From positions 2,016,001 to 2,080,000 of the forward strand of contig OY760142.1 of assembly GCA_963663225.1 (NCBI GenBank): a DNA stretch of 64,000 nucleotides, written 5' to 3'. The notes under the pieces are model-generated. The model saw only the letters and a list, made by a program, of their open reading frames with translations, did not search any database and was not told the origin of the DNA. The DNA is from Nitrospirota bacterium (GTDB lineage Bacteria; Nitrospirota; UBA9217). Made by a program: the position numbers and the translations under genes. Below, one piece after another: positions 1 through 64,000 of this stretch; position 1 is the stretch's first letter, and each line of letters starts with the position of its first letter.

Positions 1-2
1 AT

Positions 3-1256
3 GGAACACCCATCATCGTATCCTGCACGGCGGCAATTCAGTATGATGCATTCGGCAGCAAGCGCTGGATTGATGGCGTCATGGAAGATATCACGGAGCA
101 TAAAAAGATTGAAGAAGAGATTGCCAAAACGTCCAAACTGGAATCGCTCGGCATCCTGGCCGGCGGCATTGCGCATGATTTTAACAATATTCTCACCGCA
201 ATTCTAGGCAATATTTCCCTGGCAAGGATGAAAACGGAGCAGGGGGGCGTTGTTTTCTCCTGTCTGGACAACGCAGAAAAGGCTTCAATACGGGCGCAAA
301 CCCTTACGCAGCAACTACTGACATTTTCGAGAGGTGGAGCGCCGGTTAAAAAAGCGTCGTCCATCAACGATCTTCTCCGTGATTCCGCAAATTTTGTCAT
401 AACCGGTTCCAATATCCGGTGCGATTTTCATATTCCTGATGATCTTCCGGCCATCGAGATTGATGAAGGTCAGATCAGCCGGGTTATTCACAATCTCGTT
501 ATCAATGCGCAGCAGTCCATGCCGCAGGGTGGTGTGATTCACATACAGGCTGAGCGTATTGCAATCACCAGTACATCTGACAACCCTCACGGGCTTCCGC
601 TACAAGATGGAAACTACGTAAAAATAAGCATTCAGGACCAGGGGATTGGAATACCGGAAGAATATTTGGGAAAAATTTTCGACCCCTATTTTACCACAAA
701 GGAGAAAGGCTCCGGACTCGGACTGACCACAAGTTATTCCATCATGAAAAGGCACGGTGGACATATCGCCCTGCAGTCAACAGTCGGCACCGGGACGACG
801 TTTTTTCTTTATTTGCCTGCATTGCACGAGGGTGCGGTGACAAAAAAGAAGGAACAGCGATCCCAGACAAAAGGACACGGGAAAATACTGCTGATGGACG
901 ACGAGGAAATTATCAGAGACGTCGGCGGAGGGATGCTGCGGTACCTGGGATACGACGTTACCGTTGCTAAAAATGGTGCGGAAGCAATTTTTCTGGCAAC
1001 CGATGCGATGAAACGCGGTGAGAGTTATGACGCAATTATCATGGATTTAACCATCCCCGGTGGCATGGGCGGAAAGGAGGCTGCATCCCGATTGCAAGCG
1101 CTGGATTGTTCGTCGAAGATAATTGCCTCGAGCGGTTATTCCAACGATCCGGTATTGTCAGAATATAAGAAGTACGGTTTCTGCGCGATTGCACCAAAGC
1201 CATATGGCATTGAGGAATTAAGAAATATCCTGCATCAGGTCATTACAAAGAATTAG
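3..1256 (+). CDS. Hybrid PAS/PAC sensor histidine kinase-receiver (5' truncated by window)
   Basis: Frame is open from nt 3 (GTPIIVSCTA...WIDGVMEDITEHK, a PAC motif). H-box GGIAHDFNNIL, N-box NLVINA, DQGIGI, FDPYFTTK, GSGLGL, and a C-terminal receiver (LLMDDE, IMDLTIP, KPY). Confidence 0.93.
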   Translation, partial: GTPIIVSCTAAIQYDAFGSKRWIDGVMEDITEHKKIEEEIAKTSKLESLGILAGGIAHDFNNILTAILGNISLARMKTEQGGVVFSCLDNAEKASIRAQTLTQQLLTFSRGGAPVKKASSINDLLRDSANFVITGSNIRCDFHIPDDLPAIEIDEGQISRVIHNLVINAQQSMPQGGVIHIQAERIAITSTSDNPHGLPLQDGNYVKISIQDQGIGIPEEYLGKIFDPYFTTKEKGSGLGLTTSYSIMKRHGGHIALQSTVGTGTTFFLYLPALHEGAVTKKKEQRSQTKGHGKILLMDDEEIIRDVGGGMLRYLGYDVTVAKNGAEAIFLATDAMKRGESYDAIIMDLTIPGGMGGKEAASRLQALDCSSKIIASSGYSNDPVLSEYKKYGFCAIAPKPYGIEELRNILHQVITKN

Positions 1257-1330
1257 AATTGCAGAATACGCAGAGAGTTCGGAACGTCTCCTGAAGCCGA
1301 AAGGGATGAAAAAATTGCCGGGAAAAATAA

Positions 1331-2008
1331 TTATGATTTTCCCGCTGTGCAGAGTTCTTCTTTTTTGAGCTGAAGCGGCGCGACGTCTTGCTTCCAGATG
1401 TCAATTGTCTCGGTGATATGCTGCCACATCCAAGTCCTTGCTCTTTCCGGTTCCTGTTTCCGGATGGCTTTAAAAATTTCCCAGTGTCGCACTGCTGAAC
1501 GATCGACAATGGTCGGAATTCTGTTGACGATAAAAAGCTGATATTGCAGCAGATTCCTTATATTGCTCAAAGTTTTAAAAAGAATGCGGTTTCCTGCAGC
1601 CTTCGCTATCGCATAATGAAATTCCACATCTTTTTCACTAAATGATTCTATATCACCTTCCGCGACACTCCGGTCCATGTCTTTTAACAGTGATTCAATT
1701 TCAGAAAGAGTTTCTGCCGTGCAATTTTGAGCGGCCATCATGGCGAAGTAGGATTCTAAAGTCCTTCTTGCTTCCAGAAGCTCCTCTATAATCGGTGCGC
1801 CATGCGTTGCGAACACGCCTTTTCCATGACAAATTTCCAGTATGCCGAGGGTTGCGAGATTTTGCACCGCCTCGCGCACAGAAAGAACACTCGTTCCGCT
1901 CTTTTTTGCCAGATTCTCCAGAGAGGGCAGCTTATCCCCGGGCTTGATTTCACCCGTAACAAATGCATCAAGAAGATTCTTAATTACGATGTCTCCAGCC
2001 TTAATCAT
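1331..2008 (-). CDS. GntR/FadR-family transcriptional regulator (FCD domain)
   Basis: N-terminal wHTH (KPGDKLPS...VREA...HGKGVF); FCD motifs ELLEARRTLE, DVEFHYAIA, GNRIL, HWEIFKAI. Confidence 0.92.
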   Translation of the reverse strand: MIKAGDIVIKNLLDAFVTGEIKPGDKLPSLENLAKKSGTSVLSVREAVQNLATLGILEICHGKGVFATHGAPIIEELLEARRTLESYFAMMAAQNCTAETLSEIESLLKDMDRSVAEGDIESFSEKDVEFHYAIAKAAGNRILFKTLSNIRNLLQYQLFIVNRIPTIVDRSAVRHWEIFKAIRKQEPERARTWMWQHITETIDIWKQDVAPLQLKKEELCTAGKS

Positions 2009-2113
2009 TGCTCTACTATAATTTTCTCGGCTTAAGACGTCAAGTTTTTTTTATATCAGAACCGTGCTTTTTATTATCCCGGGTTGCTTTCACATCAACA
2101 CGACCGAGTTGCA

Positions 2114-3817
2114 TTAGACTTTAAAGTGGTCGACGGTGCTTTTGAGCTGTCCGGCGAGTCGTGCAAGTTCGGACGAGGCCTGGGCAATCTGCTCGGACCC
2201 TCCGGATATCTGTTTGGCGCCGTTCGCCACAGCCTGAATGTCACCCGAAATCATCTCCGAAGTCGCCGACATCTCTTCCGTGGACGACGCAATCTGCTGC
2301 ACCATGTTCTGGAGCGTATTTACGCTCGTAACAATCGATTCGAGCTGCGTACCGGCCTCCGTAGAAAACTTCAGACCGACCTCCACCTTTTCATTGGTGG
2401 TCGCCATGGTCGCAACCGTGGAATCGACTTCTCCCTGGATCGCCCCGATCATCTGGCTGATTTCCGACGTGGCATTGGCGGTGCGCTCCGCAAGCTTCCT
2501 GACTTCATCGGCAACAACGGCAAACCCGCGGCCCTGCTCTCCGGCACGGGCAGCCTCAATGGCAGCATTCAGGGCAAGCAGGTTGGTCTGATCGGCTATA
2601 TCATTGATAACACTGACGATTTTACCGATCTGCTTGGAGCGGTCGCCCAAAGTCTGCACCACCGCAGTGGATTTAGCCACGGTTTCCGAAATGGCCTTTG
2701 TCTCCTCAACCGACTGGCCCACAATGTTTGCGCCTTTCTTTGCAATTCCGGAGGTATTGGCTGCTGACGTGGAAATCTCCGAAGAGTTTTTCGCAACATC
2801 CACAATCGTCTGGGACATTTCCTCGGCTGAAGTGGCAATCTGGGTCGCCCGGTTGCTCTGGTCGCGCATGGTCTTGGTGATTTCTTCGGCGTTCGCACTC
2901 AGTTCTTCGCTTCCTGATGCCACGCTGGCTGAAGCGGTCTTGATCTCTCCTACCAGATTCTTGAGGCTTTCGGTCATGCGCTGCATCTGTGCATACACGC
3001 CGGTATGCACCTTTCCATTGTCAAATCGCACCGTCAGGTCTCCGTCGGCGATTTTACCGGCAATGTTCGCAAGCTCATCCGGCTCCCCGCCAAGCTGCGC
3101 CATGGTCTTTCTGAAGGTCATCGACGCCGCGCCGACCGCCACCAGTGCGGCAATCAGGGCGGAAAGAAGGAGAACAGTAATTACTCTTCTGGTATCGGCA
3201 GCCTGTTTCTTCTCCTCTTTCGCGATAATGGCTTCCAGGTCATCCACGTAATTGCCGGTGCCCACAACCCATCCCCAGGGCTTGAATTCAAGGGTGTAAC
3301 CGCGCTTTAAAATCGGGATGTCGCTCCCCATCTTGGTGAAATAATAGTCAATGAATCCACCACCTTCTTTTCTGCCGCTCTCTATGAATTCCTTCACAAA
3401 GTATTTTCCCTTTTTATCCTGCAGGTTGATCCTGCTCTTCCCCTCAAAATCCTTTTTGCCGAGCAGAACCACGTTCACGCCTTCAATCGTGTCAGCCCAG
3501 AAATACCCTTCCTTCCCGAACCGGAGCCCCCGCAGCACATTCGCGGCAAGGGTTTTGGCCTGCTCCGCTTTCAGCTCACCCTTTTCCTGGCGATCATGAA
3601 TGTTCTGGAGCATCGAAACCGCGGTTTCAACCTCCGATTTGGCAAGAGCGTCGTAGTCGGCAAACAGGTTCTTTCTCAGTTCCGCGATGCTGTCCTTCGC
3701 TCCCGAATAGCTCTGATAGGCTGCTATGCAGCAGAGCAGTACGGCCACCAGCACGCAGCTTAAGATGGTGGTGAAGGCCAGCCTCTTAGCAAAGGTCATT
3801 TTCCCAATTTTATTCAT
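2114..3817 (-). CDS. Methyl-accepting chemotaxis protein with single Cache sensor
   Basis: Two TM segments flank a Cache-type region (GYFWAD...[13 protein letters not shown]). HAMP domain, then signalling hairpin [40 protein letters not shown]. Confidence 0.96.
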
Positions 3818-3949
3818 TATACACTCCTCACTTTTTTTACGGCGCCGGAAGGGGGGCCGGAATTTTTCTCGTGGTGATAACAGCGCAACTATTTGTTATC
3901 TTGTGCATTATTTAATGCATACTCAGCACAACTCCGCTTCGTGATCATT

Positions 3950-3976
3950 TTATCGGCATTCCAACCGAAAACTTAA
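3950..3976 (-). promoter_or_regulatory. Sigma28 (FliA) promoter of the MCP gene
   Basis: Minus strand reads TTAAGTTT-N11-GCCGATAA (consensus TAAAGTTT-N11-GCCGATAA), about 130 bp upstream of the MCP start. Confidence 0.85.
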
Positions 3977-4330
3977 GGAATATTATGAATACAAATATGA
4001 CATGTATCAAAGCATGTTCCCTTTATGCTGTTTCGTCACGTGGCATATTGCCTTTGCTATGCATATCTGCGGAAGCTGCGGGGTTCGTAAAACAGGATTG
4101 TTCTCCGGCTGTTTAATCGGGCATGCAATTCATGCTTATATGCAGGATCGTTTTGCCTTGACGTTCTTTTGAGATTGCCCTATCATTATGTACATATTGC
4201 GATGACAAAAGGCAGTGCATATTCATAGAATTATTCAAAGCTTGTGCACGCCGAAACCGGTTGCAAGCCATATAAATGACATTGTTCAACCAGCCTTGGA
4301 TGTAGGTGCTAAGAACCTTCGGGAGGCTTC

Positions 4331-5089
4331 ATGAACGTCGTTTCCTTTAGCGGCACTGATCAGGGCAAAAGAAGAAGCAACAATGAAGATGCTTACCTGC
4401 AGAATGACGGGCTGCTTCTCTATGCTGTCGCAGACGGAATCGGCGGTAATGCAGGCGGCGAAGTGGCAAGCCGTATTGCCGTTGAAACGGTTGAAGAGAC
4501 GATAGCAAACATCCTTCGAAACGAGAGTACAGTTCCTCCATCGACCGCCATTAGTGATGCTGATCCACAGTTGTCCTTGTTGCAGCAAGTAATTACTCTA
4601 GCAAATCAGAAAATCCTCAGGAACAGTTTTCAGCATCCCGCCCTTTCAGGCATGGGGACGACGCTCACCGTTGCGTTCTTCAGAAGGAATCACCTCTTTA
4701 TCGCAAACATCGGCGACAGCCGGGCGTATCTCTTCCGGTCAGGGACGCTGAATCAGTTGACTGCGGATCACTCCTTTGTGGCGGAGCGTGTAGCGTCCGG
4801 TCTGCTGACACCTCAAGAGGCAAAACTGAGCCCGTATCGCCATGTGATCACGCGGGCGTTGGGAATAGACGACATGATTCGGGCCGATATTACGAAGCAT
4901 GCACTGCAGCGGGATGACCTGATTCTGCTTTGCACGGACGGACTGACGGAAATGCTTGAGGATTCAGAGATACAACATATTCTCTCTGCATCGCAGGATA
5001 CGGTTGTGCAAGAGCTGCTGGCTGCTGCGAATGATCGGGGCGGTGTGGACAATATCACAACAGTGGTTGTCAGAGTAAAAGAAGTTTGA
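4331..5089 (+). CDS. PP2C-type Ser/Thr protein phosphatase (Stp1/IreP family)
   Basis: Motifs RSNNEDA, VADGIGG, GMGTT, IGDSRAY, LTADHS, LCTDGL, GGVDNIT. Confidence 0.95.
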   Translation: MNVVSFSGTDQGKRRSNNEDAYLQNDGLLLYAVADGIGGNAGGEVASRIAVETVEETIANILRNESTVPPSTAISDADPQLSLLQQVITLANQKILRNSFQHPALSGMGTTLTVAFFRRNHLFIANIGDSRAYLFRSGTLNQLTADHSFVAERVASGLLTPQEAKLSPYRHVITRALGIDDMIRADITKHALQRDDLILLCTDGLTEMLEDSEIQHILSASQDTVVQELLAAANDRGGVDNITTVVVRVKEV

Positions 5090-5180
5090 TGTCTTGTGCA
5101 GATAATGCATGAAAGCGGTATTTTCTATTTCATAAGCCGCAGTCCGGCACATTTCCTGTGGCCGATTGCTGCTTTTTGAC

Positions 5181-6470
5181 CTACCGCTCTCGTATCATCT
5201 CTGCAACGCATTCGATATGATAGGTATAGGGAAACATGTCAACAGGCTGAAGACGGTTGAGCCTGAAACCGAAAAGATGGAAGTATTTTAGATCGCGCGC
5301 GAGCGTGGATGGATTGCACGATACATAGATGATCTTTTGCGGCACAAACGCAAGGATGCGTTCGAGCGTTTTTAGCGTTGCACCGGCACGGGGCGGGTCA
5401 AGCACGATGACATCAGTCTTCATTTTCCTCTGGAGCAGCATTTTAAGCCCTTTTTGCATATCGTCAGCGATGAACTCAGTATTTTTAAGACCGTTTAATT
5501 CGGCGTTTGCGGCAGCATCCTCTATAGCGGAGTAGCCTGATTCAATGCCGATTACGGACCCGGCCTTTTGGGCGATTGGCAGCGCGAAATTCCCGATGCC
5601 GCAATAGAGATCGAGCACCGTTTCGCTTCCGGACAGCGCGGCGAACTCCATGACCGTCCGGACCATATTGATGTTCTGTTCCCAGTTGACCTGAAAAAAG
5701 TTCCCTTCCGTGGCGTGAAACGTCAGTCCTTCAAGTTCAAGCATAAGGCGGTTTTCACCGTGCACAAACGCTTTTTTCTTCCGGGCAAAGCCGGTTATGC
5801 CGATCACTTGGGGCGCTATCTTGACAAGATCGGCAAAGAATGCTTCAGGAAGTGAAAAAGACTCTTCGTCGCTGAACAAAAGAATGTGAACCTTTTCTTC
5901 AGGTGTTGCATTAATATGGATTTCCCTGAGCGCTGGAAGTTGAAACGACAGAGATCGGACGGCATCCAGGGTTTTATTAATAATCGGATGGATGAGAAAG
6001 GCGTTTTTGACTTCGATCAGATTGTATGTTCCCTGCCGGAAAAAACCGATCTGCTGTTTTCCATCCACGGTTCGTACGTTGAACTGGGTGCGCAGACGGT
6101 AGTGTTCGGTGCGTGGTGAGGGGAGAATGGAACGTGGCTGCCTCGGCTCCATGCCCCCGATTCTCTTGAGGCTGTCCAGGAGGATGTTCTGTTTAAACTG
6201 CAGCTGGGCGGGATATGCGATATGCGGCCAGGTCGCACCGGTGTACCGTTCTTCTGCTGTATGCGGTTGTAAGATCCTGTCTTTCGACGGAGTGAGAACG
6301 TTCAGGAGGTCCGCCTCAAAGATCCCTTTTCTTTTTCTGCGGACGGCAATAGTTACGCGCTCGCCCGGCAGAACGCCCGGGACAAAAACCGCTTGGCCTG
6401 TTTGGAGACGACCCAAACCGCTGCCGCCATACACAAGCTTCTCAATAAGGATTTCCGCCTGTTCGTTCAT
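5181..6470 (-). CDS. rlmD: 23S rRNA (uracil-C5)-methyltransferase RlmD/RumA, TRAM domain, lacking the Fe-S cysteines
   Basis: TRAM N-terminus; FFQVN, DLYCGIGNF, DPPRAG, YVSCNPSTLARD, DMFPYTYHIE. Confidence 0.9.
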   Translation of the reverse strand: MNEQAEILIEKLVYGGSGLGRLQTGQAVFVPGVLPGERVTIAVRRKRKGIFEADLLNVLTPSKDRILQPHTAEERYTGATWPHIAYPAQLQFKQNILLDSLKRIGGMEPRQPRSILPSPRTEHYRLRTQFNVRTVDGKQQIGFFRQGTYNLIEVKNAFLIHPIINKTLDAVRSLSFQLPALREIHINATPEEKVHILLFSDEESFSLPEAFFADLVKIAPQVIGITGFARKKKAFVHGENRLMLELEGLTFHATEGNFFQVNWEQNINMVRTVMEFAALSGSETVLDLYCGIGNFALPIAQKAGSVIGIESGYSAIEDAAANAELNGLKNTEFIADDMQKGLKMLLQRKMKTDVIVLDPPRAGATLKTLERILAFVPQKIIYVSCNPSTLARDLKYFHLFGFRLNRLQPVDMFPYTYHIECVAEMIRER

Positions 6471-6817
6471 TTGAGCAGCTTCTGCACCGTCTCGCGAAGT
6501 TGCGTTGTATCGGCGGATTTCACAATATAGGCGTCTGAACTCCAGCTGCCGAAGTCCTGTTTATATTCTTCATACGCAGTGCAGATAATGATGGGAAGGT
6601 TGGGGTCCTTTTCCTTCATCCTGCGCAGCGTTTCAATGCCGTCCATGTCAGGCATGCGCATGTCAAGCGTGACGATGTCAAACTTTTCGGATGCCATTTT
6701 TTCGAGCGCCTGGGCGCCGTTCGAGACGGTTGTTACGGCGAGGCCCATTTCTTCAAATTCCACTTTGTAGAGTTCTCTGATGTTTTCTTCGTCATCGATA
6801 ACAAGAATTTTTTTCAT
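6467..6817 (-). CDS. Single-domain response regulator
   Basis: ILVIDDE, TLDMRMPDMDG, ICTAY; overlaps the rlmD start by 4 nt. Confidence 0.93.
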   Translation of the reverse strand: MKKILVIDDEENIRELYKVEFEEMGLAVTTVSNGAQALEKMASEKFDIVTLDMRMPDMDGIETLRRMKEKDPNLPIIICTAYEEYKQDFGSWSSDAYIVKSADTTQLRETVQKLLK

Positions 6818-6848
6818 GGTCCCTCCTTGGGTCTCATCGCAATGGATA

Positions 6849-9233
6849 TTACGCTTTTTGCTGCACAGAACACGGCAACTTGAATGTAAAGACCGCTCCC
6901 CCTGGTTCGTTGTTGCGCATTTCGATCCGCCCTTTATGGGCTTTTATAATTCTGTTCGTGATCGGCAGGCCGAGCCCCGTGCCGCGGGGTTTCGTGGAAT
7001 AGTATGGATTAAAAATATTATGCATGACTTTTGCGGAAATCCCGGGCCCGGTATCCGCAATTTCGATGGCGGCTTCTCCGGTTTCCTGCACGAAGAAGGT
7101 TTTAACGGAAAGCGTGCCGCCATGCTCCATGGCTTCTATCGCATTTTTTATGACATTGATCAGCGCCTGTTTCATCTGCTGAGTGTCTATCGTCAGACAG
7201 GGCAGCGAAAAGGAAAGATCGTGGATGACGTGGATACGGCGTTGCGCAAATTCCAGTTCGTACAACATGAGAATGTCACGGATAATATCGTTGATGTTTG
7301 CTTCGGATGACTGGAGGGATGCTTCCTTGATATAGGACAGATTATCGTGAATGATCCCTTCAAGACGAGCTACTTCACTGAGAATAATATCGATATATTT
7401 TTTATCTTCGCCCTGTTGCAGCTTTTGGGCAAGTCGTCTGGTAAATCCGCCGATGGAAACAAGAGGATTTCTGATCTCATGCGTAATTTCTGCGATCATG
7501 GCGCCGAGGGCCGCCATTTTTTCAGACTGGACGAGTTGCTCGTGCAGGGTCCGCATATCTTTATTCATCGTTTCGAGATTGGTGTGAATAATGGCATTTT
7601 CGATGGCAAGTGCCGCCTGATGAGCAAACAAGGTGAAAAAGCGGATGTCACCGTCGGTGATGGGGCGCCTGTTAAACATATTGTCCACCAGCATGACGCC
7701 GATGACCCTGTCTTTTGCCACGAGTGGAACGGTTGCAAAACTTTCCGCCTGGAGCGTTTCTCTGAGTTCTTTTGGTACGATGGGATTTGAACCCGCATCA
7801 ACAATATTATACGGCCGTTTATTGAGCGTGGTAAGCGCCAGAACGCCTTCTTCAGGCGCCAGCGGAACGCGGATGCTTCTCGCCAGGGTGTTGAGCGCTG
7901 ATTCCCGGTGCTCGAAAAGTTCCCCAGTTTGAATCCATTCCAGAAGGTTTTTATGTTTGGTCGTTACTTCGCTCCAGTCGCGGCCAGCCTCTTCCCACGT
8001 TGTCGGCCCGATGCCCATCATCCCCTGAAGGGTGTTGGTGCGCTCGTTTGTGAGGAGCAGGAGCGCTCGATTGAAGCCAAGGCCGCTGCCGCCCATTGTG
8101 GCCGCGGTCAGAATAATTCTGAGAAGACGGTCCAGATTCAGCGTCGTGCTCATGGCCGTGCCGATATCGTAAAGGATGGAAAGCTCCTGTGCCCGGGTCC
8201 GGGCTTCGATGGCTAGGATTTCCATGCGTTCATACATGACGGCATTTTCGACTGCCGTGGCGGCTCCGGCTGCAACAGTGGTCAGAAATTGAAGGTCGGC
8301 TTCCTGAAAGGAACGTCCCTCCTGTTTGTGATAGAGCGTGATGACCCCGAGTACCTTGTCCCGGAACAAAAGCGGTACACTGATGACGGACAGTTCGTTT
8401 AAACCGGTTGTATCCGGCAATGAAACATCTTTGACCGCGTCCGGGATCAGAACAGATGTTTTTTCCCGCACGACCCGTTCAGCAACGGTGCTGCCTATTT
8501 TGGCGTCAAACATTGCTACAGCATCTCCAATAATGCTGTAGGATGAGAACATCTTATGCGGTGGTATTTCCGGAAGATTCACGAGTCTGATGGTGCAACC
8601 CTGGGCGCGGATCGATTCCGTACTGTTTTTTGCAACGAGAGAAAGTATCTGGTCAAGATCAAGAGTGGATGTGAGCGCCATGCTGATCCGGTAAATAGTG
8701 GCGAGTTCGGTCAAGCGGTCCTGCACATTTTGAAAAAGTTGCGTGCTTCTGATCACGCCTGCCAACTGGTTTGCCGTGGTGGTGAGAAGGGTGATGTCGG
8801 ATATGGCGGGGCTCCACGAAGGTGCAGAGAGCGCAAAAATAACCCCAAGGCAACGGTCTTCATCCAGAATCGGGGCAGCGGCAAGAGATTTAAATTTCTC
8901 AATTCCCGATATGGGAACATAGGAGAATCGGGTGTCGGAAAAAGGGTCTTCAAGGGCCAGAGGTACTCGCTGTTCCGCCACCCATCCCGCGATGCCGACG
9001 CCGATAGGGAATGTAATTTTACCCACGGCTTCCTGGTTCAGACCGGTTGCAGCCGCGAGCGTTAATGTTTTGCCCGTGCGGTCAACCAAAAATATGGAGG
9101 CGCCGTCCTTGTTCATTCCCTGCGCTACAACCTCGACAATCCGCTGGAGTTTCCTGGGAAGATCATCGGCAGAGTTCGATATCCGGCTTATATCGCTCAG
9201 GATGCTCAGTTCTATTTTTTCTATTGTTTCCAT
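6849..9233 (-). CDS. Cytoplasmic multi-GAF sensor histidine kinase
   Basis: Three GAF-like repeats ending in AxAxEN-type helices; HEIRNPL H-box, NAIEAM, DTGPGI, GTGLGL. Confidence 0.92.
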   Translation of the reverse strand: METIEKIELSILSDISRISNSADDLPRKLQRIVEVVAQGMNKDGASIFLVDRTGKTLTLAAATGLNQEAVGKITFPIGVGIAGWVAEQRVPLALEDPFSDTRFSYVPISGIEKFKSLAAAPILDEDRCLGVIFALSAPSWSPAISDITLLTTTANQLAGVIRSTQLFQNVQDRLTELATIYRISMALTSTLDLDQILSLVAKNSTESIRAQGCTIRLVNLPEIPPHKMFSSYSIIGDAVAMFDAKIGSTVAERVVREKTSVLIPDAVKDVSLPDTTGLNELSVISVPLLFRDKVLGVITLYHKQEGRSFQEADLQFLTTVAAGAATAVENAVMYERMEILAIEARTRAQELSILYDIGTAMSTTLNLDRLLRIILTAATMGGSGLGFNRALLLLTNERTNTLQGMMGIGPTTWEEAGRDWSEVTTKHKNLLEWIQTGELFEHRESALNTLARSIRVPLAPEEGVLALTTLNKRPYNIVDAGSNPIVPKELRETLQAESFATVPLVAKDRVIGVMLVDNMFNRRPITDGDIRFFTLFAHQAALAIENAIIHTNLETMNKDMRTLHEQLVQSEKMAALGAMIAEITHEIRNPLVSIGGFTRRLAQKLQQGEDKKYIDIILSEVARLEGIIHDNLSYIKEASLQSSEANINDIIRDILMLYELEFAQRRIHVIHDLSFSLPCLTIDTQQMKQALINVIKNAIEAMEHGGTLSVKTFFVQETGEAAIEIADTGPGISAKVMHNIFNPYYSTKPRGTGLGLPITNRIIKAHKGRIEMRNNEPGGAVFTFKLPCSVQQKA

Positions 9234-9243
9234 AGCAGGGATA

Positions 9244-10692
9244 TCAATCAGATTTTTTTAATGCTTTCCGGTATATTTTTACATACTCCCGGGCCGAGTG
9301 CTCCCAGGAAAAATCCTGCTTCATGCCGTTCTGCATCAGGCGTTTCCACGCTTTCCGTTCCTGATACAGGGTGTTGGCATGCTGAAGACAGCGCGCAAGA
9401 GCGGAGGCGGAATATTCTTCAAACAACAAGCCGGTCCCCAACCCTGTTTTTGGATTATATGCTGCAATGGTGTCTGCTAATCCGCCCGTTTTGCGGACAA
9501 TCGGAACGGTGCCGTAGCGCAGTGCGATCATTTGTCCGAGGCCGCACGGTTCATACCGGGACGGCATAAGGAACATGTCGCATCCTGCATAAATATTTTT
9601 TGCCATCTGGTCGTTGTACTGCAGTATGATTCGCATCCGGTTCTGGTAACGGCCGGCGGCCTCCGTCAGGAGGTCGTGATATTTTTTGTCACCGGTTCCG
9701 AGGATGGTCATTTGTATATCGAGCGTCATGATTTCCGGAAGAGCACCGACGAGAATATCAAGGCCCTTCTGATCAACGAGACGCGTGACCATGCCGAGAC
9801 TGGGGACATTGGATTCAGGAAGGCCGACTGCAGCTTGCAGCGTCTGCTTGCAATAGTGCTTTCCGGAAAGTCGTATCGGACTGAATGTTTTAGGAAGAGT
9901 ACGATCGTGAGCCGGATCATAAACAAGATAATCAATTCCGTTTATAATTCCGTAAAGATCCGCCGATCGCTTCGTCAGCACGCCTTCAAGCCCATAGCCG
10001 TATTCGGCTGTCTGAATTTCACGGCTATAGGTTTCACTGACCGTCGTGATAATGTCAGAATACACAAGGCCCGCCTTGAGGAAATTGATTTTATCCCAGA
10101 ATTCTATGCCCTCGTGAGTAAAGAGGTCCCATCCAAAACCGGTCAGGCGCAAGTCTTCTTTGGGGAAAAGTCCCTGATATCCCAGGTTGTGCACTGTGAA
10201 GATCGATTTTGCACGGCGCAATTCCTTGTTGTTCTGATAAATTTTTTTCAGGTAAAGCGGTGCGAGGGCGGTCTGCCAGTCATTGCAGTGAATGACGTGG
10301 GGGGTGAAGTTCAGATTGCGGCAGAGCTCCGGTATCGCGCGGGAAAAAAAGATGAATCGTTCGGCATTGTCCGGGTAATCGGCGTTTGTCGTGCCGTAGA
10401 GTTCCGGACGATCATAGAAAATATCCTTCCCGATAAAATAGACGATAACGTTTTTCCCAAGGGTTCCTTGAAAAACGTCGCAGCGCTCCTTCCACGCACC
10501 GAGCGGCACGGAAAATTCCGCAATATGCCGGAGCCCGAAGGCCGCAGGGTTTACCTGGCGGTAGCGCGGCATCACGACGCGAACATCGTGGCCGAGAGAT
10601 GCAAGCGCTATCGGAAGGCTTCCGGCAACATCAGCGAGGCCGCCGGTTTTAGCAAAAGGAGCAACTTCTGATGCGGCAAAAAGAATTTTCAT
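9244..10692 (-). CDS. glgA: Glycogen synthase
   Basis: MKILFAASEVAPFAKTGGLADV, HCNDWQT, HNLGYQG, PSRYEPCGLGQM. Start placed at the ATG overlapping the galT stop (ATGA). Confidence 0.96.
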   Translation of the reverse strand: MKILFAASEVAPFAKTGGLADVAGSLPIALASLGHDVRVVMPRYRQVNPAAFGLRHIAEFSVPLGAWKERCDVFQGTLGKNVIVYFIGKDIFYDRPELYGTTNADYPDNAERFIFFSRAIPELCRNLNFTPHVIHCNDWQTALAPLYLKKIYQNNKELRRAKSIFTVHNLGYQGLFPKEDLRLTGFGWDLFTHEGIEFWDKINFLKAGLVYSDIITTVSETYSREIQTAEYGYGLEGVLTKRSADLYGIINGIDYLVYDPAHDRTLPKTFSPIRLSGKHYCKQTLQAAVGLPESNVPSLGMVTRLVDQKGLDILVGALPEIMTLDIQMTILGTGDKKYHDLLTEAAGRYQNRMRIILQYNDQMAKNIYAGCDMFLMPSRYEPCGLGQMIALRYGTVPIVRKTGGLADTIAAYNPKTGLGTGLLFEEYSASALARCLQHANTLYQERKAWKRLMQNGMKQDFSWEHSAREYVKIYRKALKKSD

Positions 10693-11684
10693 AGCTTGAT
10701 TTCCCGCAGGAACTTGGCAGTGTCCTCGGGTGGCGTGGGGTTTATATAAAAGCCCGATCCCCATTCAAAACCGGCAACGTTTGTAAGTTTGGGCATGATT
10801 TCGATATGCCAGTGGTAGTAATCATTGCGCTCATCCCTGAAGGGGGATGTGTGGACTACATAGTTGTAAGGGGGATTCGAAAGAGCCCGGTCGTTTCTTC
10901 GCAGAATGTCCTGGAGCATCCCCGCTAGATCGTGAAAGTCTTCGTTGGATGAATAGGAAAAACAGGAGACGTGGTTTTTCGGAAGTATCCAGGTCTCAAA
11001 TGGAAACCGGGGCGCATACGGCGCGAGCGCGACAAAACGTTGCGTCTCCGATACCATTCGCGTGCCTGTTTGCATTTCCTGCCGGATGATATCGCAGAAA
11101 ATGCAGCGTTCTTTCATATCATAGTGCCGCTTGCTTCCGTCGATTTCGTCCTGCACCTGGATCGGGATAATAGGAAGGGCGATGAGTTGAGAGTGCGTGT
11201 GTTCAAGTGTGGCGCCCGCCAGAAGTCCTTCATTTTTGAAAATGAGGGTATACTGAAAGCGCTTGTCTCGCTTCAGGTCCTCCATGCGGTCGCGGTAGGC
11301 GCGGAACATGTCCTGGACAGCCTGCTGCGGCAGGGATGCCAGCGTAGCATCATGGTCGGGGCTTTCGATGATTACCTCGTGAGCGCCGATGCCGTTCATC
11401 TTGTCGAAGATGCCCTCTCCCTGTCTGTTTAAATCGCCTTCAACCTGGAGCGCCGGGAATTTGTTCGGTACGACGCGAAGCCTCCATCCAGGCCCGTTTG
11501 GCTGGCCGGAATCCCGATAGGCAAGGACCTCGTTCGGCGTCGTGCGTTCATTCCCCGCGTCGAAGGGGCAGAATCCGCCGGTTTTTTTTCCGCGCTGGTC
11601 GTGAAAATCCGTGGGCCGTTTACCGCGTTCGGATGAGATGATTACCCAGCGACCGGTAATGGGGTCTTTACGTAGCTCTGGCAT
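10689..11684 (-). CDS. galT: Galactose-1-phosphate uridylyltransferase family protein (GalT/ADP-glucose phosphorylase-like)
   Basis: MPELRKDP, CPF, VVPNKFPAL, HEVIIE, AGATLEHTHSQ (HxHxQ), HWHIEI, GFEWGSG. Confidence 0.9.
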   Translation of the reverse strand: MPELRKDPITGRWVIISSERGKRPTDFHDQRGKKTGGFCPFDAGNERTTPNEVLAYRDSGQPNGPGWRLRVVPNKFPALQVEGDLNRQGEGIFDKMNGIGAHEVIIESPDHDATLASLPQQAVQDMFRAYRDRMEDLKRDKRFQYTLIFKNEGLLAGATLEHTHSQLIALPIIPIQVQDEIDGSKRHYDMKERCIFCDIIRQEMQTGTRMVSETQRFVALAPYAPRFPFETWILPKNHVSCFSYSSNEDFHDLAGMLQDILRRNDRALSNPPYNYVVHTSPFRDERNDYYHWHIEIMPKLTNVAGFEWGSGFYINPTPPEDTAKFLREIKL

Positions 11685-11817
11685 ACATTCTCCTCATATT
11701 GCCGGCAGTGCAACAGCCGCATTTTTGTGAAAATATTGAATGCCCTACTCTGTTCGTATTATATCCGTCCTGTATGGTGTTGTCAAAAAGACTCTTGGTA
11801 TGTTATGATGAAACGGT

Positions 11818-12282
11818 ATGGCAGGTAAAATAGACAAGCTTTCAGTAACGCTCGGGAAAATTCTGCGTGCCCGTGGTCTTGGCGGCCGTCTGCATGAATA
11901 TCGCATCATCGAAAAATGGGGACAGATGGTAGGCACAGTGATTGCGCGGCATGCACAACCCCACCTGATACGGGGGAAAAGGCTCACGCTTATTGTGGAC
12001 AGCCCTGCCTGGATGCAGCAGCTTTCACTGCTCAAACAGGAAATTATTGAACAAGTGAATAAGAACCTTGGCAAGGACACGATACAAAGTATTATTTTGA
12101 AATTAGGTGAAATTACTTCACCACCGGTATCTCAAGAAAAATTATCAAAAAGCGGCAGCCTCAGCCGGGAGGATGCCGCACAGATTGAAGCCTGTCTCCA
12201 GGGAATACGCGATCCTGATGTTAGACAGGCTATCCAGAAGGTAATGGAAAAGGATTTTTTGAACAGAAAAAACATTCTGTGA
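11818..12282 (+). CDS. DUF721/DciA-family protein
   Basis: WGQMVGTVIARHAQP...LTLIVDSPAWMQQL...IIEQVN pattern typical of DUF721. Confidence 0.75.
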   Translation: MAGKIDKLSVTLGKILRARGLGGRLHEYRIIEKWGQMVGTVIARHAQPHLIRGKRLTLIVDSPAWMQQLSLLKQEIIEQVNKNLGKDTIQSIILKLGEITSPPVSQEKLSKSGSLSREDAAQIEACLQGIRDPDVRQAIQKVMEKDFLNRKNIL

Positions 12283-12572
12283 CAGAGAAACAACGACAGA
12301 ACTTCATGCTGGCAACGATGTATTATTGCTTTTGAGCGGCAATTTAGACCGGCCATAGGACATTTTAAAAACATAGAAATACTGTTTTTTTTGTTGTTTT
12401 TTTATAAAGTTGTATGCTAAAATGAACTTTAGAAAATTTTTATTGGTTTAGACTTTAAAAATATTGCCTGTTTTTATCTGCCATCAATCATTGCACCGTT
12501 TTATGGTACGTGCTTTCTTAGGGCTGAGGGCGACGCAAACAAACGATTACGACAAGCAGGAGGGGAAACAAT

Positions 12573-14345
12573 ATGCAGTGGAAGATGGTAACCGATCCTT
12601 TCGATAATATTGGCCTGTCCGCACTTTTGGCGGCAATACCTATTCTCTACCTGTTCTGGGCGTTGGCCTATGTACGTATGAAAGGGCACTGGGCTGCCAT
12701 CAGTGGAACCATCATTGCTATTCTTGTCGCCATCTTTGGCTACGGAATGCCGGTGGAGCTCGCAATGGCATCCACCTTCTTCGGGAGCCTCTTCGGACTC
12801 TGGCCGGTGGGATGGATCGTGGTCACTGCAATTTTCCTGTTGAGCCTCTCCATCAGGACTGGTCAATTTGAAATCATCAGAAACTCTCTTGCTGCGGTTA
12901 CGGCCGACCGCCGCATGCAGGCGCTGTTGATCGCTTTTTCATTCGGGGCCTTCATTGAAGGAGCCTCGGGATTCGGAACGCCTGTCGCGATTACCGGCGC
13001 AATGCTGATTGGACTCGGCTTTGAACCACTATATGCAGCCGCCATCTGTCTTCTTGCAAATACCGCCCCGGTGGCATTCGGCGTCATCGGTATCCCTGTC
13101 ACGGTTGCCAGCCAGGTTTCCGGCGTTGACCTGACGGCCCTCAGCCAGTTGGTGGGACGCACGCTGCCGTTTTTAAGTCTCATTATTCCCTTCTATATTG
13201 TCGTGCTCATGTCAGGCTGGAAAAAAGGAATGGTTGTCTGGCCTGCCTGCCTGGTGTGCGGCGGTTCATTCGCAATAACCCAATGGTATGTTTCCAATTT
13301 TATCGGCCCGCAGCTTACCGACATCGCCGCCGCCCTTGTTTCGATCGTCTGTCTTACGGTCTTCCTGCATAGGTGGCATCCGGAGGAAGTCTGGACTTTT
13401 GAACACGAGCCTGATGCAGTCAGCAGAGAGGAACTGAAGTATTCAGGGGGGCAAGTATTTAAAGCATGGGCTCCGTTTATCATAATGTCGGTTTTTGTGG
13501 CCGCCTGGGGTATCGGACCAATCAGATCGGTTCTTGATTCCTTCGGCATGGTGAAATTAGAAATCCCCATGCTCCATAATGCGGTTATTCGGGGCGGTGT
13601 TCCGATGGCGGCAGTTTACAATTTCAATATTCTGAGCGCGGCTGGCACCGCTATGCTGTTTGCGGCCATTTTTTCTATCCCCGTGATGGGCGCGTCCATG
13701 GAAACTGTTGTGAGCGTTGCCAAGGAAACCATTGCAAGACTCCTGTGGACCATGGTTACTATTGCGTCCATTCTCGGTTTCGCCTATATCATGAACTTCT
13801 CGGGAATGGCGGTTACTCTTGGTTATGCGTTCGCCCAAACAGGAATTTTCTTTCCGTTCTTCGCCGCGTTCCTGGGATGGCTGGGAGTGTTCATGACTGG
13901 GTCTGACACGTCATCCAATGCGCTGTTCGGAAAACTGCAGGAAGTTACCGCCCGGGCAATCGGTGTGGACCCTGTGGTCACCGTTGCAGCCAATGCATCG
14001 GGCGGGGTATGCGGAAAAATGATTTCTCCGCAGTCGCTTTCTGTTGCAACAGCCGCGACGCACTTGGTAGGACGGGAAGCGGATATTCTGCATTTGACGA
14101 TCAAGCACTCGATCATTCTGACCGCTTTGATTGGTGTTTTTGTGTATCTTCAGGCATACGTCCTTACCTGGATGATTCCCGTGTATGAGAAAGCCGCCGT
14201 TGCTGCGCCGGCCGCAACAGCAGCCGCTGCATCAGCGTCGCAGACGGAAGGGATCATCTATTTGTCGGTCACTCTCGGGATAACGATTATTTTGATTATT
14301 TCGGCAATCAGTGCGGCAGGCTCTCGGTCGAGATCTGCTGCCTGA
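12573..14345 (+). CDS. lctP: L-lactate permease (LctP/LldP family) with C-terminal extension
   Basis: Polytopic; FIEGASGFGTPVA, NTAPVAFG, TGSDTSSNALFG, GKMISPQS; RBS GGAGG upstream. Confidence 0.93.
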   Translation: MQWKMVTDPFDNIGLSALLAAIPILYLFWALAYVRMKGHWAAISGTIIAILVAIFGYGMPVELAMASTFFGSLFGLWPVGWIVVTAIFLLSLSIRTGQFEIIRNSLAAVTADRRMQALLIAFSFGAFIEGASGFGTPVAITGAMLIGLGFEPLYAAAICLLANTAPVAFGVIGIPVTVASQVSGVDLTALSQLVGRTLPFLSLIIPFYIVVLMSGWKKGMVVWPACLVCGGSFAITQWYVSNFIGPQLTDIAAALVSIVCLTVFLHRWHPEEVWTFEHEPDAVSREELKYSGGQVFKAWAPFIIMSVFVAAWGIGPIRSVLDSFGMVKLEIPMLHNAVIRGGVPMAAVYNFNILSAAGTAMLFAAIFSIPVMGASMETVVSVAKETIARLLWTMVTIASILGFAYIMNFSGMAVTLGYAFAQTGIFFPFFAAFLGWLGVFMTGSDTSSNALFGKLQEVTARAIGVDPVVTVAANASGGVCGKMISPQSLSVATAATHLVGREADILHLTIKHSIILTALIGVFVYLQAYVLTWMIPVYEKAAVAAPAATAAAASASQTEGIIYLSVTLGITIILIISAISAAGSRSRSAA

Positions 14346-14556
14346 TTACTACTTTTGTTAGGTGCTAAAATCGGACCACGGTCCGCAGTCCGGTCTCCGG
14401 ACAAATGTTTTCGGCAAGGAGATCATTCAGCGGCAAGACCATATTAAAAACACTCAGGATGCGAGCTTCAACAGACAGTATTCCTAATCCAGTACGTAAT
14501 ATTTCCATTCGTTGCCACGTGTAACGAGGTGTGTATTCAAAGTGGGGGAGGAGAAC

Positions 14557-14922
14557 ATGGATCGGCAGGACATATATGTTAAGACCGATAAAGCTTCCGA
14601 GGAGATACAGAACAGAAAGTACAAATTGTCTCAGGCATTACGCTCGCTCCTGATCATGATTGACGGCACAAAAACTATCGGCTCCTATGTGACCCAGGCT
14701 GTAGCGCTCGGAGACGTTACTGCAATGCTTCAGGAGTTGGAACAGCAGGGATTTATCAAAAAAAGTACGGATGCTCCCAGACCCCTGCCGACCAGCATGC
14801 CGGGCGGAAAAACTTCACCAGGAACAGGCCAGGAAAAGGGACCTGCGAAAACCGGCGGCGGCATGATAGATCTGGGCACCTTGTTCACATCGGGAGACCA
14901 GGACAAAAGCAAAAAAAAATAA
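14557..14922 (+). CDS. Small conserved hypothetical protein (winged-helix-like)
   Basis: GGAGGAG RBS before ATG 14557; KT..A.EEI..R...L...LRSLLIMIDG pattern; low-complexity C-terminal tail. Confidence 0.6.
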   Translation: MDRQDIYVKTDKASEEIQNRKYKLSQALRSLLIMIDGTKTIGSYVTQAVALGDVTAMLQELEQQGFIKKSTDAPRPLPTSMPGGKTSPGTGQEKGPAKTGGGMIDLGTLFTSGDQDKSKKK

Positions 14923-14985
14923 ATTTTTACCTTTCAGCAGGACTGCTCCGATATCTGTAAATTATCTGCTCAAAACTGCAAGCCG

Positions 14986-15033
14986 CACAACAACCAGAGA
15001 CAAGAAAGTTTTTTCTTGTCTCTGGTTGTTGTG
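14986..15033. terminator. Perfect 22-bp inverted repeat (hairpin/terminator-like)
   Basis: CACAACAACCAGAGACAAGAAA-gttt-TTTCTTGTCTCTGGTTGTTGTG. Confidence 0.7.
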
Positions 15034-15312
15034 ATTTGTACTTCCAAATAGTTACATCCACGTATCTTCCTCCCTTAAAAATATCAAAAATTAATATCTC
15101 TTTTACGACAAACATTTTAGTTGCATGCATTCCCCTCAATATGATTATTATTGGAGTATTCGTATAATTCATATTATAAATATAAGATTTGTAATATGAA
15201 CCGCAATTAATTGTAAATTAATGAATTGTTCATAGCAGGAGCGGGCTGCTATAATCTATTTTATAGCGACATTAAAGCACTAAAAACGGTTGAATACTTT
15301 ATAATACTAATG

Positions 15313-15347
15313 AATCAAGCTATTAAGCCATTGGCATATTTCTTGCT
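15313..15347 (+). promoter_or_regulatory. IHF-like site plus sigma54 -24/-12 promoter upstream of the hydrogenase operon
   Basis: AATCAA-GCTA-TTA (WATCAA-N4-TTR) at 15313-15325; TGGCAT-ATTTC-TTGCT at 15332-15347 with exact GG-N10-GC spacing. Confidence 0.7.
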
Positions 15348-15454
15348 CAAAAAGTTTATTAGTAAAGTTCTTTTTTTTGTTATTATTAGTATATAATTAT
15401 TTTAGCTATTTGATAAATGTATTTATCTGAAGAGAAATGATTAGTTTTACCTAT

Positions 15455-15483
15455 TTGACAAATATATTTCTTGATGCTAAAAA
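15455..15483 (+). promoter_or_regulatory. Possible sigma70 promoter for the hydrogenase operon
   Basis: TTGACA-N17-TAAAAA with TG at the extended -10 position. Confidence 0.5.
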
Positions 15484-15589
15484 TACTAAAATTTTTTTTA
15501 TGCAGCAGAGGTGAATAGATAATGACCGTTCATTTGCTCTGCATTATTTTTACTTAAGACACCGGCGTTTATTTTTGAAGGAGGAAGGT

Positions 15590-16699
15590 ATGGGAAAGAA
15601 AGACGAAGTCAGTAATCAGTTTCTTGAAGCTCTTGAATTCCGTGGAATCAAACGAAGAGATTTTTTGAAATTCTGCGGCGCAACCGCGGCTCTTATCGGC
15701 CTTTCCGAATTGCATGCACCTCATATTGCAGCAGCCTTGGAGAAAGCTGCGAAAAGACCGCCTGTCATATGGCTTAACTTCGGGTCCTGTTCGGGATGCA
15801 CCGAGGCTTTTGTCAAAGCATCCTATCCGACTGCAGCAGATGTCATTCTGGATGTGCTGAGCGTGAATTACAACGAGACCATCATGGCTGCGGCCGGTCA
15901 CCAGGTCGAGGAAGTGCTCGAGCAGAACAGAAAGGCGGGAGGTTATATCCTGATCGTTGAAGGCGGAGTGCCGACGAAAAAAGGATATGGCACAATGGGT
16001 GGAAAAGAGATGTTTGATGTTCTGAAGGAAATGGCCGGACCGGCCATAGCTGTGGTTGCGGTGGGCAGCTGCGCTACCGATGGAGGAGTGCCTGCAGCCA
16101 AACCGAATCCAGGCCAATACATCGGCACCGGTGCTGCTCTTGAAAAGCTCGGCATTAAGAAACCGCTTATCAACCTTGATCGTTGCGCGCAGAATCCCGA
16201 GTATCTTGTCGGTGTGGTCGTCAATTATCTTCTTCTGAAGAAACTTCCCGAGCTTGACAGCCTGGGCAGACCTACCATGTACTATGGTCAGACCATTCAT
16301 GATAATTGCGAACGCCGCGCGCATTTTGACGCCGGAAGATTTGTGGAAAAGTTCGGCACGAAGGAAGAGGCGCTCCAATATTGCCTTTATAAAGTCGGCT
16401 GCAAAGGCCCCATGGTTTATTCGGCATGCCCCAAGATTCAGGACAACGGCCATACGAGCTGGTGCGTCAAGGCGGGAGCTCCCTGTATCGGCTGCGCGGA
16501 ACGCGGCTGGGCGGATAAGTTTGCTGGATTCTATGAACCGCTTCCGGGTGTCAAGATACCTGGCCTGGGCGGCGTTGAAGCAGGCGCCGACAAGTTGGGC
16601 GCGGTTGCAGCAGTTGCAACTGCCGCAGGTATCGCAATACATGCCGTTGCAACAAAAGCTTCAGGCAGGACCAAAGGACATGACGGAGGTGAAAAATAA
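15590..16699 (+). CDS. [NiFe] hydrogenase small subunit (Tat-exported, C-terminal membrane anchor)
   Basis: KRRDFLKFC Tat motif; CSGCTE, GSCATDGG, HDNCER, CLYKVGCKGP, SWCVKAGAPCIGC; hydrophobic C-terminal helix. Confidence 0.96.
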   Translation: MGKKDEVSNQFLEALEFRGIKRRDFLKFCGATAALIGLSELHAPHIAAALEKAAKRPPVIWLNFGSCSGCTEAFVKASYPTAADVILDVLSVNYNETIMAAAGHQVEEVLEQNRKAGGYILIVEGGVPTKKGYGTMGGKEMFDVLKEMAGPAIAVVAVGSCATDGGVPAAKPNPGQYIGTGAALEKLGIKKPLINLDRCAQNPEYLVGVVVNYLLLKKLPELDSLGRPTMYYGQTIHDNCERRAHFDAGRFVEKFGTKEEALQYCLYKVGCKGPMVYSACPKIQDNGHTSWCVKAGAPCIGCAERGWADKFAGFYEPLPGVKIPGLGGVEAGADKLGAVAAVATAAGIAIHAVATKASGRTKGHDGGEK

Positions 16700-18291
16700 T
16701 GGCCAGGATTACTGTTGATCCACTTACCAGAATTGAGGGACACCTGAAGGTTGATGTCGAAATCGAAGGTGGAAAAGTAAAAGACGCATGGATGTCCGGC
16801 ACAATGTTCCGAGGTTTTGAAATTATCCTGCAGGGCAGAGATCCCCGAGACGCCTGGCATATTGTTCAACGCATCTGCGGTGTCTGTCCGACCTCTCACG
16901 GGCATGCCTCTACCATGAGCATGGACGATGCCTTCAAGGTAAAACCGCCTGACAATGGACGGATTATCAGAAATATCGTTGAAGGCGCCCAGTTTGTGCA
17001 CTCGCACATTCTGTGGTTCTATCATCTGAATGCCCTTGATTATGTTGACATTGTATCGGCACTCAAGGCGCAGCCCCGCGAAGCTTCGCTTAAAAAAGTG
17101 CAGAAGAAACTGAAGGCATATGTTGACTCAGGTCAGTTGGGGCCCTTTGCAAACGCATATTGGGGACATCCCGCATACAAACTGCCGCCTGATCTCAACC
17201 TGCTTGCAGTTGCACACTATCTCGAAGGGCTTGAAATGCAGGCAAAGGCCGCGCAGGTCAGCGCTCTGTTCGGCGGGAGAATGCCTATGACCATGACGAG
17301 CCCTCCGGGCGGCTCCAATCATGTGCCGAGCGTTGACGACCTGAAGAACTACCTGTTCCGCGTGAAAGAGCTTCAGGACTGGATTGACAATACGTTTATC
17401 CCCGATGTGCTCGCAATTGCACCGTATTATCTGGATCATGCGGCAATTGGAAAAGGACCTGCCAACTTCCTGTCATGGGGCGTTTTCGAAGATGCATCTT
17501 TTGATCCTAAGAAACGACTCTTCCCCAGAGGTGTGCTGCTTGCCAAGGACTTCCCGAAAATTCATGAGGCAAAGCCGGAGGATGTTACCGAGCACGTGAC
17601 CCGCGGATGGTATAAGAACGGCAAGCCGTTGAACCCCAGCGTCGGCGCGACCGAACCGGAGTTCACGGGATATGATGCAAACAAAAAATACAGCTGGTCC
17701 AAGGCGCCACGCCTAAACAATAGACCCATGGAGGCAGGAGCCCTTGCGCGCATCCTTGTAGCATATGCTGGCGGCAACCACACGGTGAAGAAGACCGTTG
17801 ACGATGTACTGGCAAAACTCGGACAAGCCGGAAAACCGCAGGTTCTGATGAGCGTTCTCGGGAGAATTGCAACGAGGGCCCTGGAAGCAAAGATCGTAGC
17901 GGACAATATGTACCAGTGGGGCATCGATATGATTGAAAATATATCGAAAGGAAATACCGCAGTGTACAATGACTACAAAATTCCTGATAAGGCACGGGGA
18001 GTCGGCCTTTGGGAAGCACCGCGCGGCGCCCTCGGGCACTGGATTGATATCGAAGGAAAGAAAATAAAAAATTATCAGGCAGTGGTTCCGTCGACATGGT
18101 ACTGCTCTCCCCGTGATGATAATGGGGTACGCGGCCCGGTCGAGGAAGCTCTTGTGGGCACCAGGGTTGCAAACCCCGAGAAGCCGCTCGAGATTCTCCG
18201 GGTGGTCCACTCGTTCGATCCTTGTCTTGCCTGCACCGTGCATGTGATCCATCCCGAGTCGAACCGGATCATGGCCTTTAAGGTCAGCTAA
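16699..18291 (+). CDS. [NiFe] hydrogenase large subunit (group 1a-like)
   Basis: DPLTRIEGH; L1 QRICGVCPTSH; L2 FDPCLACTVH followed by a cleavable C-terminal extension. Confidence 0.97.
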   Translation: MARITVDPLTRIEGHLKVDVEIEGGKVKDAWMSGTMFRGFEIILQGRDPRDAWHIVQRICGVCPTSHGHASTMSMDDAFKVKPPDNGRIIRNIVEGAQFVHSHILWFYHLNALDYVDIVSALKAQPREASLKKVQKKLKAYVDSGQLGPFANAYWGHPAYKLPPDLNLLAVAHYLEGLEMQAKAAQVSALFGGRMPMTMTSPPGGSNHVPSVDDLKNYLFRVKELQDWIDNTFIPDVLAIAPYYLDHAAIGKGPANFLSWGVFEDASFDPKKRLFPRGVLLAKDFPKIHEAKPEDVTEHVTRGWYKNGKPLNPSVGATEPEFTGYDANKKYSWSKAPRLNNRPMEAGALARILVAYAGGNHTVKKTVDDVLAKLGQAGKPQVLMSVLGRIATRALEAKIVADNMYQWGIDMIENISKGNTAVYNDYKIPDKARGVGLWEAPRGALGHWIDIEGKKIKNYQAVVPSTWYCSPRDDNGVRGPVEEALVGTRVANPEKPLEILRVVHSFDPCLACTVHVIHPESNRIMAFKVS

Positions 18292-18302
18292 AGGGGGACG
18301 AT

Positions 18303-18944
18303 ATGGAAAAAAACATGATCAAGGAATGGAATCGCGCATATATCATTGACCACTGGGTCAGGGTCGTCGCCATGGTGGTGCTTATTTTCACCGGTTTGTA
18401 CATCCAATGGCCGTTTATATCCGGTGGACCGGACAGTTTCATTATGGCCTGGATGCGGTTTTTCCACTTTGTTGCAGCCTATGCTTTTGTTCTGGGTCTT
18501 GTGGTTAGGGTGTATCTGGCATTTCGTTCCACGTTTGATGCGGACTGGAAGGATTTCAATGTCATTCAGGCCATCAAAAATATTCCAGACATAGCCGGAT
18601 ACTATCTGTTCATCAAGGGATCACACAAAGACTACAGAAAATACAATCCCTTGCAGGCGCTCTCGTACCTTTTTACGGGCGCGATGATAATCTTTTCCGC
18701 ACTGACCGGGTTTGCCATTTACCATGGCAATGTATTCGGGATCATTCCGGCAGAGACCGGATTCCGGTGGGTCATAACGCTTCTCGGCGGCGAGTCCTAC
18801 ACGAGGATGTGGCACATTATTACGATGTGGTACTTTATCATCTTCATGGTGATCCACGTCTACATGAGTATTATGATCAACTTTGTGAATAAAGATGGAA
18901 CATTCATGTCGATCTTCACTGGGTATAAACTGAAAAAACATTAA
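18303..18944 (+). CDS. Ni/Fe hydrogenase b-type cytochrome subunit
   Basis: Four TM helices with His ligands (DHW, FHF, WHI, IHVY) and the KYNPLQ motif. Confidence 0.93.
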   Translation: MEKNMIKEWNRAYIIDHWVRVVAMVVLIFTGLYIQWPFISGGPDSFIMAWMRFFHFVAAYAFVLGLVVRVYLAFRSTFDADWKDFNVIQAIKNIPDIAGYYLFIKGSHKDYRKYNPLQALSYLFTGAMIIFSALTGFAIYHGNVFGIIPAETGFRWVITLLGGESYTRMWHIITMWYFIIFMVIHVYMSIMINFVNKDGTFMSIFTGYKLKKH

Positions 18945-18960
18945 TACACTATGGACTCTG

Positions 18961-19464
18961 ATGAACAATGAACAGATGCGGGGAGGCATGAACATGCCTC
19001 CCCGAAATATTTTGATTCTCGGTGTCGGCAACCTGTTGCTTACCGACGATGGCTTCGGTGTTCACGTTGTCAATGCCCTCAAAAGTCACACCTTTCCCGA
19101 TACGGTAAAACTGCTTGATGCGGGCGTAGTCAGCCACCAGTTGATTCCCGTACTTCATGAAACCGATCTCCTGATTGTCGTGGACGCTGTTGAAGCCGGC
19201 GATATCCCCGGTTCGCTGTTCAAATTTTCGCCGGATGACCTGCAGTTCAAGTCGGGCCAGATGTCTTCTCTGCACCAGCTTAGTCTGACTGATGTTCTGC
19301 AGATGACAGAACTCACGGGGAAAAGGCCGGAAACGATTATTATTGCGGTTCAGCCTAAAAGCGTTTCCACCTGGTCGCTGGAATTAAGCGATGAGGTAAA
19401 GGCAGCCGTCCCAAAGGCCATAGAACTCGTGTTAAATGAGCTAAAGAAAGCCGGAATCTCGTGA
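18961..19464 (+). CDS. Hydrogenase maturation endopeptidase (HyaD/HybD family)
   Basis: ILGVGNLLLTDDGFGVH, VDAV, SLHQ; true start may be ATG 18988. Confidence 0.93.
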   Translation: MNNEQMRGGMNMPPRNILILGVGNLLLTDDGFGVHVVNALKSHTFPDTVKLLDAGVVSHQLIPVLHETDLLIVVDAVEAGDIPGSLFKFSPDDLQFKSGQMSSLHQLSLTDVLQMTELTGKRPETIIIAVQPKSVSTWSLELSDEVKAAVPKAIELVLNELKKAGIS

Positions 19465-19580
19465 AACATGTAGGATCATTCTCTCAGTTTTTTTCCTCGC
19501 TGACGATCTCACCGAAGCACAAATTCTGCAATCAATAATTATTTTCTGATATAGTTCAGGCATTGGATCAAGGAAAGCGC

Positions 19581-20207
19581 ATGACATTTCAGACATGGAC
19601 GGCTTTTGCAGTTGCAGCAGGCATAATACTGATAGTGCCCGGTCCAACGGTCATTGCGGTAATCAGTCATGCCCTGACACAGGGACGCAAGGCAGTCGTA
19701 CCGCTCATGATTGGTGTAGTTCTCGGTGATTTTACTGCTCTGACGCTCTCTTTGCTCGGGCTCGGCGCTGTTTTTGCGGCCTCAGCAAGACTTTATTTCG
19801 GTATAAAACTACTGGGGGCCATATATTTAATATTCCTCGGCTACAGACTTTGGCGTATCAATCCTGAGAATAGGGGAGCAAGTGCTTCAATGAATATGGT
19901 TTCCAGAAAGAATCTGGTTGGCGCCTTGTTTACTGTAACGGCACTGAACCCGAAAAGCATCGTCTTTTTTATGGCTTTTCTCCCGCAGTTTATAACCCCT
20001 GCGTCAGACGTGTCTCTCCAAATTGTAATATTGGGAGGAACATTTTTAACGCTTGCAGCACTGAATGCGGCGCTGTATGCATCTTTTTCCGGATATCTGC
20101 GGGGAAAAATTCAAAATAAAGAAATATATCGATGGCTTAATCGTTGCGGAAAGGCGGTGCTGATTGCAGCGGGAATTCTTGCAGGAGAAATACATCGCTC
20201 GATATAA
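19581..20207 (+). CDS. LysE/RhtB-family translocator
   Basis: IVPGP, GAIYLIFLG, LNPKSIVFFMAFLPQF. Confidence 0.9.
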   Translation: MTFQTWTAFAVAAGIILIVPGPTVIAVISHALTQGRKAVVPLMIGVVLGDFTALTLSLLGLGAVFAASARLYFGIKLLGAIYLIFLGYRLWRINPENRGASASMNMVSRKNLVGALFTVTALNPKSIVFFMAFLPQFITPASDVSLQIVILGGTFLTLAALNAALYASFSGYLRGKIQNKEIYRWLNRCGKAVLIAAGILAGEIHRSI

Positions 20208-20307
20208 ATGCCAACCCGACAGAGAAAAAACGACAGAGGTATGCGAAGAAACGTAACAGAGCCGATAAAAGGTGTTTTTCTGGGGAATATGGTTGAGGAT
20301 GTTTAGT

Positions 20308-21789
20308 TTATTTGCCGGCGGCTTTGATGGCCAGTTTGATTTTTTCAGACTTTGGGTCACGTTTTAAGGCATTTTGATACACTACCAATGCTTTCGGTTT
20401 AAGCCCGTCCTTCATGTAAAAGTTTCCCAACTCCAGGTAGTAATCAATATGGGATGGCGCCAGTTTAATGGCTTTGACGAAAAATTCTTCAGCTTCGTGG
20501 CGTCTGCGCGGCATGTGTGCAAGAGAGAGGGCCTGGTAATAAAGATATTCAGCTTTTGACGGATCAAGACGCACTGCCCCCCGGAACGCCTCTTCAGCTC
20601 CCCAAAAATTCTGCACCCGAAACTGCTTCATCCCCTCGGCAAACTGGGCGATGGCGGCAGTTTTGTTGATTTCCTCCAAGTCCATCGGCTGTCTGGTTTC
20701 CTGACCATACTTTTTGATTCCACTGGCAAGATCAAGATTGTACTGGTCGCGTTTTTCCTTGATCCGGAGTATGTGGTATGCTTCATTAATGCTTTCAAAC
20801 AGCGTTTTCATTTTCTGCTGTATGTCTGCATACTGAGGATCGGTGTATCGATCAGGGTGGTAAAGCTTGGACAGGGTATAATACGCTTTTCTGATTTCCT
20901 GTGGTGTCGCACTGTGCCCCACCCCGAGCACTTCGTAGTAATTTTGAATATCAAGGCTGTCATATGCGTTCTGGAGCAGCTCTTTGTTGACCGTTGTTTC
21001 CGTTACGACAACATCAGGTGCTGTATCATCAGAAGATCGCTGCTCGTCACGAAACAGAAATTCTCTCTCGTCCTGATCTTTTACTGCGCCCTTCTCCGCC
21101 AGTTTGAGGGCAAGAAGTATGTATAATGCGCTGAGCGTTTTCAAATCGCCGAGGTTGGATGCATTGCAAAGATCCTGGATGCTGGATTTTCCGTCAATGA
21201 GCGAAAGGATTGTGCGCTCTGTGGGATCGAGATCAGAAGCCTGAAAAGAGGGGGAAGGGTCAGAGGCTTTTCTGATAATGGTGTTCATCGAAGGAAGTGA
21301 AGCGCGAATATTCTGCCAATCGAGGCTGCGGATTCCTTCCAAGATAAGCTCTGCGGTGTTCATTTGGAAAGGGACAATTTCGGCGCCGGCCAGGACACCA
21401 TCCTCATAGCGGTACCGGCCCTCCCGCCAGGAAAAAAGATTCAGGATGTTCCGTTTTGCCTGCAACTTTGTTTGGGCAACCAGTTCCTGGGGGGTAAGAA
21501 TTCCCATTTCAAACAGGATGGAGCCGATCTTCTTCCCATTTTTTGCCTTTGTTTTTGAAGCCTTGTCAAGGTGGTCCTTGGTTATCTTTCCTGAGCTCAA
21601 CAGGTATTCTGCCACTGAATCATCGTCAGTATTAGATGAAACGAATATTATTTCGCCCTGTCTGAAAAAAATTTTGACTACTCGTGTCTCATGCTCAAAA
21701 AAGACGGTCCCTGTCTTCCGGCCTTTCCGGAGTTCCAGAATAAGCCAGGGCAGGGTCATGTATTGTATGTCACCAGTGGACGAAAGCAT
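20308..21789 (-). CDS. DUF4388-like + DnaJ (J-domain) + TPR protein
   Basis: N-terminal KTG...IFFRQGE...LFSWREGRYRY region; J-domain NYYEVLGV...YHPDRY; C-terminal TPRs. Confidence 0.85.
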   Translation of the reverse strand: MLSSTGDIQYMTLPWLILELRKGRKTGTVFFEHETRVVKIFFRQGEIIFVSSNTDDDSVAEYLLSSGKITKDHLDKASKTKAKNGKKIGSILFEMGILTPQELVAQTKLQAKRNILNLFSWREGRYRYEDGVLAGAEIVPFQMNTAELILEGIRSLDWQNIRASLPSMNTIIRKASDPSPSFQASDLDPTERTILSLIDGKSSIQDLCNASNLGDLKTLSALYILLALKLAEKGAVKDQDEREFLFRDEQRSSDDTAPDVVVTETTVNKELLQNAYDSLDIQNYYEVLGVGHSATPQEIRKAYYTLSKLYHPDRYTDPQYADIQQKMKTLFESINEAYHILRIKEKRDQYNLDLASGIKKYGQETRQPMDLEEINKTAAIAQFAEGMKQFRVQNFWGAEEAFRGAVRLDPSKAEYLYYQALSLAHMPRRRHEAEEFFVKAIKLAPSHIDYYLELGNFYMKDGLKPKALVVYQNALKRDPKSEKIKLAIKAAGK

Positions 21790-21897
21790 AAGGCACCTAG
21801 TTGGAAAAATAATATAGCATTTTTTGGCAGTTTATGCACGTTTTTTTGATCTGGGACCATAATGTGCGATGATAGTGCACATCTCGACAGAAAACAG

Positions 21898-21926
21898 TTG
21901 ACATCTTCTATGAATTTATTTATAGT
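21898..21926 (+). promoter_or_regulatory. Sigma70-like promoter upstream of the PilZ gene
   Basis: TTGACA-N17-TATAGT. Confidence 0.65.
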
Positions 21927-22099
21927 TTAAGCCTAAGACTTTATGATGAGGTCATGCAAGAGACAGTGCGATGTTTGTCATTTTAAAACCCGGGAAGAAA
22001 TCTATGAGCATGACGGAGCAGGATGAGGTGTACAATATAAATACATACGATAAGAATTAACGGAGATACACACTACTTAATTTAAAGAGGGATACCGGT

Positions 22100-22435
22100 A
22101 TGGCTCTTTATGGAATTAATAAGAGAAACGGCGGACGAGCAAAAAGGGAGCTTGCCGCAGGGGTGAAAACAGGCAATGACCTCAAGCAGGTCTACACGAT
22201 TGATTTTTCCCAGGGCGGTGTAAAGATCGGAGGCGCAAAGCTTCAGCTTCCGCTGGGTGCCCCCGTGGAACTTTTTTTGGAAAAAAAGGGTGAAAAAATC
22301 CCTTTTCTAGGGCGCATCGCGAGAAATGACGGAATATATCACATCAACCGCATCGGACGCGATGCAAATGCTTTTTTTGTCAAAATTACGGATGAACGTT
22401 TTTCTGCATTTGTTAAAGAAGCCTACCAAGTGTGA
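22100..22435 (+). CDS. Stand-alone PilZ-domain protein
   Basis: RxxxR (RNGGR) and DxSxxG (DFSQGG) c-di-GMP motifs. Confidence 0.75.
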   Translation: MALYGINKRNGGRAKRELAAGVKTGNDLKQVYTIDFSQGGVKIGGAKLQLPLGAPVELFLEKKGEKIPFLGRIARNDGIYHINRIGRDANAFFVKITDERFSAFVKEAYQV

Positions 22436-22553
22436 CACTCCTGCTGCAAAAACATTCTTCTCGCCAATAAATAGTGATCCCTTCCCAATACAGGATGTTT
22501 TCAACGTGGCAGGCCAAACGACATGATTATTGTTCAGAGGCCGCTTGGAGGAT

Positions 22554-23939
22554 CTATTTCTGCAAGCCGAGTTTTTTCCTGAGGGTCAAACGATTAATGC
22601 CGAGCAGACGTGCTGCTTCAGACTGATTCTCCCTCGTATATGACAAAACATACTCAAAGAGAAGCGTATCCAATTCATGATGGATTTTTTCATAGATATT
22701 CCGCTCTTTTTTGTCGAGTGCTTCTTTTAACGAGCTGATAAACGATTCTGGAATGATACCGGAGAAATCCGGTTGCTGTTTTGGAATGACATAGGCCCCC
22801 AGATCCCTGATTTCGTGGGTCGTGAGAAAATCAGTTTTGCACAGTGCAATGGCGGATCGGATTGTATTTTCCAATTCGCGGATATTTCCCGGCCAGTCAT
22901 AGTCGAGCAGTTTTCTTAGGAATGTTCTGGTGACCCCCTTGATCGGTTTTTGTGCTGTGTGGGAGTGCCGGTAAAAAAGACACTGAACCAGCGAGGCAAT
23001 GTCTTTTTTCCGGTCCCGGAGTGGTGGGACGTGGATCGAGGCAACACGCAAACGATGATAGAGGTCTTCGCGGAATTTTCCCTCCCGTACCATGGCGGTC
23101 AGATTCCTGTTGGTAGCGGAAATCACGCGCACATTCACGTGGACTTCCCGTGTGCTTCCCACCGGATAAAAAGTCTGGGTCTGGAGAAAGCGGAGCAATT
23201 TCCCCTGCAGCGACAGCGGCAGCTCTCCGACTTCATCGAAGAATACACATCCTGCGTCTGCGGTTTTCAACATGCCTTCTTTTGTTGCAACTGCACCGGT
23301 GAATGCACCCTTTTCATGGCCGAACAATTCCGACTCAAGCAGAGTGTCGGGCACGGCGGCTGCATTAATTACAACGAACGGCTTGCCGAACCGGGAGGAA
23401 AGCTGGGCAATGGCTTCAGCCACAAGTTCCTTGCCGGTGCCGGTTTCTCCGGTGATCAGTACGGGGACCTCTACCTGCGCAACGCGGGCGACTTTCTCGC
23501 AAAGACTCATTACCAGTGATGATTGGCCGACGATTACGCACGTGGCTGCAGGAGCAAGGGTGTCCTTCGCGATTGTTATTGGGTTTTCCAGTTCTTTTTT
23601 CAGCTCGGACAATTGTTCCAGAAGTTCGGCTATGCGTTCTTTTTTAAACGGCAGCTGCAAAATCTCATAGGCACCCCATGTGGCGGCTTCCATGACTGGG
23701 GTGGTTTTTTCCTGGGCTGTTGTAGCAATAACGAATAGTTTGTTTGCATACTCCTTGATATGGTGTGCCCCGATGGTATCCAGGTCAAAAAAAATGCACG
23801 ATATATCAGGGGTCAATGAGATGTTTGATTGTTGTGACCGCGCGAGCTTGTAACCTTTCGGAAGAACATCAGACAGTTTTCTCGCAAAATTTTCAGTGTC
23901 TTCGCTTACAGCCAGAATTTTTTGCATGCGGTTTTCCAC
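22554..23939 (-). CDS. Sigma54-dependent enhancer-binding protein with atypical receiver
   Basis: GETGTGKE, ESELFGHEKGAFTGA, FDEVGE, FREDLYHRL, WPGNIREL; Fis-type HTH NQSEAARLLGINR. Confidence 0.94.
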   Translation of the reverse strand: MENRMQKILAVSEDTENFARKLSDVLPKGYKLARSQQSNISLTPDISCIFFDLDTIGAHHIKEYANKLFVIATTAQEKTTPVMEAATWGAYEILQLPFKKERIAELLEQLSELKKELENPITIAKDTLAPAATCVIVGQSSLVMSLCEKVARVAQVEVPVLITGETGTGKELVAEAIAQLSSRFGKPFVVINAAAVPDTLLESELFGHEKGAFTGAVATKEGMLKTADAGCVFFDEVGELPLSLQGKLLRFLQTQTFYPVGSTREVHVNVRVISATNRNLTAMVREGKFREDLYHRLRVASIHVPPLRDRKKDIASLVQCLFYRHSHTAQKPIKGVTRTFLRKLLDYDWPGNIRELENTIRSAIALCKTDFLTTHEIRDLGAYVIPKQQPDFSGIIPESFISSLKEALDKKERNIYEKIHHELDTLLFEYVLSYTRENQSEAARLLGINRLTLRKKLGLQK

Positions 23940-24036
23940 CTCCCTCGTCTATATAAAAAATATACAATATATATAAAAAATAATCAACTGCTTCTCGTGT
24001 GGTTCGTCTTTGTCCTTTTTTTTCGAGTAGTTCTGC

Positions 24037-24052
24037 TGGCATGCGTGTTGCT
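24037..24052 (+). promoter_or_regulatory. Sigma54 -24/-12 promoter of the metY operon
   Basis: TGGCAT-GCGTG-TTGCT with GG-N10-GC spacing, about 80 bp upstream of metY and divergent from the enhancer-binding protein gene. Confidence 0.8.
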
Positions 24053-24076
24053 ATATTTGGGTAAAGCGTTCGATGA

Positions 24077-25423
<1,347 letters not shown>

Positions 25424-25426
25424 GCT

Positions 25427-27181
25427 ATGAACCTTGAACAATCGCAGGCTGTTGTCCTTCAAGAAAAACAGGATATCATGGAATCCGGGACTCAGTTCAT
25501 TACCTTTTCATCCTTGAAACTTGAGAATGGAGAAGAACTGTCTCCAATAACTCTTGCGTATGAAACATATGGAAACTTGAATCAACGCAGGGACAATGCG
25601 ATTCTCATTTGCCACGCCCTGACGGGAGATGCGCATGCTGCCGGTATAAGCAAAGAAACGGGAAAAAACGGCTGGTGGGACGACATGATCGGTCCGGGGA
25701 AAGCCTTCGATACGAACAGGTATTTCGTTATCTGTTCGAATGTGATCGGCGGATGCAAAGGGTCCACCGGACCATCATCGGTGAATCCACTCACCGCAAA
25801 GCCGTATGGGTTGGATTTTCCCGTTATCACGATCGGAGACATGGTTAATGCGCAAGTGAAGCTTGTGGATCATCTCGGCATCGGCAAGCTCCTGTGCGTG
25901 GCAGGTGGTTCCATGGGCGGAATGCAGGTTCTGGAATGGATGGTCTCCCATCACGAACGGGTTCGGAGTGCAATTCCGATATCAACTGCCGCACGGCATT
26001 CACCTCAGCAAATTGCCTTCAATGAAGTGGGCAGGCAGTCCATTATGGCTGACATAAACTGGAAAGATGGAAATTATTACGACGCTACTGCGCCGGGCAG
26101 GGGCTTGTCCGTGGCCCGGATGCTCGGACATATCACGTATATGAGCGATCTCTCCATGCAGGAGAAATTCGGCAGACGATTCCGGGAGAATCGAGAGTCG
26201 TTCAAATTTACAGCAGATTTCGAGGTAGAGGGATATCTGCACTATCGGGGACACAGCTTTATCGAGCAATTTGATGCCAACACCTATCTGTTCATTACGA
26301 AGGCCATGGACCGTTTCGACGTTGCACGCGGTAAAAGACTTCCCGATGCATTTGCGCGTGTAAAGGCAAAAGTGCTGGTGATTTCCTTTAAATCGGACTG
26401 GCTGTATCCCTGCTATCAGTCCGAAGCTCTTGTGAAAGCGTGCAAGGCGGCCGGCGTGGATGCCACATTCTGTGTTGTTGATTCCAACTACGGGCATGAT
26501 GCTTTTTTGATAGAGACGGAAGAAGAAACGCATCTTATCAAACATTACCTGGAAGGCGTCAACCGGGAAAACGGTATTGTAGTTTTCGATGTCGACGAAC
26601 CGGTATCCTTGAACCATCAGATAATCCTCGATCTGGTTCGCCCGGGGTCTTCGGTCCTGGACCTCGGGTGCGGTGACGGCGCGTTGCTTTCTCTTCTGGT
26701 TCAGGAAAAGAATGCGAAGGCCCAGGGCATCGAGAAAGACAGCAAGGCGATATACAAATGCGTGGCGAGAGGATTGAGCGTTTTTCACGGCGATCTTGAT
26801 GTCGGTTTGGTCGAGTATGGTGACAAAACGTTCGACTACATTATCCTGAACGAAAGCCTGCAGCAGGTCGCTTACCCTGATCGGGTTCTTACCGAAGCGC
26901 TGCGGGTCGGCAAGGAAGTAATCATCGGTTTTCCGAATTTTGCCCATATAGCGTCGAGATCGCATATATTTTTCAAAGGGAGATCGCCGGTCACCCTGTC
27001 GCTGCCGTACGAATGGCATGAAACCCCGAATCTGCACTTCCTAAGCATTTCGGACTTTATCGCATACTGTAGAAGGAGGAACATAAAAATTACCACGTCT
27101 GCCTTTATCAGCAAAAACAGGACGATACGATGGTTACCGAATTTGTTCGCACAAACAGGACTGTTTGTTATTACGATCTGA
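25427..27181 (+). CDS. metX: Homoserine O-acetyltransferase fused to a MetW methyltransferase-like domain
   Basis: CHALTGDAH, GGSMGGMQ, SDWLYP, YGHDAFL, then in frame VLDLGCGDG...FPNFAH...WHETPNLH (MetW). Confidence 0.92.
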   Translation: MNLEQSQAVVLQEKQDIMESGTQFITFSSLKLENGEELSPITLAYETYGNLNQRRDNAILICHALTGDAHAAGISKETGKNGWWDDMIGPGKAFDTNRYFVICSNVIGGCKGSTGPSSVNPLTAKPYGLDFPVITIGDMVNAQVKLVDHLGIGKLLCVAGGSMGGMQVLEWMVSHHERVRSAIPISTAARHSPQQIAFNEVGRQSIMADINWKDGNYYDATAPGRGLSVARMLGHITYMSDLSMQEKFGRRFRENRESFKFTADFEVEGYLHYRGHSFIEQFDANTYLFITKAMDRFDVARGKRLPDAFARVKAKVLVISFKSDWLYPCYQSEALVKACKAAGVDATFCVVDSNYGHDAFLIETEEETHLIKHYLEGVNRENGIVVFDVDEPVSLNHQIILDLVRPGSSVLDLGCGDGALLSLLVQEKNAKAQGIEKDSKAIYKCVARGLSVFHGDLDVGLVEYGDKTFDYIILNESLQQVAYPDRVLTEALRVGKEVIIGFPNFAHIASRSHIFFKGRSPVTLSLPYEWHETPNLHFLSISDFIAYCRRRNIKITTSAFISKNRTIRWLPNLFAQTGLFVITI

Positions 27182-27323
27182 TGCGGAGGATTTTGAAGAT
27201 AATGCTGTTTTCTTCTCCGGGAGAACCAGTGCGGCACCGGAAAACCCTTCTGGAAAAATAAAAATACATACGGTATAATATTTTTTTACATCAGGTATTT
27301 ACTTTTTCAGGAGGAATGAATTC

Positions 27324-28484
27324 ATGAAGGTTTATTTCGACAACAATGCGACTTCCCCGCTGGCTCCCGAAGTTCTGGACGCCATGCTGCCTTTTTTCAA
27401 GGACAAATACGGCAATGCGTCATCCGTCTATTCGCTGGGGCGGGAAGCAAAGAAATCACTGGAGAGCTCACGGGAAACTCTTGCCGGCATCCTGGGCGCG
27501 AACCGGCCGGACTGCATCTGCTTTACCGGATCCGGATCGGAAGCAGACAATATGGCACTCCGGGGAGTTGCCCGCGCGCATGCGCAGAAAGGGAAGCATA
27601 TCGTCACTTCAACGGTGGAGCACCATGCCATTCTGAATACCTGCAAATATCTCGAAGAGCATGGTTTTGAAGTGACCTACGTAAAACCTGATGAATCGGG
27701 GCTTGTGAGCGCTGAAGCCGTGGCCACGGCTCTCCGGAGCGACACGATACTCGTTTCCATTATGCATGCCAACAATGAGGTCGGGACGATCAATCCGATT
27801 TCAGAAATCGCAAAGATTGTAAAAGCCCGCGGCATCCTGTTTCACACTGATGCCGTGCAGAGTTTCTGCAAGGTTCCTGTTAGCGTGGATTCGCTTGGCG
27901 TTGACCTGTTGTCCCTCTCCGCCCATAAGATACACGGGCCGAAAGGAGTCGGCGCTCTGTATATCCGGGAGGGAGTCCAGATTCCGCCTCTTGTGTACGG
28001 TGGACATCAGGAAGGAAACCGCCGGGCCGGGACCGAAAATATAGCCGGGATTGCCGGCCTTGCACGGGCAGCGCAGCTGGCGACAGGCAGCAGAGAACAG
28101 ATCATTCAAAAGATGAAGACCTTACGGGACAGGCTGGAGAAGGGATTGCTGCAGACAATACCGCACACAAAACTGAACGGCCATCCCGTGCACCGGTTGC
28201 CGAATACCCTGAACCTGTCTTTCCCGTTCATTGAGGCGGAATCTCTGATTCTTGACCTGGATATGAAAGGAGTAGCGGTTTCATCAGGGTCAGCATGCCA
28301 GTCCGGAACCGGAGATCCTTCTCATGTCCTTTTGTCCATGGGGATTGCTCCGGAAATATGCCGCGGCTCCCTGCGGTTTTCGCTGGGGTCTCAAAGCACA
28401 GATGAAGAAGTTGAATACGTTCTGAATACCCTGCCTGCCATTGTTGAGCGGATCAGATCGATGTCGCCTCTTGCTCCGATGTAA
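27324..28484 (+). CDS. nifS: Cysteine desulfurase (NifS/IscS group I)
   Basis: YFDNNATS, HTDAVQ, SAHKIHGPKGVG, SSGSAC. Confidence 0.93.
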   Translation: MKVYFDNNATSPLAPEVLDAMLPFFKDKYGNASSVYSLGREAKKSLESSRETLAGILGANRPDCICFTGSGSEADNMALRGVARAHAQKGKHIVTSTVEHHAILNTCKYLEEHGFEVTYVKPDESGLVSAEAVATALRSDTILVSIMHANNEVGTINPISEIAKIVKARGILFHTDAVQSFCKVPVSVDSLGVDLLSLSAHKIHGPKGVGALYIREGVQIPPLVYGGHQEGNRRAGTENIAGIAGLARAAQLATGSREQIIQKMKTLRDRLEKGLLQTIPHTKLNGHPVHRLPNTLNLSFPFIEAESLILDLDMKGVAVSSGSACQSGTGDPSHVLLSMGIAPEICRGSLRFSLGSQSTDEEVEYVLNTLPAIVERIRSMSPLAPM

Positions 28485-28543
28485 GTGATCGGGGGAAACG
28501 CTGCTGAATGACGCGGTGAGGCGGGTTTTTGAAAGGATAGAGT

Positions 28544-29479
28544 ATGCCGAAAATTTATTCAGATGTAACAAAAACCATCGGGAACACTCCTCTGGTGAGA
28601 ATCAATAAGCTTGCACAGGGCTTGCAAGCCGAGGTGGTGGCTAAAGTCGAAAAAAACAACCCGCTCGCAAGCGTGAAAGACCGCATCGGCCTCGCGATGA
28701 TCGAAGCGGCTGAAGAAGCAGGGGTGATCGGCAGAGACTCGGTGATCATCGAACCTACAAGCGGCAATACCGGCATCGCATTGGCGTATGTTTGCGCCGT
28801 CAAAGGCTACCGGTTGATCCTGACCATGCCTGATACCATGAGCAAAGAACGGAGGGCTCTTCTGAAAATTCTCGGGGCGGAGGTGGTCCTCACGGAAGGC
28901 GCCAAGGGCATGAAAGGGGCCATTGAAAAGGCGGAGCAACTGTCAAGAGAGCATAAGGGGACATTCATACCACAGCAATTCAAGAACTCGGCAAATGTGG
29001 ATGCGCACAGAAGGACCACCGCCCTGGAAATATGGAACGACACGGATGGAAAAGTAGACGTTCTCGTGGCAGGCGTCGGGACCGGGGGGACCATCACCGG
29101 CACTGCCCAGGTCCTGAAGCAGAAGAAACCTTCTTTTAAGGCAATAGCCGTCGAACCGAAGGATTCTCCCGTTCTTTCAGGTGGCAAGCCCGGACCGCAC
29201 AAAATACAGGGGATCGGCGCGGGGTTTGTCCCCGATATTCTGCAAATGGATCTTCTTGACGAGATCATCCAGGTTTCAAATGAGAACGCAGGAATATTTG
29301 CCCGGAGAGCCGCGAGAGAGGAAGGCCTTTTGGTCGGGATATCGTCCGGCGCGGCGCTGTGGGCCGCGCTCGAAGTGGCAAAACGGCCTGAAAATTTTGG
29401 AAAACTGATTGTTGTTATTCTGCCTGATACAGGCGAACGGTATTTGTCGACGTGGCTGTTTGAGGAATATATGCAGTGA
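28544..29479 (+). CDS. cysK: Cysteine synthase A
   Basis: [44 protein letters not shown]. Confidence 0.96.
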
Positions 29480-29508
29480 AGAAAAGAGTCCGGTAAAAAA
29501 AGACGGGC

Positions 29509-31266
29509 TTATGTAATGAAAATCCTGATCCGGGTCCCTGTTCCGGGAGTGCTTTCAATCTGGAGATCCCATCCGTGGGCCTTTACTAAATGCTTTACTA
29601 TCGCCAGGCCGAGTCCGGTTCCTCCCATGTTCCGTGAACGTCCGGCATCCACCCGGTAGAACCGCTCGCCCAGCCGCGAAAGGTGTTTTGGCGGGATCCC
29701 GATTCCGGTGTCTTCCACAAAGAAGTAAGTTCTTCCATTTTCCTCGGACGCACCAAGCGTCACTCCGCCTATTTCCGTAAACTTGACCGCATTGTCCACA
29801 AGGTTGGTCAGTATCTGGATCAATCTGTCCCGGTCTGCCTCAATTGTTCCAAGATTCTGCATAATGGCAGTTTTCAGGTAGAGGCCTTTTTGTGCGGCCT
29901 TGTCCTTGAGCACTGCCAGTACGGCCTCCGCAGCGTCGTCAAAAATGACCGGTGATTTTTCAACTTTCGTCACCCCTAGTTCAATTTTGGATATGGTCAT
30001 AAGATCGTCCACGAGGCTGTTGATCCGCTGGCTGTTGGCCTTGATGGTCTGAATGAATCGTTCGGCATGCTCTCTGTCGCTTATGGCGCCTTCCAGAAGG
30101 GTCTCTGCAAAGCCGTGAATGGCGGTGATCGGCGTTTTTATTTCATGGGAAATGTTTGCGACAAAATCCTTCCTTACCTGTTCGAGCTTTTTTAACTGCG
30201 TGATGTCATGGAATATGGCGATGAAGCCGGAAAGCGCATTTTCGCCGCGGTACTGAAGCGGAGACACCCGTACGATGCAGTAGCGCTCCTGAGGATGATC
30301 GAGTGTAAGTTCTGTCATACCTGCCGTCTGTCCATGCCGGACCTCATCCAGAAGCTGCAGAAACTCTCTGCTCCGCACCACTTCAACGAATTGCTTTCCT
30401 TCCGGAGGAACATCGCCGAAAAAAAGCCTGGAGGTCGCGCTCGAAAATCTGATGATTTCTTTCGCATCACTGATGAGCAGCGCATCAGGAATACTGGTCA
30501 GAATTGCGGCAAGCCGGTCGTTTTCCTCTTCGATCTGGTGGATGTTCTTTTTTAATTCGACAGACATGGTATTCAGACTTTCGGCAATCTCGGCGAATTC
30601 TCCGGAGCTTCCCAGAAACAGCTTTTTGCCGACTTCGCCCCGTGCGACTCGGCCGGAAAAATCACGGATCTGTCCGGTCAGCTTACGGATGCGTTCGATT
30701 TGCCACGCTGAAAACATGCCAGCCACCAGCAGAACGAAAAGAACAACGGCGAGTATCTGCATTTTGAGAGCATTGATTGCTTCATCCACCTTGTGCAGGG
30801 GAACGCTCAGTCTGATGTAGCCCGTCGGGTTATTCTGGTGTGTGATTTGCCTGGCCACGTAGAGAAAATCGCGTTTTACGGTATCGCTAATCCGTATTGC
30901 CATGCCCGTGCCGGTCATCTGCGCCTGTTGTATTTCCTGCCGGAGGCCGTGATTCTCCATCATGGACGAGGCCATATCGGAATCGCCGAGCACTTTTCCG
31001 TCGAGGTTGACAATGGTTATGCGTGCGCCGCTTTCTGTTTTGAGTTCTTTGCAGACTTCATCAAGGGTTGCTTTGGGTGTGAAAGAAACGGTCCGCGCGA
31101 TCAGGGCCGCCTGCACCAGAAGGTTTTCCTTTAGGTCGTTGATATGCCGTTCCCTGACGGTATCGGCAATGTATAATTGCACAGATATGACCGCCAGAAG
31201 CATAATAAGTGCGTACAGGACAAATATGCGTTTGAAAAGGCTCGGCCGGCCGGTTTTATTCAACAT
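29509..31266 (-). CDS. phoR: Phosphate regulon sensor kinase
   Basis: TM-periplasmic-TM-HAMP-PAS layout; RKDFVANISHEIKTP, ERFYRVD, GGTGLGLAIVKH. Confidence 0.9.
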   Translation of the reverse strand: MLNKTGRPSLFKRIFVLYALIMLLAVISVQLYIADTVRERHINDLKENLLVQAALIARTVSFTPKATLDEVCKELKTESGARITIVNLDGKVLGDSDMASSMMENHGLRQEIQQAQMTGTGMAIRISDTVKRDFLYVARQITHQNNPTGYIRLSVPLHKVDEAINALKMQILAVVLFVLLVAGMFSAWQIERIRKLTGQIRDFSGRVARGEVGKKLFLGSSGEFAEIAESLNTMSVELKKNIHQIEEENDRLAAILTSIPDALLISDAKEIIRFSSATSRLFFGDVPPEGKQFVEVVRSREFLQLLDEVRHGQTAGMTELTLDHPQERYCIVRVSPLQYRGENALSGFIAIFHDITQLKKLEQVRKDFVANISHEIKTPITAIHGFAETLLEGAISDREHAERFIQTIKANSQRINSLVDDLMTISKIELGVTKVEKSPVIFDDAAEAVLAVLKDKAAQKGLYLKTAIMQNLGTIEADRDRLIQILTNLVDNAVKFTEIGGVTLGASEENGRTYFFVEDTGIGIPPKHLSRLGERFYRVDAGRSRNMGGTGLGLAIVKHLVKAHGWDLQIESTPGTGTRIRIFIT

Positions 31267-31945
31267 AGTAGCCCACGCCTCTTCGCGTTTTTATATACAC
31301 GGGATCCGCGGGATCGTCTTCTATCTGGGTCCTCAAGCGTCTGATGTGCACGTCGACGGTCCTGGGCTCAACAAATGTTTCGTCTTTCCATACTGCATCA
31401 AGCAGTTGGTCGCGGCTGAACACCCTGCCCCTTCTTTCCACCAGATACACCAGAAGCTTGAATTCCGTGGCGCTGAGGTGAACAGGGGCTTCACGCTTCT
31501 GCACGCTGTATCGTTCCATGTCGATGCTGAGGTCTCCGAGGCGGATCACTTTTTCCGGTGTCGTCTTTTTGCCGGTCCTTCTGAGAACGGCGTTAATACG
31601 GGCTATAAGCTCCTTGGGGCTGAAGGGCTTTGTTATATAATCGTCCGCACCGGTTTCCAACCCGCGGATTTTATCCGTTTCATCTCCTTTTGCCGTAAGC
31701 ATGATGATGGGAAGGTGCTCTGTTTTTTGGTTCTGTCTGAGGATGCGGCAGAGCTCTAAACCCTGGATGCCGGGAAGCATAAGGTCAAGCACGATGAGAT
31801 GAAAGTCGTTTTTTTTGATCTGCAGCAGAGCGTCTTCGCTGTCTGCAGCCGACGTGACCGAAAAGCCCGCTTTTTTGAGGTTGTACGAAACCAGTTCAAC
31901 AAGATCCGGCTCGTCATCTACGATGAGAATGTTTTTATTGTTCAT
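31256..31945 (-). CDS. phoB: Phosphate regulon response regulator (OmpR/PhoB family)
   Basis: Receiver plus winged helix; SRDQLLDAVW, RTVDVHIRRLR; overlaps the phoR start. Confidence 0.88.
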   Translation of the reverse strand: MNNKNILIVDDEPDLVELVSYNLKKAGFSVTSAADSEDALLQIKKNDFHLIVLDLMLPGIQGLELCRILRQNQKTEHLPIIMLTAKGDETDKIRGLETGADDYITKPFSPKELIARINAVLRRTGKKTTPEKVIRLGDLSIDMERYSVQKREAPVHLSATEFKLLVYLVERRGRVFSRDQLLDAVWKDETFVEPRTVDVHIRRLRTQIEDDPADPVYIKTRRGVGYYVE

Positions 31946-31993
31946 GGTGTCATAGTACCGATTACTGCAACGGCGCTGCAGAGTGTGTATAGA

Positions 31994-32425
31994 TTATTGA
32001 CCTTCAAGAGCAAGAAGCCGTTGGCGAAGGGCATCCGGTATGGCTGTTTTTTCCCCTTTATGATAATTGTACATGACAATCACCCCGTCTCCTTCAGCGG
32101 CGATCCGTTGGTGGCGGTGGCTCACGACCACATGCTTCATGGTAACCCTGTCTTCCTCGATGCGGGTGACCTTTGCACCCACGGAGACTGTATCAGGATA
32201 CGTGAGCGGCAGTTTGAATGTACAGTTCACCGAACCGAGTATGGGGCCGATGCCCGTTTGCGTTCGATATTCATGCAAACCTACTTTTTGGGCATAGACA
32301 ATGCGGGCGTTTTCGAAATAGCGGAAGTATACTACGTTATTTACGTGTTGAAAGGCATCCATGTCGCCCCAGGCTATGGGGAATTCCACAACGACAGGGT
32401 AGCCTGCTAAGAGATGATGCACCAT
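31994..32425 (-). CDS. Acyl-CoA thioesterase (4HBT/YbgC hot-dog fold)
   Basis: WGDMDAFQHVNNVVYFRYFENAR; AAGGA RBS before ATG 32425. Confidence 0.9.
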   Translation of the reverse strand: MVHHLLAGYPVVVEFPIAWGDMDAFQHVNNVVYFRYFENARIVYAQKVGLHEYRTQTGIGPILGSVNCTFKLPLTYPDTVSVGAKVTRIEEDRVTMKHVVVSHRHQRIAAEGDGVIVMYNYHKGEKTAIPDALRQRLLALEGQ

Positions 32426-32627
32426 GGTTTCCTTCTGATCTATATGGCCATTATTATATGGGAGAAGTATGCAGTAATTCTTTTTCCTTGTCAAGATGAA
32501 GAAATTTCCGTCATTTTTGCCTAATCCTCCGCGAAAGGCATTATAATGGTGAAATTAAGCTTTGCAACTTGGTATAATGTTTTAAATTATCTGGTGTTCA
32601 AGCCAAGGATGCGTTTATACAGGAGTC

Positions 32628-33536
32628 ATGACTATGTTAAAAAAACAGGAACTGCCAGAAAAAACACGAATGGTGCAATTGCTGGATGCACTGGCAACAG
32701 CTGAAGGCTTTACTGATTCTGTTCTCAAGGATGTTAAATTTTTGCGGGCAACCAGGCATATACTCCGGCGTCCGAGAACCCATGAACCTTGTATTGTTAT
32801 TGTCGGACAGGGGCGCAAATGCGGCTATTTAGGTGATGAAGTTTATGCATATGATTCGTACAATTACTTTGTCCTCACTCTTCCCTTGCCGTTTGAGTGC
32901 GAAACAATTGCCAGCCCCGAAGAACCCCTGCTTGCGGTATCAATTAGCATAGATCTTACCTTGCTTGGTGAATTGTTGGCTCAAATGGGCGATTATCCTG
33001 TGCCGAATAAACCGGTGCCGCGGGGGATCTATGCCACACCTCTTACCTCGGAACTTGCCAATGCAACACTTCGGCTATTGGAGTGTCTTAGTCGCCCCGC
33101 TCACAGCCACATTCTGGGGCCGCAGATTGTACGGGAAATAATATACTGGGTACTGCGCGGAAAGATGGGAGATGCCCTGCGCGCACTTGCAATCCGCCAT
33201 AGCTGCTTCAGTCAGATCGCAAAGGTTCTCAAGAAGATCCATAATGAATATCACAAAAAAATTGACATGGGATTTTTGGCCCGGGAAGCAAACATGAGCA
33301 AATCCAGCTTTCACGATAATTTCAAATCCGTTACTGCAACCACACCGCTACAGTACCTTAAAACCATCAGGCTCCATAAGGCACGCATGTTGATGGTCCA
33401 GGATGGGGTTACTGCAAGCTCTGCGGCGACGAGCGTCGGATATGAAAGTGTTTCACAATTTTCCCGGGAATTCAGACGTTTCTTCGGCAGCAGCCCCATC
33501 GTTGAAGCAAAAAGAATGAGAATAACGGGGGATTGA
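32628..33536 (+). CDS. AraC-family regulator (AraC_N/YqhC type)
   Basis: EPCIVIVGQGRK N-domain; TPLQYLKTIRL, VGYESVSQFSREFRRFFG. Confidence 0.93.
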   Translation: MTMLKKQELPEKTRMVQLLDALATAEGFTDSVLKDVKFLRATRHILRRPRTHEPCIVIVGQGRKCGYLGDEVYAYDSYNYFVLTLPLPFECETIASPEEPLLAVSISIDLTLLGELLAQMGDYPVPNKPVPRGIYATPLTSELANATLRLLECLSRPAHSHILGPQIVREIIYWVLRGKMGDALRALAIRHSCFSQIAKVLKKIHNEYHKKIDMGFLAREANMSKSSFHDNFKSVTATTPLQYLKTIRLHKARMLMVQDGVTASSAATSVGYESVSQFSREFRRFFGSSPIVEAKRMRITGD

Positions 33537-33695
33537 TACGCTGTGCTTCCGGAGTAAAATTCTTTCCTTTTCCTTTCTTAGGTTGTACCTCAGAGTATTA
33601 AAGATGTGCTTATTAAAAAATGGGTTACCGCATAAGCAGTAACCCATTGCATCTACCCGCAGCGCGTATGCGGTGCTTATAACCTCGCTGCCATC

Positions 33696-34064
33696 CTACT
33701 TGTTTTCATAATGGATATCAAACGGCTTATTGGTGATAAACAGGGCAACAACTTCAGTTTCGGCCGTGGCCCCGTGTTCCATGCGCATACCTTCAGGGAA
33801 CCAGACGAAGCTGCCAGGCCCGAGTTTATCAGCGTGAGTAACCAGAGTCCCTTCCAAGACAAACATGCCATGAGCACAGTTGTGATAATGCCATTTATTG
33901 GTAAAACCTGCGGGATAACGAACCATGCGAATGATCATGCCCGTATCGGGCTCCTGCCCTTCTTTAAGCAGCCATTTTACGTACATGGTTTTTTTTAAGG
34001 CTTCCTGGTATTTCTCTTCCCACGGCATTTCGCTTGACTTAACAACTATCATTTTCTTTTCCAT
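33696..34064 (-). CDS. Cupin-fold protein (ChrR-like cupin)
   Basis: YPAG...WHYH...VLEG...GPGSFVWFPEG...H; GGAGG RBS. Confidence 0.8.
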   Translation of the reverse strand: MEKKMIVVKSSEMPWEEKYQEALKKTMYVKWLLKEGQEPDTGMIIRMVRYPAGFTNKWHYHNCAHGMFVLEGTLVTHADKLGPGSFVWFPEGMRMEHGATAETEVVALFITNKPFDIHYENK

Positions 34065-34515
34065 AACGACCTCCTCTTTAGTGCATGATTAACGGTTTTG
34101 TATGACGTTTTATATGCAACCTAGGTGGATCGAGTTGTTTTCATGGCTGGCGGGCCAGTGATATAGAAGTCACCTCCTGTCTTTACTTGAATGCGATCCG
34201 CAGTTCTAGGCATTATTTCCGTGTCACAGGTGCTTTGAACTTACGATAAAGTATAATCGCTAAAATTATACTTATTAGTTCTTTTGAAGTTTTATAAATA
34301 TATAATAAACAGTTTAGCTTATTTGACAAGACTTGTTATTGCAGAATCTTTGCCTAATCTTCCAAATTAGTGTTTATGTCAGGGTTTTCTTCGTGTTGAA
34401 TGTGGCCGGAAACAGAAGATGGAATCGCTGAGGAAACTTCGGATGAATAAATGTGATTGAGCAGATAGGCATGTACAAGGTGCATGCTGCGTTTGCGAAG
34501 CACCCGGTTCTATCA

Positions 34516-35649
34516 TTATGTGTTCGGATGCTTCGTCGAACCGGCAATAGGTTTTCCCATAAAGAGCGCACTGGTAGTCACGCCTTTTATTGTGCTCATA
34601 AACGTGTATAGCCACAACGCGGACAGCAGCACGGTGAGAAATACGGCGTAAAACACCGTGAGAGGAGACAGATAGTACGACGCGATTTTCTGGCTGCAGA
34701 TGGTATAGGCGGCCAGAGGAAAGATAAAGGCCCACCATCCCAGATTAAAAGGAATCCCGCCTCTCCGCAGCTGATGAATGCAAATAATGACGATGATGCC
34801 GACAATCCATATTCCAAAACCCCAAATTACCGCGGCGCTCAGTAGAGAAGTGTTTATGTCGCCCAGCAGCCCCATGGTCTGGGCGTTTTTCGCCGAGTCG
34901 ATGATGGCGCTGACCGCGAGCCCGACCGCGCTCAGAAAAATTCCGAACGACGGAGTTGTTTCAGCAGGTGGAAGAGGATGGTATACAAGCCGTACGAATA
35001 TTATCGCGCTGATGAAGACAAACAGAAAAAAACCGATGCCGAGAAATGCCGTATTGGCAATAAATATGGACATGCTCCAGTCAGGCTGGTATTTATGGGC
35101 AAGTTCCAGCACGGGATTTCCATTCAACAATATCGCCATGTTAGCAATGGGGGCCATGATCCAGGAAAAATTCATCGTTTCCGGTTCAGGTGCAACGTCT
35201 TTGCTCATAAGACGGAATGTGGTGTAGAAGGTAAAGAACATCACGCCGATGATTGCTGCAATCCAGGCAATAAAGGTGAGGACAAACACCGCATACTGGA
35301 TCAGGTACTGGCTCCAGATTACATGGATGTTCGTTCCGATAATGGTGGTGGCGACTGGCATGGTGACGAAAAAATTTGTCGCTATCGGGTGATGCAGGTC
35401 CCGGCGGACATACTCGAAATATTTAAACCATCGAATCAGCCAGGGAACAAGAGCAAGAAAGTAGAGCGTCAGGGCCAGGGCCGCCAGGGCGGTGCCGGCA
35501 TACTGCAGCCATGAAATGCTGTCCTTCCACAGGAATAAAATATTGCCGAGACCGCCCGTGCCCATGATAACGGCGAACCATCCCGGCGCGAAATATTTGA
35601 TCATGTGCTTCTCATGCATGAGGAAATCCCTTTCAAGACAAGTTCGCAT
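34516..35649 (-). CDS. TDT/SLAC1-family (TehA/Mae1-like) anion or dicarboxylate transporter
   Basis: PGWFAVIMGTG, DLHHP, FNLGWWAFIFPL; about 10 TM helices; start may be 35619. Confidence 0.88.
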   Translation of the reverse strand: MRTCLERDFLMHEKHMIKYFAPGWFAVIMGTGGLGNILFLWKDSISWLQYAGTALAALALTLYFLALVPWLIRWFKYFEYVRRDLHHPIATNFFVTMPVATTIIGTNIHVIWSQYLIQYAVFVLTFIAWIAAIIGVMFFTFYTTFRLMSKDVAPEPETMNFSWIMAPIANMAILLNGNPVLELAHKYQPDWSMSIFIANTAFLGIGFFLFVFISAIIFVRLVYHPLPPAETTPSFGIFLSAVGLAVSAIIDSAKNAQTMGLLGDINTSLLSAAVIWGFGIWIVGIIVIICIHQLRRGGIPFNLGWWAFIFPLAAYTICSQKIASYYLSPLTVFYAVFLTVLLSALWLYTFMSTIKGVTTSALFMGKPIAGSTKHPNT

Positions 35650-36006
35650 AACGATTTTTATCCGGCGTATTATCTCATATTCTTTGAGAAAGTAAATAGC
35701 TGGTTTATATTTCCGGGAACCGGGTATGGCATATCCATAACGGGTTATTTAAAAGAGTGCTGGCAGGTTGACTAATTGAAATGTTCTTATTATAATATTC
35801 TATAATCCTAATGGATATGCATTCCCCCGCCGATGTCGGCTGCATGCTTGGCCCGGGGGGAGGCAACTGATAGAGCGTGCAACTGCCTGCCGCTTGTTTT
35901 TTATCGGGATTCTGATTAACAATATACGAAGTTGCATTCCTGAGAACACGCTGCTTTTTTCCACACACGAATAATACCGTACAGAGAAGTTGCTGAGGAA
36001 AAACCC

Positions 36007-39000
36007 ATGCGAAAAACCCTTTTCTTGGGAATTGATGTCGGGTCCATAACGGTCAAAACCGTCCTCCTCGACGCGGAAAAAGCCGTATGCTTCGAGGCTT
36101 ATACCAGAATCAAGGGAGATCCGCTTCGGTCGCTGGAAAGTGAACTCAGGGCCCTTTCCGCACGGTTTCCGGAGGACAGCATCTTCGCAGCCGGAATCAC
36201 GGGCAGCGGCGGCAAGCAGGTCGCTGGCGTTCTCGGCGCCGTCTTTATTAATGAAATTCTGTCGCAGTCAGCGTTTGTCGGACACTTCCATCCGGATGCC
36301 CGCAGTGTCATTGAGATGGGTGGCGAGGACGCCAAACTGATCATTCTTACCCGCAAAAAAAACTCTCCGGACGTCAACATCGAAGATTTTGCCATGAACG
36401 CCGCCTGCGCAGCGGGTACCGGTTCGTTCCTTGACCAGCAGGCTTCCCGTCTCCACCTTACCATAGAAGAGTTCAGCACTATTGCCCTCCAATCCAAAAC
36501 CCCCCCGCGCGTGGCTGGCCGGTGCAGTGTGTTTGCAAAAAGCGACATGATTCATCTTCAGCAGATTGCAACGCCGGACTACGATATCGTAGCGGGTTTG
36601 TGCTATGCCATGGCCAGGAATTTCAAGGCAACTGTGGGGCGGGGCAAAAAAATTTCCACTCCGATCCTGTTTCTCGGCGGCGTCGCCGCAAACCTTGGAA
36701 TGCGGCGGGCTTTTTGCGACATACTTGCCTTGTCCGAGCAGGACCTGATTGCACCGGAGCATTTCAACACATCTGGTGCAATCGGTGTGGCGCTCATGCT
36801 GATGCGGCAGCCTTACCGGCCGGAACAGAAGATTGTATATCAAGGCGTGGCCGCTCTTTCCCGGTTTCTCGCAGAGCATGAAAAAAACAACAACGCAAGC
36901 GGCATGAGCCCGCTGATACGGCCATGCGGCATTATGCCGAATCCGGACCAGGATACTGCGCCTGATGCGGACGCACGGATAGACGCATACCTCGGCGTGG
37001 ATGTAGGGTCTGTTTCCACAAATGTCGTTGTTATCGATGGCAGTATGCGTGTGCTGTCCAAACGGTATCTGCCGACAGCGGGAAGGCCAATAGAGGCGGT
37101 CAAACAGGGGCTGGCCGAAATAGGGGCCGAAGTAGGAACCCGGGTGAGAATTGTCGGGGCAGGAACCACGGGATCGGGAAGATATCTGACCGGGGACATG
37201 ATCGGTGCGGATGTCGTCCGGAACGAAATAACGGCACAGGCCACGGCAGCGGCTTCCATCGACCCGCTGGTGGACACGATCTTTGAGATCGGCGGCCAGG
37301 ACTCGAAATACATCAGTCTGCGGGAGGGGACTGTCGTTGACTTTGAAATGAACAAAGCCTGCGCTGCGGGCACGGGGTCTTTTCTAGAAGAGCAGGCAGA
37401 GCGGCTCGGCATCCGCATCAAACAGGAGTTTGAGAGCCAAGCGTTTCAGGCCGCATCGCCGTGCCGGTTCGGAGAACGCTGCACCGTGTTCATCGAGTCG
37501 GACCTGGTGCATGCCATGAATACCGGCGCAGACGTGCAAGAAGTGACCTCCGGACTTGCGTACTCCATAGCGTATAACTATCTTAATAAAGTGGTCGCCG
37601 GCAGGCGCGTCGGGGACCGCATATTTTTCCAGGGCGGTGTCGCCGCAAACAAAGCGGTGATCGCCGCTTTTGAGAAAATAACCGGCAAGCATATTACCGT
37701 GCCGCCGCATCACGAAGTCACGGGCGCCATCGGCGCGGCCATTCTTGCCATGCGCGAACGTTCTGAAAAAAGTGCCTTCAAGGGTTTTGATCTGAGCAAG
37801 CGCGCGTACACAGTCACGACATTCGAATGCGCCGAATGTTCGAACCGTTGCGATGTCCGGCGGGTGAGCTTTGATGGAGAGAAACCTCTTTTTTATGGAA
37901 GCCGGTGCGAAAAATACGATGTGAAGAAAAAGGCATCCTCCGAAGGCGCTGTGGTTGATCTGTTCGGTCTGCGTGAGAAACTGCTTCTCTCAACTTCGCC
38001 AAGCCCAGCTGCTCCGGACAATGCGCCGAGCATCGGCATCCCCCGCATGCTCTATGTGAACGATTATATTCCTTTCTGGCAGGTTTTTTTCAGCGAACTG
38101 GGATACCGTGTGGTTCTGTCCGAACGCACCAACCGCACCCTCATCAGCCGCGCTCTGGAAGCCACGGTGGCAGAAACCTGCTTCCCCGCAAAAGTTGCGC
38201 TTGGTCACATCCAGGATCTTCTGGATAAGCAGGTTGACATCTTGTTTCTGCCAAGCTTCATCCGTTTCCCGCCTTCACAGGACCAGTCAAAGAATGAACA
38301 GGCCTGCCCTTATGCGCAGGCATTGCCGTATATCGCCCGGACTTCCATCCGCTTCGGGAGCACAAAGACGATCGAGCCTATTCTGCATCTTCAGGACGAG
38401 CGGCATTTCAACAAAAGCATGCAAGAGTTGGGAGCAATGCTTGGAGCGGGAAAATCTGCGATAGTAAAAGCCCGGCAGCGCGCCCAGCGTGCGCAAAAGG
38501 ATTTTTCGCATGCAGTGGAGAAGCATGGCCACGATGCCCTCTCCCGTGTCAAGCCTGAAGAAAAAGTGCTTGTGCTTGTCGGTCGAAACTACAATACGTG
38601 CGATCCGGGAACGAATCTGGGTCTTCCTTCCAAGGTACGCGATCTGGGCGTACAAGCCATTCCCATGGATTTTCTGCCGCTCCATCATGTGGATCTTTCG
38701 GGCTATGAAAACATGTACTGGAGATCGGGACGAAAGATTTTGGCCGCTGCACGATTCATCCGGGAGCATCCCAATCTCTATCCCGTATATATTACGAACT
38801 TCGGGTGCGGACCGGATTCGTTCATTACCCATTTCTTTCAAAGCGAAATGGGCGATAAACCGTTTCTGCAGCTTGAAATTGACGAACACAGCGCAGATGC
38901 CGGAGCAATCACGAGAATCGAGGCGTTTCTGGACAGCCTGAAGAACTCACGAAATGACAAGGCCCGTGTTCCTTTCAGCGTATCCAAAAAAGACAATGGA

Positions 39001-40197
39001 ACGCTTCATACAAAAAAAGTGTTTTTTCCATACATGACCGATCATGCTTTTGTGCTTGCATCTGCTTTTCGCGCGTGCGGTGTAGAAGCCGAGGTGTTGC
39101 CCGAGTCTGACGAGGAGACCGTGAGGGTCGGGAGAGAATTCAGCTCGGGCCGCGAGTGCTATCCACTCACTCTCACGACCGGGGACATGATCAAGGCTAC
39201 CCGCAGGCCGGATTTTAATCCGGAAAGGACCGCTTTCTTTATGCCCACAGGAAAAGGCCCGTGCCGCTTCGGCCAGTACCACCGTTATCAGCGGCAGGTG
39301 CTCGATCGGATCGGCTTGGAGCGTGTAGAGATTATTTCACCCATGCAGGACGAGTCAATGCATAAAGACGTGCGCATACTTGACAAAGACTTTGTTCTTA
39401 TGGGATGGCGGGGGGTCTTTGCGGTGGACATGCTTCAGAAGGCGCTGTGGGAATACCGTCCGTATGAAAAGCATCCCGGCCGGTCTGACGCAGTATATCA
39501 AACAGCGCTTCAAAGGGTGCTCGACGCGATCGAGAAGCGGACGGACCTTCTACCGGTACTGCGGGAGGCCTATGAAGACTTCTCCGGCATCAGGATTTCG
39601 GATCGCACCAAACCCGTGATCGGCGTCGTGGGGGAGATCTATATCCGTTCAAACCGGTTCAGCAACGAAGACGTGGTGCGGCAGATTGAAATGCTCGGCG
39701 GTGAAGCCTGGGTGGCGCCGATGTCGGAGTGGCTGCTGTATCTGACCGCCACTGCAAAGGTGTCGGCGACGATGAACCGGTCCTGGAAGGCGCTGCTCAA
39801 AGCGTATTTGACAGGGCGGGTCCAGCACAAAGACGAACGACGCTTTCTGAACGCATTCAACGGAAATCTGCGCAGTCTGCATGAACCAAGCATCAACCAG
39901 ACACTCCGAACGGCGCGTCCCTATATTCATCATTCCTTTGAAGGCGAAGCCGTGCTGTCCGTGGGCAAGGCAATCGATTATATAAACCGCGGCGTCTCGG
40001 GAATTGTGAATGTGATGCCGTTTACCTGCATGCCGGGCACGATCGCGAGCGCGGTGCTGAAACGCGTGCAGGAGGAGCACAATAATATTCCTCTCCTGAA
40101 CATTGCATACGAAGGCCAGGGCGACTCACAGACCATTACCCGACTTGAAGCGTTCATGCACCAGGCGAAATCGTATCAGAAATCAAGGAGGGGATGA
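36007..40197 (+). CDS. Large CoA-substrate-specific enzyme activase (2x BcrAD/BadFG ATPase + DUF2229-like domains)
   Basis: Two GxDVGS...ExGGxDxK...MNxxCAAGTGSFL...RCxVF modules; ETCFPAK, CGPDSF, EIDEH, RECYP, GPCRFG, PFTCMPG. Confidence 0.9.
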   Translation: MRKTLFLGIDVGSITVKTVLLDAEKAVCFEAYTRIKGDPLRSLESELRALSARFPEDSIFAAGITGSGGKQVAGVLGAVFINEILSQSAFVGHFHPDARSVIEMGGEDAKLIILTRKKNSPDVNIEDFAMNAACAAGTGSFLDQQASRLHLTIEEFSTIALQSKTPPRVAGRCSVFAKSDMIHLQQIATPDYDIVAGLCYAMARNFKATVGRGKKISTPILFLGGVAANLGMRRAFCDILALSEQDLIAPEHFNTSGAIGVALMLMRQPYRPEQKIVYQGVAALSRFLAEHEKNNNASGMSPLIRPCGIMPNPDQDTAPDADARIDAYLGVDVGSVSTNVVVIDGSMRVLSKRYLPTAGRPIEAVKQGLAEIGAEVGTRVRIVGAGTTGSGRYLTGDMIGADVVRNEITAQATAAASIDPLVDTIFEIGGQDSKYISLREGTVVDFEMNKACAAGTGSFLEEQAERLGIRIKQEFESQAFQAASPCRFGERCTVFIESDLVHAMNTGADVQEVTSGLAYSIAYNYLNKVVAGRRVGDRIFFQGGVAANKAVIAAFEKITGKHITVPPHHEVTGAIGAAILAMRERSEKSAFKGFDLSKRAYTVTTFECAECSNRCDVRRVSFDGEKPLFYGSRCEKYDVKKKASSEGAVVDLFGLREKLLLSTSPSPAAPDNAPSIGIPRMLYVNDYIPFWQVFFSELGYRVVLSERTNRTLISRALEATVAETCFPAKVALGHIQDLLDKQVDILFLPSFIRFPPSQDQSKNEQACPYAQALPYIARTSIRFGSTKTIEPILHLQDERHFNKSMQELGAMLGAGKSAIVKARQRAQRAQKDFSHAVEKHGHDALSRVKPEEKVLVLVGRNYNTCDPGTNLGLPSKVRDLGVQAIPMDFLPLHHVDLSGYENMYWRSGRKILAAARFIREHPNLYPVYITNFGCGPDSFITHFFQSEMGDKPFLQLEIDEHSADAGAITRIEAFLDSLKNSRNDKARVPFSVSKKDNGTLHTKKVFFPYMTDHAFVLASAFRACGVEAEVLPESDEETVRVGREFSSGRECYPLTLTTGDMIKATRRPDFNPERTAFFMPTGKGPCRFGQYHRYQRQVLDRIGLERVEIISPMQDESMHKDVRILDKDFVLMGWRGVFAVDMLQKALWEYRPYEKHPGRSDAVYQTALQRVLDAIEKRTDLLPVLREAYEDFSGIRISDRTKPVIGVVGEIYIRSNRFSNEDVVRQIEMLGGEAWVAPMSEWLLYLTATAKVSATMNRSWKALLKAYLTGRVQHKDERRFLNAFNGNLRSLHEPSINQTLRTARPYIHHSFEGEAVLSVGKAIDYINRGVSGIVNVMPFTCMPGTIASAVLKRVQEEHNNIPLLNIAYEGQGDSQTITRLEAFMHQAKSYQKSRRG

Positions 40198-40512
40198 AGG
40201 GAACCCGACCTGTCTGCAAACACTGTTTTCATTAATGGCTGGTTAAAATAAAAATGAATTCGAAGATGATTGCAAAATGTAATATTCATTTGTTTTGACG
40301 TTAGGATTTATATTTTCAATCACGACAACAGGGATATCGAAAAGGACCGGACATGGACAGATTCCGTTGATTATCAACTTCGGAAAAGACAATCCGGTGT
40401 ACAGTCTGGAAGTTTCTCCTTAAAATGCAGACGATTCAGTGAAATGTTCTTCAAGTTGTTTTTTGTATAACGTAAATCTACGACAGCAGAGTAATCCGGC
40501 ATCAGCTTGCTC

Positions 40513-40540
40513 TTGACAAAATGCATTTTTGTGTTACAAT
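40513..40540 (+). promoter_or_regulatory. Near-consensus sigma70 promoter for the precursor/rSAM operon
   Basis: TTGACA-N16-TACAAT with extended -10 TG, about 85 bp upstream of ATG 40625 (RBS GAGGT). Confidence 0.7.
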
Positions 40541-40624
40541 AAATAATAAGTAATATTATTTGTCATAAACAATTAAAATTGTCAATTAAGGCTTATTGCT
40601 TTATTTGACGATAAGAGGTTTGTT

Positions 40625-41002
40625 ATGAATGACAAAATCGAAAAGCCGGAAAAATCTATTCAAAAACAGGATGCAGATATTGAAACAAAAAAAATCAACC
40701 GGCGGGAAGCCATAAAAAACATCGCCAAGACTATTGCCGTAGCAGGCGCCTGCACGATCCCTTTTCTTTTTACACAACGTGAAAGTGAGGCCGGCAACAA
40801 GCAGTTTGCGCAAAATTCCAATTACTGCAACTATGCAAACTACAGCGACTACGCGGCCTACGGGAATTATTATAACGTGGCCAACTATGCGAACTACTAT
40901 AATGTCGGCAAAGGGCTCTACCTGAACTATGCCAATTATACAAATTATCGCGACTATATAAATTACCGGAATTACGGAGATTACGCTAACAAGTGTAGAT
41001 AG
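40625..41002 (+). CDS. Putative RiPP precursor: twin-arginine-like leader + (Tyr-x-Asn/Asp)n repeat core
   Basis: KKINRREAIK, hydrophobic stretch, then SEA|G. Core: YCN YAN YSD YAA YGN YYN VAN YAN YYN VGKGL YLN YAN YTN YRD YIN YRN YGD YAN KCR. Lies 20 bp upstream of a radical SAM gene. Confidence 0.85.
   Translation: MNDKIEKPEKSIQKQDADIETKKINRREAIKNIAKTIAVAGACTIPFLFTQRESEAGNKQFAQNSNYCNYANYSDYAAYGNYYNVANYANYYNVGKGLYLNYANYTNYRDYINYRNYGDYANKCR
40823..40990 (+). repeat. 9-nt/3-aa periodic coding repeat (TAY-NNN-RAY)
   Basis: 16 Tyr-initiated triplets with mixed synonymous codons. Confidence 0.9.
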
Positions 41003-41022
41003 TTGGATGCATCCCTGATCGA

Positions 41023-42006
41023 ATGGCAAATCTTCTTCTTACTACTACGTGTGTCCGTTCCTGCCCCTACTGTTTTGCAAAAAGCGAGATGAAAGAAGCA
41101 AATCCCGGAGATGTAATGTCCTGGGAAAATCTGATTTATCTTGCTGATTTTCTGGCCCTTTCCTCGGAAAAACACATCTCTCTTCTGGGAGGAGAGCCGA
41201 CCCTTCATCCCGCTTATGTGGATTTCCTTCTGTATCTTCTTGAGCGCGGTTTTCATATAACCACATTCACCAGCGGCATTCTCTCGCAGGAGAGGCTGGA
41301 AGAGCTGAAACAGTTTATCACTCCGCTGCCCGTGGACCGTCTCAATTTTGTCTGTAATCTGAACGACCCGGAGCAAACACCGGCGCCGGAAAAAGAGCAG
41401 GCGCGGATCAGCGCGTTTCTCTCCCTGATGGGACCGTGGACCATTCCGGGATTCACCATCTACCGGACTGACTTTGATCTGAAATTCATTTTTGAAAACA
41501 TGTCCCGCTATGGCCTGCAGCGCCAGCTTCGACTCGGCATTGCCAGCCCGACTCCGGGTCATGATAACCAGTTTATCGATGTAAACCAGCATAAACAGGT
41601 TGTTGACCGCCTCTATTCTTTTAAAAAAGAAATCGAGCAATTGCGGGTACGCCCCAGCCTCGACTGCGGTTTTCCTCTCTGTGCGTTCAGCGACGAGCAA
41701 CTTGGATGGATTTACCGCCGTACGAGGCATGTGTATTTCGAGTGCGGCCCCACCATTGACATCACTCCGAACCTGGATGTTTACAATTGCTTTCCGCTTT
41801 CCCGGTTCCATAAACGGTCGATCTTTGAATTTACCACATTCAAGGAAGTCATCGATTATTACCAGAACCTGCATAACAAAGTAAGAAAAGAAATTCCCGG
41901 AATGTACGCGGAATGCGGCGCGTGTCCTCACCGGGATGAACAGCGTTGTTCCGGAGGCGGGCTCTGTAATATCATGCACCGGTTTGTTGAAAAGACCACG
42001 GTTTAA
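41023..42006 (+). CDS. Radical SAM enzyme with SPASM-like C-terminus (maturase 1)
   Basis: CVRSCPYC (CxxxCxxC), LGGEPTLHP; ECGP...DVYNCFP...ECGACPHRDEQRCSGGGLC. Confidence 0.9.
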   Translation: MANLLLTTTCVRSCPYCFAKSEMKEANPGDVMSWENLIYLADFLALSSEKHISLLGGEPTLHPAYVDFLLYLLERGFHITTFTSGILSQERLEELKQFITPLPVDRLNFVCNLNDPEQTPAPEKEQARISAFLSLMGPWTIPGFTIYRTDFDLKFIFENMSRYGLQRQLRLGIASPTPGHDNQFIDVNQHKQVVDRLYSFKKEIEQLRVRPSLDCGFPLCAFSDEQLGWIYRRTRHVYFECGPTIDITPNLDVYNCFPLSRFHKRSIFEFTTFKEVIDYYQNLHNKVRKEIPGMYAECGACPHRDEQRCSGGGLCNIMHRFVEKTTV

Positions 42007-42022
42007 GCAGGAAAAATAACGA

Positions 42023-42865
42023 ATGAATTTTCCAAACATTGTTTGTCCATATGACCAGAACCTTTTACAGCGGCTGAAAGGGTATGGAATTGTCGTCCGT
42101 GTTTCCGGTCCGTCAGAGATCATACAGGCAGCGGCCGCGTCAAAGGCCTCAACACGCAACAACCTGCTGAATGTTATCGTCGAATCACGGGAGGCGATGG
42201 ATGCTTTCAAGTTTCAGGATGAATGGCTCGGTATTCCTCTCGCTCTTTTTTTCCCAGAAATGGGAAAGTTCCGCAAATTGGGGGAAAAACTGGAGCAGAT
42301 CCGAAAACTAAAGGCCCATATTTATCTCCCGGCTGAACGTGATGAAAATCTTACTTCCTGCCGGATCCTGTCTTCACTGGGGATCACTTCCTGCCTTGCC
42401 TTCTCACAAGACAAGGCTCCAAACTGGGACTCCCTGGCGGACCTTATGACCTACGCGGTTTTTGGATCTGTCGCGCATGCCCCTCTGGAACCGTTTGCGC
42501 ATATCCGCGGCAACTATGAAGCGAAACAATACGCGGACTGGGGCTCCGTCTGTTTTGATAATCCGCGCGGATATCTGCACGTCGATGCACGGGGGCGCGT
42601 GGCACTTTCGAAGGATGAACTCGCACAGGGAATATTCATAGCCGATGATATTGCGAAGCTGAAAAATCCAATGGATTGCCCGGAATACGCGGAGCGGACG
42701 AATGTTCGGAAGCGTTTTTTTCTGGAGGACCATCCATGCACACGGTGCGAAGGATGGAAGGTCTGCTTGGGGAATTTTATGCGCGACGGAAAGCCTGTCG
42801 ATGGCTGCAGGGAGTTCTGCCGCGAGCTGCTGGTAGCGCTGGAGCAAAAAAAGCAGACCCAGTGA
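42023..42865 (+). CDS. Pseudo-radical SAM/SPASM-like accessory protein
   Basis: No CxxxCxxC motif. HVDARGRVALS resembles the SPASM hairpin with its Cys lost; C-terminal CTRCEGWKVC...GC...C. Confidence 0.6.
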   Translation: MNFPNIVCPYDQNLLQRLKGYGIVVRVSGPSEIIQAAAASKASTRNNLLNVIVESREAMDAFKFQDEWLGIPLALFFPEMGKFRKLGEKLEQIRKLKAHIYLPAERDENLTSCRILSSLGITSCLAFSQDKAPNWDSLADLMTYAVFGSVAHAPLEPFAHIRGNYEAKQYADWGSVCFDNPRGYLHVDARGRVALSKDELAQGIFIADDIAKLKNPMDCPEYAERTNVRKRFFLEDHPCTRCEGWKVCLGNFMRDGKPVDGCREFCRELLVALEQKKQTQ

Positions 42866-42887
42866 CCGTGACTAAAAGAGGTTTGAC

Positions 42888-44009
42888 GTGACGACGGTAA
42901 TTTTCAAAGCGACCGAAGAATGCAATTCACGATGCGCGTACTGCGCCGTGGTGCGCAAAAACCACCTGGGCCCCACCATTATGCCCGCTGAAACGCTCGA
43001 ACGGTTTTTTGTCCGTGTCAACGCTTATCTGTCGGAACGACCTGAGGACCACCTGAAGATCATCTGGCATGGTGGAGAACCGCTGACTTTGGGGCCTGAC
43101 TATTTTTACCGCGCTCTGGAACTGCAGCAGAAACACTGCGCCGACACCTGCGGACAGATCACGCATGAGATGCAGAGCAATCTTACGCTGTTCTCGCGAA
43201 AATTCACGGATGTGTTCCGAAAAATGGGGATCACCTCATTCGGCACCAGTTACGATCCCCGTCCCGGCATCAGGGGGCCCGGAAAAACGCCAGACACAAG
43301 GGAGTATAACAGGCGGTTTCTGGATGCGCTCGCCCTCCTGGAAGAGGAAGGCTTCACGTGGGGCGTCATCTATGTGGTGACGAAGCAATCACTCCAAAAT
43401 CCTCTGGAGATTTTCCGCCTGCTTACGAACATCAATCCGGCAGGGTCTGTTATGTTCAATCCGGTGACGTTCTACAAAACAAACCCTGTGGACCTGGCCA
43501 TTACTGCGGAAGAGTTCGCCGATTTTCTCGGAGCGCTGTTTCCGTACTGGTGGGAAAATCACAACCGGTTCTCCGGTGTCGAGCCGTTTTACTCCCTGAA
43601 GCAGAACATCCTTGAGGGGGACGAGACCCTGATCTGCACCTATTCAGGAAAATGCGGAGAGACACATTTTAATGTCGGGCCGAGTGGCGCGGTCTCGCAG
43701 TGCGGCCGTTCCGCCGACTGGGGACTGATGGACAACGGATCGATCCATGAGCGGTCCCTTAGTGAAATCATGGCCGATCCGCGAAAACAGTCACTCCTGA
43801 AGCGAGCCGAGGTCTTGATAGGAGTGGACTGCGGCGGCTGCCGGTTCTGGAACATCTGCCACGGCGGATGCCCGCTCGACGCCCTGGCGGAGCAGGGAAC
43901 GATCATGCGCAAATCTCCTTCGTGCTGCATCAACAGAAAAGGATTTATAGAAAAATATTTCGAGCCGATTACCGGCATGCGCTATCGGGCGCGCGAGATA
44001 GAGTCATGA
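42888..44009 (+). CDS. Radical SAM/SPASM peptide maturase 2 (anSME-like, WHGGEP type)
   Basis: GTG start after GAGGT; CNSRCAYC, WHGGEPL, MQSN; CTYSGKC...GAVSQC...CGGCRFWNICHGGCP...SCC. Confidence 0.92.
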   Translation: MTTVIFKATEECNSRCAYCAVVRKNHLGPTIMPAETLERFFVRVNAYLSERPEDHLKIIWHGGEPLTLGPDYFYRALELQQKHCADTCGQITHEMQSNLTLFSRKFTDVFRKMGITSFGTSYDPRPGIRGPGKTPDTREYNRRFLDALALLEEEGFTWGVIYVVTKQSLQNPLEIFRLLTNINPAGSVMFNPVTFYKTNPVDLAITAEEFADFLGALFPYWWENHNRFSGVEPFYSLKQNILEGDETLICTYSGKCGETHFNVGPSGAVSQCGRSADWGLMDNGSIHERSLSEIMADPRKQSLLKRAEVLIGVDCGGCRFWNICHGGCPLDALAEQGTIMRKSPSCCINRKGFIEKYFEPITGMRYRAREIES

Positions 44010-44136
44010 ATGGAGCCAGACGATCAACCAGCCGTGCCTGTCGTTCCATGTCTTGTTCTTTTTCTTGTACTGGGTTCAGGTGCATATGCCCAGACTAGGT
44101 AGGATGCTGGTGCCATTCTCGACCAGGGAGAAAACT

Positions 44137-47100
44137 ATGAGCCGAACGCAGAATAAGGCGCTGCTTATTTTTGTTTGTACTATCGCAATCCTGCTTTGGA
44201 GCGAGACGTCCTTTTCGCAGAGCAAGGACGAGGCCGAGCGGCTTTGGGAACTCGGGGAAAAGGCATTTGCGGCCCAGAAGCACCAGGAGGCGCGTACGTA
44301 TTACGAGCAATCCCTTGCACTCTGCCGGCAGAGCAACAACCGAGAAGGCATTGCATCCAACCTGAACGGCCTCGGTGAGGTATATGAGGCACTGGGTGAT
44401 TTCAGAAAAGCGCTTTCGTATTATGAAGATGCCGTCAACACCGCGCGACAAATCAATCACAAGGACCTTATTGCGACGAACCTGTTCAATGCGGCATCAA
44501 TCTACAGTTCCGACCTTCACCAATACGACAAGGCAATGCAGCTTTTTGAAGAGTCTCTCAGGATGTTCAGGGAGCTGAACAACAAGGAAAGCACGGCCAT
44601 CGTACTGTTTAATACGGCCAAGACTTTGCAGTCCCTGGGGCGGTATGAGCAGGCGCTGTCCCTGTTCAATGAGTCCCTCAGGCTGAACCGGGAGCTAAAG
44701 AGCTTGCCGGGCATTGCGGGCAATCTTAACCTGATCGGCAATGTATACGCGCGCCTCGGGCAGTATGACAAACCGTTGCCGCTCCATGAAGAGGCGCTCA
44801 GGATAAACAGGCAACTGGCCGATCAGAAGGAGATCGCATTGACCCTTAGGAACATCGGTGATGCGTACGTCGATCTTCTTGAATACGAGAAGGCATTTTC
44901 CTATTACGAACAGGCGCTGGCAATCCAGAAAAAACAGAATATGAGGGCCGATCTCTCAATAACCCTGACCAACATGGGGGCACTGTATCAAGCCCTCGGC
45001 CGGTACGACAGGGCTCTCGCGGCATACCGAGAGTCCCTTGCCGTCAGCAGGGAAACGGATAATCGCCCCGAGATCGCGACCATCCTGAACAACATCGGCC
45101 ACACCTATGCATCGCTCGGTAAATCGGACGAAGCCCTTTCCTATTATCAGCAGGCGCTGGCGATCGAAAAACAGTTGAACAGGCCGCAGAGGGCAGCGAT
45201 TGTGTACAATAACATCGGCATGGAGCAGTTCCGCAGCGGGCAATATGAACAGGCTCTGTCTCATCTCCAGGAAGCGCTCAGGATCAGCAGACAATTGAAC
45301 ATGGTGCATGATATTACGCTCCGGTTGAACAATATCGGAGCGGTTTACCTGCGGCAGAAAAAATACCGTGAAGCGGAGGAGGTATTCCTCGAGAGAAAGG
45401 CGTTGCAGGCGAAGATTCCGAAGATCAGACTGGTGCATCCTGGCCTGGAGGAACTCTATCTTATCCGGAAACAATATGATGCGGCGCTGGCGCTGCTGGA
45501 GGATCCCGGCAGAAAGCCGACCTGGCGGTCAAACAGCGCCTATTCTCTCGAATATTACACGCATTATGGCGCGGCATTGAAAGGCAGGCTCCGGTATCGG
45601 GAAGCAGCGCAGGCACTGGAGCAGGCGGTTTCCCTGTCGGAAGAGATGCGGCTGAGGGCAGGTGAGCAGAAGAGCTTTTTTGCGGGAGGGGGGTATATCG
45701 GCCGGCTGCGTCCTCACCGCCTGCTTTCGGCAGTGCTTGCGGAACGGTCAATGAGCGGTGAACGATCCGATGCGCAGTTCGCATCCTACGGAAAGGATTT
45801 GGCGTCGGGCGCCTTCTCCGTTGCGGAACTGACGAGGGCAAGAACTCTTCTCGAAACAATGGCGGCTGCCGCGAGAAAGCAGGATAATTCGGAGCTGCCG
45901 GTTGAAATAAAGAACCGGGAAAAGTCGCTCTTCACCGCCTGGGAGGAAATCGAAAAACGGTGGGAAGCGGAGTACCAAAAAGGCGAGGCCGCCGTCAGGC
46001 GTCTCCAGAAGGAAAAAGAAAACCTGAAACGCGAAATCGACTCCCATATTGCAATGGTCAGAACAGCCTACCCGAAATATGCGGCGCTCAATTATCCAAA
46101 TCCGGACCCGGCAAACGAACTGCCACTCAAGGACCAGGAAATCCTGATCGAATATGCACTTCATGAAGACGGCGGTTATATTTTTACGGTAAGAAAAGGC
46201 GGCATACAACGAATTACCAGAATATCAATGAGTACCGAGCAGTTAACAGAGCGGATCGGGCGGTTTATGGAGGCCGTCGGAGCGGAACAAGGGAGAGGAT
46301 TTTCCATGACCCTGGCAAAAGAATTGTATGATGTTTTGTTCGCGCCGGTGGCCGCTGACGTGAAGACCGCTGATACGGTCGTTATTGTGCCGGACGGCAT
46401 CCTTGGCCTGTTGCCGTTTGAAGCCCTGGTCATGGAAACCGGCAAAAATTATACGGACAGTGTGTATGTTGGAGACCGCTACGCCATCACCTATTCCCAG
46501 TCGGCATCCGCCCTCGCACTCGGGCGGATGAGGAGCCCTTCCGGAGCGGTAAAACCGCTGTTCGCTATTGGCAACCCCGTTTTCAGCAAACAGGATCCCC
46601 GCTACATAGCGTATAAACAAGGAAAAGCCCAGCCAACACCGGCATCTCTGGCGCAAGGCGATTATGCATACAGAGCAGTTACCGTTGTACCGAAAAACGT
46701 CACAGCATCTTCTTCCGACGGGTGGGAAGAGATTGTGTTTAATCCGCTCCCGGAGACAGAGGACGAAGTAAGGGCAATTGCCGGTCTCTATAGCGTGCCG
46801 CCATTGCCGCCTGATATTCTTTTGAACATGGCAGCCACCAAGGGCAACGTGAAAAAAGCTCCTTTGAAGCAATACCGCTATCTCCATTTTGCCACGCACG
46901 CCGATCTGCCGGGGAAAGTGCAGGGAATAACAGAGCCGTTTCTGATTCTGGGGCAGGTGGAAAACGAAGGCAAGGATAACGGATTCCTGACGTTGAGCAA
47001 CGTGCTGGATCTCGGGCTTGACGCGGACATGGTGGTTTTGTCGGCATGCATGACCGGAAAGGGCAAAATCATGGAGGGAGAAGGGGTGACCAGTTTTGCA

Positions 47101-47313
47101 AGGGCGTTTTTGCATGCCGGAACCCGCAGTGTGATCGTGAGTTTGTGGGAGGTCGCGTCCCGCCAGACTGTCGAATATATGGAAGCATTTTACGGCGGCC
47201 TTAAAGCGGGCGGGACCAAAGCTGAAGCCTTGAAAAATGCCCGCAGTGTGATAAAATCCAAATATCCGGAACCCTATTTCTGGTCCGCCTTTATTTTGCA
47301 CGGAGAACGATAA
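44137..47313 (+). CDS. Secreted TPR-CHAT (caspase/HetF-associated) protease
   Basis: GGGAG RBS; signal-peptide-like MSRTQNKALLIFVCTIAILLWSETSFS; many TPRs; IVPDGILGLLPFEAL, LHFATHA (His), VVLSACMTG (Cys), SLWEV, PYFWSAF. Confidence 0.92.
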   Translation: MSRTQNKALLIFVCTIAILLWSETSFSQSKDEAERLWELGEKAFAAQKHQEARTYYEQSLALCRQSNNREGIASNLNGLGEVYEALGDFRKALSYYEDAVNTARQINHKDLIATNLFNAASIYSSDLHQYDKAMQLFEESLRMFRELNNKESTAIVLFNTAKTLQSLGRYEQALSLFNESLRLNRELKSLPGIAGNLNLIGNVYARLGQYDKPLPLHEEALRINRQLADQKEIALTLRNIGDAYVDLLEYEKAFSYYEQALAIQKKQNMRADLSITLTNMGALYQALGRYDRALAAYRESLAVSRETDNRPEIATILNNIGHTYASLGKSDEALSYYQQALAIEKQLNRPQRAAIVYNNIGMEQFRSGQYEQALSHLQEALRISRQLNMVHDITLRLNNIGAVYLRQKKYREAEEVFLERKALQAKIPKIRLVHPGLEELYLIRKQYDAALALLEDPGRKPTWRSNSAYSLEYYTHYGAALKGRLRYREAAQALEQAVSLSEEMRLRAGEQKSFFAGGGYIGRLRPHRLLSAVLAERSMSGERSDAQFASYGKDLASGAFSVAELTRARTLLETMAAAARKQDNSELPVEIKNREKSLFTAWEEIEKRWEAEYQKGEAAVRRLQKEKENLKREIDSHIAMVRTAYPKYAALNYPNPDPANELPLKDQEILIEYALHEDGGYIFTVRKGGIQRITRISMSTEQLTERIGRFMEAVGAEQGRGFSMTLAKELYDVLFAPVAADVKTADTVVIVPDGILGLLPFEALVMETGKNYTDSVYVGDRYAITYSQSASALALGRMRSPSGAVKPLFAIGNPVFSKQDPRYIAYKQGKAQPTPASLAQGDYAYRAVTVVPKNVTASSSDGWEEIVFNPLPETEDEVRAIAGLYSVPPLPPDILLNMAATKGNVKKAPLKQYRYLHFATHADLPGKVQGITEPFLILGQVENEGKDNGFLTLSNVLDLGLDADMVVLSACMTGKGKIMEGEGVTSFARAFLHAGTRSVIVSLWEVASRQTVEYMEAFYGGLKAGGTKAEALKNARSVIKSKYPEPYFWSAFILHGER

Positions 47314-47380
47314 TGCGAGGCGATTGCATCAGCATTCCTGCCGATGCGACGTTCTGTTTCAATGATCCAGGAGGACAAGC

Positions 47381-48244
47381 ATGAATAAATTTTTTATTGC
47401 GTTCCTGTTCCTTATTTTGTCGGCATCCGGTCTGCATGCGGTTCAGTCCACGATTACCGAAGCGGAAGGAACGGCGTGCATGGGAGACGACAAGTCCCGG
47501 AAGCAGACTGAAGAAGCGGCACTGACCGCGGCAAAGAAAAAGGCGGTGGAGTACGCCTCTACGTATGTCTCGAGCGAGACCACGGTGAAAAATTTCATTA
47601 CCGAAAAGGACTTTGTGTCCGCGTATGCGAACGCCTCAGTCAGGATTATTCAGGAACTGGAAAAATCCTGGTACAAGGACCCGGTGTCCGGCGATTGCTG
47701 CAAAACAAAGATCAAGGCGGAAGTGCTGCCGGATGAAAAATCGATGGCCCGACTTTCCAAGAGCTCCGCCGTGGCGGACGATCCTTCCGCTCCGCTGAAC
47801 ATAAAAGTATGGACGGACAAGAAGGAATACAAAAGCGGAGAAAAAATAAAAGTTTTTCTGAGAGGCAATAAACCGTTCTACGCGCGAATTCTGTATAAGG
47901 ACGCGGGAGGAGAATTGGTCCAGCTTCTGCCGAATCCCTATAGAAGCAGCACTTATTTCCACGGCGGCACTATTTATGAATTGCCTTCCGGTGATGACAA
48001 GTTCGATCTGGAAGTCGGCCCGCCTTTTGGCAGTGAGAATGTTGTTGTATACGCGAGCACGTCGCCCCTCGGTGAAATCAGTACCCAGACGCGAGGCGGC
48101 GTATATCAGATAAAAACACAGCCTAAAGATGTGGAAATGAAAACACGCGGCGTGGCGTTGGTGCAGAAACCTGAAGGAAAAGCTGGAACCGCCGCAGCAT
48201 CAGAATTTTTTGAAGAAAAAACAATAATAAAAACAACAAGATAA
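47381..48244 (+). CDS. Secreted protein, FlgT_N/LPP20-like N-domain + DUF4384-like C-domain
   Basis: Signal peptide ending LHA; EAEG...AAL..AKKKAVE N-domain; VWTDKKEYKSGE...VQLLPN...PPFGSE...AS domain; two TRG motifs. Confidence 0.75.
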   Translation: MNKFFIAFLFLILSASGLHAVQSTITEAEGTACMGDDKSRKQTEEAALTAAKKKAVEYASTYVSSETTVKNFITEKDFVSAYANASVRIIQELEKSWYKDPVSGDCCKTKIKAEVLPDEKSMARLSKSSAVADDPSAPLNIKVWTDKKEYKSGEKIKVFLRGNKPFYARILYKDAGGELVQLLPNPYRSSTYFHGGTIYELPSGDDKFDLEVGPPFGSENVVVYASTSPLGEISTQTRGGVYQIKTQPKDVEMKTRGVALVQKPEGKAGTAAASEFFEEKTIIKTTR

Positions 48245-48379
48245 GTTTCAGTACGGGAATGTTGATTATCCATAAAGGCACTTTTTCATGATGCACCGGT
48301 ACCGCGTTTTTATTTTTTTTCACAGTACCAGCAATTGTCATGCCTGAATATAATTATTGGTTTTTTTTAAATTATCAGC

Positions 48380-48408
48380 TTGACATGGTGTATGGAAAAA
48401 GGTATTCT
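48380..48408 (+). promoter_or_regulatory. Sigma70 promoter of the csp gene
   Basis: TTGACA-N17-TATTCT. Confidence 0.65.
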
Positions 48409-48464
48409 TTTATATCCGCGGATATGTCCCGGACAATTTCATTCAGATGCAGAGGAGAAACAGA

Positions 48465-48668
48465 ATGGCAAATGGTGTAGTGAAGTGGTTCAACAACAGC
48501 AAGGGGTTTGGGTTCATCACGCAGGAAAATGGTGAGGACGTATTTGTTCACTTTTCAGCAATCACGGGAGATGGATTCAAGTCTCTCAATGAGGGCGACA
48601 AGGTGACCTTCGAAGTTGTGAAGGGCCCCAAAGGACTTCAGGCCGCGAACGTTGCCAAAGTCTCCTAA
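48465..48668 (+). CDS. cspA: Cold-shock protein
   Basis: GVVKWFN, KGFGFI (RNP1), VFVHFS (RNP2), [10 protein letters not shown]. Confidence 0.95.
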
Positions 48669-48703
48669 TCCTGACTGAAAAAAATATCACGTACAACAAT
48701 TCC

Positions 48704-48734
48704 AAAAGCCCCGAAGCGATTCGGGGCTTTTTTT
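48704..48734 (+). terminator. Rho-independent terminator (likely bidirectional)
   Basis: AAAAGCCCCGAA-gcga-TTCGGGGCTTTTTTT. Confidence 0.9.
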
Positions 48735-48795
48735 ATGTGATTGGCTTCTCCTGGAAATAATTACGCAGGAACCGCCGAGTGTGATAATATTAGCA

Positions 48796-49335
48796 TTATT
48801 CTATTCCAACGCAGTATTTTTTCTTGAACGCTCTTACCATTTCCGGAAAGTTTTTAAAATGAGGATTAATATAAAATTTTTCGCCGTTCTCATCATAGTA
48901 TTGAATTGCCAAATCATAATGTTGGCATGATGATTTTTTATCGATATCATTTAAGGCATCGCCAAGGCCCATATGGCATTTCGCAATGCCATTTTTATTG
49001 CCAAGCTCTGTGAATAATTCAATAGCTTTTAAAAAATATTTTTCCGATTCACGCAAGTTTGGCGCTTTTGTCAATTTCCCTTTGTTAAAGGCAAATTTAT
49101 GATAATTGCCATACGTAGCATACGCTTCTGCCAATCCAGCTTTGTCGTCGCGTTGTTTAAATATTTCAATGGCACCAAGAATCAGCCTTTCTGCAGGAGT
49201 ATATCTTCCCTGATCCATTGCGTAGTATGAGTATTGTATTTTTTTATATGGATCTGAAGAATCTGGGATGCCAATTCCTGCGCACGCCATGATAACCATA
49301 GCTAATAAGCAAACAAAAAAAGTTTGTGACTTCAC
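48796..49335 (-). CDS. TPR-like lipoprotein, unknown function
   Basis: Lipobox-like IMAC; helical repeats (LAEAYATYG, IAKCHMGLG); GGAGG RBS. Confidence 0.65.
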   Translation of the reverse strand: MKSQTFFVCLLAMVIMACAGIGIPDSSDPYKKIQYSYYAMDQGRYTPAERLILGAIEIFKQRDDKAGLAEAYATYGNYHKFAFNKGKLTKAPNLRESEKYFLKAIELFTELGNKNGIAKCHMGLGDALNDIDKKSSCQHYDLAIQYYDENGEKFYINPHFKNFPEMVRAFKKKYCVGIE

Positions 49336-49567
49336 TGTGATGCCTCCTTGAGTTAGAGCAGAGCAAAACCCGACAGATTTGGTTATAGTATCGGCACTCA
49401 GAATTATGAGCGACGATAAGACATAAAAGAGACATAGGTTTCATTTTATTCTACTTAACCGATTATCTAAGTGGACGACATGAGCGGAATGGGTAGCTGT
49501 CGCAAGAGAAGTTTCAACCTTTATAATAACTAGTCGATCTGTTCAGCTTTTAACTATTCATACACAT

Positions 49568-50266
49568 TCAGTTAACAGTGATTGAAGCATAGTTGCAACC
49601 AAAGATGAGCAAACCGGACGAACTGTCGGCATTGGACATGGGTGCGGCTGAAACAATACATACGAGCACCAGACGATTCCCCGCTGTTAAGTTAGAAACA
49701 TAATAAACTGTCGTTCCCATGGAAATCGCGCGGAGGCCGTTATTTGAGGGCCAAACGAGCGGACCGTTGGGATCAGTCGCGTCTAGTACTCCCAGAGCGT
49801 AAATTGCATTTGCGGTTGGCGTTCCGCCTGACCAGGTTACAGGATATGTGGTGTTTGTATTCCATGTTGTTCCTGTAGATAAGGATATTGTTGGATAGGA
49901 GATAAATTGAGTGCCTGAAGCAGTATAGGTGACGCCTCCGAATGTCACGCTGACATTAACAACTCCTCCAAAGGGAACGGTGACATTTCCTTCATATTCC
50001 TGGCGGGAATTATCGTACGTTAAAGTTACTCCATTCATGACCACCGTAGCGGTAGTTATGTTGGTACCGGCAGCATCTTGCACCGAAGCCATTGCGTTCT
50101 TGAAATTAGCTGGAGCCCCACCCACAGGAAAACTGAATATTGCGGCATTAACAGAAGGGAGGGCAGTTCCTCCCGTGCTATTTCCGCCTCCTCCGCAACC
50201 GTTTAGTACGAGACTGAAAATGCCGACCAAAATAATTCCTGTGGAAATTCTGAACAGACTTTTCAT
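49568..50266 (-). CDS. Beta-rich lipoprotein, unknown function
   Basis: GGAGG RBS; LNGC-GGGG lipobox and linker; Thr/Gly-rich beta strands. Confidence 0.7.
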   Translation of the reverse strand: MKSLFRISTGIILVGIFSLVLNGCGGGGNSTGGTALPSVNAAIFSFPVGGAPANFKNAMASVQDAAGTNITTATVVMNGVTLTYDNSRQEYEGNVTVPFGGVVNVSVTFGGVTYTASGTQFISYPTISLSTGTTWNTNTTYPVTWSGGTPTANAIYALGVLDATDPNGPLVWPSNNGLRAISMGTTVYYVSNLTAGNRLVLVCIVSAAPMSNADSSSGLLIFGCNYASITVN

Positions 50267-50346
50267 TTTGCCTTCCTCCTGGACAATATTTTGTGCAAGC
50301 ATATTGGAATCAGGTTGTTTTCATAGATATAATGATGTAAAAGTAT

Positions 50347-50769
50347 TTAGTTTCCAGTCGTAAAAGAAAACGTATAGGTGTCCAGCATATTTCCGGATAA
50401 GTCAGTAAAACTAAAATTCCTATTTGCAGGATTCAATGTAAAAGTAATTGGTGTGTTTGGCGATAAATCAGAACTGGAATTGTCTCTTGAAAGGAATAAA
50501 GTTGTCTTGTCGCTTGACCATTGAACGGGGGTAGTGTTCGATAAAGCCCAACCCCCTGATGTGTTGACACTTACCGCTCCTGTCATCGCTTCACTGAACA
50601 CTATTTGAATTTGCTGGGTATTCCGTGCTACGCCCGTTGAACCATTTGCAGGAACGGTCGATACAACATATGGTTTTGTCGTATCACTATTTGCAGCCCC
50701 GCCACATCCGGTAATAGTCCAAAGAGCGGCAATGAATATCCACACAAAAATTGTTCGATTTATTTTCAT
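50347..50769 (-). CDS. Lipoprotein with Ig-like (Big_5/SbsA-type) domain
   Basis: ITGC-GG lipobox; DTTKPYVVSTVPANG...FSEAM...DLSGN...FSFTT. Confidence 0.8.
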   Translation of the reverse strand: MKINRTIFVWIFIAALWTITGCGGAANSDTTKPYVVSTVPANGSTGVARNTQQIQIVFSEAMTGAVSVNTSGGWALSNTTPVQWSSDKTTLFLSRDNSSSDLSPNTPITFTLNPANRNFSFTDLSGNMLDTYTFSFTTGN

Positions 50770-50997
50770 ATGATCTCCTTGGTAATAACCTGCGCTTCAG
50801 AAGCTGTTGTTATATAAGGGGTAAAATGATAAGTAACGTAGGTTGGGCTGTACGTTTCATGTAAAGCCCAACGCATCTGTAATTGAAAGATGTTGGGCAA
50901 GTTTACCCTTTTGCCCAACCTACGCACTTATGATCTCCTTGGCAATAGCCTGCACTTCAGAAGTAGTTGTTGTGTAAGGGGTAAAACGATAAGTTAC
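50769..50997. repeat. 69-bp direct repeat (60/69 identical, period 160 bp) enclosing a REP-like doublet
   Basis: Copies at 50769-50837 and 50929-50997; between them CGTAGGTTGGGC...GCCCAACCTACG (50837-50924). Confidence 0.88.
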
Positions 50998-51175
50998 AAA
51001 GGGAAGCTTTTCGGTAGACTATAGAAAAAAGAAAGGCATTGCAAGAAGAAAATACGAAAGTATTCGTGCATTAAATTGCATTTTATAACATTTTTTTATG
51101 AGTGCCAGAAGAAGATTTATTTTGTGCCGTTGCCAATTAGCAAAGGCTTAAAGAAAAATTCGCAGCATGTAGAAA

Positions 51176-51203
51176 TAAAAAAAGCGCCTCATGTCTGAGG
51201 CGC
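51176..51203 (-). terminator. Rho-independent terminator of the DEAD-box helicase gene
   Basis: GCGCCTCA-N4-TGAGGCGC followed by a T-run on the minus strand. Confidence 0.75.
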
Positions 51204-51230
51204 CATGTAATTTATTCTATAGTAGTGGAG

Positions 51231-52631
51231 TTATGCCCACCGTGAGCGACGATTCGAGCCTGCTTCGTTGAATCTGGCCGGTTTGCCGCTGTTCTTCTTC
51301 CCGTCCCAATGTTCCTTTTGAGCGAATCCAGTGCTCTGGTTCCTTTTTCCGGCAGGTTTCGCGTTAAAGGGTGACCGAGCGGAAGTGTGCTGGCCGTATT
51401 TTTTGCCGCTTGTTGCTCCCTGCCAACGTTTATTGGAGGATGGTCTTGACGATTTCGTTGTGTTTGCCGTGGTGGGGCGGCGCAGCGGCCGTGCGGGTTC
51501 CAGACCGGGGATTACCTGTTGGGGGATTGACTGGCCGATAAAACGTTCAATCTGGCGCAGGAAATCGATCTCTTTGTGTGAAGCGAAGGAGATGGCTATG
51601 CCGGTTGCTCCGGCCCGGCCTGTGCGGCCGATGCGGTGCACATAGTCCTCGGCATTTTTGGGCAGGTCATAGTTGATTACGTGCGTGATTCCCGACACAT
51701 CGAGGCCGCGCGCGGCCACGTCAGTTGCCACGAGCAGACGCACCCTGCCTCGGCGCATGTTCATAATGGTGCGGTTGCGCGCGTTCTGGCTCATATCGCC
51801 GTGGAGCGCCGCTGAAGCGTGCCCCTGTGCGGACAGCTCGCGTGCAAGCTGGTCTGCGTTTCGCTTGGTTCCCGAAAAGATGATGGCCTTGGTCATGCTG
51901 TCGTCAGAAATCAGATGCTTTAGCAGTTTGTTTTTGTGCTGCATGTCGTCCGCGGCGTGAAGGCGCTGTTCGATTGTTTCAAGCGTGGTTTTCTTTCCGG
52001 CGATTTCGATCCGCACCGGTTCTTTCAGAAGCCGTCGTGCGAGTTTTTCCATGACGGCATCCATGGTCGCCGTGAACATGAGCGTCTGGCGGGTGGCCGG
52101 AGTCGCCGCCGCGATGGTGTCTACGGCCTCGCTGAATCCCATATCGAGCATGCGGTCGGCTTCGTCGAGTATCAGAATTTCAAGACGTGAAAAATCAATT
52201 CTGCCGCTTTCCATATGGTCGATGAGACGGCCGGGAGTTGCCACGATCAGATCCACGGGCTGTGATAGCAGCCGCTGCTGCTCGAAATAGGGCATACCGC
52301 CGAGAATGGCGCCGCTTCGGATGCGCATGAATCTGCCATAAGTCTTGACCGCATCAGTGACCTGGTTCGCCAGTTCGCGGGTTGGCGTGAGTACCAGCAC
52401 GCGGGGTCCCTTAGATTTTTTTGGTGCTGTAGAAAATTTGGACAGGCGCTGAAGCGAGGGAAGCACGAACGCGGCGGTTTTGCCGGTTCCTGTCTGCGCG
52501 GTGGCGATCAGGTCGTGCCCTGCCAGCGCCTCCGGAATGGCTTGTGCCTGGACCGGGGTCGGCGTGGTGTAACCGCAGAGGTTTACTGCTTTTAAAATCG
52601 GTGCTGCGAGCTGCAAATTTGAAAAAGACAT
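51231..52631 (-). CDS. DEAD-box RNA helicase (RhlE-like)
   Basis: Q motif, AQTGTGKT, PTRELA, TPGRL, DEAD, TAT (motif III variant), ARGLD, HRIGRTGR; basic tail. Confidence 0.95.
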   Translation of the reverse strand: MSFSNLQLAAPILKAVNLCGYTTPTPVQAQAIPEALAGHDLIATAQTGTGKTAAFVLPSLQRLSKFSTAPKKSKGPRVLVLTPTRELANQVTDAVKTYGRFMRIRSGAILGGMPYFEQQRLLSQPVDLIVATPGRLIDHMESGRIDFSRLEILILDEADRMLDMGFSEAVDTIAAATPATRQTLMFTATMDAVMEKLARRLLKEPVRIEIAGKKTTLETIEQRLHAADDMQHKNKLLKHLISDDSMTKAIIFSGTKRNADQLARELSAQGHASAALHGDMSQNARNRTIMNMRRGRVRLLVATDVAARGLDVSGITHVINYDLPKNAEDYVHRIGRTGRAGATGIAISFASHKEIDFLRQIERFIGQSIPQQVIPGLEPARPLRRPTTANTTKSSRPSSNKRWQGATSGKKYGQHTSARSPFNAKPAGKRNQSTGFAQKEHWDGKKNSGKPARFNEAGSNRRSRWA

Positions 52632-53008
52632 ACTACTCCTTTGATTTCACGGTTTGGGCGTGATACGTCCTGTACCGTGAATCCGGTAAAAGGTTTGCGT
52701 GCGGACCGCAGAAACACCCGTGTGTTCCTGAAACGTAGACGGCGCCAGCACAAATATGACCGGCATAACAGCATCGTTCGCCAACCATATGTACTGCCGC
52801 AATTTCAGAGTGGGAGCTGAAAGCAAGGGGGGTCAGAGATCGATGATTATGAAGGGCAGGAAGATGGTGACGCGTAAATGTACTTCAGTCAAATCCTGCC
52901 GCATTGTTAAACAGTCGGCGTGCATAATACACGGTTATTTGAAAATAGCAAGTTATTTTTTTCCCAAAAAGTGCAGCACAGAGAAACGGATGTCCGGATC
53001 CCGGAATA

Positions 53009-54013
53009 TTACAAGGGCATGCCGGCTTTGGGGTTCAGGTCAAGAGGGGAGGATTCTCCGCGCTTGAAGCGAAGATATCCCGCCAGCGCGATCATGGCCG
53101 CATTGTCAACGCACAAACTCATGCCGGGAAGGTACAACGTTGCCTTCTGCTTCATCGATTCTTCTTTCATTCTGCTTCTGAGCAGGCTGTTTGCGGCCAC
53201 GCCGCCCGCAACTACGATCTTGTCCACTCCGGTTTCCCGGACGGCCTGCATGGTTTTGCTGACCAGCGTGTCTACCACCGCGGTCTGAAAACTTGCGGCA
53301 ACGTCATTGATGTGCAGACGCGGATCTATGCCGTGGTCTTTGCTCATAAACAAGGCGATATGGTTTCGGACGGCTGTTTTAAGGCCGCTGAAACTGAAGT
53401 CATACCCTTCGAGGTGGCCGCGCGGGAACTGTATTGCCTGCGGATTTCCCTCTCTTGCCAGACGGTCGAGCACCGGACCTCCGGGATATTCGAGGTTCAG
53501 GAGCTTTGCGACTTTGTCATAGGCCTCACCCGCGGCATCGTCTCTTGTCTGGCCGAGCATGCGGTAGTCGCCCAATTGCTTTACATGGTAGATGGCTGTG
53601 TGGCCGCCTGAAACAAGCAGAGCAAGGTAGGGATAACCGATTTTCGGATATTCTATGTGGGCCGCAAGGATGTGGCCTTCGCCGTGATGGACACCGATCA
53701 GCGGAATTCCCTGAGCATAGGCAATGGCTTTCGCAGCAGACACACCCACGAGCAGCGCGCCGATGAGTCCCGGCGCATGCGTGACAGCAACGAGCCCGAT
53801 TTCACCGAGAGAGACGTTTGCTGCGGCAAGCGCCTCGCGGATGACAGGCATCAGATTTTTGAGGTGCTCGCGTGAAGCAAGCTCGGGGACTACGCCGCCG
53901 TATTTCTTATGAATGGAGATTTGCGAGGAAACAATGTTCGACAGGACGCTTTCATCGCGGAGGACGGCGGCCGCTGTTTCATCGCAGGAAGTTTCTATTC
54001 CGAGGGTGAGCAT
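53009..54013 (-). CDS. tsaD: tRNA N6-adenosine threonylcarbamoyltransferase
   Basis: GIETSCDET, GGVVPELASREH, HHGEGH, VSGGHT, DDAAGEAYDK, FSFSGLKT, DNAAMI. Confidence 0.97.
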   Translation of the reverse strand: MLTLGIETSCDETAAAVLRDESVLSNIVSSQISIHKKYGGVVPELASREHLKNLMPVIREALAAANVSLGEIGLVAVTHAPGLIGALLVGVSAAKAIAYAQGIPLIGVHHGEGHILAAHIEYPKIGYPYLALLVSGGHTAIYHVKQLGDYRMLGQTRDDAAGEAYDKVAKLLNLEYPGGPVLDRLAREGNPQAIQFPRGHLEGYDFSFSGLKTAVRNHIALFMSKDHGIDPRLHINDVAASFQTAVVDTLVSKTMQAVRETGVDKIVVAGGVAANSLLRSRMKEESMKQKATLYLPGMSLCVDNAAMIALAGYLRFKRGESSPLDLNPKAGMPL

Positions 54014-54065
54014 GAAATACTCGATTCAGGACACCGGAGTCTGAGACTGCATTCTGGATTCCGCA

Positions 54066-55064
54066 TCAATTGACTATTCTTGATACCGGCACGACTTCGA
54101 TGCCGTGATTTCCGGCTTCGGCAAGCCACTTCCGCAGTTCGTTGATTGTCGCCGGGTGAGGATGGCCTATCCCGATTGCTTTGCCGTGTTTTTTTGCAAC
54201 GTCGGTCAATTCCTCAAATTGCTTCCGTATGTAGGCGGAATTATCCCCCTCGTTGTCGAGGAAGACATCTCGTTTTGCGGTCTTCAGGCCGAATTCCTTC
54301 GCCGTGGCGTAGGCGACGCTTCCGGCGCTTATCAGGCTGTCGAGAAAGAAAAGGTTGCGGGCCTTCAATTCCGCCATGAGAAATTTCATTGCTTCTTTGT
54401 TTTCCGTAAGCGATGAACCTTCGTGGTTGTTCACGCCGATTGCGCCCGGCACGGACCCCAGATCGCTGCTGAGCGTGTTCAGAAACTCCATGGGGGTCAT
54501 GTCGGAGCGCAGCATTCCGGGCGCCGGTTTTCCGTTTTTGCCTCGGTATTCCATGGGCAGATGCAGCAGAACTTCTCGTCCATTTTGCGCGGCAAGGTCG
54601 GCTATTTTCTTTGAATGCGTCAGTCCGGGCATGATTGCCATGGTGACTTTGGCGCGCAAAACCACAATGTCCTGCGCCTGCTTCATGTCCTGCCCAAGAT
54701 CGTCAATGACGATCGCGACTAGTGTAGTTTTTGTTTTCACTTGTGGTTTGGGTATAGCGGCTTCAACTGATTTTTCAGACGCAGCTTTTGTTTTTATCTG
54801 CGGTTTGGGTGAAGTGATCTCAGCAGGTTTCTCAGGTTTTTTGAGTTCCTTCTTAGATTGTTTTTCAGTTTTTTTCTGGGAAGGTTCCTGCTTTTGTGCT
54901 TGCACGGCCGCTTTTTTCTCTTCCGTGACGCGGCTGCTGCGCAGCGGGCCCCAGAGGATCAGTGCGATGGCTATTACTGCAACAATAATTCCTGCGATGA
55001 TGTAGCGTTCCGCCCTGTTTTTTTTGCCGAAGGTCTTTCGCTTTGTGGGTGATTTTTTAGCCAT
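54066..55064 (-). CDS. Divergent polysaccharide deacetylase family protein (YibQ-like), membrane anchored
   Basis: Basic N-tail, TM helix, Lys/Pro/Glu linker; AIVIDDLG, HLPME, NNHEGS, RDVFLDN, IGHPH. Confidence 0.9.
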   Translation of the reverse strand: MAKKSPTKRKTFGKKNRAERYIIAGIIVAVIAIALILWGPLRSSRVTEEKKAAVQAQKQEPSQKKTEKQSKKELKKPEKPAEITSPKPQIKTKAASEKSVEAAIPKPQVKTKTTLVAIVIDDLGQDMKQAQDIVVLRAKVTMAIMPGLTHSKKIADLAAQNGREVLLHLPMEYRGKNGKPAPGMLRSDMTPMEFLNTLSSDLGSVPGAIGVNNHEGSSLTENKEAMKFLMAELKARNLFFLDSLISAGSVAYATAKEFGLKTAKRDVFLDNEGDNSAYIRKQFEELTDVAKKHGKAIGIGHPHPATINELRKWLAEAGNHGIEVVPVSRIVN

Positions 55065-55261
55065 GGCACAGTTTATATACAATATTGCGTTAAAAAAGGC
55101 CAGAGATTTTTTAGTTCCGTGCCGTAGCCGATTCGATTCCGGAGAAGGAACGGCGCTTTTTGTCTTGACTAACCTCTGAGCGGTTCTTATAATCAAATTT
55201 ACACCGGCGAAGCACCCTCTGCCGGCGCTTTGTGACTGAACGGAGGTCGGGTTAACCGCAT

Positions 55262-56290
55262 ATGAGTTTTGAGTACGTACGACAAATTCCAAAAGCAAAA
55301 GAAATCCTGGCGAAATTACCGCTGCCCGCGGATTTGAAAAAAATCAAAGCTGCGCGGGACAGGGAAATTTTCGGTGTCCTTACCGGCGCCGTAAACAAGT
55401 TGCTGCTGATCATCGGCCCGTGTTCTGCCCATGACGAAGACGCGGTGTGTGATTATATCGGCCGGCTTGCGAAGATGCAGGACGAGGTGCGAGACAAACT
55501 GATCCTCATTCCCCGGATATATACGAACAAACCGCGCACGACCGGCGTCGGATACAAAGGCATGGCGCACCAGCCGGACCCTCGGAGAGAGCCGAACATC
55601 GTCGAAGGGATCACCGCAATCAGGACAATGCATATCCGCGCGCTCAGGGAATCCCATCTTGCGGCGGCGGACGAGATGCTTTATCCCAACAACTACGCGT
55701 ATCTTGAAGACCTGCTCAGCTATGTTGCCATCGGAGCGCGCTCGGTGGAGAACCAGCAGCACCGGCTCACCTGCAGCGGCCTGGAAATTCCCGTGGGCAT
55801 GAAGAACCCCACAAGCGGCGATATCGAAGTGATGTTCAATGCGGTTCATGCGTCACAGGCCCCACACACATTCGTCTACACGGGGTGGGAAGTGAAAACG
55901 TCGGGCAACCCGCTTACTCATTGCATTCTCAGGGGAGCAGTGAACCAGTTTGGCCAGAGCATTCCGAACTATCATTTTGAAGATCTGATTATGGTGGCAA
56001 AGGGCTATGCAAAACGGAATTTTTCGAATCCTGCGATTATTGTGGACACGAACCACGCGAATTCGAACAAACAGTACAAGGAGCAGCCGCGCATTGCCAA
56101 GGAAGTGATGCAAAGCCGGATGCATTCTGAAATTCTCAGAAAAGCGGTAAAAGGATTCATGATCGAAAGCTTCATCGATGAGGGGGCGCAAAAAGCGACT
56201 GAGAACGTGTATGGAAAATCCATTACCGACCCGTGCCTCGGCTGGAAGGACAGCGAAAAACTTATCAGAAGGATCGCCGAGCTGGCATAG
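55262..56290 (+). CDS. aroF: DAHP synthase class I (AroF/G/H type)
   Basis: IGPCS, KPRTT, IGARS, GMKNPT, ILRG, DTNHANS, SITDPCLGW. Confidence 0.92.
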   Translation: MSFEYVRQIPKAKEILAKLPLPADLKKIKAARDREIFGVLTGAVNKLLLIIGPCSAHDEDAVCDYIGRLAKMQDEVRDKLILIPRIYTNKPRTTGVGYKGMAHQPDPRREPNIVEGITAIRTMHIRALRESHLAAADEMLYPNNYAYLEDLLSYVAIGARSVENQQHRLTCSGLEIPVGMKNPTSGDIEVMFNAVHASQAPHTFVYTGWEVKTSGNPLTHCILRGAVNQFGQSIPNYHFEDLIMVAKGYAKRNFSNPAIIVDTNHANSNKQYKEQPRIAKEVMQSRMHSEILRKAVKGFMIESFIDEGAQKATENVYGKSITDPCLGWKDSEKLIRRIAELA

Positions 56291-56316
56291 ACCGCGCGGA
56301 GCCGCTGGGAAATATC

Positions 56317-56949
56317 ATGGAACTTTTTGACGCACTGCAGGGCAGGAGAAGCATCCGCCGGTTTAAACAGATCCCGGTGTCGGACGAAGACATCATGAAA
56401 ATCCTCGACGCGGGGAGACACGCACCAAGCGCGAACAACTCCCAGCCGTGGAGCTTTCTGGTCATCAAAGACCGCGCATTGCTCGGCAGGATGGCCGAGG
56501 CGGTGCGAACGATGGTTGATTCAATGCTGCCTTTTGCGGAAAGCGAAAAACAGCGTGCGCGGCTGGCGGCATATAGAAACACGTTTTACACGTTTTTTGA
56601 AAACGCGCCGCTTGTGATTGCTGTGTTCATGGAGCCGCACGACGCCGGAACCGACACCGTGCTCGGAAAGATGGGCTACACTCCGGCGAATATCATGCGG
56701 CTCAGACCCCTGCCCGGACTGCAGAGCGTCTCTGCCGCGGTTCAGAACATGCTTCTTGCCATCCATGCTCTTGGATACGGTTCCTGCTGGATGACGGGGC
56801 CGCTTGTTGCGCAAGAGGCATTCGAAAAGCTGCTCGGCTACGGAAAGGAACGGTCTATCGTGGCGCTCCTGCCGGTCGGCGTGCCTGATGAAAATCCCCC
56901 TGCCGGAAACAGAAAACCGTTGGAAGGGATTGTGCAAATAAAGGAATAG
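56317..56949 (+). CDS. Nitroreductase family protein
   Basis: RRSIRRF, APSANNSQPW, QNMLLA..LGYGSCW. Confidence 0.9.
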   Translation: MELFDALQGRRSIRRFKQIPVSDEDIMKILDAGRHAPSANNSQPWSFLVIKDRALLGRMAEAVRTMVDSMLPFAESEKQRARLAAYRNTFYTFFENAPLVIAVFMEPHDAGTDTVLGKMGYTPANIMRLRPLPGLQSVSAAVQNMLLAIHALGYGSCWMTGPLVAQEAFEKLLGYGKERSIVALLPVGVPDENPPAGNRKPLEGIVQIKE

Positions 56950-56985
56950 CCGTTTTTGCCTCTGATTGTGTATCAGCGATGAAAG

Positions 56986-57756
56986 ATGACAATGTCTGAA
57001 CCGTATCTCCACTGCAATACTCCCGGCTGCAAAGGATTTCCTCAAGCGATCAGCGCAAATACCGCACGCGCTCTTGTGGAATACCGGCTGCAATACAACC
57101 ATAAATATGTTTTGCGGCTGCCGTGCCCGGCTTGCAAAAAAACTGCAACGTATACCGATGAGCAGATTCTCGGCCTGATTGCCCCGGAAAAGCGGCCGCA
57201 GCCGCTGCCTCATGATCACTTCTGGGCATATATGCTGTTTGACCTGGAATCATGGAAGAGCACGGACCACCGCGCTCAACTGGGCGGACGGGTGCTTGTG
57301 CAGCTGTTGACAAACGAGCCGGGAGGGACGTGGTACGGCATTCTCAAATCGACGTCTCCCTATGCGCCGACGTTGAAGATCGGAAACTACATCAAGGGGA
57401 AACCGCGCGGCAGATATGAGATATGTCTTTCCGTGATCGAGGGCGAAAAGACGGTTCCCATACCCAAACCCTCCCAGATACCGAAAGCCAGCAGCTTCGG
57501 ATTGTTTGTATCGCCAAAAAACAACGAGGAAGAACTTCAGTGCGCGAACATTTTCTGCAGCAATCCGTCCTGCCATCATATTTACAGCACGATGACCTAC
57601 AGAAAGTTCAGCGGGTTGATTCTCAGAGAGCAGCTGGATGAAGACGCATATGATGAAGTAACGCTGCAGCCGACCATAAAACTGGCATGTCCTGTTTGCG
57701 GCACGGAGCGGGTGATTGACGAAAGTTCGTTTGAAGGTCTTTACAAGGAGGAATAA
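56986..57756 (+). CDS. Hypothetical protein with two zinc-ribbon-like modules
   Basis: CNTPGC...CPAC at the N-terminus and CSNPSC...CPVC at the C-terminus. Confidence 0.7.
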   Translation: MTMSEPYLHCNTPGCKGFPQAISANTARALVEYRLQYNHKYVLRLPCPACKKTATYTDEQILGLIAPEKRPQPLPHDHFWAYMLFDLESWKSTDHRAQLGGRVLVQLLTNEPGGTWYGILKSTSPYAPTLKIGNYIKGKPRGRYEICLSVIEGEKTVPIPKPSQIPKASSFGLFVSPKNNEEELQCANIFCSNPSCHHIYSTMTYRKFSGLILREQLDEDAYDEVTLQPTIKLACPVCGTERVIDESSFEGLYKEE

Positions 57757-57781
57757 ACGGAGTCCCGGAGTCGGGTATTCT

Positions 57782-59035
57782 TCATTCCTCCGGGCATTCC
57801 CCCGGTCCGGTGGTTATCTCCGCTGATATTTCCGTTCCCTTCGGAATCACTACTATGCCGGAAGGCGTGACAAAGTAGTGCTTTCGGTCTTCGGCAATGT
57901 TGCAGCCGATCCGGGAACACGAGGGGATCGTGACATCCTTGTCGATGATGGCGCGTCGGATTACGCAGTGTCTGCCGATATCCACGTTTTCCATGAGAAT
58001 GGAATCATGCACTTCGGCATAGCTGTTGATGCGTACGTTCGGCGACAGTACCGAGTTCTGCACGCGACCGCCGCTTATGATGCTCCCGTGCGACACGATG
58101 GAGTCGAGGGCCATGCCGAGCCGCCCCCCTTTCTTTTCCTGCGCAAACACGAATTTCACGGGAGGATTCTGCGCTTGGTAGGTGCGGATGGGCCAAGCAT
58201 TGTCATAAAGATTCAACAGCGGGTCCACGCTCACCAGATCCATGTTTGCTTCCCAGTAAGCATCGATGGTTCCGACGTCCCGCCAGTATTTCGCCTCTTT
58301 CTTGTTCTCATCTTTGAAATTGTATGTGTAGACGCGTGATGTTTTCATCATTTGCGGAATGATGTTTTTGCCGAAGTCATGGGCCGTGTCCTGAAGGGCG
58401 TCGAACTTCAGGTGCTCGAGCACTGTTTTTGTATTGAAGAGGTAAATGCCCATGGACGCAAATGCCATATCAGGACGGCCCGGAATATGTTTCGGTTCCC
58501 GGGGTTTTTCTTCGAAACCGACAATGCGGCAGTCCTCATCTATTTCAATGACGCCGAACGCCGCGGCTGCCGATTTCGGAATTTCAATGGCCGCCACGGT
58601 GGCGTCCGCACGCTTGTCATTGTGGAACTGGAGCATTTCAGAATAATCCATCTTGTAAATGTGATCGCCTGCCAGCACAAGCAAATATTCCGGGTCATCC
58701 TTTTCGATCATGTAGATGTTCTGATAAATGGCATCGGCCGTTCCCTGATACCATTTTTCTCCGACCCGTTGCTGGGGTGGAATGGAAATGACATATTCAT
58801 TCAAGTCTCCGGAGAACAGGTTCCAGGCGGTCCGTATATGCTTGTCCAGTGACAAGGATTTGTATTGAGGAAGTACGGCAATTCTTCTGATTCCGGAATT
58901 AATGCAGTTGGAAAGGCTGAAGTCGATGATCCTGTAGATACCGCCGAAAGGAACCGCCGGTTTTGCCCGGTGCATGGTAAGAGGGTGGAGCCTTTCTCCT
59001 TTTCCGCCTGCCAGAATCATTGCCAGAATATTCAT
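57782..59035 (-). CDS. glgC: Glucose-1-phosphate adenylyltransferase
   Basis: ILAGGKGERL, RAKPAVPFGG, YQGTADA, GDHIYKMDY, FEEKP, YWRDVGT. Confidence 0.96.
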   Translation of the reverse strand: MNILAMILAGGKGERLHPLTMHRAKPAVPFGGIYRIIDFSLSNCINSGIRRIAVLPQYKSLSLDKHIRTAWNLFSGDLNEYVISIPPQQRVGEKWYQGTADAIYQNIYMIEKDDPEYLLVLAGDHIYKMDYSEMLQFHNDKRADATVAAIEIPKSAAAAFGVIEIDEDCRIVGFEEKPREPKHIPGRPDMAFASMGIYLFNTKTVLEHLKFDALQDTAHDFGKNIIPQMMKTSRVYTYNFKDENKKEAKYWRDVGTIDAYWEANMDLVSVDPLLNLYDNAWPIRTYQAQNPPVKFVFAQEKKGGRLGMALDSIVSHGSIISGGRVQNSVLSPNVRINSYAEVHDSILMENVDIGRHCVIRRAIIDKDVTIPSCSRIGCNIAEDRKHYFVTPSGIVVIPKGTEISAEITTGPGECPEE

Positions 59036-59303
59036 AGAGATTCGCTCCTTTTCCGATAAGACGGCGCTCAATTTATTGTATCAAGCGCAGGAAGGTATGT
59101 CAAACAACCCGTTGAAAACAATCGGGAACTCATATGATGACTTGTTCTCGGCTGTATTGGTCTGTTGCCACCGCAATATCAATGGTAGTTGATTTTTTGT
59201 GGTTTTTCTGTCTTTATAGAGTATAATCCAAAGCAACAGCGATTTTTTTTCCGTGTAATTATCTGAAAAAATGTAAGTCACTTGAAGAGGCAGGGATAAC
59301 CGG

Positions 59304-59921
59304 ATGTATCAAGGCGAGCGCATGAACAGCATTACGCATTTAATCGGGGCAGTCCTTGCGGTTGCCGGTCTTGTCGTGTTGATTGCCTGTGCCGGACGGC
59401 AAGGTGATCCCTGGAAAATCGTCAGCTTCAGCATTTACGGGACCGCACTCGTGTTGTTGTATTTTTTTTCCACGCTGTACCACAGCACGCGGGGGACGAC
59501 CAAAAAAATCTTCCAGAAAATGGACCACAGCGCAATTTATCTGCTAATCGCGGGCAGTTATACCCCCTTCACGCTTGTCACCCTGCGGGGTGCCTGGGGG
59601 TGGTCGCTCTTCGGAATCGTTTGGGGGCTCGCGCTGGTCGGCATTGTTCAGGATGTTCTCGCAGGCAAGGGGAGGCGCGTTCTCTCTATTGCTATTTATC
59701 TGCTGATGGGCTGGCTCGTCGTTGTGGCGTTTCGTCCGCTTATGGATGCCTTGCCCGGAGCAGCCCTTATCTGGCTGGTTGCGGGAGGTCTTTTTTATAC
59801 TGCTGGGCTTCTCTTCTATATGTTGGACAAAAAAATGTCCTATGGTCATGAGATATTCCACCTCTTTGTCCTCGTCGGCAGCGCATGCCATTATTGTGTG
59901 ATTCTTTTTTACGTGGCCTGA
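59304..59921 (+). CDS. Hemolysin III/PAQR-family membrane protein
   Basis: ERMNSITH, STLYH, DHSAIYLLIAGSYTP, GGLFYT, HEIFHLFV. Confidence 0.93.
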   Translation: MYQGERMNSITHLIGAVLAVAGLVVLIACAGRQGDPWKIVSFSIYGTALVLLYFFSTLYHSTRGTTKKIFQKMDHSAIYLLIAGSYTPFTLVTLRGAWGWSLFGIVWGLALVGIVQDVLAGKGRRVLSIAIYLLMGWLVVVAFRPLMDALPGAALIWLVAGGLFYTAGLLFYMLDKKMSYGHEIFHLFVLVGSACHYCVILFYVA

Positions 59922-59940
59922 CCAGACTGCCGCTCTCCGC

Positions 59941-60039
59941 TGTGATTTGCATCACAGCGCTTTCCAAAAAAAAATTGTAAAATTTACTTGACATCCGTGC
60001 CTTTTTGTATATTATAGTTAGTATACTTATAATAACTAT
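59941..60039 (+). promoter_or_regulatory. pil operon promoter region: CRP-box-like site, -35 TTGACA, palindromic operator
   Basis: TGTGA-N6-TCACA at 59941-59956; TTGACA at 59988-59993; ATAGTTAGTATA-ct-TATAATAACTAT at 60014-60039. Confidence 0.55.
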
Positions 60040-60067
60040 TAACCATAGTATATGTAATGAGGGCACC

Positions 60068-60268
60068 ATGGCTACGCGCAAAACTCCGAAAAGCTATAAA
60101 ACTAATGAAATCTGCAACCGGTTTGATATTTCCCGGGCCACGCTGTTTCGCTGGGAAAGTGAAGGGCTTTTGACGGGTGTGGCGCGCGATTGGCGGGGCT
60201 GGAGAGTATACAACGAGGACAATTTAAAAGACATCGAAAAGATCATGAAGAACAAAAAAGCGGATTAA
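60068..60268 (+). CDS. Small MerR-type HTH DNA-binding protein
   Basis: EICNRFDISRATLFRWESEGLL...RDWRGWRVY; 66 aa with no effector domain. Confidence 0.8.
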   Translation: MATRKTPKSYKTNEICNRFDISRATLFRWESEGLLTGVARDWRGWRVYNEDNLKDIEKIMKNKKAD

Positions 60269-60298
60269 TTCGGCACACGGAAAAGCACTCGCGGAGTT

Positions 60299-61354
60299 GT
60301 GATGTTTTTATCAAAAAAAATAGAACCGATTGCACTTGATATAGGATCGACGTTCATCAAGCTGGTAAAATTGAAGGGGACCAACAAGAGTTACCAGCTG
60401 CAGAAATTCGGCATGGTTTCGTTGCCGCCCGAGGTAATCGTGGAGGGGGCGGTCATGGATGCCGGCCGTGTGGTTGAGGCAATCAGACAGCTTCTTGCCG
60501 AGCAGAAGGTGACCACCAAGGAGGCTGTGATTTCGGTCTCGGGCAGTTCCGTAATTATCAAACGCGTTTCGGTTGCCGATATGACCGATGAGGAGCTTGC
60601 CGAGTCCATTCGGTGGGAGGCGGAACAGTATATCCCGTTTTCAATCGATGATGTGAACGTGGATTTCCAGAAGTTGGGGCCCGGTGGGGCTGCAGGCCAG
60701 GCTGATGTCCTTCTGGTTGCGGTCAAAAAGGACAAGATTAACGATTATGTAAACCTCGTGAAGGAAGCGGGTCTTGAGCCTGTCGTTATGGATGTTGATG
60801 CTTTTGCCCTGGCAAATATGTACGAACTCAACTACGAACTTGAACCGGGAATCACCGCTCTGCTCAACATCGGCGCATCGGTGATGAATATTAATATTCT
60901 GAAAGACGGCGCTTCAATTTTCACCCGTGATATTTCCGTGGGGGGCAACCGGTATACAGAGGCACTCCAGCGGGATTTCGGCCTGACGTATGAAGATGCA
61001 GAGCGGGTAAAGAGAGGCGAAACGATTGAAGGTGCGGATGCGGAGCAGATCGCGGGAGTGATGTCGTCCGTAACAGACGACATCGTTACCGAAACGCAGC
61101 GATCCTTTGAATTTTTCCGCTCCACGACCGGAAGTGACAGGGTGTCGCGCGTGCTGGTTTCGGGAGGATGCGCACGCATCGGGAATTTCACATCAGTTCT
61201 TTCGGAACGGCTTGAGATCCCTGTGGAAGTGGTTAATCCTTTTAAAAACATCAAAGTCGATACAAAACGATTTGACCCTGCGCTTCTCGCAGAATCCGCC
61301 CCCCTGTCGGCAGTGGCAGTCGGGCTTGCGATCAGGAGGCCGGGAGACAGATGA
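60299..61354 (+). CDS. pilM: Type IV pilus assembly protein PilM
   Basis: ALDIGS, WEAEQYIPF, VMDVDAFAL, NIGAS, VSGG, AVGLAIR. Confidence 0.95.
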   Translation: MMFLSKKIEPIALDIGSTFIKLVKLKGTNKSYQLQKFGMVSLPPEVIVEGAVMDAGRVVEAIRQLLAEQKVTTKEAVISVSGSSVIIKRVSVADMTDEELAESIRWEAEQYIPFSIDDVNVDFQKLGPGGAAGQADVLLVAVKKDKINDYVNLVKEAGLEPVVMDVDAFALANMYELNYELEPGITALLNIGASVMNINILKDGASIFTRDISVGGNRYTEALQRDFGLTYEDAERVKRGETIEGADAEQIAGVMSSVTDDIVTETQRSFEFFRSTTGSDRVSRVLVSGGCARIGNFTSVLSERLEIPVEVVNPFKNIKVDTKRFDPALLAESAPLSAVAVGLAIRRPGDR

Positions 61355-61899
61355 TAAAGATAAATCTTCTGCCCAGCAAGAAAAAGCCTCCCAAAAAAGT
61401 AACCGATCTGCAGAAACAGGTGGTTTTCGCTGTCCTGATTCTCGCAGGCGTCGTAGGTGGATTGGGCTATTATTGGAAATATCAGACTGATACGATTGAC
61501 GTTTTGACGAAGCAGAAAGCTTCCGCTGAGGCGCGGCTTAGAGAGCAGGACAACATGCTCAAGGAAGTGAAAAATGTTGAGGCGGAACGGGACAGGGTGC
61601 AGGAAAAAATTAATGTCGTACAGCAGCTTAAGAAAAACCAGGCTGGTCCGGTGCGTCTTCTCGACGAAGTCAGCAAAGCGCTTCCTCTGGGTGTAAATAT
61701 AACGGCTCTTACGGAAAGCAACAATAATATTAGTATTGAAGGACAGGCATTCGGCAATAATGAGGTTGTTCATTTTATTGATAATTTAAAGGCGTCCTCC
61801 CTATTAACGGGGGTGGCTCTGCTCGAAACAAGCCAGGTAAAAGTTGAAGGAATTGATGTTTACAAATACAAACTCCAGTTTGCATATAAGGGGTTGTGA
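61351..61899 (+). CDS. pilN: Type IV pilus assembly protein PilN
   Basis: MIKINLLP motif, TM helix, coiled coil. Confidence 0.93.
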   Translation: MIKINLLPSKKKPPKKVTDLQKQVVFAVLILAGVVGGLGYYWKYQTDTIDVLTKQKASAEARLREQDNMLKEVKNVEAERDRVQEKINVVQQLKKNQAGPVRLLDEVSKALPLGVNITALTESNNNISIEGQAFGNNEVVHFIDNLKASSLLTGVALLETSQVKVEGIDVYKYKLQFAYKGL

Positions 61900-62519
61900 T
61901 GGCATCTCCTTTTGTGGATAAAATTCAAAAAATACCTCCAAAAACGAGGATTATCGCGTTTGTAGCGCTTATTGTCGTGCTTGTGATTCTCGATATCTGG
62001 CAGTTTATAATTCCCATGAATACCCAGATTGACCAGTTGAAAAAGTCACTTATTGAACTGCAGAGCCATATTCAGCAGAATGATGAGAAGATAAGGAACC
62101 TGGACAAGCTAAGGGCTGAGGTCAAGGAATTGCAGTTGCAGTTGAAAATTCTGACTGAACAGCTTCCTCCCGAGTCAGAAGTTTCCGGATTACTCAGACA
62201 GATCCAAGAAAAAGTCAATCAATCAGGTCTTGTTCTAAAATTGTGGAGACCTGAGAAGGCAAGAGACCATGCAAGCGGGTTGTATAAGGAGATTCCTGTA
62301 ACGATAACTTTGGTCGGAGGATATCACAATACAGCAACATTCTTTGACCGCATTAGTAAATTGAGCCGTATTGTGAATATCTTGAATATTAAGATGGGAA
62401 GTGCAAAGCAGAATAATGACGGCTCGATTTCCGTCGAAATCAACTGTACGGCAATGACATTTTCGGCAGTGGAGAAAAAAGTTGAAACAGCACCTACAGC
62501 AGCGAAAAAAGTCAGGTAG
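61896..62519 (+). CDS. pilO: Type IV pilus assembly protein PilO
   Basis: TM helix, coiled coil, QLPPESEVSGLL, GGYHN..FF, LSRIVNI. Confidence 0.93.
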   Translation: MMASPFVDKIQKIPPKTRIIAFVALIVVLVILDIWQFIIPMNTQIDQLKKSLIELQSHIQQNDEKIRNLDKLRAEVKELQLQLKILTEQLPPESEVSGLLRQIQEKVNQSGLVLKLWRPEKARDHASGLYKEIPVTITLVGGYHNTATFFDRISKLSRIVNILNIKMGSAKQNNDGSISVEINCTAMTFSAVEKKVETAPTAAKKVR

Positions 62520-63042
62520 CATAATCGGCATTTCCCTGGTCCTGGCACTGGGGGCGATAACGATGATGCTGACGGCCTGTTCTGATTCAGAAAAAGGCTC
62601 TGTGCAGCCTGCCCCCGCTGCACGAAAGACGGCGCAACAGCCTGTGACACAGCCGACTAGCACGGTGATGAAAAACGTGGAACAGCCCGTTTTCTCCTAT
62701 GCTTCAGCTGGAAGACGTGACCCCTTTTCTCCTCTTGTGTCCAAGGCGATGACCAAGGAAAGAGCGAGCGCTCGCCCTCCGCTGGAACGCTATACACTGT
62801 CCGAGTTCAAATTATCAGGAATCGTCTGGGGCGGATTTGGATATAATGCCATGGTTGAAGGGCCGGATGGAAAAGGTTATTTTGTTCGTGTGGGAACAAC
62901 GATTGGATCCAACAAGGGCGTGGTAAAGGCGATAACCAAAGACACCATTGTGATTGAAGAAAAATTCAAAAATGTAATGGGAGCAACAGAACGGAAGCAG
63001 ATCACTATTCAGCTTCGTAAAACAGAGGAGGGAATGCAATGA
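62482..63042 (+). CDS. pilP: Type IV pilus lipoprotein PilP
   Basis: Lipobox LTAC; RRDPF, PLERY, LSGIVW, VRVG..IG. Confidence 0.92.
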   Translation: MKQHLQQRKKSGSIIGISLVLALGAITMMLTACSDSEKGSVQPAPAARKTAQQPVTQPTSTVMKNVEQPVFSYASAGRRDPFSPLVSKAMTKERASARPPLERYTLSEFKLSGIVWGGFGYNAMVEGPDGKGYFVRVGTTIGSNKGVVKAITKDTIVIEEKFKNVMGATERKQITIQLRKTEEGMQ

Positions 63043-64000
63043 AGCTTGCTCAACAGCTGAAAACGGGATGGTTGATCATCCTCGTCTCCCTCATTGCAGT
63101 AACATTCGCGGGGTGTTCGAAAAAAGCCCCCGTAACACAACCACAGGAAACCCTTGCGGTCATCAATAAAATCGAGCCCCGTGATGTAAATGGCAAAACA
63201 GAAATTCTGTTTGAAGGGACCGCTCCGCTCCATCAATATACATCTTTCCAGCTTACTGAGCCTCTCAGGCTGGTAGTGGATATTGCAAACGCGGATTTGG
63301 GAACACTCAAGGACAAGATAAACGTTATGACTGGAGCTGTTACCGAGATTACTCCAAGCCAAAAAGACAATATTGCGCGTTTTGAAATTGGGCTTTCTCA
63401 ACCGGTTGACACAAAGATAAATCAGCAGGACGGCAAGCTTGTTGTGGAAGTCGCAAAGGCTGACGAATCGGCAAAACCAGCTGCAGAAATAAAGCCTGCG
63501 ACTGAGGTTACTCCTCCCGTTGCGACGAAGGAGAATGATGCGCTGAAAACTGAAGAAAAATTGGAAACACCCCAGCCTGAACTGCCTGCCGCGACAATTA
63601 TTTCATCGGTAAATGCAATGGCCGGCAAAGATGGGGCTAAAGTGGTCATTACGGGTAACGGAGCAATAAAAGCAAAAATTCTGAAGCTGGACGGCAACAG
63701 GGTGGTGGTCAATATCCCGGGTGCCAAAAACAAAGCAAGACCGTATGTTATTCCTGTAAGGAAAGGCGGTCTGGACAAGGTGCGCATCGGACAACACCCA
63801 GATAAGGTAAGTGTGGTGCTTGACCTGAAAAAACCGACGGATTATACGGCTACGAACGAAGGCAAATCGCTTATTATAGCTATGAATACTGCTTCGACAG
63901 TAAAGCCACAGGAAAAAGTTGCAGCGGCCGAGCAACAGGCTGCACCAACGACTGAGAAAGACACATTGGGGACAAGTCAGCCGGCTGTCCAGGAAAAATC
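63039..64000 (+). CDS. pilQ: PilQ secretin N-terminal region with AMIN domains (3' truncated)
   Basis: ATG overlaps the pilP stop. MKLAQQLKTGWLIILVSLIAVTFAGC lipobox; YTSFQLTEPLRLVVDI and KVRIGQHPDKVSVVLDL AMIN motifs; position after pilMNOP. Absent from the ORF track because it has no stop in the window. Confidence 0.85.
   Translation, partial: MKLAQQLKTGWLIILVSLIAVTFAGCSKKAPVTQPQETLAVINKIEPRDVNGKTEILFEGTAPLHQYTSFQLTEPLRLVVDIANADLGTLKDKINVMTGAVTEITPSQKDNIARFEIGLSQPVDTKINQQDGKLVVEVAKADESAKPAAEIKPATEVTPPVATKENDALKTEEKLETPQPELPAATIISSVNAMAGKDGAKVVITGNGAIKAKILKLDGNRVVVNIPGAKNKARPYVIPVRKGGLDKVRIGQHPDKVSVVLDLKKPTDYTATNEGKSLIIAMNTASTVKPQEKVAAAEQQAAPTTEKDTLGTSQPAVQEK

Follow-up and report, generated by a model that had tools for sequence, protein, structure and literature searches.

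The window, a 64,000-nucleotide stretch of DNA from a Nitrospirota bacterium (GCA_963663225.1, OY760142.1:2016001-2080000), contains four co-oriented and tightly packed genes, separated by gaps of 20, 16 and 22 nucleotides (nt), for a small precursor-like protein, a radical SAM protein (rSAM-1), a protein lacking the SAM-cluster motif (the middle protein) and a second radical SAM protein (rSAM-2) (Table 1). The ATG of a TPR-CHAT gene lies 127 nt past rSAM-2 (the longest open reading frame of this gene begins with a TTG at 44053), and a gene for a DUF4384 protein comes next. This layout had been described in an earlier note made from the sequence, and its coordinates were confirmed here. Upstream of the precursor start, at a distance of 85 nt, a Sigma-70-like site agrees with the consensus at 11 of 12 positions and ranks best of 12 sites within 40100-48700, where shuffled sequence yields a mean of 7.8 sites; the near-consensus promoter of the earlier note is indeed present, though as a consensus pattern match only. 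A search for RNA records over 40500-44100 found none; two runs labelled RNA-Seq cover parts of the stretch but probably represent DNA. Rfam gave no match across the window, and the cassette is flanked by housekeeping genes instead of lying in a defence island. Neither an ABC/PCAT exporter nor a PqqD domain was detected by Pfam among the six cassette proteins and seven flanking proteins tested, as had been remarked before for exporter and PqqD/RRE genes.

Table 1. Features of the locus, numbered from the first nucleotide of the window.
Feature	Position	Strand	Remarks
Sigma-70-like promoter pattern	40513..40540	+	TTGACA, 16 nt, TACAAT, with TG ahead of the second hexamer
Precursor gene	40625..41002	+	125 aa
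rSAM-1 gene	41023..42006	+	327 aa; CVRSCPYC at residues 10-17
Middle protein gene	42023..42865	+	280 aa; without CxxxCxxC
rSAM-2 gene	42888..44009	+	373 aa; GTG start; CNSRCAYC, WHGGEPL
TPR-CHAT gene	44137..47313	+	ATG at 44137; signal-like N-terminus
DUF4384 protein gene	47381..48244	+	With signal peptide; membership uncertain

The precursor consists of a polar N-terminus, a twin-arginine motif, a moderately hydrophobic stretch and a triplet core that ends near a Cys. This core is long (about 60 residues). It contains 18 Tyr, 13 of the 17 Tyr-to-Tyr spacings being multiples of three, and the residue two positions downstream (Tyr+2) is Asn in 12 cases, Asp in three, Val in two and Ala in one. 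Read in register, the core comprises 16 Tyr-x-X3 triplets, with Asn (12), Asp (3) or Ala (1) as third residue (X3), and the repeat-core precursor that had been placed ahead of the rSAM genes is thereby borne out. Among 78 unique cores of the family, Ser, Asn or Asp occupies Tyr+2 in 807 of 1116 cases (72%), compared to a mean of 371 (sd 13.7) in shuffled cores, none of 1000 shuffles reaching 807. For Tyr residues without another Tyr at +/-3, the same three residues occur at +2 in 69% but at -1 in 16% of cases, and the register is therefore Tyr-x-X3. The cassette cores thus display aromatic-x-x units with a preferred third residue, in agreement with the repeat used by three-residue cyclophane RiPPs. 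In charge they are acidic or neutral, not basic. At the DNA level the precursor gene holds only one weak 9-nt tandem array, indicating a repeat of the protein sequence and not a recent DNA expansion. The gene occurs as a single copy in the window genome, beside the cassette, and its product has no family in Pfam or NCBIfam and no discernible Cys/Ser-x-Pro/Ala-x-Arg sulfatase motif.

The earlier note had missed that the precursor begins like a Tat substrate: by its sequence, the leader resembles a Tat signal. The two leader Arg are invariant in 29/29 precursor sequences, the Tat-signal model TIGR01409 matches 18 of these 29, one relative carries an NCBI annotation as a Tat-signal protein, and TatC is encoded in the window genome. 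On the window precursor itself TIGR01409 gave no match at E<=1; weak matches to two Tat-dependent families (E 0.023 and 0.11) were recorded, and a Lys lies within the hydrophobic stretch. A Tat-like leader would explain the missing dedicated exporter. Two relatives (from loci L040 and L041) keep the twin-arginine motif without the hydrophobic stretch, and the motif may therefore serve in maturase recognition first and as a Tat signal second. In several other relatives a lipobox-like Cys follows the hydrophobic stretch, so some products may stay membrane-anchored instead of being free natural products.

rSAM-2 possesses the CNSRCAYC and WHGGEPL motifs and the full SPASM region ascribed to it previously: the SPASM model TIGR04085 scores 40 bits (cut-off 27), the Pfam SPASM model falls just under its cut-off (19.7 versus 21.5 bits), and each of eight C-terminal SPASM Cys recurs in 23-25 of 25 relatives. 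Its highest NCBIfam score, for anSME (TIGR03942, 134.4 bits, cut-off 349.45), is equalled by that for DynA (NF041298, 132.4 bits, cut-off 450), and lower scores were obtained with DarE (NF038005, 108.4 bits, cut-off 650), AmcB (82.6, cut-off 425), GrrM/OscB (79.7, cut-off 310), YhhB (63.2, cut-off 445), FxsB (60, cut-off 370) and XyeB (40.4, cut-off 450). Several of these nearest models stand for enzymes that form cyclophanes or ethers (DynA, DarE, AmcB, GrrM/OscB, YhhB and FxsB), and rSAM-2, lying under every curated cut-off, belongs by these scores to none of the named cyclophane synthase families. The best solved relative is anSMEcpe, to which rSAM-2 aligns over its full length with both auxiliary clusters (E 1e-15). 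Opposite Asp277 of anSMEcpe, which we take to be the anSME base, lies an invariant Gly, and C272-G273-R274 is invariant in 25/25 sequences. These comparisons support the placement of rSAM-2 in an anSME/DynA/DarE/GrrM neighbourhood. Within that neighbourhood similarity to anSME is a poor guide, because DarE makes cyclophanes although anSME is its nearest relative by sequence (PMC10288494).

rSAM-1, in which the reported CVRSCPYC motif was readily found, matches PF04055 (55.5 bits, Pfam) and 28 NCBIfam models, all of the latter far under their cut-offs; neither rSAM comes near a curated family cut-off. Beyond CxxxCxxC it has seven further invariant Cys and a divergent SPASM-type C-terminus, and the best fold matches of its structure model (pLDDT 78.7) are SuiB (E 2.3e-9, TMq 0.62-0.64), SkfB, anSME and CteB. 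By this model rSAM-1 has a SPASM-type fold, which, like the seven extra conserved Cys, had escaped the earlier note. The middle protein lacks the CxxxCxxC motif in 29/29 aligned sequences and ends in a C-terminal CxxCx5C...C pattern (C239, C242, C248 and C262) that is invariant in all 29. It has no family in Pfam, NCBIfam or PADLOC, its 108 homologue clusters are all 'hypothetical' or unnamed, and the ESM Atlas returned only 'hypothetical protein' clusters, in one of which 17% of the members have SPASM. The best PDB folds for its model (pLDDT 91.9) are CteB, PqqE and ChlB (TMq 0.44-0.61; best E 1.4e-3, none <=0.001), with SuiB (E 0.093, TMq 0.54), SkfB (TMq 0.47) and anSME (E 0.1, TMq 0.58) further down. 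An rSAM/SPASM-like fold without the SAM motif would make the middle protein a degenerate relative and not an active member of the superfamily, and its former description as a Cys-tailed 'pseudo-rSAM' finds support in these folds, albeit of modest significance. As judged from the models, kinship links rSAM-1, the middle protein and rSAM-2 by fold only: with BLASTP the E value for rSAM-1 versus rSAM-2 was 0.37, and hhalign with the middle-protein alignment gave E 0.67 against rSAM-1 and E 0.017 against rSAM-2, the latter restricted to the CxxCx5C stretch. A predicted complex of the middle protein with precursor residues 1-62, run without controls, scored 0.13 (mark 0.32), which counts neither for nor against an interaction. 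What is said below about the tasks of rSAM-1 and the middle protein is conjecture.

The arrangement is conserved well beyond the window. In 22 related loci, found with a narrower middle-protein alignment, rSAM-1 directly precedes the middle protein without exception (22/22), and rSAM-2 follows it in 18; three of the four exceptions run to the end of their contig and the other (L041) is without rSAM-2. The trio is also present in the five loci from a genome search where the contig permits (L011, L012, L014, L015 and L016). A small, leader-bearing, Tyr-rich ORF, such as the earlier note had led one to expect in the genome neighbourhood, accompanies 20 of the 22 loci, both exceptions being short contigs (6.4 and 4.6 kb), and a profile search recovered 57 leader-bearing precursor proteins. 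The position of this ORF varies: some copies follow the trio in reverse orientation, others precede it by 1.7 kb. At the locus without rSAM-2, and in the matching short ORF of L040, the leader-bearing peptide is devoid of the Tyr-x-(Ser/Asn/Asp) unit. The distribution is patchy, comprising 8/401 genomes of the phylum and 5/83 of another order, and extends over several phyla. PADLOC reported nothing beyond generic viperin and TPR similarity, and no description of the cassette was found in the literature searched. By these searches the cassette is conserved and matches no named family in Pfam, NCBIfam or PADLOC, in keeping with the previous remark that its architecture was not recognisable as a named one.

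The TPR-CHAT protein (PF12770 at 212 bits plus TPR families, Pfam) displays an N-terminal signal-like segment, as had been noted, and aligned His and Cys motifs. Its gene is the sole CHAT gene of the window genome (3.26 Mb), and a TPR-CHAT gene directly follows rSAM-2 in three further species (L027, L052 and L053). On the cassette tree the CHAT label requires two changes, and a single CHAT clade was rejected (AU test, p-AU 3.8e-5) for a group that had been defined after a first tree was viewed. Most relatives instead carry a GT9 glycosyltransferase, usually fused to rSAM-2, along with cores that are mostly Tyr-x-Ser, and the window is thus a minority variant. As read from the tree, a TPR-CHAT gene takes the place of GT9 in two lineages independently, and the cores of both are of the Tyr-x-Asn/Asp type. 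Together with its being the only CHAT gene of the genome, this makes the link of the CHAT protease to the cassette firmer than the earlier note could know. The accessory gene also tracks the core: X3 is Asn or Asp in all CHAT-type cores, and at GT9 loci Ser leads at X3 in 19 of 23 cores and ties for the lead in three more. From its sequence, the caspase-like (clan CD) TPR-CHAT protein, an accessory module of the window variant, probably binds or processes the exported peptide in the periplasm. A remote GT9 serving the window variant was considered and rejected, since the window genome yields only weak matches (35 and 22 bits) to genes of ordinary heptosyltransferase size elsewhere. The DUF4384 protein (PF14326, 84 bits, Pfam) was likewise rejected as a core part: it adjoins the cassette only within the genus of the window (L012/L042), and no BLAST match to it was obtained in L027, L052 or L053. 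The overall reading of the earlier note therefore holds as regards a conserved peptide-maturation cassette but finds no support as regards the membership of DUF4384.

Taken together, our results show that the cassette is a genuine and so far uncharacterised variant among the rSAM-modified repeat peptides. Its product is probably a peptide with many cross-links, of a type that has not been studied before. With a probability of roughly 0.55, we favour the reading that this conserved, unnamed rSAM maturation cassette acts on a peptide with a twin-arginine leader and a Tyr-x-(Asn/Asp) core, which would be matured and then exported by Tat. From the gene content, conservation and motifs observed here we infer the following course. 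The precursor would be synthesised with its leader bearing the invariant twin-arginine motif. In the cytoplasm, rSAM-2 would abstract a C-beta hydrogen from the third residue of each unit and bond this C-beta to the ring of the Tyr that precedes it by two residues, giving a triceptide-type three-residue cyclophane, a reaction repeated many times per peptide. rSAM-1 and the degenerate middle protein might introduce a second, unspecified modification or hold the leader. The leader would then act as a Tat signal through which the rigid finished peptide leaves without a dedicated ABC exporter. At the window locus periplasmic TPR-CHAT would bind or trim the product; elsewhere mostly GT9, usually fused to rSAM-2, would act on Ser-rich cores instead. 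Clan CD peptidases prefer to cut after Asn or Asp. A bolder version, which we regard as speculative and quite unlikely, envisages export by Tat of an array with as many as 16 Tyr-x-Asn/Asp cyclophanes in tandem, in which the twin-arginine signal is itself the RiPP leader, the middle protein holds this leader, proofreads and delays export until the rSAMs have finished, and TPR-CHAT cuts after each (modified) Asn/Asp to release many identical cyclophanes of tripeptide size, or else the array stays uncut as an HxsA-like envelope effector.

The exported peptide may instead be an rSAM-matured envelope or periplasmic effector analogous to that of HXS, serving defence, matrix or adhesion and possibly cross-linked, not a diffusible product. 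This reading is possible, if rather unlikely. The gene logic of a signal-peptide repeat effector, two rSAMs and an accessory is that of HXS as described (PMC13128918); the patchy spread over several phyla, the lipobox-like sites of some relatives and the length of the core also favour it. HxsA-type models match 4, 3 and 1 of the 29 precursors, the best being HxsA4 (4/29, E 2.9e-7), but not that of the window, and none of the proteins is an Hxs family member: the HxsB model reaches 50.2 bits with rSAM-2 and 15 with rSAM-1 (cut-off 370), and HxsC and HxsD have no NCBIfam match among the cassette proteins. Neither Pfam nor NCBIfam detected a peptidoglycan-binding domain in these proteins, PADLOC and the housekeeping surroundings give no hint of a defence island, and the acidic or neutral character of the cores means that the DNA-binding mode proposed for HxsA does not transfer.

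A different chemistry would follow if rSAM-2 were an anSME-type oxidase that converts Ser (or the Asn/Asp C-beta) to an aldehyde or dehydro product without any ring link, Tyr being context only. That anSME provides both the top model and the best solved relative of rSAM-2, and that Ser is the third residue in most relatives, speaks for such an enzyme, which we nevertheless hold to be improbable: the score is far under the cut-off, Pfam found no sulfatase among the cassette proteins and no Cys/Ser-x-Pro-x-Arg motif was seen, Tyr+2 in the window is Asn or Asp, not Ser or Cys, at 15 of 18 positions, the presumed base is replaced by an invariant Gly, and the example of DarE weakens the argument from similarity. 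Finally, low-complexity ORFs are prone to over-reading, and the window precursor, being in no family, might be an unrelated Tat-exported protein beside an rSAM operon with another substrate, as the shifted position of the ORF in some loci could suggest. The ORF is, however, retained in 20/22 loci despite its changes of position and strand, its leader motif is invariant, its one genomic copy adjoins the cassette, the accessory gene type tracks the third core residue and loss of rSAM-2 coincides with loss of Tyr-x-X3, all of which render a chance neighbour extremely improbable.

The cassette constitutes a multi-phylum family without a name in Pfam, NCBIfam or PADLOC, its marker, the middle protein, being found in 433 representatives (50% identity) at E<=0.001 among 1.84 billion sequences. 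If the favoured chemistry holds, it would add a Tyr-x-Ser/Asn/Asp branch of unusually high ring density to the cyclophane RiPPs and, if the leader functions as proposed, the first case of a Tat-type signal that is both leader and export route. The accessory modules amount to a natural experiment, with GT9 on Ser cores and a caspase-like protease on Asn/Asp cores; the constant pairing of rSAM-1 with a degenerate rSAM poses an enzymological question; and the parallel with HXS raises the possibility that rSAM-matured periplasmic repeat effectors form a wider class.

Compared to known systems, rSAM-2 is akin to anSME in its best model, its best solved structure, its full-length alignment and both auxiliary clusters, and differs from it in score (134 bits versus 349), in having no sulfatase substrate or motif and in the invariant Gly opposite Asp277. 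DynA and DarE, second and third best for rSAM-2 (132 and 108 bits, with cut-offs at 450 and 650), join aromatic residues through ring-to-C-beta and ether bonds, but their precursors are short, single-core and ABC-exported, and they operate without a second rSAM or pseudo-rSAM. Triceptide precursors repeat an aromatic-x-x unit in which the third residue becomes linked via its C-beta, and the native unit of ChlB is YDR, so that Tyr-based units are known (PMC11499958). The cassette resembles the triceptide systems (XyeB, GrrM/OscB, FxsB, ChlB, HaaB, YhhB and HtkB) in its Tyr-x-(Ser/Asn/Asp) unit, in an anSME-like SPASM maturase without an N-terminal RRE and in the partial matches of rSAM-2 to AmcB, GrrM/OscB, YhhB, FxsB, XyeB and ChlB, a comparison made by family models; the triceptide network itself spans roughly 3900 pathways. 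It departs from them in that rSAM-2 stays under every family cut-off, that rSAM-1 is always there as a second rSAM, together with a degenerate rSAM-like protein, that a Tat-like leader, a GT9 or TPR-CHAT accessory and up to 16 tandem units occur, and that the cross-link of its product is a predicted one.

By analogy of architecture, the closest counterpart of the cassette is the HXS antiphage system, which, as described (PMC13128918), combines a repeat effector with a signal peptide (HxsA), two rSAMs (HxsB and HxsC) and a small protein that binds one of them (HxsD), and in which short x-x-Ser repeats are matured in the cytoplasm before the effector acts against phage in the periplasm. Beyond the lack of Hxs family membership, the cassette differs in repeats built on Tyr, not His, in having no peptidoglycan-binding domain and in its 280-aa degenerate rSAM in place of the small HxsD. 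The two systems share short repeats ending in Ser, two rSAMs with auxiliary clusters and an accessory protein, and would also share a signal-peptide protein that is matured in the cytoplasm and then acts in the periplasm.

The features reported by the earlier note at 40513-48244 were found at their coordinates, with the gene order and the spacing (gaps of 20, 16, 22 and 127 nt) as described: a small Tyr-repeat ORF (the precursor), two radical SAM enzymes (rSAM-1 and rSAM-2) flanking a middle protein, and a TPR-CHAT accessory gene. The window's genome carries only one copy of the precursor gene, and DUF4384 lies beside it in the window's genus only. As a consensus match only, the promoter-like site agrees at 11/12 positions and is the top of 12 sites in the region (shuffle mean 7.8). 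Directly upstream, and kept there in the same genus (L012), is a 1396-aa fusion protein (36007-40197) with two BcrAD/BadFG ATPase modules, DUF2229 and a weak 2-hydroxyglutaryl-CoA dehydratase D-component match. A non-coding 74-nt direct repeat (50769-50842 and 50929-51002; 85% identity, 160 nt apart), for which Rfam gave no family match, sits, on the minus strand, just upstream of a lipoprotein gene that has a Big_5 domain (50347-50769). A contig of 11.5 kb from a public biofilm metagenome (run X6) extends over the entire cassette, CHAT and DUF4384 included (window 40400-48248; 307 differing letters, 7 gaps), so that those data contain a close relative whose genes lie in the same order.

Cassette features in the window, with positions and strand
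Feature	Position	Strand	Remark
Promoter-like site	from 40513	+	TTGACA-16-TACAAT, TG before second hexamer
Precursor	40625-41002	+	125-aa ORF
rSAM-1	41023-42006	+	
Middle protein	42023-42865	+	280 aa
rSAM-2	42888-44009	+	
TPR-CHAT protein	44137-47313	+	ATG at 44137; longest ORF from 44053
DUF4384 protein	47381-48244	+	

Conservation of the enzyme trio and its partner ORF across loci lends good support to reading the cassette as a new rSAM system for peptide maturation. The middle protein as query yielded 22 genome-contig loci, and rSAM-1 lies directly 5' of it in every one (22/22). rSAM-2 follows it in 18; three further contigs end too early, and one locus (L041) is without rSAM-2, its middle protein being fused to a GT9 glycosyltransferase domain (L041:6001-7755). 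The neighbourhood check for companion repeat ORFs that the earlier note had proposed returned a leader-bearing small ORF in the flanks of 20 of the 22 loci (a strict screen found 13 of them and a looser one 7 more), the two loci lacking it being contigs of 6.4 and 4.6 kb. The place of this ORF differs between loci: upstream, upstream at 1.7 kb with another gene in between, or downstream and on the opposite strand. Such variation speaks for selection on the linkage of precursor and enzymes and against a chance arrangement in a single operon; the linkage also holds in the separately found genome loci L011-L018. A protein of ~400 aa with no Pfam family directly precedes rSAM-1 in 12/22 loci, the clade with GT9 as accessory gene (e.g. 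L022:3769-4956); neither the window nor L011-L018 has it, and in L033 a second copy forms part of a 797-aa fusion ORF. The middle protein is sparsely distributed, occurring in 8/401 genomes of the window's phylum (the window's own included) and in 5/83 of another order. Its 108 homologue clusters in a 5.8-billion set, from Thermodesulfobacteriota, Deltaproteobacteria and Nitrospirota MAGs, are all unnamed or ‘hypothetical’, and among 1.84 billion representatives 433 match at E<=0.001, 342 at <=1e-10 and 264 at <=1e-30.

The window's precursor has a polar start, a twin-arginine motif, a moderately hydrophobic stretch and then the Tyr core. A profile of seven precursors retrieved 57 proteins at E<=0.01 among 8000 candidates scored, of which the sequences of 34 were examined; the twin-arginine pair is invariant in an alignment of 29 precursors. 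The window's core has 18 Tyr, successive spacings being multiples of three in 13/17, with Asn (12), Asp (3), Val (2) or Ala (1) two residues after Tyr. Across 78 unique cores this position is Ser, Asn or Asp in 807/1116 cases (72%), against 15-46% at other offsets and a mean of 371 (sd 13.7) at the same position in shuffled cores, of which 0/1000 reached 807; at isolated Tyr, those with no Tyr three residues away, the figures are 69% at +2 and 16% at -1. From this enrichment, and from the contrast between +2 and -1, the conserved repeat unit is Tyr-x-(Ser/Asn/Asp). Some relatives among P0113-P0115, P0121, P0124 and P0130 carry a conserved C-terminal Cys-containing motif followed by a Lys run, and another subgroup a conserved Pro-Pro-Pro-Tyr-Ser-Ser-Arg tail; such motifs could be sorting or cleavage signals.

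Neither the precursor nor the middle protein matched a family in Pfam, NCBIfam or PADLOC, and both rSAM enzymes fall under every named-family cut-off, which bears out the earlier note, where the architecture was not recognised as a named family. rSAM-1 matched the general Radical_SAM domain only, all 28 NCBIfam matches being far under their cut-offs, and its relatives keep CxxxCxxC and seven more Cys (16 aligned, 69% mean column identity). Its model (pLDDT 78.7) matches the folds of SuiB (E 2.3e-9, TMq 0.62-0.64), SkfB, anSME, CteB, EpeE and ChlB, so that by predicted fold rSAM-1, too, is a SPASM enzyme of the peptide-maturase type. The middle protein lacks the SAM motif, has four invariant C-terminal Cys and gave a confident model (pLDDT 91.9, pTM 0.89), whose top PDB fold matches, to CteB, PqqE and ChlB, are modest (best E 1.4e-3, none <=0.001; TMq 0.44-0.61), followed by SuiB (E 0.093, TMq 0.54), SkfB (TMq 0.47) and anSME (E 0.1, TMq 0.58). 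Sequence comparison among the three proteins gave no similarity outside a CxxCx5C stretch, and it is because of these folds that ‘pseudo-rSAM’ is a fair description of the middle protein. rSAM-2 matched 44 NCBIfam models, the generic SPASM domain alone above its cut-off; bit scores (cut-offs) were 134 (349) for anSME, 132 (450) for DynA, 108 (650) for DarE, 83 (425) for AmcB, 80 (310) for GrrM/OscB, 63 (445) for YhhB, 60 (370) for FxsB, 50 (370) for HxsB and 40 (450) for XyeB. Among solved structures it aligned with anSMEcpe over its full length (E 1e-15) and with ChlB over the N-terminal part (E 4e-6). The eight SPASM Cys are conserved in its family, and an invariant Gly (25/25) aligns with Asp277 of anSMEcpe, the anSME base. 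In the rSAM-2-less lineage (L041 and a matching ORF in L040) the leader-bearing short peptides (L041:4617-4841, L040:2839-3009) are without the Tyr-x-(Ser/Asn/Asp) unit; this one lineage fits rSAM-2 as the putative enzyme for that unit.

GT9 is fused to rSAM-2 in 15 of the 18 rSAM-2-bearing loci (one, L034, split by a frame break); one more has a separate GT9 gene and two have TPR-CHAT instead. Likewise, L011 and L018 carry the fusion and L014-L016 a separate GT9 gene, and the window's genome holds no close copy of the cassette GT9. TPR-CHAT is the sole CHAT gene of that genome. L027 has it among four CHAT genes in about 4 Mb, with its start overlapping the 3' end of rSAM-2, and the same gene order is seen in L052 and L053, two further species of the taxonomic order of L027. 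The TPR-CHAT proteins of both lineages align end to end (28% identity, E 1e-91), which brings their His and Cys motifs into register, and each of those compared begins with a signal-like segment. When the three cassette proteins of 25 loci were concatenated for a tree (IQ-TREE quick, LG+G4), the window's genus stood apart from the L027/L052/L053 group and two changes were required for the CHAT label; a single CHAT clade, a group defined by gene content and tested after a FastTree version had been seen, was rejected (delta lnL 108, p-AU 3.8e-5). The third residue of the unit varies with the accessory module: it is Asn or Asp in every CHAT-type core, and among the 23 GT9-locus cores scored Ser leads in 19 and shares the lead in 3 more (L029, L033, L034), the exception being L017 with mostly Asn. 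In the second CHAT lineage, the position held by DUF4384 in the window is occupied in two species by a ~275-aa lipoprotein-like gene (L027:10990-11814, L052:1783-2619) with no Pfam family.

The Tat signal model TIGR01409 matches 18/29 precursors (best E 5.6e-4), as does a Tat-dependent iron oxidase model (18/29); the window's own precursor gave just two weak matches, at E 0.023 and 0.11, both to families that depend on Tat. NCBI annotates one relative as a Tat-signal protein, and the window's genome has TatC. In several relatives the hydrophobic stretch is followed by a lipobox-like Cys. A Pfam search of the cassette and flanking proteins agreed that no ABC exporter is present. The peptide may be finished by the cytoplasmic Fe-S enzymes and then exported via Tat, a route that would suit it and would explain the absent ABC exporter. 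L040 and L041 retain the twin-arginine motif and lack the hydrophobic stretch after it, which counts against a pure signal reading; the maturases probably recognise the motif too. Our confidence in the putative steps declines from cyclophane chemistry through Tat export to CHAT processing.

Full-text literature searches, which did not extend to the supplementary tables of triceptide network papers, found no published description of the cassette. By chemistry, the nearest kind is the triceptide group, with the cross-link itself inferred here. Triceptides are defined by an aromatic-x-x form in which the ring is linked to the third residue through its C-beta (PMC11499958); the Tyr-x-(Ser/Asn/Asp) unit has the same form, so that the cassette agrees with triceptides in its precursor, although it scores under every triceptide family cut-off. 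By architecture, our comparison places it nearest to the HXS antiphage system, described as a signal-peptide protein with HxS repeats, two maturing rSAM enzymes and an accessory protein, acting in the periplasm (PMC13128918); the cassette proteins fall outside the HXS families.

Follow-up and report, generated by a model that had tools for sequence, protein, structure and literature searches.

The first 56 residues of a 125-amino-acid precursor peptide from a Nitrospirota bacterium probably form a dual-use leader, which would first dock onto the maturation enzymes and then serve as a signal for export by the twin-arginine translocation (Tat) system. The precursor is encoded in a stretch of 64,000 nucleotides (64 kb; hereafter the window), where it heads an operon of radical SAM genes. 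On a broader reading, for and against which we see the balance as even, the peptide represents a widespread family of Tyr-repeat RiPPs that are natively exported by Tat, in which an enzyme heterodimer binds the RR motif and gates export until the peptide is modified, and whose 10-residue tag has been grafted by nature onto a lasso leader. 

The precursor and the anatomy of its leader

The following features of the window are referred to throughout:

15575..16699, + strand: [NiFe] hydrogenase small subunit with the canonical Tat signal K-R-R-D-F-L-K (TIGR00391, 352 bits; TIGR01409, 20 bits)
40513..40540, + strand: sigma70-like promoter, TTGACA-16-TACAAT (11/12, extended -10), a consensus match only
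40612..40618, + strand: Shine-Dalgarno-like TAAGAGG of the precursor, read from sequence
40625..41002, + strand: precursor, 125 aa, heading the operon of radical SAM enzyme 1, pseudo-radical-SAM partner and radical SAM/SPASM enzyme 2
40625..40696, + strand: long charged n-region M1-I24, little conserved in the family alignment
40697..40726, + strand: helix N25-A34 with the twin-arginine (Tat-like) motif, predicted to dock on the maturase pair
40730..40777, + strand: h-region T36-Q51, moderately hydrophobic (Kyte-Doolittle)
40778..40795, + strand: c-region: basic R52, then a signal peptidase I site, S-E-A|G, predicted by the (-3,-1) rule, cut after 40792
40793..41002 including the stop codon, + strand: core peptide, 69 aa, candidate multi-cyclophane substrate by analogy with triceptides
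41023..42006, + strand: radical SAM enzyme 1, 327 aa (PF04055), predicted half of the leader-binding groove
42023..42865, + strand: pseudo-radical-SAM partner, 280 aa, predicted other half of the groove; no Pfam match, rSAM/SPASM-like fold in a structure model
42888..44009, + strand: radical SAM/SPASM enzyme 2, 373 aa; closest to the models for anSME, DynA, DarE and cyclophane synthases, none of which reaches its cut-off

We considered M1-G57 as the leader region. The pair R26-R27 lies at the n/h boundary, inside the first ~35 residues, within N-R-R-E-A-I-K (residues 25-31). This motif fits both the TatP expression RR.[FGAVML][LITMVF] (PMC6085387) and the general twin-arginine motif Z-R-R-X-phi-phi (PMC13673990, section 6); it departs from the classic S/T-R-R-x-F-L-K consensus in having Ala where Phe stands. 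The n-region has a net charge of +2, counted through RR. The first-pass annotation of this DNA had called the h-region moderately hydrophobic, which holds, but had let it include K35; the uncharged stretch starts at T36 and runs for 16 residues to Q51. Its best 13-residue Kyte-Doolittle mean is 2.14. By the same measure the hydrogenase signal reaches 1.63, and four signals in the window that look like Sec signals reach 2.52-3.16. Basic R52 precedes S54-E55-A56|G57, by its sequence an AxA-type site. We also considered C43 (A-G-A-C) as a lipobox and rejected it, being too close to the motif and absent from L002, L003, P0003 and P0004.

A Tat-like rule was defined as the TatP expression within 35 amino acids plus at least 12 uncharged hydrophobic residues. 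When precursor residues 1-57 were shuffled 100,000 times, no shuffle passed this rule (the expression alone: 0.5%), and the earlier description of a Tat-like leader made up of N-R-R-E-A-I-K, an h-region and S-E-A|G is confirmed in the sequence. Only one of 45 other hand-listed window genes passed, the hydrogenase small subunit, as did 3 of 377 mechanical window ORFs, one of them a shadow ORF. The precursor gave no match to the Tat model TIGR01409 at E<=10 and none to Pfam at E<=1, and the Tat models of Pfam and NCBIfam (including PF10518) fail on it. An ESM Atlas search returned only unnamed clusters (0.89-0.90) of low recognition value.

Core peptide and operon enzymes

The core contains two Cys and 18 Tyr, 15 of which stand in Tyr-x-Asn/Asp, with Asn or Asp at +2. 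By analogy with triceptides, we infer that these repeats are modified by the operon enzymes, presumably through cyclophane-type cross-links. Enzyme 2 scored 82.6 against a cut-off of 425 for AmcB, 79.7 against 310 for GrrM/OscB, and 132 against 450 for DynA. A Pfam search found no RRE domain in any of the three operon enzymes, and the operon encodes no MNIO (DUF692) maturase, only radical SAM proteins.

The partner lacks CxxxCxxC and has four invariant C-terminal Cys; its structure model (pLDDT 94.7) has CteB, ChlB, PqqE and anSME as nearest folds in Foldseek (E 1.4e-3 to 6e-2). We named it a pseudo-radical-SAM partner on the basis of these three properties. Sequence comparison of the partner with the PDB gave nothing convincing (two weak matches, E 0.26 and 0.44), and profile comparison with enzyme 1 found nothing (probability 0.4). 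Therefore, the fold assignment rests on Foldseek matches with E above 0.001.

Relatives of the cluster and conservation of the motif

We collected 108 homologues of the partner and used 27 of these in a genome scan, which gave 36 pattern matches and from them 23 loci. By their record labels, these belong to Thermodesulfobacteriota, Nitrospirota, Acidobacteriota, Pseudomonadota, Bacteroidota, Bacillota, Armatimonadota and Myxococcota. Enzyme 1 is present in all 23 loci and enzyme 2 in 20, being absent from, among others, both lasso hybrids (L020 and L021; see below). A precursor was found in 20 of the 23 loci, in four of them on the opposite strand and 3-6 kb off; none was found in L007 and L013, which are short contigs, or in L019. 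The latter encodes enzyme 1 and the partner (8998-10911) without enzyme 2 or a visible nearby precursor, and may be what is left of a former cluster or may act in trans.

The precursor set comprised 25 sequences: the 20 from the loci, the one from the window and four direct homologues, of which P0005 may belong to another family. Position counts are based on 23 of these, leaving out the near-copies L001 and P0002, and identity means on 19 rows, with six left out. RR is invariant (23/23); 22 of the 23 precursors have Ala at +3, 21 have Arg at +6, and the family consensus reads (T/S)-R-R-x-A-(I/L/M)-K-R-I-A. RR was likewise found in all nine full-length precursors that had been picked by their Tyr repeats alone, RR playing no part in the selection. 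Mean pairwise identity over the 19 rows was 0.69 in the motif, compared to 0.12 in the 10 residues that precede it and 0.16 in the h-region, and reached 0.76 at motif positions +5 to +8, where the Tat consensus fixes only Lys. The first-pass annotation had named RR conservation in homologues as a check on Tat export; the pair is indeed conserved throughout, but this result is confounded, since RR is also kept in the hybrids that lack an h-region.

A profile of the leader retrieved 89 proteins among 1.84 billion, with a median length of 91 aa. An h-region is present in 82 of them and a lipobox-like site in 20, and 55 are rich in Tyr. We did not count RR invariance in these proteins as evidence, as this would be circular; the same applies to the conservation of a partner motif at about residues 138-146 across the loci, since this motif is the scan pattern itself. 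The extended RR motif is also found on unrelated lipoprotein-like proteins, for example the YghX-like P0147, and thus does not require the maturase.

Several variants of the cluster were observed. By tblastn, a GT9-like glycosyltransferase domain is encoded about 1-3 kb past the start of the partner gene in 16 of the 23 loci (L003-L006, L008-L012, L014, L015, L018 and L020-L023) and is absent from the window. It is usually fused to enzyme 2, in the lasso hybrids to the partner, and is free-standing in L023; its presence suggests glycosylated Tyr/Ser-rich products. A conserved gene of about 400 aa without a Pfam match is located directly upstream of enzyme 1 in 8 of the 23 loci (L006, at 7769-8956, L007 and L009-L014), with a second copy fused to GT9 in L009. 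In the protein P0143, a PqqD domain is followed by an internal signal-like segment with RR-x-A-L and by a tail rich in Cys, and we propose this protein as a further, RRE-linked type of twin-arginine precursor. P0128, P0134, P0141, P0144, P0150 and similar proteins, often several per group, combine the same leader with cores in which Y-G/S-D repeats are spaced out; they likely represent a further type of core in this precursor family.

Signal architecture and the export route

Except for L020 and L021, all members of the precursor set (23/25) passed the Tat-like rule, and the h-region is kept as a property after the motif in 23 of 25 precursors despite its low identity of 0.16. Among the 18 precursors without a lipobox, a permissive pattern, applied without a null, placed a small-x-small site 28-31 residues past the first Arg in 14; the same scan gave no clear cleavage site in L010 and L011. 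Lipobox endings occur in L015, L017 and L018 and, in a looser form, in L023 and P0005, alternating in the family with SPase I-like ones. Directly downstream, L015 and L018 encode Lnt; an Lgt gene is found in L022 and near L015.

TIGR01409 matched 10 of 23 precursors at E<1, two of them above the cut-off, leaving 21 of 23 below it. A basic c-region residue is present in 15 of 23 precursors, the net charge of the n-region is zero or negative in 10 of 25, and the family mean of h-region hydrophobicity (1.93) is only intermediate. As read from the sequences, the long n-region, the position of RR, the less hydrophobic h-region and the basic c-region suggest the Tat rather than the Sec route. Most Tat signals can drive Sec export of Sec cargo (PMC13673990).

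The absence of a transporter, pointed out earlier for this cluster, was borne out: tblastn with an ABC peptide exporter detected no peptide-type ABC exporter in the 64-kb window, and in the family close matches only beside the two lasso loci, L020 and L021. The same search gave distant ATPase-domain matches 4-7 kb away in L010, L012 and L021. A MacB/FtsX-type permease is encoded just upstream in L015 and L018.

We saw no tat genes in the 64-kb window or in the loci of the relatives, and a scan for a TatA-like pattern was empty. The KRRDFLK-bearing hydrogenase small subunit, from which the presence of Tat in the host had been argued before, is real, and its signal scores above the TIGR01409 cut-off. 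The gene belongs to a membrane-bound [NiFe] hydrogenase operon (15575-19464) encoding the small and large subunits, a cytochrome b and a maturation protease. By what is established for group 1 [NiFe] hydrogenases, its small subunit, large subunit and cytochrome b genes are an indirect sign that the host has Tat.

On the same strand 3' of the cluster, at 44053-48244, are genes for a TPR-CHAT (caspase-like) protein and a DUF4384/FlgT_N protein, both with Sec-looking signals, followed by a strong terminator-like hairpin at 48704-48731. The TPR-CHAT and DUF4384 genes are common only to the window and its nearest relative, L001, and with 1 of 23 loci we rejected them as core parts of the cluster.

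Two further variants concern the end of the leader. L022 has two tandem precursor copies (7841-8865 and 12780-13898), the first apparently frameshifted; its leader, like those of P0119, P0125, P0129, P0149 and P0186, closes with a Cys that is not part of a canonical lipobox, and with the Lgt gene 3' of the cluster L022 possibly uses a dedicated lipidation route. In L023, from Bacteroidales, there is a second copy of the SPASM enzyme (11959-13038), and the precursor has an acidic run right after the Cys, which we take to resemble the lipoprotein export signal of Bacteroidota.

Docking of the motif on the maturase pair

The precursors of L020 and L021 carry the full RR motif, which leads directly, without an h-region, into a lasso-type leader followed by a core of 16 residues. 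Genes for an ABC exporter, a lasso B1-B2 fusion and a lasso cyclase are followed by the precursor, enzyme 1 and a partner fused to GT9 (L021, 4214-11680; L020, 121-5490, where the contig stops 1.3 kb after the partner start). The hybrid precursor gene has promoter-like and RBS-like sequences and is conserved above its downstream intergenic DNA; the L020 and L021 genes differ by eight synonymous and four non-synonymous codons. A third hybrid of RR motif and lasso leader is P0158. In a tree of enzyme 1, the hybrids form one clade inside a group of signal-bearing systems, which indicates a single fusion event. The hybrid is probably a natural chimeric leader for a new, tailored lasso peptide. Since RR is kept in precursors that are unable to use Tat, its conservation alone is no proof of Tat export.

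We predicted the complex of enzyme 1, the partner and precursor residues 14-57. The RR helix was placed between both enzymes with a score of 0.81, compared to 0.09 for the best control, the controls being ones without an ordinary Tat signal; swapping enzyme 1 lowered the predicted docking to 0.09. Among solved pairs, 116 of 157 attain a value of 0.81, and among mismatched pairs 2 of 215; these counts are only rough here, as a three-chain job with its own alignments falls outside this calibration. The runs share at least 49% of contacts, with a partner pLDDT of at least 56. The predicted interface comprises K23-A38, and Ala29 is packed against Y39 and F268 of enzyme 1, which in the model would explain why Ala replaces Phe. 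Conservation at the interface exceeds the average in the columns of enzyme 1 (0.86 vs 0.68, p about 0.01, taken over all residues, not surface only) but not in those of the partner (0.61 vs 0.56, p 0.22). In the window and L001, a single lineage, Arg at +6 is changed to Asn, and the predicted contact residue 271 is Thr, not Asp/Asn. No similar complex was found in the PDB by sequence.

The model thus supports binding of the RR helix by the enzyme 1/partner pair, as a prediction. The earlier suggestion that the leader doubles as the enzyme-recognition sequence gains support from the hybrids and from this predicted binding, and may prove more important than the export signal itself: conservation and portability of the motif are seen in the sequences, and docking is predicted. 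An RR->KK exchange is predicted to hit docking as well as export and therefore cannot alone prove Tat export in the full system.

A dual-use leader and its alternatives

In the dual-use scheme, the RR-x-A-I-K helix would, in the cytoplasm, sit in the groove between enzyme 1, which lacks an RRE, and the partner. The enzymes would then cross-link or otherwise modify the Tyr-x-Asn/Asp/Ser repeats, giving a bulky product that is ill-suited to Sec. While bound to the enzymes, the RR motif would be masked from TatC; after release, motif and h-region would send the product to Tat, in a manner akin to REMP chaperones. Signal peptidase I would cleave at S-E-A|G, and in the lipobox relatives the product would become a lipoprotein. 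Neither a dedicated exporter nor a leader protease would be necessary. The earlier proposal of modification in the cytoplasm, Tat export of a rigid peptide and release by signal peptidase thus finds partial support.

The RR helix could instead serve enzyme recognition only, with the h- and c-regions sending the product through Sec in the ordinary way, like the signals of bufferins and DAG-RiPPs. In favour of this, L020, L021 and P0158 retain RR although Tat cannot export them, the predicted enzyme interface accounts for both RR and Ala, the scores of Tat HMMs are weak, and Sec-signal RiPPs are established (PMC11626156, PMC12636315). We nevertheless consider this reading unlikely: a signal of 56 aa is Tat-like when its n-region is long, its RR pair marks the n/h boundary, its h-region is less hydrophobic than those of the Sec-looking signals in the window and its c-region is basic, and bulky or macrocyclic peptides are said to suit Sec poorly (PMC11626156, PMC5686179). 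The opposite simplification, a plain Tat signal with enzymes that recognise the Tyr-repeat core, would make the motif of the lasso hybrids a relic. It agrees with the single clade formed by the hybrids, with a bufferin signal peptide that is dispensable for modification (PMC11626156), and with the presence of R-R-x-A-(I/L) on unrelated exported proteins (MauA chain 3c75_L, a weak match, and the model N-termini of Iro and MelC1). A plain Tat signal would hardly account for a motif identity of 0.69, or 0.76 at +5 to +8, for Ala instead of Phe at +3 in 22 of 23 precursors, for the fall in predicted docking from 0.81 to 0.09 with enzyme 1 replaced, or for the motif being retained in three hybrids, and we hold it to be improbable.

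There is, we believe, only a slight chance that the product is not released by signal peptidase at all, the hydrophobic segment being an uncleaved membrane tether or having no role in export, or the processing being done by a neighbouring protease such as TPR-CHAT. The TPR-CHAT peptidase gene 3' of the cluster looks intact, and L010 and L011 are without a clear cleavage site; against this, CHAT and DUF4384 occur only in the nearest relative (1/23 loci), and AxA-like and lipobox endings alternate across the family and co-occur with Lnt/Lgt. The dual-use leader remains our preferred explanation.

Comparison with known systems

Leaders of CXXX-repeat precursors may carry a similar RR motif, in line with the weak matches given here. 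These peptides (TIGR04117, PF27846) share a repeat core with the present family, built of Cys instead of Tyr repeats. The L022 leader weakly matches residues 1-46 of TIGR04117 (E 0.17), and an ESM Atlas lead pointed to CXXX-repeat peptides (0.85, 14% family share); among the matches listed, none linked the CXXX maturase models to the operon enzymes. Our literature search found no paper on the export of CXXX-repeat peptides.

The core resembles those of triceptides (YxdB, XncB, OscB) and dynobactin (DynA) in its aromatic-x-Asn/Asp/Ser motifs (PMC11002830), and the SPASM enzyme is nearest to DynA and cyclophane synthase models. It differs in that these models score below cut-off and in having up to ~15 motifs per core, two extra proteins of radical SAM fold, often GT9, and a signal-peptide leader. 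As to membership in the triceptides, the core has the motif (15 of 18 Tyr), whereas the enzyme falls outside the curated cyclophane-synthase families.

Signal-peptide RiPPs have been demonstrated only recently, with Sec examples (PMC11626156, PMC12636315). Bufferins, oxazolins and chryseobasins likewise have a signal peptide as RiPP N-terminus, no dedicated exporter and a core freed by signal peptidase; they use Sec and MNIO enzymes and their signal is dispensable, whereas the signal described here is of twin-arginine type, is served by radical SAM enzymes and is the predicted dock (PMC11626156). DAG-RiPPs follow the lipoprotein pathway, similar to those relatives that have a lipobox Cys and adjoining Lnt/Lgt genes; their MNIO enzymes recognise a C-terminal motif, whereas the window precursor has a SPase I-type site, and the words 'Tat' and 'twin' do not occur in the available text of that paper (PMC12636315). 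Like REMP chaperones, which are substrate-specific cytoplasmic proteins, the maturase pair would hold a twin-arginine signal while the mature part is finished; REMPs act in cofactor insertion into redox enzymes, whereas the predicted binder here is a catalytic radical SAM heterodimer and its substrate a peptide (PMC13673990). In the available part of a paper on lanthipeptide display, Tat export is only speculated on and preliminary attempts were unsuccessful (PMC5686179), and the available part of a review on leader removal contained no passage on signal peptidase or Tat (PMC10885120). Our literature search found neither a native Tat-exported RiPP nor the present precursor family; subscription journals and supplements lay outside its scope, and an earlier mention is possible.

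Implications

We regard the feature as real. It would be a variant of signal-peptide RiPPs with a twin-arginine leader and radical SAM enzymes, and an undescribed way of making and shipping a peptide. Of interest in their own right are the chemistry of enzyme 1, a partner that is catalytically incomplete and the GT9 domain often present in systems with Tyr-rich cores. The natural lasso hybrid separates docking from export and thereby provides a ready-made test system. If the RR motif is the dock of the maturase, this would link Tat proofreading to RiPP biosynthesis and define a short, portable recognition tag. A native Tat route, if true, would account for the export of heavily cross-linked peptides in the absence of a dedicated transporter, and would point to other transporter-less clusters whose precursors pass for mere Tat-signal proteins.
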